Part shown: positions 1 to 64,000 of the stretch, in pieces
How positions within the stretch are numbered: position 1 is the first letter of the stretch
Layout: each line of letters opens with the position of its first letter
Assembly: GCA_002269645.1 (NCBI GenBank)
Contig: NIVC01000934.1
Location: 1 to 64,000, forward strand
Length of the DNA stretch: 64,000 nucleotides
DNA from: Macrostomum lignano
Taxonomy: Eukaryota
Direction: 5' to 3'
Position numbers and translations under genes: made by a program
The notes under the pieces: generated by a model
Databases searched by the model: none
The model's input: only the letters and a program-made list of their open reading frames with translations
What the model was told of the DNA's origin: nothing

Positions 1-1105
1 CTTGTCTGACACCTTCCCATATCTATTCTCTCCTTGTCTGACACCTTCCCCATATCTATTCTCTCTTGTCTGACACCTTCCCATATCTATTCTCTCCTTT
101 TCTGACACCTTCCCCATATCTATTCTCTCCTTGTCTGACACCTTCCCCATATCTATTCTCTCCTTTTCTGACACCTTCCCCATATCTAAAAATAGAATAT
201 CTATTCTCCCCTTGTCTGACACCTTCCCATATCTATTCTCCCCTTGTCTGACACCTTCCCCATATCTAAAATAGAATATCTATTCTCCCCTTGTCTGACA
301 CCTTCCCCATATCTATTCTCCCCTTGTCTGACACCTTCCCCATATCTATTCTCTCCTTGTCTGACACCTTCCCCATATCTATTCTCCCCTTGTCTGACAC
401 CTTCCCCATATCTATTCTCTCCTTGTCTGACACCTTCCCCATATCTATTCTCCCCTTGTCTGACACCTTCCCCATATCTATTCTCTCCTTGTCTGACACC
501 TTCCCCATATCTATTCTCTCCTTGTCTGACACCTTCCCCATATCTAAAATAGAATATCTATTCTCCCCTTGTCTGACACCTTCCCCATATCTATTCTCCC
601 TTGCCTGACACCTTCCCCATATCTATTCTCTCCTTGTCTGACACCTTCCCCATATCTATTCTCTCCTTTTCTGACACCTTCCCCATATCTATTCTCTCCT
701 TGTCTGACACCTTCCCCATATCTATTCTCCCCTTGTCTGACACCTTCCCCATATCTAAAATAGAATATCTATTCTCCCCTTGTCTGACACCTTCCCCATA
801 TCTATTCTCCCCTTGTCTGACACCTTCCCCATATCTAAAATAGAATATCTATTCTCCCCTTGTCTGACACCTTCCCCATATCTATTCTCCCCTTGTCTGA
901 CACCTTCCCCATATCTATTCTCTCCTTGTCTGACACCTTCCCCATATCTATTCTCTCCTTGTCTGACACCTTCCCCATATCTATTCTCCCCTTGTCTGAC
1001 ACCTTCCCCATATCTATTCTCTCCTTGTCTGACACCTTCCCCATATCTAAAATAGAATATCTATTCTCCCCTTGTCTGACACCTTCCCCATATCTGTTCT
1101 ATCCT
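1..1105. repeat. Minisatellite, ~33-bp unit CTTGTCTGACACCTTCCCCATATCTATTCTC(T/C)C, with periodic AAAATAGAATATCT insert variants
   Basis: Direct reading. Confidence 0.95.
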
Positions 1106-1689
1106 GTGTTTAGCATATTCCCATATCTATTCCCCCTGTGTTCTGCATCTTCCTCTTATCTATTCTCCCATTGCCTGTCCCTTGTCTAGTCTCAGCTTGG
1201 GAGCTGCCTCCACTTACCGTGTTTGCCCCGATCAGTTCCATTAGGCGCCGTGATCAGGTCAATGGGATTTACAAGCAACGGGATTAAAGCTTCACGAGTC
1301 CCATCGCATTCCTGGAGCCTGTTTGGGAAGAATGAATTTTCTGCTCTCCAGGAGCTCCGCGGAATTGAAGGAATGTCTGGCGTGTTTGCTTTAGCCTCCA
1401 GACCGAGCTCGTAAATGCAGTCTTTAATTGCCGCCGCTTCAGCTGTTCCAGCTTGCTTTTGAGTGCGCCAGATCCCACAGCCGGAACTCAGATCGGTCAG
1501 CTGCGGACTATCGCAATAACCGATTTTCCGCAGGGTAAAACAGTTGGCCTGACTGTTGCCTCTTCTGCCATGTACCGCACCTTATCCCCCTTCCCTACTC
1601 ACCCGCTCTGTTTCTGTTTGTGGCTTTTCCTCTCTCACATTTTCCCATCTCCGCTCCCCATTTATTTACCTTCTCCAATCCATCGCCAA

Positions 1690-2060
1690 TTTTCTATCCA
1701 CCCTCTGTCCGCCCCTCTCCGCCCCTCTCCGCTCCCTCTCCGCTCCCTTTCCGCCCCTCTCCGCTCCCTCTCCGCCCCTCTCCGCCTCATGTCCGCCTTC
1801 CTATTTGCTCCTCTGCTCCCCTCTCCGCCCCCTATCCGCCCCTGTCCGCTCCTCTCCGCCCCCTCTCCGCTCCTCTACGCCCCTGTCTGCTCCTCTCCGC
1901 CCCTCTTCGCTCCTCTCCGCCCCCTGTCCGCCAACCTCTCCGCTCCTCTCCGCCCCCTGTCCGCTCCTCTCCGCAAACCTCTCCGCTCCTTTCCGGCCAC
2001 CTCTCCGCCCCTCTCCTTCCCATCCCCGTCTTCCTATCCGCCCCCATCTCCGCGGCTCTC
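1690..2060. repeat. Low-complexity CCGC(T/C)CCTCT repeat (10-11 bp)
   Basis: Direct reading. Confidence 0.85.
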
Positions 2061-2261
2061 CGCTTCTCTTGTATCTTTTTTCTTGAAGTTGCTCCCAATC
2101 CAATGGTTCCAACAGCTCTGAATAAAGAGCTGCTCTACATATCGGCAGTCAGGCCAGCAATCAATGGCTGTTTCATACCCCTCTCGAGCAGCTGCAGAGC
2201 CCCAGCCAGATGCGCGGCCAATCAAGCTCCAATTAAATGCCCGCCCCCGCCGCTCCCGCAG

Positions 2262-2577
2262 CACGGAGATGATGCACCTGCCGTTCCAGGCGGTCGAGGG
2301 TCACCTGGCCTACGTGTCGCCGGTGCTGACGCAGGACGAGGATCCGGAAGCTCAGCTGGACGCCTTCAGCCGGATGGTGCACGAGCAGTTTATCGGGTCG
2401 CGCAGGCTAAAGTGCCAAGTTGTGTACTTTAACGACGTCAACCAGCCCTGCGTGTACGTGTACACCAGGGAGGGCCAGTCGGAGCCCTGGCGCTGCCTGC
2501 AGGACGAACTCGTAGCTGCCGGGCTCGCGCAGTGGTTCCCGGTGCCGCGGGTGCCACCGCAGATGCCGCAGGCGTGA
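2262..2577 (+). CDS. Terminal exon of an extended-Tudor-domain protein (AKAP1/spoonbill-like C-terminus); upstream exons not found in window
   Basis: Acceptor ctcccgcAG at 2260-2261, then TEMMHLPFQAVEGHLAYVSP...LQDELVAAGLAQWFPVP...* (TGA 2575-2577). This matches the post-Tudor SN-like segment as recalled for AKAP1 (SDFVTLPFQGAEVLL...INRSLVERGLAQW). Confidence 0.7.
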
Positions 2578-2801
2578 CAGTAGGGCTCGGAACTGGGTGT
2601 CACTGAGTGCGCGTCTCCGTGCTGGCTTGCTGAAGGCTGAGCTGCAGATTGAAGTTTGTCACTCCGTTTGAGGTGACATTTTCAATCTGTCAATCCAGTG
2701 TGACTCACCCTTCAGCAATTTAGCTGCAGCAACATCTGTTAGTCATCGAGTCATCCTCAGATTAACCATTGATCACCGTACTGGCTTTCTAACCGATCAG
2801 G

Positions 2802-3388
<587 letters not shown>

Positions 3389-4009
3389 AGTGTCTGTTTG
3401 TCCGTTTTGCCGTGGCGCCTGCATTTTCGCCCCATTCTAATCAGCTTTCCTTTTATCTGCTATTCTTCATTGGTGTTCAAACGCTTCACAGATGATATAA
3501 TTCATTCACAGGCATATTTAATTACTCTCTTATCAGTTTCGGTGTTGGATTATTGCTATTTTCAGTGTCTATACAATCGCATATTTTATCCTCCATACGG
3601 CTATAATTGTTGCCCACTGTTGGTGTCGTTTCCTACGCGTGCCTGACAGATGTTTTATTTAACTCAAATATTTTAGCTAGCAGCAGCGTATTGCTTTACT
3701 GTGGTGGATCGTGTCCGAACTGCACTACTAGCCCGCCCTGTTCAGTAGCATCCCATGAGCCTGTAAAACTAGATTTTTCATGTTTACTCTGAAGTTTGCT
3801 CATCCTCTTTTTCGAATTTTAAAATTAGTGAATATCGTTGAGAGCGCATTGCACCGTGTTTTTATTGCGTTTTCTGGCACTCTCGCCTGCACTTTAAATA
3901 TTTTAGGCACCTGTGTGAATGGCTGGGGCTGCGCTGCACATGCTGGGGACAGGAGGCCGCCCTTGTGCAATTCCTGATGGGGCTTGGAAGCTGTACAGAG
4001 GTGCTCTTT

Positions 4010-4548
4010 GGGCCAGTCTCCCAGATCCTCAGTTGCTGGGCCAGCCTCCCAATTCCTTAGTTGCTGGGCCAGCCTCCCAATTCCTTAGTTGCTGGGCCAG
4101 CCTCCCAGATCCTCAGTTGCTGGGCCAGCCTCCCAGATCCTCAGTTGCTGGGCCAGCCTCCCAGATCCTTAGTTGCTGGGCCAGCCTCCCAGATCCTTAG
4201 TTGCTGGGCCAGCCTTTAGATCCTCAGTTGCTGGGCCAGCCTCCCAGATCCCCAGTTGCTGGGCCAGCCTCCCAGATCCCCAGTTGCTGTGCCAGCCTCC
4301 CAGATCCTCAGTTGCTGGGCCAGCCTCCCAGATCCTTAGTTGCTGGGCCAGCCTTTAGATCCTCAGTTGCTGGGCCAGCCTCCCAGATCCCCAGTTGCTG
4401 GGCCAGCCTCCCAGATCCCCAGTTGCTGGGCCAGCCTCCCAGATCCTCAGTTGCTGGGCCAGCCTCCCAGATCCTCAGTTGCTGGGCCAGCCTCCCAGAT
4501 CCTCAGTTGCTGGGCCAGCCTCCCAGATCCTCAGTTGCTGGGCCAGCC
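4010..4548. repeat. Minisatellite, 28-bp unit CAGTTGCTGGGCCAGCCTCCCAGATCC(T/C)
   Basis: Direct reading; the same unit recurs at 42345-42735. Confidence 0.95.
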
Positions 4549-5499
4549 TGTATGTATGCACAGGTATTTGCACAGGCGTATGCACAGGTGTTTGCCCGCC
4601 ATCGCACAGTTCCATGTTGTCCCATCACTTATTTTCCGTTATTCGAAAAAATATTTTTATCTGCAATGCAAGACCTCTTCGGAGTTGCCGCCTCTCAGGA
4701 GAGAAAAAGTTTTTTTTCTGATTTTTTTGTTCAAGGCTTTTCTGCCCATACTACTGCTACTAACCCGTCTAAGTAGTGCAGTGCAGATGCGTTTTTTTCG
4801 ATGTTTTGCAAGTTTTTTTAGCGGCAGCGTTCTGTGCGGCTCTGCTCCTTTTCCTATATGTCAATCAGCTTTAGTTATTTATTACGCTAACCAAATTAAT
4901 TTACAGTTATTGTTGACCTCGGGTCCGCTTGCATTCTGTGTAGATCGTGTCAGTGCTCCCATGCTTGTAGCAACAGCTACTGTCCGATATTTGTCTCCGC
5001 TTGAAGCTGCAGTGTGTTGTGCTTGAGCCGTTTCTCCGTGTCCTGTTTATTTCCTATAATTTATTAATGCTGCTAAACTCAAATTTTACTAGCGTTCCCA
5101 ATTGTACAAACCTTTCGAGACGATAAAATTGACCGACGTAAATTCAGAAAAAAATATTTTTAATCCATTATAGTTGGTCATCCAGACTCCCCCATCTTTC
5201 CCCCTTGGCATCAAACATTTTATTGGTTTTTTAACTCGCTGCCACGTCACACGAGCTTGGGGGTTGCCGTTTTTAATCTGCAACAGGAATTGTGTTTTTG
5301 CTGGTGTTCAAAGTGTCCCGACTGTTGGATTTATCATTTCATTTTTCTCGCGTCAGCAAAATATTGTTAGACTTTTTGTTTTGGACTTTTTGAAGAAAAT
5401 TTTAAAGATAAAGACCGAAATTCTACTCGCCTATCGTTAATTAAGCTTTAAATGACTTGTGCTTTCTGGCCGCGTTGCTCTTTTGTGGGGACTCTGGAT

Positions 5500-6236
5500 G
5501 CAGGTCCAAGCTCTGATGGAGCGGCAGGTGCAAGCTCTGATGGAGAGGCAGGTTCAAGCTCTGATGGAGAGGAGAGGCAGGTTCAAGCTCTGATGGAGCG
5601 GCAGATTCAAGCTCTGATGGAGAGGAGAGGCAGATTCAAGCTCTGATGGAGAGGAGAGGCAGGTTCAAGCTCTGATGGAGCGGCAGATTCAAGCTCTGAT
5701 GGAGAGGAGAGGCAGATTCAAGCTCTGATGGAGAGGAGAGGCAGGTTCAAGCTCTGATGGAGAGGAGAGGCAGATTCAAGCTCTGATGGAGAGGAGAGGC
5801 AGATTCAAGCTCTGATGGAGAGGAGAGGCAGATTCAAGCTCTGATGGAGAGGAGAGGCAGGTTCAAGCTCTGATGGAGCGGCAGATTCAAGCTCTGATGG
5901 AGAGGAGAGGCAGATTCAAGCTCTGATGGAGAGGAGAGGCAGGTTCAAGCTCTGATGGAGAGGAGAGGCAGGTTCAAGCTCTGATGGAGAGGAGAGGCAG
6001 GTTCAAGCTCTGATGGAGAGGAGAGGCAGGTTCAAGCTCTGATGGAGAGGAGAGGCAGGTTCAAGCTCTGATGGAGCGGAGAGGCAGGTTCAAGCACTGA
6101 TGGAGCGGAGAGGCAGGTTCAAGCACTGATGGAGCGGAGAGGCAGGTTCAAGCTCTGATGGAGCGGAGAGGCAGGTTCAAGCACTGATGGAGCGGAGAGG
6201 CAGGTTCAAGCTCTGATGGAGCGGAGAGGCAGGTTC
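5500..6236. repeat. Minisatellite, ~29-bp unit GCAGGTTCAAGCTCTGATGGAGAGGAGAG
   Basis: Direct reading. Confidence 0.95.
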
Positions 6237-6918
6237 AGCATATCAGAGAGATTCATAGTGGCTAAGTGTGTTCGTACAGGTAAGAATTCGTTTGAAAAAA
6301 ATCGAGCAGCTGAGGCTCCAGTTTCCATGGCCAAAAAGTGGCAGCCGAAAAATAAACTCAGTTATTTATTGAATAAAAATAAAATTATATTTTCTGTTAA
6401 ACAACATTTTCTATTTTTGGTATGCGAGCTTACTTCAAAGCGTTTAGGTTTATAAGTAGCAGAGAAGTGTATCTGCGAAGTTTCAGTTTTCATAATTTCA
6501 AAGGCACAACAAAAATGACTACAAAAAACACGGGCTATGCAGGCAGGTCGCAGGTAATAAAGCTCTCTGATAAGTGAATAAGTATATCTTATCATTGAAA
6601 AAAGTAGATTTTAGCAAACTATGCAATAAATATGCTAATAGTAGACAAGAGTGGTTTTTATAGGATTTATCTAGAGACTCTCGCATCATAGAGATTATCG
6701 TCGAAGGCAAGAAGTACTAGATTTTTGGATAGAGATAAACTAAAAAAGTGATGAGAAAAAGTAAAATCTAAATTCAGAGAGGATTAGCATCTGTTTCTGA
6801 GAATATAATGAAACAGTGATAGCGGCAGAAAACCATTCAATAAGACATTCGGCAGTCAGGAGTTCGTCAAAAGGTTTAAAGTTAACTTTGCATCAGTGAC
6901 TACTCATTCAACTGGCCG

Positions 6919-9900
6919 TCAGTAGTACGCGTTGCGCAATTGGATCAGCTTCTCCAGGCAGCGCCAGTGTCCGGGCGGGAACTTGCTCTCGGACTTGTGG
7001 GACAGCTCAGTCCAGCGGGGACGGCTCTTGGAGTCCAGCTGCGGGAGTGGGGGGGCAATAGGCTGCTGACCTGCTACTCATCTACAGCCTGCTGCTGGCC
7101 TGCCGCTTATCCACAGCCTGCTGCTAGCCTGCCGCTTATCTACAGCCTGCTGCTGACCTGCCGCTTATCTACAGCCTGCTGCTGACCTGCCGCTTATCTG
7201 CAGCCTGCTGCTGGCCTGCCGCTTATCTACAGCCTGCTGCTGGCCTGCCGCTTATCTACAGCCTGCTGCTGGCCTGCCGCTTATCCACAGCCTGCTGCTA
7301 GCCTGCCGCTTATCTACAGCCTGCTGCTGGCCTGCCGCTTATCCACAGCCTGCTGCTGACCTGCCGCTTATCTACAGCCTGCTGCTGGCCTGCCGCTCAT
7401 CTGCTGCCTGCTGCTGACCTGCCGCTTATCTACAGCCTGCTGCTAGCCTGCCGCTTATCTACAGCCTGCTGCTGACCTGCCGCTTATCTGCAGCCTGCTG
7501 CTGGCCTGCCGCTTATCTGACGCCTGCTGCTGACCTGCCGCTTATCTACAGCCTGCTGCTGGCCTGCCGCTTATCCACAGCCTGCCTGGCCTGCCGCTTA
7601 TCTACAGCCTGCTGCTGGCCTGCCGCTTATCCACAGCCTGCCTGGCCTGCCGCTTATCTACAGCCTGCTGCTGGCCTGCCGCTAGTCAGCCTGCTGCTGA
7701 CTTGAAAACTTGACTTTCACCCCAACAGCACTCCCGGCCGGACTCTAACCCTCGAGCATCACCCCCGGCCGGACTCTCACCCCCGAGCATCACCCCCTGC
7801 TGTACTCTCACCTTCAGCCGGACGCCGTCCCACAGCCCGCCGGTGTCGTCGTGCAGGCAGAAGGCGCGCAGCTCCAGCCAGGCGCTGTCGGTGTTCAGCT
7901 CGTCGTCCAGGTAGGCGCCACCGAAACCGGGGCCCGCCGCGGCCGTCACCTCGCTGAGACGCGCCGCGGCCGCCTCCGGGACCGTCAGCGGCGCCTGGCC
8001 GCCCTGCCGCTGCTGAGCGTCGGCCAGAAGGCGGCGACAGTCGCCGTCGATCGGCAGGCGGCGGGCGGGCAGCTCGGGAGCGCGGTAGCCGCCTTCGCCG
8101 GAGTCGGCGGGCAGCGCCAGCAGCTCCAGGGCGCGCTTGCCGCGGCGCTCCTTGTCTGACCAGCGGGTGACGAGCAGCAGGGCGCGGTGGTTCGGGCCCC
8201 AGGCGGGCAGGCGGCCGCGCCCCGCCAGGCCGGTGCGACCGGCCGGGTTCAGCGGCCGCCCGGTGGCCGCGTCCAGGCTGTAGGGGGCCGCGGCGAAGCT
8301 GCGCCGCTCCGAGCCGCTGGCCTCGTCGAAGGTGTTGAAGGCCAGACTGCAGGGGAGCGGAAAAAAGGGTGGCTTGGGGATCCAACTCGCAGGGTTGGTT
8401 ACCGAGGCTGAGGTTACTGGGGTCGCCACCGGTTTCTGGGGTCGCCACCGGTTACTGGGGTCGCCACCGGTTTCTGGGGTCGCCACCGGTTTCTGGGGTC
8501 GCCACCGGTTTCTGGGGTCACCACCGGTTACTGGGGTCACCACCGGTTTCTGGGGTCACCACCGGTTACTGGGGTCACCACCGGTTACTGGGGTCACCAC
8601 CGGTTTCTGGGGTCACCACCGGTTACTGGGGTCACCACCGGTTACTGGGGTCACCACCGGTTTCTGGGGTCACCACCGGTTTCTGGGGTCACCACCGGTT
8701 TCTGGGGTCGCCACCGGTTTCTGGGGTCGCCACCGGTTTCTGGGGTCACCACCGGTTTCTGGGGTCGCCACCGGTTTCTGGGGTCGCCACCGGTTACTGG
8801 GGTCGCCACCGGTTACTGGGGTCGCCACCGGTTACTGGGGTCGCCACCGGTTTCTGGGGTCACCACCGGTTACTGGGGTCACCACCGGTTTCTGGGGTCA
8901 CCACCGGTTTCTGGGGTCACCACCGGTTTCTGGGGTCGCCACCGGTTTCTGGGGTCGCCACCGGTTTCTGGGGTCGCCACCGGTTTCTGGGGTCGCCACC
9001 GGTTTCTGGGGTCGCCACCGGTTACTGGGGTCGCCACCGGTTACTGGGGTCGCCACCGGTTACTGGGGTCGCCACCGGTTTCTGGGGTCACCACCGGTTA
9101 CTGGGGTCACCACCGGTTTCTGGGGTCGCCACCGGTTTCTGGGGTCGCCACCGGTTACTGGGGTCGCCACCGGTTACTGGGGTCACCACCGGTTTCTGGG
9201 GTCGCCACCGGTTTCTGGGGTCACCACCGGTTTCTGGGGTCACCACCGGTTACTGGGGTCGCCACCGGTTACTGGGGTCGCCACCGGTTTCTGGGGTCAC
9301 CACCGGTTTCTGGGGTCGCCACCGGTTTCTGGGGTCGCCACCGGTTTCTGGGGTCGCCACCGGTTTCTGGGGTCACCACCGGTTTCTGGGGTCACCACCG
9401 GTTACTGGGGTCGCCACCGGTTACTGGGGTCGCCACCGGTTTCTGGGGTCGCCACCGGTTTCTGGGGTCACCACCGGTTTCTGGGGTCGCCACCGGTTTC
9501 TGGGGTCACCACCGGTTTCTGGGGTCACCACCGGTTTCTGGGGTCACCACCGGTTTCTGGGGTCACCACCGGTTTCTGGGGTCACCACCGGTTTCTGGGG
9601 TCACCACCGGTTTCTGGGGTCACCACCGGTTTCTGGGGTCACCACCGGTTTCTGGGGTCACCACCGGTTTCTGGGGTCACCACCGGTTTCTGGGGTCACC
9701 ACCGGTTTCTGGGGTCACCACCGGTTTCTGGGGTCACCACCGGTTTCCGGGGTCACCACCGGTTTCTGGGGTCACCACCGGTTTCTGGGGTCACCACCGG
9801 TTTCTGGGGTCACCACCGGTTTCTGGGGTCACCACCGGTTTCTGGGGTCACCACCGGTTTCTGGGGTCACCACCGGTTTCTGGGGTCACCACCGGTTACT

Positions 9901-12900
9901 GGGGTCACCACCGGTTTCTGGGTCACCACCGGTTTCTGGGGTCGCCACCGGTTTCTGGGGTCACCACCGGTTTCTGGGGTCACCACCGGTTTCTGGGGTC
10001 GCCACCGGTTTCTGGGGTCGCCACCGGTTTCTGGGGTCACCACCGGTTTCTGGGGTCACCACCGGTTTCTGGGTCACCACCGGTTTCTGGGGTCACCACC
10101 GGTTTCTGGGGTCACCACCGGTTTCTGGGGTCACCACCGGTTTCTGGGGTCACCACCGGTTTCTGGGGTCACCACCGGTTACTGGGGTCACCACCGGTTT
10201 CTGGGGTCACCACCGGTTTCTGGGGTCACCACCGGTTTCTGGGTCACCACCGGTTTCTGGGGTCACCACCGGTTTCTGGGTCACCACCGGTTTCTGGGGT
10301 CACCACCGGTTTCTGGGGTTACTACCGGTTCATCACCCAGCCCCCCAGACTCACCCAGCCCCCCAGACTCACCCAGCCCCCCAGACTCACCCAGCCCCCC
10401 AGACTCACCCAGCCCCCCAGACTCACCCAGCCCCCAGACTCACCCAGCCCCCCAGACTCACCCAGCCCCCAGACTCACCCAGCCCCCCAGACTCACTCAG
10501 CCCCCCAGACTCACTCAGCCCCCCAGACTCACCCAGTCCCCCAGACTCACCCAGCCCCCAGACTCACCCAGCCCCCAGACTCACCCAGCCCCCCAGACTC
10601 ACCCAGCCCCCCAGACTCACCCAGCCCCCAGACTCACCCAGCCCCCCAGACTCATCAACCCCCCAGACTCACCCAGCCCCCCCCAGACTCACCCAGCCGG
10701 ATCATCCCTGTCCACCTCGCCGTCAGCGTCGGGCTCCGGAGCGCTGAACTCGGGCGGCTTGTAGCCACCGGGCAGTTCGGCAGCCCAGGCCAGCTGGTCG
10801 GGCCGCAGCGGCAGGCGCGCCGGGCCGCCGGCACCAGGGTATGGCGACGTGAGCGACAGCGTCTGGCTCGGAGTCCCGCCCTTGCCTGCTGCACCGTGGC
10901 TGAATGAGGGCTCCATGGAGTCGCCGTCGGCGTCCGCCTCTCTGGGTCGGCTGTGGCCGCGCCTTCGGTGGCCGGGTGAACCTGGTTGATGATAAACAGG
11001 AGTGAGTGCCATTTGATCTCAGTGAGTGCCATTTGATCTCAGTGAGTGCCATTTCAACTGAGTGAGTGCCATTTCAACTGAGTGAGTGCCATTTCAGCTG
11101 AGTGAGTGCCATTACAACTGAGTGAGTGTCATTTCGTCTGAGTGAGTGCCATTTCATCTGAGTGAGTGCCATTTCAACTGAGTGAGTGCCATTTCTTCTG
11201 AGTGAGTGCCATTTCATTTGAGTGAGTGCCATTTCAACTGAGTGAGTGCCATTTCAACTGAGTGAGTGCCATTTCAACTGAGTGAGTGCCATTTCAACTG
11301 AGTGAGTGCCATTTCATTTGAGTGAGTGCCATTCCAAGCTCACCTCCGGAGCTCTCGGTGGCCGCCTTGAGCGACTGGACGGCGGTCATAAGGCTACTCA
11401 GGGTGCTCGTGACACTCTCGAACTGGAGCAGGAAGGGGGTGAAGCATTTGAAGGTTGAGAGTACAGTGAATCTGGGGATCTAATTCGAATACCCGGTGAC
11501 GCACTTGGCTCTCCAGTCTGGCGATTCGGTCAGCAACTTCCGGTGACATTTTGGCCACAACCATGTGCGGCTGCTGCTGCTGGGGTGGCGGCAGCGGCGG
11601 CGGCGGCAGCGCGGCCTGGGAGCCGGCCGAGGCAGCGGCTGGCAGCTGGTCCACTTTCTTGGAAAGGTTGGACAGCCTGCGGGGGCGGTGATGGAGATGG
11701 CTGCAGCTGCCCTGGGGTTTTTCGAATTACTGTTGACCTCAACTGACGTCATGCATGTAAGGCCCCGATAATCTATACTCATACTCATTCGATACTCATT
11801 CACCTTAGTGAGTCACCGATAATCTCTATTGACCTCAATTGGTCGTCGATGACCTTCATTGACCTCAATGGGTCGCCGATGACCTTCATTGACCTCAATG
11901 AGTCACCGATGATCCCTATTGACCTTAATGAGTCACCGATGACCTTTATTGACCTCAATGAGTCACCGATGACCTTCATTAACCTTAATGAATCACCGAT
12001 GATCTCTATTGACCTCACTAAGTCATCGATGACGTGCATTGACCTCGAGGTGTCACCGTTAACCTCAAATTGATTTCACCTCTTAACCTCTTGGCTCAGA
12101 AAAATGGCTTCCAATTCATCGATGACCTATTTGTGAATCCTATAGCTTAGAGATACCCGATCGACCTCAGTTAAATAAGCAATCATGATGAGCAAGTGCT
12201 CAGATGCATGAGCAATGCCACCTGCCAGCAACTCACTGGTCATTGCACTTCCTCAGGATGTTTTTATCGGCATCGCTATTGGCCTTCTTCATCCTGCGCG
12301 TAATCTCCAGGATATGCAGGCACTCCCAGTTCTTCAGCTGCCGTTCGACTGACTCGGAGAATCGGTGCTCTGCAATGTTTTATTGGCCGATATGTATCGA
12401 AATTATACTTTACACGATTGTTTGTTGATGCTAATCATACTACTAAGTAGATTGTAGAGATTCTCGCAATTAAAAAAACTTCAAGAGGTATTTTCAAGAA
12501 CAGAAAATAAAAAGACAAGCCGATATGTATCGAAAACAGAATAATGAATTGAAAATTGCTTATGGATGGGATTATTAGTAGTTACTCGGCTGAAGAAACT
12601 GTCGGAACATCTGACCAAGGACCACGAATGCCAAAGCTAAGAAATTAATTTATTTCACTAAATTTATCAATTCCATAACTTTGACGTCTTACGCCTTTTT
12701 TTCTGTTAATTCCCCAATAAAGATTGTGGCAGCTAAGCGGAATCGAACCCGGGACCTTCAGAGCGAGGCTTGGGGACTCACGCAGCGGGCTCCTGGTGTT
12801 GTAGCCGCAGCCGCAGCGGTGATTGGAGCAGCGCCAGCAGCGCTTGCACAGCAGACGGATGAGCTGGTAGGCGTGGGAGAAGATGATGAGGGGCGGCGGC

Positions 12901-15900
12901 AGGCAGGGCTTCTCCGAGTACTCCCGCACCAGGCTGATCCGCATGAACCGCCAGGTATCGTTTGTGTGGCCCTTCAGCGTGTTGAAGGTGTGCGCGAAGG
13001 TGGCGATCAGCAGGTTGAGCATGAGCACGTTGGCCAGGATGATGTAGGCGGCCAGCAGGATGGGGGAGATCCAAGTGCCCTCCGGCGTGGCGCACCGCGG
13101 CATGGTGTTGTTGGCCCACTCATCCTCATCGAAGGTGCACGGCAGCTCGCCCTGCATGATGTCCAGCTGGAACTCGCCGAAGATCTGGTAGAAGGCGCGC
13201 TGGTACACGTCCTTGATGAGGCCGGCTTCTTTGAAGGAGTTGGGGAACAGGATGGCCTGCTGGGCGATGCCGTAGCCCGTCACCAGCACCAGGAACACCA
13301 CCCAGAAGTGGAACAGGTCCCGGATCTGCGGGATGACGTGGCGTTAATTAAATCATTTTGGGATCAGAGTGAATCATTTTGGGATCAGAGTGAATCATTT
13401 AAGGATCAGAGGGAATCATTTGCGACATTAGAGTGAATCAATTAGGGATCAGTGTGAATCATTTTAGGATCAGAGTGAATCATTTGTGGGATCAGAGTGA
13501 ATCATTTTGGGGTCAGAGTGAATCATTTGTGGGATCAGAGTGAATCATTTTGGGATCAGAGTGAATCATTTGTGGGATCAGAGTGAATCATTTGCAATCC
13601 GAGGATTAGCCGGGCGCTCACCATCCGGCCGATCATGACCAGGTACGGTCCGAGCGCGGAGTCCAGCGAGTAGAAGTGCAGCAGCCGGAAGAAGAACAGC
13701 ACCAGGTCGATGGCGTAGAACACGCGGCCTGCGGCGAAGCCGTCCTCTGTGGGCTGCACGCGGCACACAATGCCCAGCAGGAACAGCACCAGGATGACCA
13801 TGTCCATGATGTTCCACGGGTCCGTGGCGTACTCGATCAGCTTCTCGCGGAACGTGTGCCGGTTCACGAATAGCGCCTGGGGATTCGGGGAGGTGGTAGT
13901 TTGGGGAGATTATGGGATTTGGAGATTGTGGGATTTGGCAGCTCGAGGAGAGGAGAGGATTTTGGAGATTATGGGATTTGGAGATTGTGGGATTTGGGGA
14001 GTTCGATGAGATTATGGGATTTTGGGAGTTGAGGAGATTGTGGGATTTTTGGAGATTGTGGGATTTGGCAGCTCGAGGAGAGGATAGGATTTTGGAGATT
14101 GTGGCATTGCAAGAGATTGTAGGGTTTGAGAGGATTTGAGACTTACAATAAGAATTTTTAGAGCACTCACCTGGCGGATCTCCTCCACAATGAGGGTGCC
14201 AATCCAGATCATGAGCATGATCTCGGAGGGGTGGATCACCGGGTTGAACTCGGTGAGGATCACATAGGTGTACAGCAGCAGGAACATCAGGTAGAACAGG
14301 TAGTTGTACATGAAGATCACCCGCGGCGACTGGTGGAATTCCAGCAGCTTGCGGCAGCAGCTGAGGGTGGAGCTGCCGCTCAGGAACCGGATGTTCTCCT
14401 TGGCCAGGCCGGTCTCCAGCTTCCGCCATCGGCGCGACAGGTCGTCGCCGGCCTCGGCCCGCCGCAGGAACAGCTCCTCGATGTCCTGGTCGGCGTCCAT
14501 CTGCTGCAGCTGGGCGAGGCGCCGCTGCCGGGTCTCGGAGCTGTACACCGTGCCAAGCAGGGCGCCAATGAGGTACAGCGGGAAGCAGGCGATGGTGAGC
14601 ACCACGTACACGAACAGCTTCAGCGTGGCGTTCTGGCTGGAGATGCCGCCGTTCCAGACGTCGTTGAGCAGCCGCTGCGGGGCGTCCTGGCTGACGAAGT
14701 CGAGGCTGTGCGAGTAGCTCGCCAGCTGCAGCGGCGTGGAGCTGCCGAAGAACTCGGAGACGCGGATGAGCAGCAGCTCGGAGCGGATCGGGTCGCTCTT
14801 GGACGTCTCGTTGCTGAGCTGGATGGCCAGCTGCTCGAACTCCCTGCCGGAGTTTTCGACAGACAGGGGGAGGGGGTGATGGAGCAGTAGGAGGCGGATG
14901 CTGAGCAGCTCAGTGAGAGGCGAGGCGTCTGAGTCTCGGGCCAGATGCACCTGAGCTCGATTCCGTGCGCGGCCCGCATTCAACTCAATCGGTGTGAGGC
15001 TTGAGGGGGAGAGGGAAAGGGAGAGGGAGAGAGGGAGAGAGAGAGGAAGAGGGAGAGAAAGAGGGAGAGAGGGAGAGGGAGAGAGGGAGAGGGAGAGAGG
15101 GAGAGAGGGAGAGGGAGAGAGGGAGAGAGAGGAAGAGGGAGAGAGGGAGAGAGAGGGAGAGGGAGAGAGGGAGAGAGAGAGGGAGAGGGAAAGAGGGAGA
15201 GAGAGAGAGGGAGAGGGAAAGAGGGAGAGAGGGAGAGGGAGAGGGAGAGAGGGAGAGAGGGAGAGAGAGAGAGGGAGAGGGAGAGAGGGAGAGAGGGAGA
15301 GAGAGAGAGGGGGAGAGGGAGAGGGAGAGAGGGAGAGAGAGAGAGGGAGAGGGAGAGAGGGAGAGGGAGAGAGGGAGAGAGGGAGAGGGAGAGAGGGAGA
15401 GGAGAGAGGGAGAGAGGGAGAGGGAGAGAGGGAGAGGGAGAGAGGGAGAGAGGGAGAGGGAGAGAGGGAGAGAGGGAGAGAGGGAGAGAGAGGGAGAGGG
15501 GGAGAGGGAGAGAGAGAGGGAGAGGGAGAGAGGGAGAGAGGGAGAGAGGGAGAGGGAGAGAGGGAGAGGGAGAGAGGGAGAGAGAGAGGGAGAGGGAGAG
15601 CGGGAGAGAGGGAGAGGGAGAGAGGGAGAGGGAGAGAGGGAGAGAGAGAGGGAGAGGGAGAGGGAGAGAGGGAGAGAGAGAGGGAGAGGGAGAGAGGGAG
15701 AGAGAGAGAGGGAGAGAGGGAGAGAGAGAGGGAGAGGGAGAGAGAGGGAGAGGGAGAGAGGGAGAGAGAGAGAGGGAGAGAGGGAGAGAGAGAGGGAGAG
15801 GGAGAGAGAGGGAGAGGGAGAGAGGGAGAGGGAGAGCGGGAGAGAGGGGCAACACAACAGAAGCTGAATCTGCCCGATCAGCTTTTTTAGTGAAATAAAT

Positions 15901-18900
15901 TGTCTGCGTATCCTTTTTTGAGCGTCAATCAGGTAAGAGGAGATAATGATCAAGGTAGGCTGCGGGGAGATGAGAGAAGGATGTGAAGGAAGGCACTCAC
16001 CTGGCCGCATCTCGGATCTCCTGCTGTTCACGCATGTCGTCCTCGATGTTGTCCGCGATTTCGCTCCACACCCGATGGGCGAAGAGGGCGGCGGTGAGCG
16101 GTTCGGTCACCTCCTCCCAGAGCAGGCGGGCCATGGACAGGCGGCTGGTGAGCACACTCCACACGAACAGATCGTTGAAGGGATCGTCAAAGTGCGGCAG
16201 GGTGGCCTCCTGCTCGTCCTCCCCTGCAGCAGTAAAATAAATAATCTTGCTGAAAATATTCTAGCAGCCTACTTTCAGTAGATGCAGTGTGCGTAAATAG
16301 ATTTATATAGACAGATTTTATAGGAGATTAAAAGCTACATGCATGCGGATAACGGATAATATAGCCAGAAACGGAGGTATAAGAAAGCTGAGCGCATATA
16401 AATCAAGGACGCAGGCCTAAAGAATCTGATTGGTCAATATTAGTCACGTGATTCGATAGATCGGGGTAGAAAATGTGGGGTTGCTTGCAAGATTTTGTAA
16501 AAAAGCAACCTCTCATAGCCACCAACCAATCAAATCAGTTTGTCTAATATTCAAGTAGCACTTGGTCAATACTAAATTTCTAGTGTCTTAGTGGTCGTTG
16601 CTTAGTCCGGAGTCTATAGCAACTAATATAAATGTTTCTCAAAGAACATTGCGTATTATGCATTGTGCATTAATAATAGCAGATGACTATGAGTAGAGTA
16701 CAGAGGGATCTAAGCGTGGTAACTCACAACAAATCCGTTTGAACTCTGAAAAAACAGCGGTGAAGGTTAGAGAAACAGAGTGAGTGTGATTGAGTTACAC
16801 CTGTCAAGTTAAGCAATTCAATTAGTCGCATAATTTGAGATGTTTAACTTTTGATTGAAATGAGTTTGTTAATAGTTAATTCGAATACGGCAGGTTTTTA
16901 CTAACGAAAAACGGTAAAATGTATTTCAATCGATCAGTCGTAGATTTTAGCATAAAATAAACCTGTGAATTTAGAATAATCTACCACTAGATTATAACAA
17001 AAATCAAACAGTAACTTTTAACAAATAATCAGCCAGTAAATTATAACAAGAAATCAACTAGCGGAATTCGTCAAGGTCCATCCAGTAGATTATAACAAAA
17101 ATCAAACAGTAACTTTTAAAAAATAATCAGCCAGTAAATTATAACAAGAAATCAACTAGCGGAATTCGTCAAGGTCCATCCAGTAGATTATAACAAAAAT
17201 CAAACAGTAACTTTAAAAAAATAATCAGCCAGTAAATTATAACAAGAAATCAACTAGCGGAATTCGTCAAGGTCCATCCAGTAGATTATAACAAAATCCA
17301 TTCCATAGATTTAAATAATTTCGGCGGATTTTAAAATTAACACTGCCCCGTCAGTTTTAACAAAAAAGCCACGCAAACCGGAAAAAAACACGTATTTTAC
17401 CGTCGGTTTTAGGAAAAAATGCCTACAGTTATTGAAAAAGGTTAGCAGATGGCTCAAAAACATAAAATTGAAATTAGAAAAAACTGTCTAGAAATAAATT
17501 TCCAAATAAAATTAATGTTTCAAATACCCCCACTCACTCTGAACATAGATGGGCAGGCGGGCGTTCTTCAGTATGGGCAGCTTCTCCTTGGTGTCCTGGT
17601 CGCCCACTGGGCCCGGCTCGTCCGGCCGGATGATCACGTCCGGGCACAGGCCGATGTAGCGGGGGTCGCTCAGGTAGGGCGACTGGAAGAACTGGCCGGC
17701 CACCGACTCCAGCACCTCGCCAACGTCTTCTAGCGAGAAATAGCGCTTGCCCTGGAGTTTGATGGCGTCAGGGTGTGGGAGTTCAATGCATGGGTGTCGG
17801 GATGTGGGGAATTCGATGCTTATAAAGTGTCAGGGTGTGGGGAATTCGATGCTTATAAAGTGTCAGGGTGTGGGGAATTCGATGCTTATAGTGTCATTAT
17901 GTGGGGAATTCGATGCTTATAAAGTGTCATTATGTGGGGAATTCGATGCTTATAAAGTGTCATTATGTGGGGAATTCGATGCTTTATAAAGTGTCAGGGT
18001 GTGGGGAATTTGATGTTCTAAGGTGTCAGAATGTCTCACCTTGTCCCTCATCTTCATGAACACCTTCCAGATGTACTCCTTGGCTCTGTTGTCTGGGTAG
18101 ATGGTGTTGTAGAGGAACACCAGCTTCTCAATGCTGAGAAACTCCTTCATCATGAAGTTGTTGTCCAGGAAGATCTTGACGAACTTCGGCCTATCCAGCA
18201 CCAAGGCCTTGTACATGAAGGGCTCCAGGGAATGGGTCTGCGGCGGAGGGGATGAATGGCAGGTTCGAGTTCAGCTGTGCCTGTTCTGAAACTTTTTATT
18301 TTGACATGAGAACAGAGAATTTCCAGATTGACTCACCGACCACTCGAATTCGCCGTCGAACACGATCTTCCTGGCGATGTCGTCCCGGTTCAGCGTCAGG
18401 GCGAGCTTCAGCTGGTCCTCCTTCTTGTGATTGGCTGCGCAGTTGCGGAGGCAAATGGGGGTGGGGTTAGTTTGCAATGTACATTAGCCTGACTACTCTA
18501 GGGCCAAAGCAATGTACATTAGCCTGACTACTCTAGGGCCAAAGCAATGTACATTAGCCTGACTACTCTAGGGAAAAAGCAATGTACATTTAACTACGAA
18601 TCCTATGTAATCTCATAATTATTATAGGGCCAAAGCAATGTACATCTAACTCATTTTTCTAGGGCCAAAGCAATGTATATTCAACTAATTATTCTAGGGC
18701 CAAAGAGATGCACATCCAACTAATTATTCTAGGGCCAAAGCAATGTACATCCAACTAATTATTCTAGGGCCAAAGCAATGTACATCCAACTAATTATTCT
18801 AGGGCCAAAGCAATGTACATCCAACTAATTATTCTAGGGCCAAAGAAAAGTACATTAGCTTAGTTTCTCTACTGCCAAGTGACAGAATCAGGATGTCCAA

Positions 18901-21900
18901 TTCTCTCGAGTGCACGAGAACTCAAAAAGCTTGCAAATAAGCGCAGTTCACCTTTCATAATGGCCTGCAGGATGGCCACATCCAAGTTGCACGAGAAATC
19001 GTCGCTCTCCAGCTCGTACACGCTGACCAGGTGGTCGTACTTGAGAATGGTCTCAATCCAGTCCATGAGCTCCGGCACGCGCTTGTCGCCGAACTCGCCG
19101 CGGAGTCGGCTGGTCAGCTGGCGCACCTGGTCCTCGGTGAGCTGCCGCTCCACGCTGCGGATTCAAACAAAATTGGCGCGGATTTGAATAGACGAGTGCA
19201 AGGGCTGAGATGAGAAAGTATTGTATAGGATTTCATTAGGATACTTTGAGAAAATTATTAGAAGATGGTGCACAAGGTGGTTTCACGGGTTACCGAATTC
19301 TAATTTAGAATATATGTTACTCATTTGGGACGAAGCCCGAAAATCTGGCGCCCCCTCACAGCAGCTGAGGCGCCCCTTGATGCTGGCGCCCTGACGATAG
19401 CGCTCCTGGTACTGCCCCTAGGATCGCTGCCCCCCAGAATGGCGCCCCCACGATGGCACCCCCATAGAATGGCGTCTCCCAGAATGGCGCCCCCAGAATG
19501 GCGCCCCCCAGAATGGCGCCCCCCAAAGTGGCGCTTCACAGAATGGCGCTTCACAGAATGGCGCCCCCAGAATGGTGCCCAACCCCAGAATTGCGCCTCC
19601 CCGGAATGGGGCCCCCAGAATGGCGCCCCACAAAATGGCGCCCCTCTAATTAGCGCCCCAGAAGGGCGCCCCACGATGGCACCACGATGGTACTGGCCTC
19701 ATCGATGGCGGCCACGCAGCACTTTTGCAGTCCCCATTCTCCCAACAATCCATGCAAGCCTTGCTGAGCATTTCAGAGGTGCCGAAATGACAAGCACTGA
19801 GTCCGTGATTTGAGTCTCGTGAGAATCAGCATTGTCAGCTTGCAGGAGAGGGCACCCCTGCAGATGCACCCGTATACAGGTACGTAAGCAGCGGCTCTGA
19901 CTTTCCCATTGTCAGGCAGTGCGCACTCACCGCACTACCTCGTTGCCATCGGAGTCCTCCACCACCGCCTTGCTCGGCAGGCTGTGCGCGTAGGCGTAGG
20001 CCAGGATGTCAGCGGCTCCCTGGCTGCCGCGGACCAGCAGCACTGGGGTGCCCTGCTCCACGGCGCACTTCACCGTCTGCACCGTGCCGGGGCCGCCCTG
20101 CACCACCAGGCAGACGGTGGGCACCTGGCCGGTGTCTTTGGCTGAGTCAGCCAAAGCGTGCTCGATTCGAGCTCGGGCGGGGATCTCGGTGCCGAACCGA
20201 AGCTGGGTGCCGTTGTCAACCAGCAGGAAGTGGGTGTGGTTCACGTCCAGGTTGCAGGTGTGCGGCAGCAGGCGGTAGCTGTGCCTGTAGGCCACCGGCT
20301 GCCCGCCGTGGCTGTCGCACAGCAACTGGTCTCTGCGGAGTTGGTTGAGGATGAGGCGGTGCTTGTTGGGGATTCTGGGTAGCGGCTGCAATGTCTGACC
20401 AGCATGTATGACCATCTCATCATTACCATGACAAGCATGCATGACCATCTCATCATTGCCATGACCAGCATGCATGACCATCTCATCATTGCCATGACCA
20501 GCAAGTATGACTATCTCATCATTGCTATGACCAGCAAGTATGACCATCTCATCATTACCATGACCAGCATGCATGACCATTTCATAACTGCCATGACCAG
20601 CAAGTATGACCATCTCATCATTACCATGACCAGCATGCATGACCATTTCATAACTGCCATGACCAGCAAGTATGACCAGCTCATCATTGCCATGACCAGC
20701 AAGTATGACCATCTCATCATTACCATGACCAGCATGCATGACCATTTCATAACTGCCATGACCAGCAAGTATGACCATCTCATCATTACCATGACCAGCA
20801 TGCATGACCATTTCATAACTGCCATGACCAGCAAGTATGACCATCTCATCATTGCCATGACCAGCAAGTATGACCATCTCATCATTACCATGACCAGCAT
20901 GCATGACCATTTCATAACTGCCATGACTAGCATGCGTGACCCATCATCATCCTATCATTGCCATGACCAGCAAGTATGACCATCTAATCATTGCCATGAC
21001 CAGCATGCATGACTATTTCATAACTGCCATGACCAGCAAGTATGACCATCTCATCATTGCCATGACCAGCAAGTATGACCATCTCATCATTACCATGACC
21101 AGCATGCATGACCATTTCATAACTGCCATGACTAGCATGCGTGACCCATCATCATCCTATCATTGCCATGACCAGCAAGTATGACCATCTCATCATTGCC
21201 ATGACCAGCAAGTATGACCATCTCATCATTACCATGACCAGCATGCATGACCATTTCATAACTGCCATGACTAGCATGCGTGACCCATCATCATCCTATC
21301 ATTGCCATGACCAGCAAGTATGACCATCTCATCATTGCCATGACCAGCGTACCCCCCTCATCTCATCTCACCTGTCAGCCACGGTGCCCCAGGGCGCGAT
21401 GCCCAGGCAGACCACTGGCCGCCCGACCCCGGATCCGTAGTCCTTGACCGCCTTGCCCGCCAGCTTCATGACGCCCTCGGAGGTGCCGCCGGTGATAATC
21501 CAGGCTCCCGTAGTCTTGGCGGCGTCCATCAGGCCTTTCTTGAAGGCCTTCTTCAGCCGTTTGTTCAGCTTGAGCTTCTTGGCGCCGCCAGTGACTGAGA
21601 TAATCATGTTGGGAGGCTGGAGTCCCCAGATCTCCATCAGGAGTGACTTCACCGTCTCTGGATCGGTCGCGGCGTCCATACGGACGTACTGGGGGCAACA
21701 GTGAGAAATGATATGGTTGCAATGCACTCGCAATAGCACAGAATTTCGTGAAGCCAGCCAGAGCTTCCTCCTCGCCTCACCTTAGAAATCTTGCCGCCAG
21801 GCAGCAGCATCTCTCCGCAAGCGTTGGTGGGGCCGCTGTCCGCGGTGCAGGTGTCCTCGCGCCACTTCTCGCCAACTCCGCCTGACCTGACGTGGTCGCC

Positions 21901-22223
21901 GCCAGCCGGGTAGCCACAGGCGCAGACCGCGTCATCGCTGATGGGGAGCATGTTTTGTTTATAACGATTTCAGTTGGCATCAGAGAATGCTAATAGCGTT
22001 ACTAAATAAAAAGACCAACCTTGAGTCGTCATCCGGTCCGTAGACAAACTTGACGCAGGATCGCTTCTTAAAGTTCCTCCGGATCCATTCTAACTCGGGA
22101 TCGGCATCTGCCTGTCTGCCCCTGACACCAGACTCCATAGGAATGTCCTCTACCTGGCCGTGCTCGTTAGAACGAAGGTCCGCGCCGCTGTCCTGCACCT
22201 TGTTGCTCCCAGCAGGTGGGCGC
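6919..22223 (-). CDS. TRPM2: TRPM2-like cation channel (MHR1-4, S1-S6, TRP helix, coiled coil, NUDT9-H); 18 exons; 5' end incomplete
   Basis: Phase-consistent GT-AG exons in transcript order: 22223-22020, 21937-21781, 21688-21372, 20332-19931, 19154-18952, 18434-18337, 18237-18040, 17751-17538, 16223-16001, 14843-14171, 13876-13622, 13325-12782, 12369-12237, 11676-11505, 11422-11344, 10981-10693, 8346-7812, 7038-6919 (4816 nt in total). Motifs: [119 protein letters not shown], and the C-terminal LRNAYY*. Confidence 0.95.
7065..7690. repeat. Intronic minisatellite, 29-bp unit CCTGCTGCTGGCCTGCCGCTTATCTACAG
   Basis: Fills most of the last TRPM intron. Confidence 0.95.
8413..10325. repeat. Intronic minisatellite, 19-bp unit GGGGTC(A/G)CCACCGGTT(T/A)CT (~100 copies)
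   Basis: Direct reading; explains the 810-aa and 792-aa ORFs. Confidence 0.97.
10335..10698. repeat. 17/18-bp array CAGACTCACCCAGCCCC(C); on the - strand these are tandem GG|GTGAGT donor copies
   Basis: Abuts the real donor at 10692. Confidence 0.93.
11000..11335. repeat. 20-bp array GAGTGAGTGCCATTTCAACT
   Basis: Direct reading. Confidence 0.93.
11795..12065. repeat. 30-bp array GAGTCACCGATGACCTTCATTGACCTCAAT (diverged)
   Basis: Direct reading. Confidence 0.85.
13350..13592. repeat. 20/21-bp array GGGATCAGAGTGAATCATTT(T)
   Basis: Fills TRPM intron 13326-13621. Confidence 0.9.
13895..14138. repeat. Diverged GGGATTTGGAGATT(G/A)T repeat with an internal duplication
   Basis: Fills TRPM intron 13877-14170. 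Confidence 0.75.
15003..15845. repeat. (GA/GGA)-rich purine microsatellite
   Basis: Direct reading. Confidence 0.95.
16986..17297. repeat. 98-bp tandem repeat, ~3 copies
   Basis: GTCCATCCAGTAGATTATAAC recurs at 17076, 17174 and 17272. Confidence 0.9.
17765..18028. repeat. 33-bp array GTGTCAGGGTGTGGGGAATTCGATGCTTATAAA
   Basis: Fills TRPM intron 17752-18039. Confidence 0.9.
18472..18858. repeat. ~35-bp array CTAGGGCCAAAGCAATGTACAT(CCAACTAATTATT)
   Basis: Direct reading. Confidence 0.88.
19345..19700. repeat. AGAATGGCGCCCCC-type short repeat cluster
   Basis: Direct reading. Confidence 0.75.
20398..21350. repeat. 33-bp array (CATTGCCATGACCAGCAAGTATGACCATCTCAT) with higher-order variant pattern
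   Basis: Fills TRPM intron 20333-21371. Confidence 0.93.
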
Positions 22224-24559
22224 CTAGATATCTAATACAGCCAAGAATGAAGCGAAAAATTTTTTATAAAAAGTAAAGTAAAAATATGAGTAAGAGTAAA
22301 AAGTCCAAATTTTCCAGCTTTTGAGAAATATTTTCTGACTCATTTATTAATCACAATCACAAAATCCCCGATATTATTAATAATTGATTACACTAGCTCA
22401 ACCTCAATGCATCTTTTGAGAAATGCTAAATCTAAGCAACAACACAAAAAAGCAGAAAAGACACGTACCCCAAATTTAGACTTTCCGGTCATTATATAGT
22501 TCTCAAACTGATGCTTTCATCAGTCAGATTGCTTGTCTTTTGATATAAATTGCAAATATACTACGATCAAAGAAAACGATTTTTCCAATATTCACAAAAC
22601 ACACTTTCGAAAGAAATTTAAAAGCGGCTGTAGTCAAGACAGAGCATACACATAAACATTTTACCAAAAAAGGTCAATGATATATTTCGTTTCGAAAAAA
22701 ACTTTAAATACCAAACTTGTTTAATTTGTTCAATAAAAATTTATTATCAAATTAATACTATTTGTTATTATATACAACACAGCTAAGACTCCTTTTCCTG
22801 GAAAAGTCTATCGTGCGAGCGAAAACAATAACCTTATGTGTAATAGGCCTATATAATACTTTAGGCCTAATAGGCAACGGCTAATATAGCTAGTTGCCTC
22901 AAAGGTTCTAAATTTCTTTTCATAATATCTTTCCTTGTATAATTTTTTGCTTACAGTATTTGCTGAGTCACTGCTGCTAGCCACTGGTATTGTCATTGAC
23001 ATCATTAGTACCTCTTATTTCAATTTTAGAAGGATTTAGATTTAGATAGATTAGATTTAGGATTGTGGTGTGTGCCAATCTAATGTAAGGCTAGGCTATG
23101 CACTATTATGGCAATAGCTGTAAATAATGCCAGTAGCATTAAGCTATTTTTATGTGTAAAACAATTTACATTTACTTTGGTCACAATTTAGTGACACCCA
23201 TTTTGGTGACAGGTTAGGCCTACTTTGGTGCCAAATATACGTATGGAGCATTCACTTCACTGTCAATGATTATTAATACATTTTAAAGGTGATTTAGGCA
23301 TAGTTCTAGTTTACTGTGTTAAATTATTTCGCCCTGATCTATTCAAGGGTAGGGGGGGTTGGAAGGGTGCAGCTGAAATCCCCATATTCAAAATCGTCAT
23401 ATGATAATGACGACTTGAACAAATCTCGAAGACTTAAACATTTAAATATGACGACTTTGACCAAAGGCAAGGGTGTATTAATTTTGGATTTTTCTACCTT
23501 TGGGCAAAAATCCCTTGCATATGCACCCGTAATTTTTATATTAACTGTGTCAATTAATGCTGATTCACCCCTGATTGCTGCATCAGCAATCAGGGTCGGC
23601 GTTGCGTTTGCGCAAATTAATCCGGAGAAATCGCGCAGACGAATCACAACAAAATTTTCTTTCTCCTGCTTACTCCGACAGCTGGGTTCTCAAGTCTAAT
23701 AAATCTAATAAAATTATAAAATAAAATGAACAAGTCTAAAGTGCGCAAAACTAATAAATAAATTTGATCTAAACTGTCGAATGCAAAAGGAAAAAGATAA
23801 GAAAAAGAAAAAGGAAAAGGGGGTTGAAAATTAGGCGGCACATCAAGGCAGTATAAATATTTAAAAAAGGAGGTTACAATCAATGGGTGGGGGTGCCGCT
23901 AGACACACTATTGGACCAAAAATCCCATGCGTGGAGACTACCGATATAACGGCTCACAAACATGCAAGCAACAAAGTAATGGTTATTAGTTCAAATATCA
24001 ATTACGTGGCACCCAACTGCCACACATGACTACTAAGAATACACAGTAAATTGTTTTAATTTGTTGGCAAACAAGAACACGCTGCCGCCATGAGCTAAGA
24101 TCCTTGCGCAGCCAATGCAACACAATATGACGATTTAGTGAATGCAGCATTGTCCAATACTGAGATGATGACAATTTAGATAATTTAGTTGTTTTTCTTG
24201 TAAGCCGCAGATGACAATCTCGAATATGACGACTTCGGCCAGAACCGGTTGGAATATAATGAAGTAAACTAGAACTATGCCGTGATTTAAAAAACATACA
24301 AATTTCCATGTACACTGAAGAAAATTCTCCAATATGCATCTCAAACCCTATTGCAGCGCATCTCAAAAATGTATGGATACCCTGTTTGTTGTTTGGTACA
24401 CAGCTGTGCAAACTAAATTTTATCAGAGGCGCACAGCCACACATTGCACAGTGCATATATCATTCGCCAACACTGCAATGCATGCAGTTCCATTTCATAT
24501 ATATATATATATATGTGTGCTTGCAAAAAAATCTATTGGTGTGCAAGCATGCCAATAGA

Positions 24560-24750
24560 TTTCCAAAATTTTCATATGCATGCAGGACACTATCCGTGCA
24601 TGGGTGTCATGCATGCAAGATCCACTATGCACACCATCCATGCAGGGTGTCATGCATGCAAGATCCACTATGCACACCATCCATACAGGGTGTCATGCAT
24701 GCAAGATCCACTATGCACACCATCCATGCAGGGTGTCATGCATGCAGGAC
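24560..24750. repeat. 43-bp repeat CATGCATGCAAGATCCACTATGCACACCATCCATGCAGGGTGT, ~3-4 copies
   Basis: Direct reading. Confidence 0.8.
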
Positions 24751-25517
24751 ACCCTTGTTCACTGCAATAGGGATCTCAAAGTATATTACACAAAGATTCT
24801 ATTTGCATCCATTGTACAAATCAAATGCCAATTGCAAGTACATATGTTACAGTTAAGTGAACTATGTAAGGGTTTCTCGACAGATATTCAGACAGACATT
24901 CAAAATGATTATCCATAACTTTTAAGAAAATTGACCTGCTTCAACCATATTTTTAGCAAAGCTTTATGCAATTGTTTGGCATCTAATAATCATTAGTTTA
25001 TTTTCTAAAGTTAAAATTCTATCAAGATAAATTGATTCAAATATTGCTTAGCAACACCTTGATTTGACTACAACTAATTAGGCCTACTAAGTAGAGGGTC
25101 CAGTGAGATTTTTTAGAAATCTTGAGTTTCAATAATATCACTTTATAGCTTTATATGTTCTAAGTGTAACAACTCCAAACTTTTTAAAATTAGTCATAAG
25201 TCATAAGTTATAAGTTAGAAAGAATTTAATGATGTTAAGTAATGTTTTCTCTCTTTAATACATAGAGCTACCCATTTTTGTTCCTTAAAAACATGTTTTT
25301 AAAAGTGAAAATGCTAAAACTTTCTTTTTTATTAACTAAAGTTAATAATCTTGATCTTAGTATCATTTTATAGATTATTTTTAATGCTATAGATATAGTT
25401 TTCTAATCAATTTGAAAATACTATTATAATCCATTTAAAGTTTATCTTGAAGAAAATAATTCTATAATGGTATCATTACAATTAATCATTATATTCAGCT
25501 ATTGTTTTTTATATATA

Positions 25518-26459
25518 CGAGGGGTGTCCCAAAAGTTCCCAGGATGTCCAATGTAGCTCTTTAACGGAGCCATGAAATTTCACGCCCATGGTGTCAAATA
25601 AAAGAAAATTTTGTCACAAAGAAAACAAAGTTAAAATCATTTTTTATTTAGAAGCTGCAGCAAGAAATGTGTGCGGAGGTCATGGCAATAATTTTAAACA
25701 ATAAAACACAGAACAGTTCACACCATTAATGTTGGGGCATGCACCAATTCAAAATTCAAAGCAAATTGTCAAGCTCAACCTGTGGCTTCTCCACATAGTC
25801 CCTATTCAGCTGGACACACCTCTGCTACCTTGAAAGCACGCCATCGATGGCCTAGGCAAAAACACTTCAAGGCATTTCATGCAGGATAACACAATGAGTG
25901 AAGTTTTCAAGTTCACTGTAGTTCTCAAACACCAGGCCACAAAGAAGTTTCTTGATTTGTGGAAAGATAGCAAAATTGCCAGTGGTCAGAAATCTTAGCT
26001 CCACTCCATTCTACTGACCAAAGGACAAAACTTGACTTTACTGACTTTCAAGGCTCTGAAGAGAACTCATTTTTGCAAAGAAATTTCAAGTTGAAAGCAA
26101 GCACTTTACACTTTATTATCTGCACTCGCACAAAAGCTCAGATTAGCTTTATGAGCATTTCTGCTTTTTTCCATAGACACTACCACATCTTTCTGACATG
26201 TCAGTAGCACAAATTCAAAATGAAAATATCCAAAAATGGAGATGAAAATTTATTTTCATTGATATGTGAGATTGTGTAACACTACCCTGACCTTCACATA
26301 CATTTCTTATGGCAGCTCTTGAATAAAAAAAGATATCAACATGATTTCAACTTTTTTTCTTTGTGACAAAATTTCCTTTCATTTGACACCATGGGCATGA
26401 AATTTCATGGCTCCATTGAAGAGCTACGTTAGACATTCCGGGAACTTTTGGGACACTCA
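25518..26459 (-). mobile_element. Internally deleted, degenerate mariner (Tc1/mariner) DNA transposon
   Basis: ~120-bp imperfect TIRs at 25518-25640 and 26341-26459 (TA-CGAGGGGTGTCCCAAAAGTTCCC... / ...GGGAACTTTTGGGACACTCA-TA) with TA flanks. Minus-strand transposase remnants: N-terminal MEKSRNAHKANLSFC (ATG 26174) and C-terminal FAIFPQIKKLLCGLVFENYSELE...AIDGVLSR*QRCVQLNRDYVEK (ending ~25786), with internal stops. Confidence 0.85.
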
Positions 26460-27087
26460 TATTTACTCAGTTTTTAGCCATAAGATTCAAAGGATATCTT
26501 ATCCTACGATTTACCCAGAATTATAGTAATTTTGCTTAGGTTTCTATCATAGGTAGGTCACATTTTTAATCTTTTAAAGTTTTAAGTTGCATGGCCAGTA
26601 TAAATCAAGGATGTTATGCATGTACGAGTATATAGTGTAGTATGATATACCTAAAATTATTATAGTGGTCTCTTGTCTTTAAAGCTATAACAAGTCTAAC
26701 CTTTGGCTTTCTATAAGCAAGCCCATTAAATTAGCATCTTATAAGTCTGATTTCTAGACTATCTTAGATTTGAAATTTTAACAAAAAATTAACACTGAGC
26801 TGAAGATTACATGATAACTTTAAAACACAAATCTTTGACATAAGCATAGCAAGCAAAGCAAAAAGAGAAAAAGGGTGATGCCCTTGCCCCTAGCTAGACC
26901 AATAAACAACTTGACATTATTTTTGCCTTTTTGTGTTTTTTCTTTATTATTTTATGTGACACTTCAGACAAACTACTGAAAGAAGAGTATTCTAAGGCAA
27001 AGAATTTTGTTTACATTTTTTAAGCCTAATGACTCACAAAGTGCATACTTAATGGTTACTAATTTTATAATTTCAATGATGAATAAA

Positions 27088-28818
27088 GCTTGTCTATTGG
27101 ATGGAACTACCTTCAGGACAGTGGTGGAACCTGATAATATTTGTAATTGTCTATTGGATAGAACTACCTTCAGGACAGTGGTAAAACCTGATAATATTTG
27201 TAATTGTCTATTGGATGGAACTACCTTCAGGACAGTGGTAAAACCTGATAATATTTGTAATTGTCTATTGGATGGAACTACCTTCAGGATAGTGGTGGAA
27301 CCTGATAATATTTGTAATTGTCTATTGGATGGAACTACCTTCAGGATAGTGGTGGAACCTGATAATATTTGTACAAATTGTCTATTGGATGGAACTACCT
27401 TCAGGATAGTGGTGGAACCTGATAATATTTGTAATTGTCTATTGGATGGAACTACCTTCAGGATAGTGGTGGAACCTGATAATATTTGTAATTGTCTATT
27501 GGATGGAACTATCTTCAGGATAGTGGTGGAACCTGATAATATTTGTAATTGTCTATTGGATAGAACTGTCTTCAGGACAGTGGTGGAACCTGATAATATT
27601 TGTAATTGTCTATTGGATGGAACTGTCTTCAGGATAGTGGTGGAACCTGATAATATTTGTAATTGTCTATTGGATGGAACTACCTTCAGGATAGTGGTGG
27701 AACCTGATAATATTTGTAATTGTCTATTGGATGGAACTATCTTCAGGATAGTGGTAAAACCTGATAATATTTGTAATTGTCTATTGGATGGAACTACCTT
27801 CAGGATAGTGGTGGAACCTGATAATATTTGTAATTGTCTATTGGATGGAACTACCTTCAGGATAGTGGTGGAACCTGATAATATTTGTAATTGTCTATTG
27901 GATAGAACTACCTTCAGGATAGTGGTGGAACCTGATAATATTTGTAATTGTCTATTGGATGGAACTACCTTCAGGATAGTGGTGGAACCTGATTATATTT
28001 GTAATTGTCTATTTGATGGAACTACCTTCAGGATAGTGGTAGAGCCTGATAATATTTGTACAAATTGTCTATTGGATGGAACTACCTTCAGGATAGTGGT
28101 GGAACCTGATAATATTTGTAATTGTCTATTGGATGGAACTACCTTCAGGATAGTGGTGGAACCTGATAATATTTGTAATTGTCTATTGGATAGAACTACC
28201 TTCAGGATAGTGGTGGAACCTGATAATATTTGTAATTGTCTATTGGATGGAACTACCTTCAGGATAGTGGTGGAACCTGATTATATTTGTAATTGTCTAT
28301 TTGATGGAACTGTCTTCAGGATAGTGGTGGAACCTGATAAAATTTGTAATTGTCTATTGGATGGAACTGTCTTCAGGATAGTGGTGGAACCTGATAATAT
28401 TTGTACAAATTGTCTATTGGATGGAACTACCTTCAGGATAGTGGTGGAGCCTGATAATATTTGTACAAATTGTCTATTGGATGGAACTACCTTCAGGATA
28501 GTGGTAGAGCCTGATAATATTTGTACAAATTGTCTATTGGATGGAACTACCTTCAGGATAGTGGTGGAACCTGATTATATTTGTAATTGTCTATTGGATG
28601 GAACTGTCTTCAGGATAGTGGTGGAACCTGATAATATTTGTACAAATTGTCTATTGGATGGAACTACCTTCAGGATAGTGGTGGAACCTGATAATATTTG
28701 TACAAATTGTCTATTGGATGGAACTACCTTCAGGATAGTGGTGGAACCTGATAATATTTGTAATTGTCTATTGGATGGAACTGTCTTCAGGACAGTGGTG
28801 GAACCTGATAATATTTGT
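27088..28818. repeat. 57/60-bp tandem array (TTGTCTATTGGATGGAACTACCTTCAGGATAGTGGTGGAACCTGATAATATTTGTAA), ~30 copies
   Basis: Direct reading; produces the 629-aa ORF. Confidence 0.95.
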
Positions 28819-28900
28819 ATATTTTGTTATTTTTTACTTTACTATTCATTAGGCCTCATGCCTAATGAATCCATTAGTCATCCAATAGTCTTGTAGCAAT

Positions 28901-31900
28901 ATGGGGCTGCTTGGTCATTTCTTTAGCCATGACACTGTGGGCATGCGGATTACAGCCATTGTTTGTGATGGGGCTGCAGCCATTGTTTGTGATGGGGCTG
29001 CAGCCATTGTTTGTGATGGGGCTGCAGCCATTGTTTGTGATGGGGCTGCAGCTCACCACAGCCAATCAGAATCAGAAGCAGAAGCATTCCTCTTCCAGAA
29101 GCAGCCACAGCAGCAGCAGCAGCAGTCACCGCCGCTGGTTCCACCATGCCGCAGGTGCGCCAACCCGTTGCCAGACACAGACAACATCGACGCTGCCGAC
29201 TCGGCTGTCTTCGACTCCGATGAGCCCCGGCTGCGCCGTCTGGCACCACCGCCCGACCGCCTGCTGCCCGGCGAGCGCCTGCTGCATGTTGGCGCCTCCT
29301 CTGATGGCGGCGCCGTGGCGCTCACCAACTACCGACTGCTGCTGATCGGCGCCTGCGGCCGCCTCTCCGCCTGCCTGCCCGCCGGCATCCTGGAGCGGCC
29401 TGCCGTCATCGCCGACGCCCCCACCGCCTACCTGCTGAATGGCGGAGCCGCCGAGCCTGCCGACTCCGCCGCTCCGACCGAGGCTCAGCCCGATGACGAA
29501 CTTGCCGACTCGAGAGGTTGGTTGCGGGTTCGAATTCCAGACTCTGAGTAGGGATTTGAGATACTCGACATCCCAGATTCTAGTTCGGATTTGAGAAATT
29601 CTACATGTCAGATTCACTCAGATTCTAAGTTGGGATTTGGGACAGTTGATTGACAGCCCTGATTCTGAACAGGGGTTTGGGAAATTTTATTTCCAAGATT
29701 GAGTTTTATGATAACATGATGGTACTTTTAAATTACGAACTCGACATCACACATCCGACATCCCAAATCTGACATACCAAATCCGACATTCCCAATCCGA
29801 CATCCCAATCCGACATACCAAAATTCGACATCCCAATCCGAAATCCCAAATCCGAAATCCCAATCCGACATCACACATCAGACATCCAAATCCGACATCC
29901 CAATCCGACATCCAAAATCCGACATCCCAATCCGACATCCAAAATCCGACATCCCAATCCGACATCCAAAATCCGAAATTCGAAATCCGACATTGCTGAT
30001 CCGATATCCCAATTCGACATCCCAATCCGACATCCCAAAATCCGACATCCCGATCCGACATCCCAATCCGAAATCCCAAATCCGAAATCCCAATCCGACA
30101 TCACACATCAGACATCCCAATCCGACATCCAAAATCCGACATCCAAAATCCGACATCCCAATCCGGCATCCAAAATCCGACATCCAAAATCCGAAATTGC
30201 TGATCCGACATCCAAAATTAAATCCAACATCTCCGCCCCCGCAGCCGACGCCGCAAAGCCCGGCCGTCGCGAGGCCTCCCGCCTCCTGCTGGCCAGCCGG
30301 ACCGGCCGCGTCCCGCTCCGCCTCGGCTTCCCCCGGCCTGGCGACGCGGCCATCTGGGCTGAGCGGCTGGACCCGGCCGGCCCGCTGGCCTGCAGCTCGG
30401 ACAGGGCCGGCGTTGGCGCCGCGCTCCGCTGTCAGGCCGATGATCGCCGGTTCGACTTGTACGCTGCCGAGCTGAGCAGGGAGGAGTTCCTGGTTGGTGC
30501 CGACTGACTGCGGCTGGCTTGGGGCCGGAGGCAGAGAGGGGAAGCACCACGCAATCTCTTGGTTTGAGGAGGTTGTCATGCGATTTAAACCTTGTGAGGG
30601 CCGACTCCGAACACAGCTATATAGAGCTGCTGTACACCCTGAGTGAGCGTGTGCATGGGTGCACATACATGCGCAACCCCCTGATTTACATCGACCGTGC
30701 AACTGACCAAAATTCGTAATTTTGGGTAAACAGCAGGAGTAACTATAACTGTACTAGTAAGGTTAAATGCCTCGTCATCCAATGAGTACGTTTCTCTTAT
30801 TTTTGGGTGGACCCGCGAATATTTATCTGAGGTAGAGAGAAGCGAGGAGGCCACGCACTCCAAAGCTCAAAAAGAGACAATAACATGACCTTCAACTGTC
30901 CCGCCGGGCTCGCAGGCTGAGCAAGTTCGCCTCGGCCTGATCAGCCCTGGCAGCTCCGAACCCGGCCAGTGGCGCCAGGCGGAGTCGCCTGCCGGCCTGT
31001 GTCCGAGCTACCCCAGGCTGCACATCCTGCCCGCCGGCCTGTCCGACGCTGAGCTCGCGCTGTCCGCCAAGTACCGCGCCAACGGCCGCTTCCCCAGCGT
31101 GGTCTGGCGCTGCTCCACCACCGGCGCCGTGCTGGCGAGGTCTGCACAGCCGCTGGTCGGGCTCGCCGGCCTGCTTGGCTGGCGCTGCGAGGCTGACGAG
31201 AAACTCGTGAGATTGCTGACGCCCAGGCCGGAGAGCAAGGTGAGGCTGGTGGCACTGAGATAAGCACTGAGATGGGTACTGAGATGGGTACTGAGATGGG
31301 TACTGAGATAAGCACTGAGATGGGCACTGAGATAAGCACTGAGATGGGCACTGAGATAAGCACTGAGATGGGTACTGAGATAAGCACTGAGATAAGCACT
31401 AAGATAGGCACTGAGATAAGCACTGAGATGGGCACTGAGATAAGCACTGAGATGGGCACTGAGATAAGCACTGAGATAAGCACTGAGATGGGCACTGAGA
31501 TAAGCACTGAGATAAGCACTGAGATGGGTACTGAGATAAGCATTGAGATGGGCACTGAGATGGGCACTGAGATAAGCACTGAGATGGGTACCGAGATAAG
31601 CACTGAGATGGGTACTGAGATAAGCACTGAGATAAGCACTAAGATAGGCACTGAGATAAGCACTGAGATAAGCACTGAGATGGGTACTGAGATAAGCACT
31701 GAGATAAGCACTGAGATGGGCCCAGATAAGCATTGAGATGGGTACTGAGATAAGCACTGAGATGGGCACTGAGATAAGCACTGAGATGGGCACTGAGATA
31801 AGCACTGAGATAAGCACTGAGATGGGCACTGAGATAAGCACTGAGATGGGTACTGAGATAAGCATTGAGATGGGCACTGAGATAAGCACTGAGATGGGTA

Positions 31901-34900
31901 CTGAGAAAAGCACTGAGATGGGTACCGAGATAAGCACTGAGATGGGTACTGAGATAAGCACTGAGATGGGTACTGAGATAAGCACTGAGATGGGTACTGA
32001 GATAAGCACTGAGATGGGTACTGAGATAAGCACTGAGATGGGTACTGAGATAAGCACTGAGATAAGCACTGAGAAGGGTACCGAGATAAGCACTGAGATG
32101 GGTACTCAGATAAGCACTGAGATGGGTACTGAGATAAGCACTGAGATGGGTACTGAGATAAGCACTGAGATGGGTACTGAGATAAGCACTGAGATAAGCA
32201 CTGAGAAGGGTACCGAGATAATCACTGAGATGGGTACTCAGATAAGCACTGAGATGGGTACTGAGATAAGCACTGAGATGAGCACTGAGATAAGCACTGA
32301 TATAAGCACTGAGATAAGCACTGAGATGGGTACTGAGATAAGCACTGAGATAAGCACTGAGATAAGCATTGAGATGGGTACTGAGATAAGCACTGAGATG
32401 GGCACTGAGATAAGCACTGAGATGGGCACTGAGATAAGCACTGAGATGAGCACTGAGATAAGCACTGAGATAAGCACTGAGATGGGCACTGAGATAAGCA
32501 CTGAGATGGGTACTCAGATAAGCATTGAGATGGGCACTGAGATAAGCACTGAGATAAGCACTGAGATGGGTACTGAGATAAGCACTGAGATAAGCACTGA
32601 GATGGGCACTGAGATAAGCACTGAGAATGGTACTGAGATAAGCACTGAGAAGGGTACCGAGATAAGCACTGAGATGGGCACTGAGATAAGCATTGAGATA
32701 AGCACTGAGATGGGTACTGAGATAAGCACTGAGATGGGTACTCAGATAAGCACTGAGATGGGTACTGAGATAAGCACTGAGATGAGCACTGAGATAAGCA
32801 CTGAGATGAGCACTGAGATAAGCACTGAGATGGGTACTGAGATAAGCACTGAGATAAGCATTGAGATGGGCACTGAGATAAGCACTGATATAAGCACTGA
32901 GATAAGCACTGAGATGGGTACTGAGATAAGCATTGAGATGGGTACTGAGATAAGCACTGAGATGGGCACTGAGATAAGCATTGAGATAAGCACTGAGATG
33001 GGTACTGAGATAAGCACTGAGATGGGTACTGAGATAAGCACTGAGATGGGCACTGAGATAAGCACTGATATAAGCACTGAGATAAGCACTGAGATAAGCA
33101 CTGAGATGGGTACTGAGATAAGCATTGAGATGGGTACTGAGATAAGCACTGAGATGGGCACTGAGATAAGCATTGAGATGGGCATTGGGATGGGTACTGA
33201 GAAAAGCACGGAGATAAGCATTGAGATGGGCACGGAGATAAGCATTGAGATGGGCACTGAGATAAGCACTGAGATAAGCACTGAGATAAGCATTGAGATG
33301 GGCACTGAGATAAGCACTGAGATAAGCATTGAGATGGGCACTGAGATAAGCACTGAGATGAAGTGGGCACTGAGATGAGATGGGCACTGAGATGAAGAGG
33401 TGCACTGAGATGAGATGGGCACTGAGATGAAGTGGGCACTGAGATGAAGTGGGCACTGAGATGAAGTTGGCACTGAGAGCGCCCCGGTGCCGCCCGCAGG
33501 TGCTGGTGGCGGACGCCCGGCCCTACTCGGCAGCGCTGGGCAACGGCACCATGGGCGGAGGCTACGAGAGGCCGGAGTACTACAGCGGCACGGAGATCGA
33601 GTACCTCGGCCTGCCCAACCTGCACGCTGTGCGCAACAGCTTCGCCGCCATGCGAGTCCTGCTCAGCGCCGCTGCCCCACCACAGCCCGCCACGCCCGCC
33701 TGCCCCGGCTCCGGCCTGGTGCCAGTCGGCGGCCGAGTCTCCTTGAGCCCGGCTGAGCTGGAGAGCACCGGCTGGCTGCAGCTGGTCTCCAGCCTGCTCA
33801 GCGGCGCTGACAGAATCGCGCAGGTGCTCACTGGCGAGGGCCGCTCAGTGCTGGTGCACTGCTCAGACGGCTGGGACCGGACTCCGCAGCTCACCTGCCT
33901 GAGCCTGCTGCTGTGCGACCCGCACTACCGCACACTGGCCGGCTTCCGGCTGCTGCTCACCCGCGAATGGCTGGACTTCGGCCACAAGTTCGCCGACAGG
34001 TGCGGCAACTCCGCCGGCTGCGTCAACTCAAAGACTGGCTTCGGCAGCGGCGGCGGCGGAGTCGGTGGCTCCTCGGCTGCAAACAGCAGCAGCAGCAGCA
34101 GCGAGAGGTCGCCGATCTTCCTGCAGTTCCTGGACTGCGCGCACCAGCTGCTGGCGCAGTTCCCGCAGGAGTTCGAGTTCACCGACCTGCTGCTGCGGCG
34201 TCTGGCCGTCCACTGCCACTCCGGCCTGTTCCCCGCCCTGGCCGCCAACACCGCCGCCGAGCGAGCCGCCCGCGGCCTGTCCGAGCAGTCGCTCTGCCCC
34301 TGGCACCTCCTGCGGCTTCGTGGCGTCGCGAATCCCCGATTCAGCCAGCAGCTGCAGCTCCTGCGGCCAGCCACGGCTCCGTCTGGTCTGCGATTCTGGC
34401 GCGAGATGTACGCGCCTGTGCCCGACCCCCGGCTGGACTGGGACTGCCTGGACTGGGACGGCCTGCCTGCCGACTCGGATGAGGTTTGTTGAGGGGGCAT
34501 GTGCGGGATTCGTTTAATAGGATTGATTGATTCCGGCGCTTTTGGCCATTTTTCCATGGTAATCCCGTGTTATTTTAGGGATTTTGCAGGGGAGATTTCC
34601 TTCGATACTAGGGATTTCCTAGGGGAGATTCCTTCGATACTAGGGATTTCCTAGGGGAGATTTCCTTCGATACTAGGGATTTCCTAGGGGAGATTCCTTC
34701 GATACTAGGGATTTCCCAGGGGATATTCCTTCGATACTAGGGATTTCCCAGGGGGGATTCCTTCGATACTAGGGATTTCCCAGGGGAGATTTCCTTCGAT
34801 ACTAGGGATTTCCCAGGGGAGATTCCTTCGATACTAGGGATTTCCCAGGGGAGATTCCTTCGATACTAGGGATTTTCTAGGGGAGATTCCTTCGATACTA

Positions 34901-37759
34901 GGGATTTCCTAGGGGAGATTCCTTCGATACTAGGGATTTCCCAGGGGAGATTTCCTTCGATACTAGGGATTTCCCAGGGGAGATTCCTTCGATACTAGGG
35001 ATTTCCCAGGGGAGATTTCCTTCGATACTAGGGATTTCCCAGGGGAGATTCCTTCGATACTAGGGATTTCCCAGGGGAGATTCCTTCGATACTAGGGATT
35101 TCCCAGGGGAGATTCCTCCGATGCTAGGGATTTCCCAGTGGAGATTTCTGAGATGTTGGGGATTTCCCAGGAGAGCTTTTTTGAGATGTTGGGGGTTTCC
35201 AAGTGGAGTTTCTTTTAGTGTTAGGGATTTCCCAGTGAGATTCCTTTGATTTTGGGAATTTCCTAGTAGAGATTCCTTTGATTTTGGGGATTTCTTAAAA
35301 AAAGATTCCATTACTTTTTAAAATTCACCAGTTAAGTTCTGTTGGAGTGTTTTGGACTGCCTCTGCCCGAAATTCCGCACGTATTGGACTGTTAAAAATT
35401 TGTAAAAATAACAGGTTTTATTATTTAAATGTAAACTTGCCAATGGCGTCTGCTGGCTCTGTTGGCGCACTTGCGCATTTCTATAAATACCCTGCGTCTT
35501 CACAGATAGCGGCACACTGGCGCTTGGCTTTGTCACGTGTTGTTCGTCTGTGTGTCTGTCTGTGTGTGTGTCTGTTATCACCCATATCACCGTGTGCTTG
35601 TCTGTCTTTTAACTTCTTCGTCTTGCATGAGGTGGGCGTTGAAGCCAGCTATCTGCGTGCCTCCAGCTCGGGTCTCTGACTAACTTTTTTGTACCAGTGA
35701 TTTTGCCGCAACTCTGGCGAGCTTGTTCGGTATTCGATGTGGGATAGTTTGCTGGGAAAATACCGAAAAAAATCTATATTGAGGCGATTCTGCCAAATCC
35801 GTTGGCTTCTGAGCACGCAGGCCCGCACTCGTACACAGCTCACTCCGGGTGTGCAGCGGTCCTGACTTTGCTGTCGTCAGGAATGTACACTCTGTGTGCT
35901 TTTAGTTTAGGTTAGGTTAGGTTTAGTTTAGGTTAGGTTTAGTTTAGGTTAGGTTTAGTTTAGTTTAGGTTTGGTTTAGGTTTGATTTAGTTTGGTTTAG
36001 GTTTATTTTAGTTTAGGTATAGTTAAGGTTTGATTTAGTTTAGGTTAGGTTTTGTTTAGGTTAGGTTTTGTTTAGGTTAGGTTTAGTTTAGTTTAGGTTT
36101 GCTTTAGTTTAGTTTAGGTTTGGTTTCGTTTAGGTATAGTTTAGGTTAGGTTTAGTTTAGGTATAGTTTAGGTTTGTTTTAGGTTTGATTTAGTTTGGTT
36201 TAGGTTTATTTTAGTTTAGGTATAGTTAAGGTTTGATTTAGTTTAGTTTAAGTTTAGTTTAGGTTTAGTCTAGTTTAGGACTAGCATAATTTGACCCGTT
36301 AACTTCTAGACTTCGTAGAGAGAAATTTCGTAAAGAAACTTCAAAACAGTTAGGACTCAAAACTGTATCCGACTTTATTTTAACTCTATCCGACTCACCG
36401 GGTAGACTTTATCCAACTCAAACACCATTTACTTTGTCAAAACTTCCATCCCGTTAGACTTATTTAACATTTGGAAAACCCCTATGCTCACTGGACTGTA
36501 AAAAAAATTATTGATTATCATTAAAAATTTTTATGATAATTATAAAATTATCACCCAGACAGCAGGCATCCCCCAGACAGCAAGCATCCCCCAGACAGCA
36601 AGCATCACCCAGACAGCAAGCATCACCCAGACAGCAAGCATCACCCAGACAGCAAGCATCCCCCAGACAGCAAGCATCCCCCAGACAGCAAGCATCACCC
36701 AGACAGCAGGCATCACCCAGACAGCAAGCATCACGCAGACAGCAGGCATCACCCAAACAGCAAGCATCCCCCAGACAGCAAGCATCACCCAGACAGCAAG
36801 CATCACCCAGACAGCAAGCATCACCCAGACAGCAAGCATCACCCAGACAGCAAGCATCACCCAGACAGCAAGCATCCCCTAGACAGCAAGCATCACGCAG
36901 ACAGCAGGCATCACCCAGACAGCAAGCATCCCCCAGATAGCAAGCATCACCCAGACAGCAAGCATCCCCCAGACAGCAAGCATCCCCCAGACAGCAGGCA
37001 TCACCCAGACAGCAAGCATCCCCCAGACAGCAAGCATCACCCAGACAGCAAGCATCCCCCAGACAGCAAGCATCCCCCAGACAGCAAGCATCACCCAGAC
37101 AGCAAGCATCACCCAGACAGCAAGCATCCCCCAGACAGCAGGCATCCCTCAGACAGCAAGCATCCCCCAGACAGCACGCAGCCACTAAGCATTTCTCTCC
37201 CTTGCATATACTATATAGTGGCGCAATACCTCAATTCTTTTAAAGTGCACAGGCTGATGTCTCACTCATGCAAAAAAGCGCTGCATTAACTCGTATTTAA
37301 TTATTTATCGCTCGTAGCATCAGCTCAGGAAGTTGAAGTTTAGTCTATGGCCATAGAGGCATTATTATTTTTCGAGCTCTCACTGCGAGAAGAATTCACT
37401 AATTAGATAGGGAAAACACAGTTTTTCGAGTATTAAACCCGTCCCGGGCACATTTGACATCTTTTGGTGAAGAAACGGAAAAAAATTGGTCAGGCCAATC
37501 GGCTTAAAACGTGAACTTTCTGGACAAACAAACATTTAGTTTAGGAAGGCACTGATTTATCCGCATCACTCTGCCTACTCCCCATCCCCAGGCAAAGCTC
37601 TCAGAGCTGTCCAGCCAGCTCTCCCAGCTCAGCTCGAGTCCCCGGCAGCCGAGCAGCAGTGACCAGCCGGAGCGCAGGCCAGAAGCCGCCGAAGAAGACT
37701 CGGTTCTGCAACAGCCGCCCCCGCCTTCACCGGACGGTCGCATAGCGGTGCAGTCCTGA
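28901..37759 (+). CDS. MTMR3/4: Myotubularin-related PI3P phosphatase, MTMR3/MTMR4-like; catalytic motif intact
   Basis: Exons ~28901-29516 (start uncertain; PH-GRAM LLPGE...ALTNYRL), 30245-30492, 30916-31239 (LCPSYP, RFPSVVWR, LARSAQPLVG), 33500-34483 (DARPYSAA, GGGYE, VLVHCSDGWDRTPQ, WLDFGHKFADRCG, SPIFLQFLDC) and putative terminal exon 37592-37759 (AKLSELSSQLSQL...*). All phases are consistent. DRTPQ and the PH-GRAM start point to the MTMR3/4 subfamily. Confidence 0.9.
29740..30215. repeat. CCGACATCC(C/A)AA(A)T 13-14-bp intronic repeat
   Basis: Lies in MTMR intron 1. Confidence 0.88.
30724..30790 (+). pseudogene. Degenerate 28S (LSU) rRNA-like fragment in MTMR intron 2
   Basis: GGGTAAACAGCAGGAGTAACTATAACTGTACTAGTAAGGTTAAATGCCTCGTCATCCAATGAGTACG versus the recalled conserved eukaryotic LSU GGGTAAACGGCGGGAGTAACTATGACTCTCTTAAGGTAGCCAAATGCCTCGTCATCTAATTAGTGACG. 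Confidence 0.7.
31252..33478. repeat. 12-bp array GCACTGAGATAA / G(T/C)ACTGAGATGG filling MTMR intron 3
   Basis: Direct reading; explains the TEIS/TEMG ORFs. Confidence 0.96.
34590..35135. repeat. 32/33-bp array TTCCTTCGATACTAGGGATTTCCCAGGGGAGA
   Basis: Direct reading. Confidence 0.92.
35905..36280. repeat. Degenerate (TTAGG/TTTAG)n simple repeat
   Basis: Direct reading. Confidence 0.88.
36552..37180. repeat. 18-bp array CCAGACAGCAAGCATC(A/C)C
   Basis: Direct reading. Confidence 0.95.
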
Positions 37760-38004
37760 GTTCGAGCCCTCCGCTCCGGTTCCCAAAGGCTTTCACTGTT
37801 AGTTATAAACAAATCCCCCTTCATTGAATTGCTTTGAAAAGCAGACTGAACGGTGGTTGGACTTTGCCGCGTGATTCATTATAAATAATTCGAATATCTA
37901 TCTATTCGCCGACATATTCGCCCAATGCTACTTCTTATCAGTAGGTTAGGTCGGCTTGTTTTTCCAATTTTTTTATTTAAAGCATTTTGCCAGCTAGTAA
38001 GAGA

Positions 38005-39806
38005 GCTTGCGAACCAGCAAATGAATCCAATGACAGTTTTTACCATAGACAGCAGGCAGAGATCTGCTAGCTTGTTTGCGAACAGCAAATGAATCCAATG
38101 ACACAGTTTTTACCATAGACAGCAGGCAGAGATCTGCTAGCTTGTTTGCGAACAAGCAAATGAATCCAATGACAGTTTTTACCATAGACAGCAGGCAGAG
38201 GTCTGCTAGCTTGCTTGCGAACCAGCAAATGAATCCAATGACAGTTTTTACCATAGACAGCAGGCAGAGATCTGCTAGCTTGTTTGCGAACAAGCAAATG
38301 AATCCAATGACAGTTTTTACCATAGACAGCAGGCAGAGATCTGCTAGCTTGTTTGCGAACAAGCAAATGAATCCAATGACAGTTTTTACCATAGACAGCA
38401 GGCAGAGGTCTGCTAGCTTGTTTGCGAACAAGCAAATGAATCCAATGACAGTTTTTACCATAGACAGCAGGCAGAGATCTGCTAGCTTGTTTGCGAACAA
38501 GCAAATGAATCCAATGACAGTTTTTACCATAGACAGCAGGCAGAGATCTGCTAGCTTGTTTGCGAACAAGCAAATGAATCCAATGACACAGTTTTTACCA
38601 TAGACAGCAGGCAGAGGTCTGCTAGCTTGCTTGCGAACCAGCAAATGAATCCAATGACAGTTTTTACCATAGACAGCAGGCAGAGGTCTGCTAGCTTGCT
38701 TGCGAACCAGCAAATGAATCCAATGACACAGTTTTTACCATAGACAGCAGGCAAAGGTCTGCTAGCTTGCTTGCGAACAAGCAAATGAATCCAATGACAG
38801 TTTTTACCATAGACAGCAGGCAGAGATCTGCTAGCTTGTTTGCGAACAGCAAATGAATCCAATGACAGTTTTTACCATAGACAGCAGGCAGAGATCTGCT
38901 AGCTTGTTTGCGAACAAGCAAATGAATCCAATGACAGTTTTTACCATAGACAGCAGGCAGAGATCTGCTAGCTTGTTTGCGAACAGCAAATGAATCCAAT
39001 GACACAGTTTTTACCATAGACAGCAGGCAGAGATCTGCTAGCTTGTTTGCGAACAAGCAAATGAATCCAATGACAGTTTTTACCATAGACAGCAGGCAGA
39101 GGTCTGCTAGCTTGCTTGCGAACCAGCAAATGAATCCAATGACAGTTTTTACCATAGACAGCAGGCAGAGATCTGCTAGCTTGTTTGCGAACAAGCAAAT
39201 GAATCCAATGACAGTTTTTACCATAGACAGCAGGCAGAGATCTGCTAGCTTGTTTGCGAACAAGCAAATGAATCCAATGACAGTTTTTACCATAGACAGC
39301 AGGCAGAGGTCTGCTAGCTTGTTTGCGAACAAGCAAATGAATCCAATGACAGTTTTTACCATAGACAGCAGGCAGAGATCTGCTAGCTTGTTTGCGAACA
39401 AGCAAATGAATCCAATGACAGTTTTTACCATAGACAGCAGGCAGAGATCTGCTAGCTTGTTTGCGAACAAGCAAATGAATCCAATGACAGTTTTTACCAT
39501 AGACAGCAGGCAGAGATCTGCTAGCTTGTTTGCAAACAAGCAAATGAATCCAATGACACAGTTTTTACCATAGACAGCAGGCAGAGATCTGCTAGCTTGC
39601 TTGCGAACCAGCAAATGAATCCAATGACAGTTTTTACCATAGACAGCAGGCAGAGATCTGCTAGCTTGCTTGCGAACCAGCAAATGAATCCAATGACAGT
39701 TTTTACCATAGACAGCAGGCAGAGGTCTGCTAGCTTGCTTGCGAACAGCAAATGAATCCAATGACAGTTTTTACCATAGACAGCAGGCAGAGATCTGCTA
39801 GCTTGT
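38005..39806. repeat. ~69-bp array GAACAAGCAAATGAATCCAATGACAGTTTTTACCATAGACAGCAGGCAGAGATCTGCTAGCTTGTTTGC
   Basis: Direct reading; frame-breaking length variants present. Confidence 0.96.
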
Positions 39807-40299
39807 AAAATGCTATGTTATTATGGCTTTTTGCAGTCCACTTGAGCTTTATAACTAGCCGTTTCATTTTAATGAAAATTGCTCTCTGTGTCTATCCTAA
39901 TTATTTCACCTGCGACCGGCTTATCGGTCTGAGCTGGCGATAAAATATTCCATCATGTTCGATTCGTATATAAATGCCGATCGCTGTTGGCGTGCGCTCT
40001 CCCGGGTTCGAGTCCCGCGGGCGCGTCTATCCGTTTTATTGTGGAATTGGATTGCTATTTTTATTTTACTTTGTTTTAATCAGTTCACCTTGCTCACCTG
40101 ATCCGCTTGCTGGCACCTCACCTGGTCTCACCCTTTGTCTTTGCCCTGCATCTCCTCCCTTGTTGGCTCTCTTCATCCTTTGCCACCTCTTTATCAACCT
40201 CTCCTCCTCTCCGTCTCCCTCATGCTCTCCCTACTCCCTCTCGACCCCCTCTCTCTCCCTCTCCCTCCGCCTCTCCGCTTCTATTCTCTCTCTCACTCT

Positions 40300-41215
<916 letters not shown>

Positions 41216-42030
41216 ACACTCCCCTTTCTTTCCCCAGCCTCTTAGCCTCATCAAGTTGCTATAGAAAATATATTATTTACACTTTCCTCATTTCTACACG
41301 CGGCCGTCGAGTTTGCTGTTTCTCGCGCGCTCTTTGAGCCGCGTCCTCCGCACCCGCGATTTTATTATGATTGCACCCGAGACTGACAGACGCCTGTCAT
41401 CCGCAACTCGTCAACATTGACGCGACTCTTTAGAGATTAAAAAAACGTTTTGAAATAGATTATATATGGATTTAGAGTGTATTATACAATTCAGATTTTT
41501 CGAACCTGATTTTATTGAGAATAAAAAACTGTAATTTGTCTTGCCTTAGTCTGTTTCACTGAGTTTTACATGGCATTTTCGAAATACCCGTATCCCGAAA
41601 TCCAGAAATTTACAGAATCCCGAATTCCGAAATCCAGATATTTACAGAATCCCAAACTCAAGATCCCAGATCCCATGACCACTATCGTCAGAATCTGGAT
41701 CCCAGAATTTCGAAAATCGAATTCCCCATGGATTCCCAAATCCTCAGATTATTAAATTCCAAAATCTCCAACCAAAACAGCAGACTCCCCTATAATCTAA
41801 GATTATTCCCCAGTATTTATCCCCATCCCAGGAATTTGAACCGCCTTGCACCCGTCATAAAAATCCCAATCCATCGAATTTGATCCTCCACTTCCATCCC
41901 ACAGTCTTCGCGCACTTTTAGCCAGTCTGCAGGTAAAAAGCCTGACTAATTGGGACCCGGAGACGGCTCAAGCCCCCTCCCCCCCCCGCAACCCCCTGCA
42001 CTCCAGGCCTCTTCATTCGCCAGCTCTCCT

Positions 42031-42210
42031 CACGATGCCATGACCTGCATGTGCTGTTCACGATGCCATGACCTGCATGTGCTTTTCACGATGCCATGAC
42101 CTGCATGTGCTGTTCACGATGCCATGACCTGCATGTGCTTTTCACGATGCCATGACCTGCATGTGCTGTTCACGATGCCATGACCTGCATGTGCTGTTCA
42201 CGATGCCATG
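42031..42210. repeat. 28-bp array CACGATGCCATGACCTGCATGTGCTGTT
   Basis: Direct reading. Confidence 0.9.
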
Positions 42211-42344
42211 ACCGGCTCAGCAGCTCTGACTCTGCTCTGAGTTTTGACTGGGAGACCGCGCGACTTGAGTTGGGAGAATTACGGGATTGAGAATAAGTTT
42301 TGAACTGGTGTTTTGCATCCTCAGCGGCTAAGCCACCACCGCCA

Positions 42345-42735
42345 GCCTCCCAGATCCCCAGTTGCTGGGCCAGCCTCTCAGATCCCCAGTTGCTAGGCCA
42401 GCTTCCCAGATCCTCAGTTGCTGGGCCAGCCTCCCAGATCCCCAGTTGCTGGGCCAGCCTCTCAGATCCCCAGTTGCTAGGCCAGCTTCCCAGATCCTCA
42501 GTTGCTGGGCCAGCCTCCCAGATCCTCAGTTGCTGGGCCAGCCTCCCAGATCCCCAGTTGCTGGGCCAGCCTCCCAGATCCCCAGTTGCTGGGCCAGCCT
42601 CCCAGATCCTCAGTTGCTGGGCCAGCCTCCCAGATCCCCAGTTGCTGGGCCAGCCTCCCAGATCCTCAGTTGCTGGGCCAGCCTCCCAGATCCCCAGTTG
42701 CTGGGCCAGCCTCCCAGATCCCCAGTTGCTGGGCA
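42345..42735. repeat. 28-bp array CAGTTGCTGGGCCAGCCTCCCAGATCC(C/T); same family as 4010-4548
   Basis: Direct reading. Confidence 0.95.
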
Positions 42736-44794
42736 ACCACCACCAGCCTCTCAGATCCTCAGGCTTCTCTGGCATCCCCAGTCTCCAAAATGTACTTTAG
42801 AAGGAAGTCTTTCTGCTCGGTTCCCCATCTCGGCTACCTGGGTTCGTGCGCGGACTTGGGGATCGGGGCATCCCGAGATCGGCCCACTCGGCCGCCGAAT
42901 TCATCAGTCGGAATTTTAATCACAGACCGAATAATGAAAGCCCCTGGCCCTCGGTCACGTCTCCTCTTCGGACTTCACCGCTGGCTGGGAGGAAAAAAGG
43001 AATATAAATTAGCATTTTTTATCCCCAAATCATTATTTTCCTCCACGCAGTGGGAGATATCCCCCCGGCCCGGGGACTTTGGGAGAATTTTCCCACGACA
43101 AGCCTGAGAACTACATGAAAGACAAACCAACCCAGAAAAATCTGTGGGGCCTCCCCGTTCCATCAAAAAAGTTGAATGCCAACTGGGACAGGGGAAGGAG
43201 GGATCAAATCCTCTTTCCTCCTCTCTTCCTCTTTCCCGAATCCTCTCGGCTTGTCTTCTGCCTTGAGAATTTGGCCAGTTGCCATGGCAACCGCACAGGG
43301 AAGCTGCGCTGCTATCCTGGCCCTCCCCTTCCCGGTGCTTCCCCGAACTCTGCGGGGGCAGAGAGACGGGAAAATCTTCCCGACCCTCTGGGACGGAGCG
43401 GTGCGCGTGTCTGCTGATGGGCAGCAGGTCGGCTGCCTAATTAGTGCACTCAGGCACTGCTGCACTGTCTGTCACTCACCTGTGTGAGGTGTGAGGATTA
43501 TTATTCGAGAGATTGCCAGCTCAACAATAAGTTTTTAATTTGGTTAATGAGTGAGTGAGTGAGTAAGTTTATGGGTGAGTTTATGAGTGAGTTTATGAGT
43601 GAGATTTTAAGTGAGTTCATCAGTACAACACCAGCCACACAGCTACAGGTGTTACATATGAGTGAGTTGTCCTTCATTCGCATCTCCCTCTGCACAGCGC
43701 TGGTGGCCCGAGACTCCACAGCCCTTGGCTATCGGATTTCCAGCTGAGGTTGTCGCGTCGCGGCCTGGCTGAGAGAACAATGGGCAGCTCAACGGCCCTG
43801 AGGAAGCTCAGAGCCAGATTGAAGTTTGCGGAGCTCCGGAGAGGCGAAAATGGGAAATTAAAGGGGGCGGACGGGAGAGAACGGAACTTCAGGACACGGC
43901 GAAATTTGAGACAAAAATAGATCTGACAGCACTGAGGCTGGGGTGCAGGCTGGGGAGATGGCCGGGGATCCGCGGCGAGACAGGGAGCTGGGAGTTTGGG
44001 AAGGAAATGGGAAAGGAGAAGGATGCGGGAGACAGAGAGATGCAGAGGGAGACAGAGGGAGACAGAGAGATGCAGAGGGAGACGAAGAGATGCAGAGGGA
44101 GACTGAGAGATGCAGAGGGAGACAGTGAGATTCAGAGGGAGACTGAGAGATGCTGAGCGGGAGATGGAGGACATTGAGAAGCTTAGGAGATGCAGATGAA
44201 GAAAAGATGGGAGCAGAAGGGCGAAGGGGAATGAGAGACGATTGCAGAGGATGGATACAGAGGAGAAGGGGGAAGACTCAAAGGGAGAAGTGCTCAGGCA
44301 GTGGGGGATGCAGAAGGCTGCAGCTGGCTCAGCTCCCCCCCCCCAGCCTCCGCGGCCGTCCCAGCCGAGTCTCCGCCGGCTCGCTCTGTTAAATTTTGTC
44401 ACCCCGGGGGTCTGCGGCGGAGTCGGTCGCGCGGAGCTGGAGAAGCCCAGAGCGATGAAGCCCCGGGGCTGCTGGCTTTTATTGATGATGATCGGGGGCT
44501 GCTTCGATGCCATGAGGACTGAGGGAGGGGGTGTTGCAGAGAAGTGCGGATTTGATGGTGTGAAACAATGAGCCTGGAGAAGAGGGATCGCCACGGCAAA
44601 CAGGAGAGTCGCTTTTCCAGGCTCTGTCCGACATCTGAACTGTTGCTATGGGCGTCATCGCCTCCTCACCGGTCTCTCCCGGTCTCCCGAGATGACCGGC
44701 TTTCCTGCAATGGGGGGAGGCTGAGAGACACCCGCCGTGAGCTGCTGTTTGAGCTGTGGGTGTTTGCTCAGCATCTGCTAACCTCAGGCTAAGT

Positions 44795-45800
44795 CGGCTG
44801 CGCACAGACTCCCTGCCCGCCTCATCATCAGCTCAGTGTCTGCACTGATCAGCCAGACTCCTTGCCCGCCTCATCATCATCAGCTCAGTGTCTGCACTGA
44901 TCAGCCAGACTCCTTGCCCGCCTCATCATCATCAGCTCAGTGTCTGCACTGATCAACCAGACTCCTTGCCCGCCTCATCATCATCAGCTCAGTGTCTGCA
45001 CGGATCAGCCAGACTCCTTGCCCGCATTATCATCCTCAGCTCAGTGTCTGCACGGATCAGCCAGACTCCTTGCCCGCCTCATCATCATCAGCTCAGTGTC
45101 TGCACGGATCAGCCAGACTCCTTGCCCGCCTCATCATCATCAGCTCAGTGTCTGCACTGATCAGCCAGACTCCTTGCCCGCCTCATTATCATCAGCTCAG
45201 TGTCTGCACTGATCAGCCAGACTCCTTGCCCGCCTCATCATCATCAGCTCAGTGTCTGCACTGATCAGCCAGACTCCCCACCTGCCTCATCATTAGCTCA
45301 GTGTCTGCACTGATCAGCCAGACTCCCCACCTGCCTCATCATTAGCTCAGTGTCTGCACTGATCAGCCAGACTCCTTGCCCGCCTCATCATCATCAGCTC
45401 AGTGTCTGCACTGATCAGCCAGACTCCTTGCCCGCCTCATTATCATCAGCTCAGTGTCTGCACTGATCAGCCAGACTCCTTGCCCGCCTCATCATCATCA
45501 GCTCAGTGTCTGCACTGATCAGCCAGACTCCCCACCTGCCTCATCATTAGCTCAGTGTCTGCACTGATCAGCCAGACTCCCCACCTGCCTCATCATTAGC
45601 TCAGTGTCTGCACTGATCAGCCAGACTCCTTGCCCGCCTCATCATCATCAGCTCAGTGTCTGCACTGATCAGCCAGACTCCTTGCCCGCCTCATCATCAT
45701 CAGCTCAGTGTCTGCACTGATCAGCCAGACTCCTTGCCCGCCTCATCATCACCAGCTCAGTGTCCTCTGCACTGATTAACCAGACTCCCCACCTGCCTCA
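44795..45800. repeat. 52-bp array CAGCTCAGTGTCTGCACTGATCAGCCAGACTCCTTGCCCGCCTCATCATCAT (with shorter variants)
   Basis: Direct reading. Confidence 0.94.
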
Positions 45801-46255
45801 TCACCAGCTCAGTCTCTCCTTCATCAACCAGTCCCCACTGTGAACTCTGCAACCTGCAGTGAGGCGTGGCTGATGTGATGCAGGACAGCATTTTATTGTT
45901 TATAATTTTTACTATTTTAACAACTTTTCAATTGGGAGGCTGTGAAACCGAAAGGGCAGAAGATTTTTGAAATTTTTTAGGAGAAACAGCAGTGGGGAGA
46001 AATCAAAGACAAATAAAGGGAGAATTGGGATACAAGCTATATTGTTGTCTGTGGGATTTCCTAAGCAGGCTGTAAATCAAGGCAAATCAGGTTGTCAAAC
46101 CTGTCACAGCATCCATCAGCCAGGTTGTCAAACCTGTCACAGCATCCATCAGCCAAGCTGTCAAACCTATCAGTCTTTCAGCCTGCCAGTTCAGACAGGC
46201 TGGGAATCCCACAGTGAGAATTAAGCACAGGTTAAGCAGAATGTCTCAGGGGCCA

Positions 46256-46975
46256 TCAGACCCGCACGAACACGAACTCATTGTAGTGCTGCCACTTGGT
46301 CTCCTCGTTGTCCTGGCCGGGCTTCACGTCCGTCATGCTGCTGTTGGTGCCGGAGCCGCAGGAGCCCACCATGCTGAAGCCGGCGTCGTACAGCATCTCG
46401 AAGGCCTGCTCCAGCACCGAGTGCTTCAGGAAGAAGCGGCTGGTGTACCGGTCCTCCTGGCCGCGGTCGGGGTCCCGGCTCTCGTTCAGCGTGTCGCCGA
46501 ACACGGCGCGGCAGACGGAGACGCGGCCGGCCACCAGGATGCGCGTCAGCTTGCGGAACTTCACGTCGGCCAGGCCGTCGCGGCCGAAGGCGAAGGTGCC
46601 GCGGTAGCTGACGGTGATGCAGCCGGACGGAGCCGCCGGGCCGCCGCGCTCGAGAGCCGCCACGGCGCCCTGCAGGCCGTAGAAGGCGGCCTCCTGGCGC
46701 AGACGGCTGCGGCCGCTGAAGCCGGCTGGAAGGTGGAAGCCGGCCGGCCGGTCCCGCAGGTAGTTGAGCAGCTGGCCGAACGCCGGCCCGTCCCGGTCGA
46801 TAAAGAACCGGCCGGCTGAGTCAGCGGGCAGGTGCTTGGCCGGGTCCCCGCTGAACCACTCGCTCAGGCGGCTGCCCGGCTCGCTACACAGCGTGGCCCG
46901 GCTGCAGCTGAAGTGGCTGCCGCCCACGTTCAGCTCCACCACACCGCCTGCCCAGTCCCCCGGCTGCGTTGCCAT
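46256..46975 (-). CDS. KCTD8/12/16: BTB/T1 + H1 domain protein of the KCTD8/12/16 family (GABA-B receptor auxiliary subunit family); single coding exon, 239 aa
   Basis: ATG at 46975. BTB motifs VELNVGG, FFIDRDG, LNYLR, EAAFYGL. H1 motifs ITVSYRG, VFGDTLNESRDPDR, RYTSRFFLK, LEQAF, YNEFVFVR*. The ORF track begins upstream at a GTG (47026). Confidence 0.92.
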   Translation of the reverse strand: MATQPGDWAGGVVELNVGGSHFSCSRATLCSEPGSRLSEWFSGDPAKHLPADSAGRFFIDRDGPAFGQLLNYLRDRPAGFHLPAGFSGRSRLRQEAAFYGLQGAVAALERGGPAAPSGCITVSYRGTFAFGRDGLADVKFRKLTRILVAGRVSVCRAVFGDTLNESRDPDRGQEDRYTSRFFLKHSVLEQAFEMLYDAGFSMVGSCGSGTNSSMTDVKPGQDNEETKWQHYNEFVFVRV

Positions 46976-47964
46976 GCGGAAGTTCTTCGGCTGCTGGAGG
47001 CTCGGCTGGGACCCGCTAGCTTTCACCGTCTCGCGCTGGGGCTTCGGCAGGCCCTAGCCTCCTCCTAGGCAGCCAATATATGGGCGAATCCGCTGGTCCC
47101 GCAGCCAATCGGCGCCCACCCCAGCCTCTTCCGCTTTCACCTGGCCAGCAACAGCAGCAGCCGCATGCAGCCTCAGCCTCCGGTCAGAAGGCTTCATCAA
47201 ACAGCAGCGGCAACAATACATCACTACCGCCCCCCCAACTTTCATTTAATTTTTTTGCCTCCCTCCTGAGCATCCGCCGCCGCTCCGACAGCCTCGCTCG
47301 CCGCTGGGTACTTTGTTTACCTCCGCAGTGTCCCCGACTCCGCGCTTCATCACTGCTTCTCACCACACTATATAGAGAACGCGACAGCCGCGGGAAGTGA
47401 ATGGGAAGGAAGGAGGGTGGATAAGAAATCCCCAGCAAGCCTGAGGGCAGCTGGCACTCAGCAGCAGCAGCAGCAGAAGCAGCAATATCCTTCTCAAACC
47501 CTGCTCGTATTTCGCATCGATTACCTCCCCCCTCCCTCCTCTCCTTCCCCGGGCCCGCGTGTCCCAGTTCAGTTCAGTCGCCGTCAGCTGCCCAGTGAAA
47601 GCAAACACAGCCCCAGTCCCAGCAGAGACTTGGCAGCGGTCCCCTCTTCCCACCGCCCGGGACAAAAAGCTGAATATGGAAATATGCTGCATTCGATCTG
47701 ACAGGCTGAGCTGCTGCTGTTGCTGGGAAGAATCTGCCACAAATTCAAGGCGTTTGGTGGATCGCTTGATTGGCGGGTGAAAATGCTTGCCCCAGTGTGG
47801 GTAATGGTGGCCATTGTCTGTCAGCAGGTGCGAGCCCTCACTCCCAAAAGTGCATTCTTTGTTCCACAATAATGGCAAGAATTGCGGGTGGCAGAATGTC
47901 ACCCTGACTGCAGGGAGTTCGGCAGAGTTCAACAGGCAGGGAGTTCAGGAGGAGACGGGAGTCG

Positions 47965-50670
47965 GGATGGCGCTGGATCTAGGACTGAAGCTGGCGCTGG
48001 ATCTAGGACTGAAGATGGCGCTGGATCTAGGACTGAAGATGGCGCTGGATCTAGGACTGAAGCTGGCGCTGGATCTAGGACTGAAGATGGCGCTGGATCT
48101 AGGACTGAAGCTGGCGCTGGATCTAGGACTGGAGATGGCGATAGATATAGGACTGGAGATGGCGCTGGATCTAGGACTGGAGATGGCGCTGGATATAGGA
48201 CTGGAGATGGCGCTGGATATAGGACTGGAGATGGCGCTGGATATAGGACTGGAGATGGCGCTAAATATTGGACTGGAGATGGCGCTGGATCTAGGACTGG
48301 AGATGGCGCTAGATATAGGACTGGAGATGGCGCTGGATATAGGACTGGAGATAGCGCTGGATCTAGGACTGGAGATGGCGCTAGATATAGGACTGGAGAT
48401 GGCGCTGGATATTGGACTGAAGATGGCGCTGGATCTAGGACTGAAGATGGCGCTGGATATAGGCTAAATCTAGGATTAAAAATGGCGCTAAATCTAGGAT
48501 TAGAAATGCGCTAAATCTAGGATTAGAAATGGCGCTAGATCTAGGATTAGAAAGGGCGCTAAATCTAGGATTAGAAATGGCGCTAAATCTAGGATTAGAA
48601 ATGGCGCTAGACCTTGGATTAGAAATGGCGCTAGATCTAGGATTAGAAATGGCGCTAAATCTAGGATTAGAAATGGCGCTAAATCTAGGATTAGAAATGG
48701 CGCTAAATCTAGGATTAGAAATGCGCTAAATCTAGGATTAGAAATGGCGCTAAATCTAGGATTAGAAATGGCGCTAGATCTAGGATTAGAAATGGCGCTA
48801 GATCTAGGATTAGAAATGCGCTAAATCTAGGATTAGAAATGGCGCTAAATCTAGGATTAGAAATGCGCTAAATCTAGGATTAGAAATGGCGCTAAATCTA
48901 GGATTAGAAATGGCGCTAAATCTAGGATTAGAAATGGCGCTAGATCTAGGATTAGAAATGGCGCTAGATCTAGGATTAGAAATGGCGCTAAATCTAGGAT
49001 TAGAAATGCGCTAAATCTAGGATTAGAAATGCGCTAAATCTAGGATTAGAAATGGCGCTAAATCTAGGATTAGAAATGGCGCTAGATCTAGGATTAAAAA
49101 TGGCGCTAAATCTAGGATTAGAAATGGCGCTAAATCTAGGATTAGAAATGGCGCTAGATCTAGGATTAGAAAGGGCGCTAAATCTAGGATTAGAAATGGC
49201 GCTAAATCTAGGATTAGAAATGGCGCTAGACCTTGGATTAGAAATGGCGCTAGATCTAGGATTAGAAATGGCGCTAAATCTAGGATTAGAAATGGCGCTA
49301 AATCTAGGATTAGAAATGGCGCTAGATCTAGGATTAGAAATGCGCTAAATCTAGGATTAGAAATGGCGCTAAATCTAGGATTAGAAATGGCGCTAAATCT
49401 AGGATTAGAAATGGCGCTAGATCTAGGATTAGAAATGGCGCTAGATCTAGGATTAGAAATGGCGCTAGATCTAGGATTAGAAATGGCGCTAAATCTAGGA
49501 TTAGAAATGGCGCTAGATCTAGGATTAGAAATGGCGCTAGATCTAGGATTAGAAATGGCGCTAGATCTAGGATTAGAAATGGCGCTAAATCTAGGATTAG
49601 AAATGGCGCTAGATCTAGGATTAGAAATGGCGCTAAATCTAGGATTAGAAATGGCGCTAAATCTAGGATTAGAAATGGCGCTAAATCTAGGATTAGAAAT
49701 GCGCTAAATCTAGGATTAGAAATGCGCTAAATCTAGGATTAGAAATGGCGCTAAATCTAGGATTAGAAATGGCGCTAGATCTAGGATTAGAAATGGCGCT
49801 AAATCTAGGATTAGAAATGCGCTAAATCTAGGATTAGAAATGCGCTAAATCTAGGATTAGAAATGGCGCTAAATCTAGGATTAGAAATGGCGCTAAATCT
49901 AGGATTAGAAATGCGCTAAATCTAGGATTAGAAATGGCGCTAAATCTAGGATTAGAAATGGCGCTAGACCTAGGATTAGAAATGGCGCTAAATCTAGGAT
50001 TAGAAATGGCGCTAGATCTAGGATTAGAAATGGCGCTAAATCTAGGATTAGAAATGGCGCTAAATCTAGGATTAGAAATGCGCTAAATCTAGGATTAGAA
50101 ATGGCGCTAGACCTAGGATTAGAAATGGCGCTAAATCTAGGATTAGAAATGGCGCTGAATCTAGGATTAGAAATGGCGCTAAATCTAGGATTAGAAATGG
50201 CGCTAAATCTAGGATTAGAAATGGCGCTAGATCTAGGATTAGAAATGGCGCTAGATCTAGGATTAGAAATGGCGCTAGATCTAGGATTAGAAATGGCGCT
50301 AGATCTAGGATTAGAAATGGCGCTGAATCTAGGATTAGAAATGGCGCTAGATCTAGGATTAGAAATGGCGCTAGATCTAGGATTAGAAATGGCGCTAGAT
50401 CTAGGATTAGAAATGGCGCTAAATCTAGGATTAGAAATGGCGCTAGATCTAGGATTAGAAATGGCGCTAGATCTAGGATTAGAAATGGCGCTAAATCTAG
50501 GATTAGAAATGCGCTAAATCTAGGATTAGAAATGGCGCTAGATCTAGGATTAGAAATGGCGCTAGATCTAGGATTAGAAATGGCGCTAAATCTAGGATTA
50601 GAAATGCGCTAAATCTAGGATTAGAAATGCGCTAAATCTAGGATTAGAAATGCGCTAAATCTAGGATTAA
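47965..50670. repeat. 24-bp array with two subfamilies: GATGGCGCTGGATCTAGGACTGAA, then AAATGGCGCTAAATCTAGGATTAG
   Basis: Direct reading; the subfamily switch is at ~48460. Confidence 0.96.
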
Positions 50671-51029
50671 AATTAACTAGCAAATCCCAGCGGCGGACCT
50701 CTCCGCAATCAATCAAAGACGGCACCCCAGCAGAGGAAAAAGTTCATCTCAATCATTGGGAGCATTATAATCATAAACCGCAGGCAGTAAACGCGGAGCG
50801 CAGGCCACTCTGAAGTGGATTTGTATACCAGCAGATAAAGTTATCCCGAATGTGGGATTTTCACTGCAGTTCTACCTGCAATTGCGGCTTTCTTCCCACG
50901 GGCCCAGCGGGTCGTACAAGACTTTTCAATCACAGCTGCTGCCCCCTCTGCCCAGCACTGCGAATTTGCGGTTGCTTAGCAGTGCGGGGCTGCCTGGGCG
51001 CCGCCATAAATGCCTGCTCCGTACTGCAA

Positions 51030-51880
51030 TATCTAGCCAGCATCTAGCCAATATCTAGCCAGCATCTAGCCAATATCTAGCCAGCATCTAGCCAATATCT
51101 AGCCAATATCTAGCCAGCATCTAGCCAATATCTAGCCAACATCTAGCAAATATCTAGCCAATATCTACCAGCATATAGCCAATATCTAGCCAATACCTAA
51201 CCAATATCTAGCCAATATTTAGCCAGCATCTAGACAATATCTGGCCAAAATCTAGCCAATATCTAGCCAATATCTTGCCAGCATCTAGCCAATATCTGGC
51301 CAATATCTAGCCAATATCTGGCCAATATCTAGCCAATACCTAACCAATATCTAGCCAATATCTAGCCAATATCTTGCCAGCATCTAGCCAATATCTGGCC
51401 AATATCTAGCCAATATCTAGCCAATATCTGGCCAATATCTAGCCAATACCTAACCAATATCTAGCCAATATCTAGCCAATATCTTGCCAGCATCTAACCA
51501 ATATCTAGCCAATATCTAGCCAATATCTGGCCAATATCTAGCCAATATCTAGCCAATATCTGGCCAATATCTAGCCAATACCTAACCAATATCTAGCCAA
51601 TATGTTGCCAGCATCTAGACAATATCTGGCCAATATCTAGCCAATATCTACTCAGCATCTAGCCAATATCTACCCAGCATCTAGCCAATCTACCCAGCAT
51701 ATTGCCAATATCTAGCCAATATCTAGCCAATATCTACCAGCATATAGCCAATATCTAGCCAATATCTAGCCAATACCTAACCAATATCTAGCCAATATCT
51801 AGCCAGCATCTAGACAATATCTGGCCAATATCTAGCCAATATCTAGCCAATATCTACCAGCATATAGCCAATATCTAGCT
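51030..51880. repeat. 11-bp array CTAGCCAATAT / CTAGCCAGCAT
   Basis: Direct reading. Confidence 0.93.
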
Positions 51881-52071
51881 TATAAGCCGCGAGTAGAAAT
51901 TCTAGAAATTTTTTAAAAAATGAGTAAAAACGCCATGCCACTGAAAGTAGTGATTTCATAAATAATTGCTAATTCTAAACCAACAGAATACTTTGTTAAA
52001 AGCGTCAGTACTCAGTCACCGCAGGGTCTAAAGCTCTCTGCCAGCGACTCGGTGAACTGCTTGTATTTCAG

Positions 52072-52862
52072 ATAAAACTGGCAGCAGCAGCAGCGGAAGC
52101 AGCAGAAGGGCCGTCGGCAGAGTCGCAGGAGATTCGTGGGGGCCTGTCGCAGCTGCTAGCCAGCTGGGCTGCTGAGGGACGCCACTCCATCAATCCAACA
52201 CTGCCGCGATACAAGAAAATAGAGCTGTATAAAAACTGCTTAAAAGCAAAGCTAATGCCTCCAGAGCTGAGCTCCTGGCTGGGTTAAAATCCAAGGCCAA
52301 GGTGCTGCAGGCTGCGACTCAATGTACTCGTAACTGTTACATACCTGTTCCACACAACCTGTTACACACAGGCCATACCTGTTACACACAGGCCATACCT
52401 GTTACACACAGGCCATACCTGTTCCACACAGGCCATACCTGTTCCACACAGGCCATACCTGTTACACAAGAGTTACATACCTGTTACACACAGGCCATAC
52501 CTGTTACACACAGGCCATACCTGCTACAGGCTACCTGGCATCCAAATACAGAAGGCCGCCCTGTCAGCACCGGGGCTCATAATTAACATGCAACAGTTAA
52601 TCTTCTAAAGCAGTTGGAGAAGCACATCAGGCAGAAAGTACAACCAGCCTCTGCTGCATCACTAAAACGTACATGTAAAAAAATGTAAGGCGCCCAATTT
52701 GCAGTCATCAATGCAAATACAAATGTATAATTTGTCAGAGTAAAACTACTTGCATAATTAGAATACAGCTTAAAGTGGATTAAATCTGAATCCAAGTTGC
52801 ACACTTCTGCAAGAAATTCTGGAAGCAGCAAAATACCTGCAGAGAACGGATACAAACTATAA
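52072..52862 (+). CDS. Possible 3' exons of an unidentified + strand gene converging on PHKA
   Basis: Exon 52597-52684 (catgcaacAG acceptor, NLLKQLEKHIRQKVQP...TCKK, at|GTAAGG donor) joins in phase with 52769-52862 (LKWIKSESK...YKL*), and AATAAA follows at ~52891. A further open frame starts after a strong acceptor at 52071. No homology recognised. Confidence 0.35.
52340..52525. repeat. 20-bp array TTACACACAGGCCATACCTG
   Basis: Direct reading. Confidence 0.88.
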
Positions 52863-53084
52863 TTAGCTATCAATGCCGATCAACGATGAATAATAAAAAT
52901 GTTGCTAATCAATTGCAAATCTGCTAATAAGGATTAGCATCTACCATAGAGAATTGTTTAAGATTAGCAAATGTAAAATGTAATAACAGGTGAGCCTTGA
53001 AACACTGACAATGGGGTTGAACTGGGTTCTTCACAGCTGGCAGTGGCTGCGAGGGACTGGGGAGGCGAGATATTCCTGACCTGT

Positions 53085-53645
53085 ATGAGTGGGGTGGGTG
53101 TGCAGGGGCAGAGAGGAGTGGGGTGGGTGCAATGGAGCAGAGGAGGAGTGGGATGGGTGCAATGGGGAGTGGGTGGGTGCAATGGAGCAGAGAGGAGTGG
53201 GGTGGGTGCAATGGAGCAGAGAGGAGTGGGGTGGGTGCAATGGAGCAGAGAGGAGTGGGTGGGTGCAATGGAGCAGAGGAGGAGTGGGATGGGTGCAATG
53301 GGGAGTGGGTGGGTGCAATGGAGCAGAGAGGAGTGGGGTGGGTGCAATGGAGCAGAGAGGAGTGGGTGGGTGCAATGGAGCAGAGAGGAGTGGGGTGGGT
53401 GCAATGGAGCAGAGAGGAGTGGGTGGTGCAATGGAGCAGAGAGGAGTGGGGTGGGTGCAATGGGGCAGAGAAGTGGGGTGGGTGCAATTGGGCAGAGGAG
53501 TGGGGTGGGTGCAATGGGGCAGAGAAGTGGGGTGGGTGCAATGGGGCAGAGGAGTGGGGTGGGTGCAATGGGGCAGAGAAGTGGGGTGGGTGCAATGGGG
53601 CAGAGAAGTGGGGTGGGTGCAATGGGGCAGAGAGGAGTGGGGTGG
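53085..53645. repeat. ~27-29-bp array GGGTGGGTGCAATGG(G/A)GCAGAG(A)GGAGTG
   Basis: The same family occurs at 59035-59600. Confidence 0.92.
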
Positions 53646-53809
53646 TTGCAGATATAAGAAATACATTAGGCAGGCAGAGGAGCCAACTAATACAGCAATA
53701 CGCACAGCATCGTCCATGCAAAAGTATCCAAGTGAAGCAAAATTAAAATTGCTGACTCTGTGTGACAATGCAGGGCTATAATCAGAAAGCTACACGGGAC
53801 GGCAGCAGG

Positions 53810-56800
53810 TCACTGAACAGCGCAGTCAACGTCATCTGAGGGCAGCCCAATAAAGTCGGTGAGCGCCCTAAACAAGTAGGTGAGCGTCCCGAACCTGCCA
53901 CTAGGCGCCGAGTCGTAGAAATGCGCGCAGACTCCGTTGGCGCCGCCGCAGGCCAGGCGCTTGTCGTGGCTGCCGGCGCAGCAGGAGGTCGCGTCGCCGC
54001 CGTGAGCGGCCTGGTCGGCCAGGAAGAGGCGGTTGGCCTCGGTGACCAGCTGCTCCACATGCAGCACGCGTCGTAGGTCGATGCAGCGGTGCAGGTCCAG
54101 GTCGGGCAAGCGCACCAGCAGGCTGAGGGCCTCCACCAGCAGCTGGCGGTACTCCGGCTCCTGCACCGCCGTGATGGCCGCCTCCACCTGCAGGGCGAAC
54201 TTCACCTCGCCGGCCGTCATCTCCCTGGTCAGGTGCTGCCCGATCACATGACCATTGATGCTGAGGCCCTCCGTGCGCTCCATCAGGCGCCAGACGCGGC
54301 GGTAGAAGTCGGCCGGCACGCGGTTGAGGGCGCCGTCGATTTTGCGGCGCCGCAGCCACTGGCCCTGTCGGTCGGAGCTGAGGCTCTGGCTGAGCCGCGA
54401 CTCCCCGGACACCGAGGCCGACTGCGGGTCGCTCGGGTGCCGCCGGCGAGGGTCCAGCAGGTGCGAGTCCGCCTGCGGGTGCGGGACCGGAACTGGGGTG
54501 AGATGCGGGACCGGAACTGGGGTGAGATGCGGGAGAGGAACTGGGGTGAGATGCGGGAGAGGAACTGGGGTGAGATGCGGGAGAGGAACTGGGGTGAGAT
54601 GCGGGAGAGGAACTGGGGTGAGATGCGGGAGAGGAACGGGTGAGATGCGGGAGAGGAACTGGGGTGAGATGCGGGAGAGGAACTGGGGTGAGATGCGGGA
54701 GAGGAACTGGGATGAGATGCGGGGCTGGAACTGAGATGAGATGCGGGAATGGAATTGGGATGAGATGCGGGACTATAACTGGGGTGAGATGTGGGAGAGG
54801 AAATGGGGTGAGATGCGGTAGAGGAAATTGGGTGAGATGCGGGACTGGAACTGGAGTGGGATGTGGGAGAGAAAATGTGCCTTTAAAAAGCCACTTTAGG
54901 TTGTATGAAAAATCAAACAAGACTTTTCTATCTATCAAATAAAATTTAGACAGGCGATGCCCACACTCTACTACTACTAGTAAGAGAAAAGCAAAAAATT
55001 GGGCAGTAGAAAATATCACTTGCTATTCAATCAGTGACAGAAGCAGCGTAAACAGAAGACAACAAGTTATTTTAAAGCGTGCCGTAGAGCAAGGGAAGTT
55101 GAACGAGAATTGCGGTGAGATGCGGACCGGAACTGGTGTGAGATGCGGACCGGAACTGGTGTGAGATGCGGACTGGAACTGGTGTGAGATGCGGACCGGA
55201 ACTGGTGTGAGATGCGGACCGGAACTGGTGTGAGATGCGGACCGGAACTGGTGTGAGATGCGGACCGGAACTGGTGTGAGATGCGGACCGGAACTGGTGT
55301 GAGATGCGGACCAAAACTGGTGTGAGATGCGGACCGGAACTGGTGTGAGATGCGGACCGGAACTGGTGTGAGATGCGGACCGGGAACTGGTGTGAGATGC
55401 GGACCGGAACTGGTGTGAGATGTGGACCGGAACTGGTGTGAGATGCGGACCGGAACTGGTGTGAGATGCGGACCGGAACTGGTGTGAGATGCGGACCGGA
55501 ACTGGTGTGAGATGTGGACCGGAACTGGTGTGAGATGCGGACCGGAACTGGTGTGAGATGCGGACTGGAACTGGTGTGAGATGCGGACCGGAACTGGTGT
55601 GAGATGTGGACCGGAACTGGTGTAAGATGCGGACTGGAACTGGTGTGAGATGCGGACCGGAACTGGTGTGAGATGCGGACTGGAACTGGTGTGAGATGCG
55701 GACCGGAACTGGTGTGAGATGCGGACCAAAACTGGTGTGAGATGCGGACCGGAACTGGTGTGAGATGCGGACCGGAACTGGTGTGAGATGTGGACCGGAA
55801 CTGGTGTGAGATGCGGACCGGAACTGGTGTGAGATGCGGACCGGAACTGGTGTGAGATGCGGACCGGAACTGGTGTGAGATGCGGACCGGAACTGGTGTG
55901 AGATGCGGACCGGAACTGGTGTGAGATGTGGACCGGAACTGGTGTGAGATGCGGACCGGAACTGGTGTGAGATGTGGACCGGAACTGGTGTGAGATGCGG
56001 ACCGGAACTGGTGTGAGATGCGGACCGGAACTTTGTTTCTAGGAAAAAATATTTTGAAGGCTTTCATTTTCCGGAAATTGAGACGATACAATCAAGCGGA
56101 ACGCTCGATCGTCACGTCACAGAATTCGTGTTCCGAAAATGTGAATGTTTTTGAGAACGAAAATCTTTAAAACCAATTTTCCTAGAAACGAATCGCCTCG
56201 TGTGCACCACCAGCTAACCGTCGGGTCCTTCAATACGACGAAAACACGGAGACTTCATATGAATACAAGAGGCAAAGTGCTAATGTTAAAGACAGGTACA
56301 AAGCACAATTGATTAGGGCACAGAGCAGTTGAAACAAAGTGTATTATTAGTGACAGGTGCAGTTGGCAACATGCGGGTAAGCTGTGGGCTTATAGCGTGA
56401 AAGCAAAGACTGTCTGATCAGCTCCCTGCTGAGCTGCCTCTCACCTCCACAACAATTTTTCGATTGCCAACTGAAGTGGAGAAATATGAAAGTGAAACTG
56501 CGGTGAGGTGTTGACAGACTTTTCCTAGCTAGCATATGATTCAGTGAATAATTGACAAAATGCTTCATTTACTGGCGAGTATTAAGTAGCGAGTGTGCGC
56601 ATTCGCTTTTTGTTTCACAAATTCATCATCAACTTAAATTATGAATTTTTCATTAGCGAGCATTGCTGCGCGACCTGCGTAGAAGGGGGTCGAATTCATG
56701 AAGCTGTGGGCGCTTGCAGGGATGCCGCAGGGTCAGATAAGGTCACAATAAGGCAGAGGTCATTTCAGGTCACTTTAAAGATATAGGGTCAGTTTTGAGG

Positions 56801-59800
56801 CAGCTAGAGCCGTAGGGTTTAACAGGGGTCAGATCGAGACGGAGGAGTCAGCTGGGGTCAAATAGAGACGGAGGGGTCAGTTGGGGTCAAATAGAGACGG
56901 AGGGGTCAGCTGGGGTCAAATAGAGACTAGGGGTCAGCTGGGGTCAAATAGAGACGGAGGGGTCAGCTGGGGTCAGATAGAGACTGAGGGGTCAGCTGGG
57001 GTCAAATAGAGACGGAGGGGTCAGCTGGGGTCAAATAGAGACTAAGGGGTCAGTTAGGGGTCAAATAGAGACAGGGGGTCAGCTGGGGTCAAATAGAGAC
57101 TAGGGGTCAGTTGGGGGTCAAATAGAGACGGAGGGGTCAGCTGGGGTCAAATAGAGACTGAGGGGTCAGTTAGGGGTCAAATAGAGACAGAGGGGTCAGC
57201 TGGAGTTTAATAGAGACTGAGGGGTCAGTTAGGGGTCAGATAGAGACTGAGGGGTCAGTTAGGGGTCAAATAGAGACAGAGGGGTCAGCTGGGGTCTAAT
57301 AGAGACTGAGGGGTCAGTTAGGGGTCAGATAGAGACTGAGGGGTCAGTTGTTGTTGTTGCTAAACGAGGTGGGTAGCCTAGGGGCTCCCTCGGATCAGCC
57401 CAGGGAAGGGCTCTGCCGCTGGAATATAGGGGCACATCTACCAGGGACAGATAGCCCGAGCAGCCCAGATTAGGACCTGACGTCATGGTCAGGGAAAAAA
57501 CCTTATTGGGGCTACTAGCTCAAGCCTATGGACTAAGACACCGCTGACCAACAGTGGAATCAGGGAGGGTGCTAGGACCGAGTCCACTCAAGCCACCACC
57601 CAGCAGACAAATCCCGGGAGTGCGCGAAAAAAGATAGGAAAAACTTCGAAATACTACTGAAAGCGATCCGAGAGCGGGGAGACCAAGTCTACGGAAAGGG
57701 GCACAAGGAGCAAGAGGAACCCGGACTCAGCCGGTATTCCCCAGGACTCCAATCTACTGTCAGTGATGAGAGCCGAGATACAATAAGCAGGGAGACAACC
57801 AGAGGAACCAGCAGATGAATCAAGGCAAAACACGAAGATAAAAGCATAAAAGCACAAAGGGATAAAACAAAAATGGGAGAAGCACCGGAACCCTAAACCC
57901 GGGGCTCAGCCTCAGAGCTGGCATCAACTGGGCTCTACCGTACACTTTTGTGAATGGTCGTCTTTCCTGCAGGGCGGTTGCGACCGGGGGGGGGCTCAAG
58001 TCCCGTTCTAGCCACACTGCAGTCAAGAATTCCAACTCACTCCAGGTACACCCACAGATACTAGAATAACTGTGGGTGTACCTGGTTACTCTAGGTTATT
58101 CTAGTATCTGTGGGTACACCCCCCTAACCCAAGGCCGATGGCCAAACAATTGGAATGAAAAAGTAGGGTTATTTTTAGATGTGTATACATTGCCTCCGGC
58201 AAGGACACTTAGAGATTGGGCTATAGAACTATAGACCGTCTTTAGAGAGCGTCTTTACGTCAAAAGGGTCAGTTAGGGGTCAAATAAAGACTGAGAGATC
58301 AGTTGGGTTCAAATAGAGACTGGGGGTCAGTAGAGACGTAGAGGTCAATTGGGGTCATTTAAAGTCAAAAATGGGTAGGCGTCTGTTGAGTCGGAGGTCA
58401 GGGGTCATTTAGGGTCAGATAGAGAGAGGGGTCAGTTAAGGGTCAAATAGAGACGTAGAAGTCAATTAGGGTCATTTAAGGTCAAATACGGGTAGGGGTC
58501 TGTTGGGTTCAGTTGGTCAGATAGAGGTCAGGGGTCATTTCGGGTCAGAGAGAAGCAGCTGGGTCACAAAGGACCAAAGCAAGGTGGCACTAACTGTCTG
58601 CTTGGGCCCCACAGACTTGGAGCCGCTGGAGCCGAGGCGGCCCCGCTGGCCGTAGAAGCTGCGGCTGAGCTCGGTCTCGTTGGCGGACACGATGGTGATG
58701 TGGGAGGCGCCGCCCTGGGACAGCGGGACTGAAAGTGAGCGATTGGTTGGACGGGGGCGACAGTGCAGTTAAAATCATCAGGTAAGATAAATGCAGGGTG
58801 CCTCCATTGCACGCGCGACTGAAACTTAAAATAGTGAGTTAATCTGCTTGGCAGGTAAAATCCTTGCTAACTGTTTAAGAGAATTCTGTCAGCAACTCAC
58901 CGTATTCGGCGTGGAACTCCTTGCCGCTGAGGATGTGGTGCAGCAGGGTCTTCATTTCGAATGGGCTCAGACTGAGCAAATGCTCGGTGGCGTCTTCGGC
59001 TGTGAAAACATAGGGGGGGGGTTTGAAGTAGCTGAGGAGTGGGGTGGGTGCAATGGGGCAGAGGAGGAGTGAGGTTGGTGCAGTGGGGCAGAGGAGGAGT
59101 GAGGTTGGTGCAGTGGGGCAGATGAGGAATGAGGTTGGTGCAGTGGGGCAGATGAGGAGTGGGGTGGGTGCTATGGGGCAGAGGAGGAATGGGGTGGGTG
59201 CTATGGGGCAGAGGAGCAATGGGGTGGGTGCCATGGGGCAGATAAGGAGTAGGGTGGGTGCAATGACGCAGAGGAGGAGTGGGTGGGGTGCAATGGGGCA
59301 GAGGAGCGGTGGGGTGGGTGCAATGGGGCAGAGAGGAGCGGTGGGGTGGGTGCAATGGGGCAGAGGAGCGGTTAGGTGGGTGCAATGGGGCAGAGGAGGA
59401 GTGGGGTGGGTGCAATGGGGCAGAGAGGAGCGGTGGGGTGGGTGCAATGGGGCAGAGGAGCGGTTAGGTGGGTGCAATGGGGCAGAGGAGCGGTTAGGTG
59501 GGTGCAATGGGGCAGAGGAGGAGTGGGGTGGGTGCAATGGGGCAGAGAGGAGCGGTGGGATGGGTGAAATGGGGCAGAGAGGAGTGGAATGAAGGGTAGA
59601 GGAGCAGAGAAGAGTGGTGTGAGGGCAGAGGGCAGAGTGGATACAGCCAAAGCCTCACCGTTCAGCCGGAGCGAGCGGCCGATCTCAGTGCCCATTACGC
59701 GGATGATGAGGCCCACCCGAATCCGGTACATGTTGGCGAAGAGCTGCGGCTCAGTCCTGGCCAGCATGCTCAGGTACACCAGCACCTCCTGCGTGAGAAC

Positions 59801-62800
59801 GCCCAGCGTGAGGTCATTGAAACTCGCCTGCTTGATGAGCTCCCTGAGCTGCTGTGAGGACTGCGGCGAAACGATGAGGCAGTTCTCGGGCTCCGGCGGC
59901 AGGCCGATGGTGACCTGCTTCTGGCGCACCAGCAGGTCCGTGATGCACACTGGCAGGTTCTCCACCGCCTTCTCCAGCATGCCCGCGGTGTACCGGACCA
60001 GCCACCACTGCTTGGTGGCGCCCGCCCGCTCGTACAGCTCCGCCACGAGGTCACGCAGGGTCACCGATCCGCTCTTCTCCTTCCAGCCGGTGTCATAGTT
60101 CAGGCCTCTGCGGCGCGGGAGGTGCAGGGGACCCTCATCTTTGACCAGCTTCTTTAAGTACCGTTCCACTACCTAAACTTCCGTCTCTTCCCTTACCTTA
60201 TCTTCCTCACTCACTTCTCTTCCCCTCTCTTATCTCCCCTCTCCCATCCCCAGCCAGCCCAGCGCCTCACTTGTCAATATAGAGCTGGTAGATGATCTCA
60301 AACTGCTCATAGAGGTGCTCAGACTGCTCAAGCCGCCTGAGCAGCTCCTTCTCAGCCAGCTCGGACAGGCGGCAGGCCGGCGAGTCCTGGCGCTCGATGT
60401 GCTTGCGTTTGAAGATCTTCATCAGGTCAGAGTTGTCCGCCTTCTCAATTGAGTCCTTCAGGACGTACTTTGCTGGAGTTGGGGAGAGTGAGGGGGAAAT
60501 TTGGCGGCATCCGGATTGGCTGCGGCAGTCACGTGACGGCTCAGCACAAGCACAAAGGGCGCTCTTCACACAGTATTGATTTATGTCCAAAAATAGCAGG
60601 ATTAATTATATAATGGTATGCTTGAAGATTAACAACTAATTGCAAGTATCTATAATGTTAGACGGATTAGCAATCCATTCTGATCCCGCATCCATGATAG
60701 GCTAGATTAGCAATCCATTCTATTCCTGCATCCATGATAGGCTAGATTAGCAATCCATTCTATTCCTGCACCCATGATAGGCTAGATTAGCAATCCATTC
60801 TATTCCTGCATCCATGATAGGCTAGATTAGCAATCCATTCTATTCTTGCACCCATGATAGGCTAGATTAGCAATCCATTCTGATCCTGCACCCATGATAG
60901 GCTAGATTAGCAATCCATTCTATTCCTGCAGCCATGATAGGCTAGATTAGCAATCCATTCTATTCCTGCAGCCATGATAGGCTAGATTAGCAATCCATTC
61001 TATTCCTGCAGCCATGATAGGCTAGATTAGCAATCCATTCTATTCTTGCACCCATGATAGGCTAGATTAGCAATCCATTCAATTCCTGCATCCATGATAG
61101 GCTAGATTAGCAATCCATTCTGATCCCGCATCCATGATAGGCTAGATTAGCAATCCATTCTATTCCTGCACCCATGATAGGCTAGATTAGCAATCCATTC
61201 TGATCCCGCATCCATGATAGGCTAGATTAGCAATCCATTCTATTCCTGCATCCATGATAGGCTAGATTAGCAATCCATTCTATTCCTGCATCCATGATAG
61301 GCTACATTAGCAATCCATTCTGATCCCGCATCCATGATAGGCTAGATTAGCAATCCATTCTATTCCTGCACCCATGATAGGCTAGATTAGCAATCCATTC
61401 TATTCCTGCATCCATGATAGGCTAGATTAGCAATCCATTCTATTCCTGCACCCATGATAGGCTAGATTAGCAATCCATTCTATTCTTGCACCCATGATAG
61501 GCTAGATTAGTAATCCATTCTATTCCTGCACCCATGATAGGCTAGATTAGCAATCCATTCTATTCCTGCACCCATGATAGGCTAGATTAGCAATCCATTC
61601 TATTCCTGCACCCATGATAGGCTAGATTAGCAATCCATTCTATTCCTGCACATGATAGGCTAGATTAGCAATCCATTCTATTCCTGCATCTATGATAGGC
61701 TAGATTAGCAATCCATTCTATTCCTGCATCTATGATAGGCTAGATTAGCAATCCATTCTATTCTTGCACCCATGATAGGCTGGATTAGCAATCCATTCTT
61801 TTCTTACGCCCATGATAGGCTAGATTAGCAATCCATTCTGATCCTGCATCCATGATAGGCTAGATTAGCAATCCATTCTATTCCTGCATCCATGATAGGC
61901 TAGATTAGCGATCCATTCTATTCTTGCACCCATGATAGGCTAGATTAGCAATCCATTCTGATCCCGCATCCATGATAGGCTAGATTAGCAATCCATTCTA
62001 TTCCTGCACCCATGATAGGCTAGATTAGCAATCCATTCTGATCCCGCATCCATGATAGGCTAGATTAGCAATCCATTCTATTCCTGCATCCATGATAGGC
62101 TAGATTAGCAATCCATTCTATTCCCGCATCCATGATAGGCTAGATTAGCAATCCATTCTATTCCTGCACCCATGATAGGCTAGATTAGCAATCCATTCTA
62201 TTTCTGCACCCATGATAGGCTAGATTAGCAATCCATTCTATTCCTGCACCCATGATAGGCTAGATTAGCAATCCATTCTATTCCTGCACCCATGATAGGC
62301 TAGATTAGCAATCCATTCTATTCCTGCACCCATGATAGGCTAGATTAGCAATCCATTCTATTTCTGCACCCATGATAGGCTAGATTAGCAATCCATTCTA
62401 TTCTTGCGCCCATGATAGGCTAGATTAGCAATCCATTCTGATCCTGCACCCATGATAGGCTAGATTAGCAATCCATTCTATTCCTGCACCCATGATAGGC
62501 TAGATTAGCAATCCATTCTATTTCTGCACCCATGATAGGCTAGATTAGCAATCCATTCTATTCTTGCGCCCATGATAGGCTAGATTAGCAATCCATTCTG
62601 ATCCTGCACCCATGATAGGCTAGATTAGCAATCCATTCTGATCCTGCACCCATGATAGGCTAGATTAGCAATCCATTCTATTCTTGCACCCATGATAGGC
62701 TACATTAGCAATCCATTCTATTCCTGCACCCATGATAGGCTAGATTAGCAATCCATTCTATTCCTGCACCCATGATAGGCTAGATTAGCAATCCATTCTA

Positions 62801-63656
62801 TTCCTGCACCCATGATAGGCTAGATTAGCGATCCATTCTATTCTTGCACCCATGATAGGCTAGATTAGCAATCCATTCTATTCCTGCACCCATGATAGGC
62901 TAGATTAGCAATCCATTCTGATCCTGCATCCATGATAGGCTAGATTAGTAATCCATTCTGATCCTGCATCCATGATAGGCTAGATTAGCAATCCATTCTA
63001 TTCCTGCACACATGATAGCTAGATTAGCAATCCATTCTATTCTTGCACCCATGATAGGCTAGATTAGCAATCCATTCTGATCCTGCACCCATGATAGGCT
63101 AGATTAGCAATCCATTCTATTCCTGCATCCATGATAGGCTAGATTAGCAATCCATTCTATTCTTGCACCCATGATAGGCTAGATTAGCAATCCATTCTGA
63201 TCCTGCACCCATGATAGGCTAGATTAGCAATCCATTCTGATCCTGCACCCATGATAGGCTAGATTAGCAATCCATTCTGATACTGCACACAGTAGTAGTG
63301 AATATTAACGCAGAAAATTATTGTCAATCATATCATTACGTGAGCGGAAGCGGTGCAGTGAGTTAATCGTGATAAATAAATAATTTAAGTGAACAAAAAT
63401 CAATGAATAATCAACTTCACTGCGAGTTAAACACAGAAGCTGCAGAAAAAATGCTTGAACAATTAAGTGACTAAAAGAAGAAACCGGATATCGTGTCAGC
63501 CCGGTCAGCGGGCTCTCCGCCAGCTACCTGAGGAGTCGCTGCTACGTCGGCTGCAGCTGACCGGCTTGCTGCTGCTTTTGGCGTCTTGCGCCCTGCGGAC
63601 TGCCGCCTCTGCTGCTGCTGCCACTGCGGCAAGGAGTGGAGATGGGTGGACGGCTA
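53810..63656 (-). CDS. PHKA1/2: Phosphorylase b kinase regulatory subunit alpha, 3' part (gene continues past the window end)
   Basis: Exons: ~63656-63528 (tentative), 60472-60271, 60107-59659, 58999-58901, 58728-58595, 54472-53810; phases consistent. Motifs: ITDLLVRQKQVTIGLPPEPE, FANMYRIRVGLII, LSPFEMKTLLHHILSGKEF, QGQWLRRRKIDGALNRVP, EMTAGEVKF, YDSAPSGRFGT, and C-terminal CAAX box CAVQ*. Confidence 0.93.
54482..54870. repeat. 24-bp array GGAACTGGGGTGAGATGCGGGAGA next to the PHKA terminal acceptor
   Basis: Direct reading. Confidence 0.9.
55113..56032. repeat. 23-bp array GGAACTGGTGTGAGATGCGGACC
   Basis: Direct reading; related to 54482-54870. Confidence 0.95.
56800..58550. repeat. GGGGTCAG(C/T)T..GGGGTCAAATAGAGAC array, interrupted by the insertion at 57350-58265
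   Basis: Direct reading. Confidence 0.85.
57350..58265 (-). mobile_element. Retroposon-like (SINE or truncated non-LTR) insertion with a (CAA)n 3' tail, in a PHKA intron
   Basis: Unique 916-bp sequence interrupts the GGGGTCAG/AAATAGAGAC array and begins with (GTT)n on the + strand. It is flanked by GGGTCAGTT on both sides (57341-57349, 58266-58274), a possible TSD. No recognisable ORF. Confidence 0.55.
59035..59600. repeat. GGGTGGGTGCAATGGGGCAGAGGAG array in a PHKA intron
   Basis: Direct reading. Confidence 0.9.
60660..63290. repeat. 40-bp array CATGATAGGCTAGATTAGCAATCCATTCTATTCCTGCACC (~65 copies)
   Basis: Direct reading. Confidence 0.97.
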
Positions 63657-63689
63657 CTGCGGGGACGCAGTCGGTGATCTGTGACTCAC

Positions 63690-64000
63690 TGTCAGTGCCT
63701 CATTCTCAGTGCCTCACTGTCAGTGTCTCACTCTCAGTGCTTCACTTTCAGTGCCTCATTCTCAGTGCCTCACTTTCAGTGCCTCACTCTCAGTGCCTCA
63801 CTCTCAGTGCCTCACTCTCAGTGCCTCACTCTCAGTGCCTCACTCTCAGTGCATCACTGTCAGTGCCTCATTCTCAGTGCCTCACTGTCAGTGCCTCACT
63901 CTCAGTGCCTCACTCTCAGTGCCTCACTCTCAGTGCATCACTGTCAGTGCCTCATTCTCAGTGCATCACTCTCAGTGCCTCACTCTCAGTGCCTCACTCT
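63690..64000. repeat. 14-bp array CAGTGCCTCACTCT (runs off the window end)
   Basis: Direct reading. Confidence 0.93.

What the first reader, a model, noticed from the sequence alone, without database searches (positions are those of the whole stretch)
6919..8346. Invertebrate TRPM2-like channel whose NUDT9-H domain has lost the Nudix box
The NUDT9-H domain is clear ([21 protein letters not shown]…NTDSAW, HDDTG, LRNAYY). Where NUDT9 has WAIPGGMVDPGE…REFGEE, this protein reads [27 protein letters not shown], with no GG and no REFxEE acidic cluster. DDPRNTD becomes DDELNTD, losing the Arg recalled as R1433 in human TRPM2, an ADPR contact. AGDDA becomes KLDSK and LYASH becomes FPPGH. Characterised invertebrate and choanoflagellate TRPM2s are ADPRase-active chanzymes, and loss of activity is associated with vertebrates. 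This looks like an independent loss of catalysis, and perhaps of binding, in an invertebrate paralog.
Basis: partly seen in the sequence, partly recalled or inferred. Interest (0 to 1): 0.75.

Follow-up and report, generated by a model that had tools for sequence, protein, structure and literature searches.

The report
Flatworm TRPM2-like channel, dead Nudix domain
The region encodes the tail of an intact ion-channel gene of the flatworm Macrostomum lignano, in which an attached enzyme-like domain keeps its shape but has lost every residue needed for catalysis; this is real and mildly interesting, but it is one more case of a known and recurrent pattern.

Summary
On the minus strand, 8346-7812 and 7038-6919 are the last two coding exons of a 19-exon gene (22492-6919). 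NCBI already annotates it as Macrostomum lignano hypothetical protein BOX15_Mlig004825g3 (1615 aa).

- **Architecture:** the protein is a full-length TRPM2-like channel with SLOG/MHR, six TM helices, a TRP box, an intact Ca2+ site and a C-terminal NUDT9-homology domain.
- **Domain:** it keeps the NUDT9 fold (AF2 pTM 0.79; Foldseek TM 0.74-0.79 to NUDT9 and the TRPM2 chanzyme).
- **Losses:** there is no Nudix box in any frame. The ADPR-contact Arg is Leu and Tyr1485 is Pro.
- **Selection:** a spliced transcript from a related organism has the same exon structure and an equally degenerate box. dN/dS is 0.28, so this is a conserved pseudo-enzyme domain, not decay.

- No intact-box TRPM2 "parent" turned up in M. 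lignano among the hits whose source I identified.
- The other M. lignano NUDT9H channels (the praziquantel-target TRPM_PZQ clade) also lack the box.
- Degenerate boxes recur in gastropod, annelid and orthonectid TRPM2-like proteins, contrary to the published statement that all invertebrate boxes are canonical.

Loss of activity and of binding is inferred, not measured. I file it as a new member of a known kind; interest is moderate.

The parts
6919..22492 (-). Whole gene: a TRPM2-like cation channel with 19 coding exons, 1615 aa (NCBI BOX15_Mlig004825g3). My own exon model is: 22138-22020, 21937-21781, 21688-21372, 20332-19931, 19154-18952, 18434-18337, 18237-18040, 17751-17538, 16223-16001, 14843-14171, 13876-13622, 13325-12782, 12369-12237, 11676-11505, 11422-11344, 10981-10693, 8346-7812, 7038-6919. 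The annotated first coding exon, 22492-22469, is spliced to 22231.
   Evidence: I built the model from tblastn anchors and GT-AG junction scoring. It is identical to NCBI protein P0159 except for 39 extra N-terminal residues. It aligns over its full length to Nematostella TRPM2 at E=1.9e-202. Pfam finds LSDAT_euk, TRPM2 and Ion_trans.
19931..21688 (-). Exons encoding the SLOG/MHR1/2 domain, which holds the N-terminal nucleotide site. The equivalents of human Y295 and R302 lie at 20199-20161 (RFGTEIPAR: Phe and Arg). The equivalent of R358 lies at 20031-20008 (GSQGAAD: Gly).
   Evidence: Alignment with human-type, zebrafish, cnidarian, mollusc and amphioxus TRPM2. The roles of these residues are taken from PMC6759353 and PMC8145809.
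12782..14843 (-). Exons encoding S1-S6, the pore and the TRP helix. S2 VEEIRQ is at 14188-14171, S3 PWNIMD at 13819-13802, the filter IFGEFQLD at 13184-13161, and the TRP helix [12 protein letters not shown] at 12953-12918.
   Evidence: All five Ca2+-site residues (E, Q, N, D, E) and the invertebrate-type filter Glu are conserved. The praziquantel-pocket signature reads N-F-E, not the published N-I-E of Ml.TRPM_PZQ (PMC9910428).
10693..10981 (-). Exon encoding the linker and the N-terminal (cap) part of the NUDT9-H domain (…[35 protein letters not shown]…).
   Evidence: The junctions are 11344->10981 and 10693->8346. The exon matches the NUDT9 N-terminal region. Y6, R14, W24, Y32 and P34 of the domain query are invariant across 35 TRPM2-like proteins.
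8347..10692 (-). Intron filled with tandem arrays: a 19-bp unit x101 at 8412-10330 and an 18-bp unit x20 at 10333-10698.
   Evidence: TRF; junction scoring.
7812..8346 (-). Penultimate coding exon, encoding the NUDT9-H core. The former Nudix-box segment, [28 protein letters not shown], is at 8087-8004, and [10 protein letters not shown] is at 7907-7878.
   Evidence: Translation; alignments. The AF2 model keeps the strands, and a helix ([10 protein letters not shown]) sits where the Nudix helix would be, at pLDDT 62-70. The transcript contig L001 aligns to 8345-7811.
7039..7811 (-). Last intron, with a 29-bp minisatellite x22 at 7062-7699.
   Evidence: TRF. The donor is AAG/gtgaga and the acceptor cccgcag/CT. 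The intron is absent from the transcript contig L001.
6919..7038 (-). Last coding exon (LDSKSRPRW…[21 protein letters not shown], then the stop). Pro replaces the adenine-stacking Tyr1485 of human TRPM2.
   Evidence: Translation; alignment. L001 aligns to 7036-6919.

Best explanation
The finding lies in the last two coding exons of an intact Macrostomum lignano gene for a TRPM2-like (beta-TRPM) cation channel.

Its C-terminal NUDT9-homology domain is a conserved pseudo-enzyme. It keeps the NUDT9 fold but has lost the whole Nudix box, that is, the metal-binding and catalytic Glu residues and the GG loop. It therefore most likely cannot hydrolyse ADP-ribose. In M. lignano it has also lost two of the three residues that hold ADPR in the human NUDT9-H site (Arg to Leu, Tyr to Pro), so ADPR binding there is probably weak or absent.

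Because the domain is still under purifying selection, it most likely serves a non-catalytic role, structural or regulatory, for the channel.

The channel itself looks functional. The Ca2+ co-activator site, the selectivity filter and the TRP helix are intact. If a nucleotide gates it, that would happen at the N-terminal MHR1/2 site, as in the sea-anemone channel; here the aromatic residue and one of the two Arg residues are kept.

**Shown:** the gene structure, the domain identity, the absence of the motif, the predicted fold, the conservation, and a spliced transcript in a relative.

**Inferred:** no catalysis, weakened binding, and the gating mode.
For: - **Motif and exon structure:**
- **Existing annotation:** the model equals an NCBI protein.
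- **TRPM2 architecture:** full-length match to TRPM2 structures at E=1.9e-202, with Pfam SLOG, TRPM2 and Ion_trans domains.
- **NUDT9 homology:** E=1.4e-20.
- **Fold:** AF2 model with pLDDT 79 and pTM 0.79. Foldseek top hits are the NUDT9-H of the TRPM2 chanzyme (TMq 0.76-0.79, E about 1e-17), NUDT9 itself (0.74) and human TRPM2.
- **No Nudix box:** there is no Pfam NUDIX hit at E<=1, whereas canonical Exaiptasia TRPM2 scores 24.3 bits against a cut-off of 21.1. No Nudix-box-like peptide occurs in any frame of the window.
- **Key-residue table:**, with residue roles from PMC6759353 and PMC8145809.
- **Transcript evidence:** the intron-less contig L001 (SRR28338165; 80% aa identity) is colinear with the exons. 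It carries the same degenerate box, YRAPELAARRLPIDADCRQVLADAQ.
- **Selection:** Nei-Gojobori dN/dS is 0.28 for the two NUDT9-H exons and 0.34 for the ex-Nudix segment, against 0.14-0.20 for the channel core.
Against: - No activity or binding measurement exists.
- The ex-Nudix segment is the least confident part of the model (pLDDT 62-70), and I could not inspect coordinates for an alternative acidic cluster.
- dN/dS in this domain is somewhat higher than in the channel core, so constraint is relaxed.
- The relative keeps the Arg (DDERNTDNAW), so nucleotide binding may persist in the lineage.
- R358 of the N-terminal site is Gly. Gating by ADPR is therefore also uncertain. However, amphioxus has Gly at that position, and a choanoflagellate protein (P0044; species not identified here) has Leu there.
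Confidence: 0.8

Rival explanations
1. The loss did not happen in this gene's own lineage. The Nudix box was lost once in the flatworm stem, before the duplication that gave this gene and the TRPM_PZQ clade. On this reading the gene is simply the least derived survivor of a flatworm-wide pseudo-enzyme lineage.
For: - All NUDT9-H-bearing TRPMs recovered from M. lignano (P0061/P0152, P0076, P0128/P0153) and Schistosoma rodhaini TRPM_PZQ (P0010) lack the box and the AADP motif after WGPNH.
- The NJ tree joins this gene to that clade with 74% bootstrap support.
- No intact-box TRPM2 from a flatworm appeared among the hits whose source I identified.
Against: - The degenerate sequences are not alike: [17 protein letters not shown] here, against C(L/M)PW(F/Y)LTDH..CD..C in the TRPM_PZQ clade.
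- Support falls to 42% with more taxa, and long-branch attraction is evident.
- The shared Leu at the Arg position is convergent, since the relative of this gene keeps Arg.
- Identity to the PZQ-like paralogs (28%) is lower than to mollusc TRPM2-like proteins (33%).
Confidence: 0.45
2. The gene belongs to the sister family TRPS (soromelastatin, CED-11-like), in which the NUDT9-H catalytic residues are reported to be absent in every species. The loss would then be the ancient TRPS loss rather than a new one.
For: - TRPS has the same SLOG + channel + Nudix architecture and no conserved catalytic residues (PMC7306681, PMC13143021).
- Neither study sampled flatworms.
- With an unidentified divergent outgroup, the flatworm sequences fall to the base of the NJ tree.
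Against: - This protein is 30-34% identical over about 97% of its length to cnidarian, mollusc, deuterostome and human TRPM2-like proteins. CED-11 shares only about 18% identity with TRPMs.
- Solved TRPM2s score clearly above alpha-TRPMs.
- The inter-box segment and TRP box 2 ([14 protein letters not shown]) fit the TRPM2-like consensus EYxxRPxLxPPFI.
- The Ca2+ site and the invertebrate-type filter Glu are kept.
Confidence: 0.1
3. The domain is still an ADPR (or other nucleotide-sugar) hydrolase that uses non-canonical residues placed elsewhere in the fold.
For: - The fold is retained and under selection.
- A few acidic residues remain near the former box (D in PIDGD, D in LLADA).
Against: - Mutating just two Nudix-box positions in the Nematostella channel (E1443I/F1444L or E1446K/E1447K) is the published way of disrupting its ADPRase activity (PMC6461439). 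Here all of them, plus the GG loop, are gone.
- Human NUDT9-H, with a much milder change, is inactive.
- There is no Pfam NUDIX signal at all.
Confidence: 0.05
4. The degenerate box is an artefact: a pseudogene, an assembly frameshift, or a mis-called exon that hides an alternative Nudix-box exon.
For: Older UniProt models of the same locus (P0001-P0004, P0160) are riddled with frameshifts and chimeric ends.
Against: - In this window all exons are open with GT-AG junctions.
- The alternative frames hold no Nudix box.
- The box position lies in the middle of a 535-nt exon.
- An independent spliced transcript from a relative has the same structure and the same degenerate box.
- dN/dS is well below 1.
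Confidence: 0.03

Closest known systems
Invertebrate TRPM2 chanzymes (Nematostella vectensis nvTRPM2, PDB 6co7; Salpingoeca rosetta srTRPM2, PDB 8sr7)
   Same: The architecture is the same from end to end: SLOG/MHR, six TM helices, TRP helix, coiled coil and NUDT9-H. nvTRPM2 is the best solved relative (E=1.9e-202). The Ca2+ site and the filter Glu are conserved. The predicted NUDT9-H fold superposes on the chanzyme domain (TMq 0.76-0.79).
   Different: Those proteins have canonical boxes (AEFGEE, REFMEE) and hydrolyse ADPR (PMC6461439). Here the box, the GG loop and the AADP motif are all absent, and R1433/Y1485 are replaced.
Vertebrate TRPM2 (human, zebrafish): catalytically dead NUDT9-H
   Same: NUDT9-H is retained as a non-catalytic module on a TRPM2-type channel. 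This is the known precedent for a pseudo-enzyme domain of this kind.
   Different: Vertebrates keep WALPGG…PGE and change only REFGEE to RILRQE. They also keep DDPRNTD and bind ADPR there. The flatworm domain is far more degraded. The flatworm pore also keeps the invertebrate-type filter Glu, so the proposed coupling between 'loss of catalysis' and 'gain of pore inactivation' is not obviously repeated.
Flatworm TRPM_PZQ, the praziquantel target (Sm.TRPM_PZQ, Ml.TRPM_PZQ), and the 'nudix subclade' of flatworm TRPMs
   Same: Same phylum and, for Ml.TRPM_PZQ, same species. These are TRPMs with a C-terminal NUDT9-H whose Nudix box is also degenerate in my alignments. They may be the sister clade (74% NJ support).
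   Different: This is a different gene. The pocket signature is N-F-E, against the published N-I-E for Ml.TRPM_PZQ (which I see in P0153/P0152) and N-T-D in Schistosoma (PMC9910428). The protein is shorter (1615 aa, against 1670-1954 aa for the M. lignano TRPM_PZQ-like models and 2268 aa for Sm.TRPM_PZQ). Identity is 28%. The remnant sequence in the box region is unrelated.
Gastropod, annelid and orthonectid TRPM2-like proteins with partly degenerate boxes (Pomacea, Aplysia, Lottia, Physella, Lymnaea, Elysia, Owenia, Intoshia)
   Same: These are invertebrate beta-TRPMs in which the catalytic Glu residues are replaced. Aplysia and Pomacea are 49% identical to canonical-box Magallana, and Lottia 42%.
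   Different: Most still keep W-x-(I/L)-P-G-G, though not Owenia or Intoshia, and all keep DDPRNTDNAW. The M. lignano protein has lost these too.
TRPS (TRP soromelastatin; C. elegans CED-11)
   Same: SLOG + channel + NUDT9-H with non-conserved catalytic residues (PMC13143021).
   Different: TRPS is a much more distant family, about 18% identical to TRPMs. This protein is 30-34% identical to TRPM2-like channels and has a TRPM-type TRP domain.

Membership tests
TRPM2-like (beta-TRPM with NUDT9-H) channel | N-terminal SLOG/MHR1-2 and MHR3-4 (TRPM2-like) domains | tested here: met
   Pfam LSDAT_euk at E=6.4e-67 and TRPM2 domain at E=1.5e-45.
TRPM2-like (beta-TRPM with NUDT9-H) channel | Six-TM ion-transport domain, pore loop and TRP helix | tested here: met
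   Pfam Ion_trans at E=8e-18. The filter is IFGEF and the TRP helix [12 protein letters not shown].
TRPM2-like (beta-TRPM with NUDT9-H) channel | C-terminal NUDT9-homology domain | tested here: met
   phmmer to NUDT9 at E=1.4e-20. The AF2 model and Foldseek give TMq 0.74-0.79.
TRPM2-like (beta-TRPM with NUDT9-H) channel | Closer to TRPM2 than to other TRPM subtypes | tested here: met
   PDB ranking: TRPM2 at E-202 to E-170, against TRPM3 at E-156, TRPM4 at E-143 and TRPM8 at E-133. The best database hits are proteins named 'TRPM member-like 2'.
TRPM2-like (beta-TRPM with NUDT9-H) channel | Transmembrane Ca2+ co-activator site (human E843, Q846, N869, D872, E1073) | tested here: met
   All five residues are conserved in the alignment.
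TRPM2-like (beta-TRPM with NUDT9-H) channel | MHR1/2 ADPR site (human Y295, R302, R358) | tested here: inconclusive
   The residues here are F, R and G. Phe is the usual invertebrate state. Gly at R358 also occurs in amphioxus, and a choanoflagellate protein (P0044; species not identified) has Leu there.
TRPM2-like (beta-TRPM with NUDT9-H) channel | Activation by ADPR plus Ca2+ | not testable with these tools
   This needs inside-out patch clamp.
Active NUDT9-type ADPRase (chanzyme) | Nudix box GX5EX7REUXEEXGU with catalytic Glu residues | tested here: not met
   The box is absent in all alignments. There is no Pfam NUDIX hit at E<=1, and no such peptide in any frame of the window.
Active NUDT9-type ADPRase (chanzyme) | ADPR-contact residues of NUDT9-H (human D1431, R1433, Y1485) | tested here: not met
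   The residues here are D, L and P. The related transcript keeps the Arg.
Active NUDT9-type ADPRase (chanzyme) | ADPR hydrolysis | not testable with these tools
   This needs an enzyme assay.
TRPM_PZQ (praziquantel-activated flatworm TRPM) | VSLD pocket signature (S1 N, S4-S5 T/S/I, TRP D/E) and orthology to Sm.TRPM_PZQ | tested here: not met
   The signature here is N-F-E. M. lignano P0153/P0152 carry the published N-I-E, and S. rodhaini P0010 carries N-T-D. The PZQ clade is monophyletic without this gene at 100% bootstrap.
TRPS (soromelastatin) | Sister-clade position to all TRPMs, with a divergent TRP box 2 | tested here: inconclusive
   The identity levels and the TRPM-type TRP domain argue against membership. 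However, no verified TRPS sequence was available, and the NJ trees are unstable.

The most novel reading that the evidence does not exclude
Flatworms as a phylum lost ADPRase chemistry in their TRPM2 lineage before the origin of the praziquantel target. The surviving NUDT9-H pseudo-enzyme was then repurposed as an assembly or regulatory module, or as a sensor for a ligand other than ADPR. On this reading the M. lignano gene is the least derived member of that lineage. With Gly at R358, Leu at R1433 and Pro at Y1485, it may no longer be gated by ADPR at all. It would also show that losing catalysis need not be coupled to the vertebrate-type pore inactivation.
Probability: 0.25. Interest if true: 0.6.

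Novelty: new member of a known kind. Interest (0 to 1): 0.42.

Why it matters
- **Published view:** two evolutionary studies hold that invertebrate TRPM2 channels are all active chanzymes, and that loss of catalysis is a vertebrate event tied to pore inactivation (PMC6461439, PMC13143021). Neither study sampled flatworms.
- **What this gene adds:** together with the degenerate boxes I found in the TRPM_PZQ clade and in several gastropod, annelid and orthonectid proteins, it shows that the loss is recurrent in protostomes. Here the invertebrate-type filter Glu is retained, which gives a natural test of the proposed coupling.
- **Relevance to the drug target:** a 2024 review says nothing is known about the enzymatic capacity or binding of the NUDT9-H domain of the praziquantel target (PMC11731825). 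The sequence evidence here predicts that it, too, is catalytically dead.
- **Tractability:** M. lignano is a laboratory model, so the channel can be knocked down and expressed.

Tried and rejected
1. **Failed word-index search.** The search for homologous proteins with the pore exon, given as a DNA reference, returned nothing, although an identical protein (P0004) is in the collection. I treated this as a tool failure. The later search with the full protein as letters worked.
2. **Is this gene the cloned Ml.TRPM_PZQ?** No. The pocket signature is N-F-E, not N-I-E. The TRP-helix Glu is at about residue 1127 (P0159 numbering), not 1495.
3. **Is the shared Leu in DDxLN(T/A)D a synapomorphy with the PZQ clade?** No. 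The relative's transcript has Arg.
4. **Frameshift artefact.** The other frames and the whole window lack any Nudix box.
5. **Phylogeny.** Only distance/NJ trees were possible. Support for a flatworm clade is 74% or 42% depending on the taxa included, so I leave the relationship open.
6. **Flatworm orthologs.** Look-ups of 30 hits found none outside Macrostomum except S. rodhaini TRPM_PZQ. The word-index search was exhausted before Schmidtea or the other schistosome 'nudix subclade' genes could be fetched.
7. **Supplementary table of PMC9910428.** The table with the Ml.TRPM_PZQ identifier is not held.
8. **Source organism of SRR28338165.** It could not be established.
9. **Pfam on the isolated 217-aa domain.** No hit. 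The precomputed NUDT9_N family (PF25969) is listed for the full protein, but it is not in the local Pfam copy's hit list.
Full report
**1. What is at the coordinates**

The feature is on the minus strand. Bases 8346-7812 form one open exon that ends in AAG/gtgaga. The following 773 bases are an intron that contains 22 copies of a 29-bp minisatellite (7062-7699). Bases 7038-6919 are the last coding exon, ending in ...LRNAYY and a TGA stop. KLDSK spans the exon junction.

**2. Organism and gene**

A protein search found 100% identical fragments from Macrostomum lignano, a free-living flatworm. I used a recalled human TRPM2 sequence only as a lead to locate exons with tblastn. I then scored GT-AG junctions and assembled an 18-exon, 1576-aa model. 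It proved identical to NCBI 'hypothetical protein BOX15_Mlig004825g3' (P0159, 1615 aa), which has 39 more N-terminal residues from a short first exon at 22492-22469. The gene is therefore already annotated, but unnamed. Older UniProt models of the locus (P0001-P0004, P0160) are frame-shifted chimeras with misleading names.

**3. It is a TRPM2-type channel**

- The model aligns over its whole length to Nematostella TRPM2 (E=1.9e-202), then to zebrafish and human TRPM2. These score ahead of TRPM3, 4, 1, 7, 8 and 5.
- Pfam finds the SLOG (LSDAT_euk), TRPM2-like and Ion_trans domains.
- The five residues of the transmembrane Ca2+ site and the invertebrate-type filter Glu are conserved.
- The best database relatives outside Macrostomum are lophotrochozoan proteins named 'TRPM member-like 2' (33-34% identity, about 97% coverage). 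Echinoderm, hemichordate, amphioxus and cnidarian proteins come next, then vertebrate TRPM2. No other flatworm protein is in the top 120.

**4. The NUDT9-H domain**

Homology:
- The domain matches NUDT9 at E=1.4e-20 and the NUDT9-H of the two characterised chanzymes at about 5e-17.
- An exhaustive HMMER scan of 1.84 billion representative proteins found only four hits below 1e-30, all from M. lignano. The next hits are at about 1e-25 and 35% identity. The domain is therefore strongly diverged.

Fold:
- An AlphaFold2 model built on 35 TRPM2-like sequences has mean pLDDT 79 and pTM 0.79.
- Foldseek places it on the NUDT9-H of the Salpingoeca chanzyme (TMq 0.76-0.79), on NUDT9 (0.74) and on human TRPM2.
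- The strands are kept, and so is a helix ([10 protein letters not shown]) where the Nudix helix would be. This segment has the lowest confidence in the model (pLDDT 62-70).

**5. The Nudix box is gone**

- In alignments of 129 and 52 NUDT9-type domains, canonical proteins read W-A-I-P-G-G-x5-E-x7-(R/A/K)-E-F-x-E-E. This protein reads [28 protein letters not shown].
- No Glu aligns to any catalytic position in either the MAFFT or the HMMER alignment.
- Pfam NUDIX gives no hit at E<=1. For comparison, Exaiptasia TRPM2 scores 24.3 bits (above the cut-off), Liolophura scores E=0.008 and Pan TRPM2 E=0.15.
- No frame of the exon, and no frame of the 64-kb window, holds a Nudix-box-like peptide. An alternative exon within this window is therefore excluded.
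- The AADP motif after WGPNH is RALL.
- R1433 of DDPRNTD is Leu, D1431 is kept, and Y1485 is Pro. The roles of those residues come from PMC6759353 and PMC8145809.

**6. Not decay and not an artefact**

P0161 is encoded by a 3720-nt contig (L001) assembled from public run SRR28338165. Its source organism is not given. At 80% aa identity and dS 0.55 it is most likely another macrostomid.

The contig has no introns, and its blastn blocks end within a few bases of my exon boundaries. This includes 8345-7811 followed directly by 7036-6919. It is therefore a spliced transcript, and it confirms the 3' exon structure.

Its box region is equally degenerate (YRAPELAARRLPIDADCRQVLADAQ), but it keeps DDERNTDNAW.

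Nei-Gojobori dN/dS against the window CDS:

| Region | dN/dS |
|---|---|
| Overall | 0.20 |
| MHR3/4 to pre-S1 | 0.14 |
| TM core | 0.20 |
| Two NUDT9-H exons | 0.28 |
| Ex-Nudix segment | 0.34 |

The domain is constrained, somewhat less tightly than the channel.

**7. Relation to what is known**

Flatworm TRPMs with NUDT9-H are known. The praziquantel target TRPM_PZQ is one, and two more schistosome TRPMs form a 'nudix subclade'. A 2024 review states that nothing is known about binding or catalysis by this domain. Planarian TRPM-a1 and TRPM-f also carry the domain. Ml.TRPM_PZQ has been cloned and has the pocket signature N-I-E, with the TRP-helix Glu at residue 1495.

I used the published residue numbers on S. 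rodhaini P0010, with an offset of 767. That protein reads N-T-D and is therefore the TRPM_PZQ ortholog. M. lignano P0153 and P0152 read N-I-E. The window's gene reads N-F-E, so it is a different gene.

All of these flatworm proteins also lack the Nudix box, but their remnant is unrelated: C-(L/M)-P-W-(F/Y)-L-T-D-H…C-D…C, with DDxLNADxAW.

NJ trees join the window's gene to the PZQ clade with 74% support. This drops to 42% with more taxa, and there are clear long-branch effects. I leave this relationship open.

**8. The loss is not unique among invertebrates**

Iordanov et al. 2019 and a 2026 MBE study state that the catalytic residues are conserved in non-vertebrate TRPM2/beta-TRPM. Neither study sampled flatworms.

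In my alignment, deuterostome invertebrates, cnidarians, bivalves and Lingula are canonical or near-canonical. The following are not:

| Species | Box region |
|---|---|
| Pomacea | EKYFLFE |
| Aplysia | KADFSED |
| Lottia | MTVFARE |
| Physella | (replaced) |
| Lymnaea | (replaced) |
| Elysia | (replaced) |
| Owenia | KASLTHD |
| Intoshia | KNKFIRE |

Aplysia and Pomacea are 49% identical to canonical-box Magallana, and Lottia 42%, so these belong to the same orthogroup and not to TRPS. Several choanoflagellate paralogs are degenerate too. What sets the M. lignano protein apart is the extent of the loss. It alone among the beta-TRPM-like set has also lost the PGG loop, the AADP motif and the DDPRNTD Arg.

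**9. Mechanism**

Most likely (0.8): the channel is functional and its NUDT9-H is a non-catalytic, conserved module. Gating probably needs Ca2+, since the site is intact.

If a nucleotide is the agonist, it would act at MHR1/2, as in Nematostella, where NUDT9-H is dispensable for gating. At that site Phe and Arg are retained and R358 is Gly. That Gly is not decisive, because amphioxus has Gly there and a choanoflagellate protein (P0044; species not identified) has Leu.

The role of the dead domain is inferred only from its conservation. It could be structural support, an inter-subunit contact as in vertebrates, or a new ligand site.

**10. Rivals**

These are set out in Rival explanations: a single flatworm-stem loss (0.45; compatible with the main explanation, but against 'independent loss in a paralog'), TRPS membership (0.1), residual non-canonical catalysis (0.05), and artefact or pseudogene (0.03).

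**11. Verdict**

- **Observation:** confirmed.
- **Interpretation:** supported with caveats.
- **Novelty:** the gene is annotated but uncharacterised. I did not find the loss of the box in flatworm TRPM NUDT9-H domains stated in the papers I could read. The phenomenon itself (a NUDT9-H pseudo-enzyme on a TRPM channel) is known from vertebrate TRPM2 and from TRPS. I file it as a new member of a known kind.
- **Interest:** moderate.

Noticed in passing
window 1-64000; for example 8412-10330, 7062-7699, 27090-28819, 31252-33360, 38007-39806, 47967-50673, 60665-63278: The window is extraordinarily rich in minisatellites. TRF reports 77 rows at score >=200, with arrays up to 2.7 kb and units of 10-99 bp. 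Many of them fill the introns of the TRPM gene and its neighbours, and they produce long spurious ORFs on both strands.
   Followed up: partly
P0001-P0004 and P0160 (UniProt M. lignano entries A0A1I8JPL0, A0A1I8IDY…, A0A1I8IXU0, A0A1I8IYQ2, A0A1I8IUM9): Older public protein models of this same locus are frame-shifted and chimeric, and carry misleading names: 'CIA30 domain-containing', 'Endostatin domain-containing', 'Phorbol-ester/DAG-type domain-containing'. Parts of them are out-of-frame translations of exon 8346-7812.
   Followed up: partly
L001 (Logan contig from SRR28338165), residues aligned to window 7907-7878: The related transcript keeps Arg in DDERNTDNAW, whereas M. lignano has [10 protein letters not shown]. 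The Arg-to-Leu change is therefore recent. It is convergent with the Leu found in all TRPM_PZQ-clade proteins (DDxLNAD).
   Followed up: yes
P0165 Aplysia, P0168 Pomacea, P0032 Lottia, P0176 Physella, P0191 Lymnaea, P0180 Elysia, P0167 Owenia, P0254 Intoshia: These TRPM2-like proteins of gastropods, an annelid and an orthonectid have catalytic Glu positions replaced. Aplysia and Pomacea are nonetheless 49% identical to canonical bivalve orthologs, and Lottia 42%. This contradicts the published generalisation that all invertebrate TRPM2 Nudix boxes are canonical.
   Followed up: partly
P0010 (Schistosoma rodhaini CAH8536228.1), P0153/P0152/P0076 (M. lignano): The NUDT9-H of the praziquantel-target clade also lacks the Nudix box. 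It carries a conserved Cys-containing insert instead (LPW(F/Y)LTDH..CD..C). [quoted passage not shown]
   Followed up: partly
window 12836-12786 (minus strand); protein [18 protein letters not shown], just after the TRP domain: A cluster of six Cys in 17 residues follows the TRP helix. It is conserved in the related transcript ([18 protein letters not shown]). It could be a metal-binding or acylation site, but I did not investigate it.
   Followed up: no
window 33449-34492 (+), with probable upstream exons from about 28900: A myotubularin-related phosphatase gene (Pfam Myotub-related at E=1.8e-68), with the CSDGWDRT active-site motif.
   Followed up: partly
window 46256-47026 (-): A single-exon KCTD8/12/16-like gene (BTB_2 plus the H1 domain, E=2e-56).
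   Followed up: partly
window 53810-54412 and 59372-60169 (-): Exons of a phosphorylase b kinase regulatory subunit gene (KPBB_C at E=4e-23; Glyco_hydro_15-like at E=1.4e-12). The gene runs on towards the right end of the window.
   Followed up: partly
A homology search with a DNA reference to the pore exon returned no hit, although an identical protein is in the collection. The same region found hits when the protein was given as letters.
   Followed up: no
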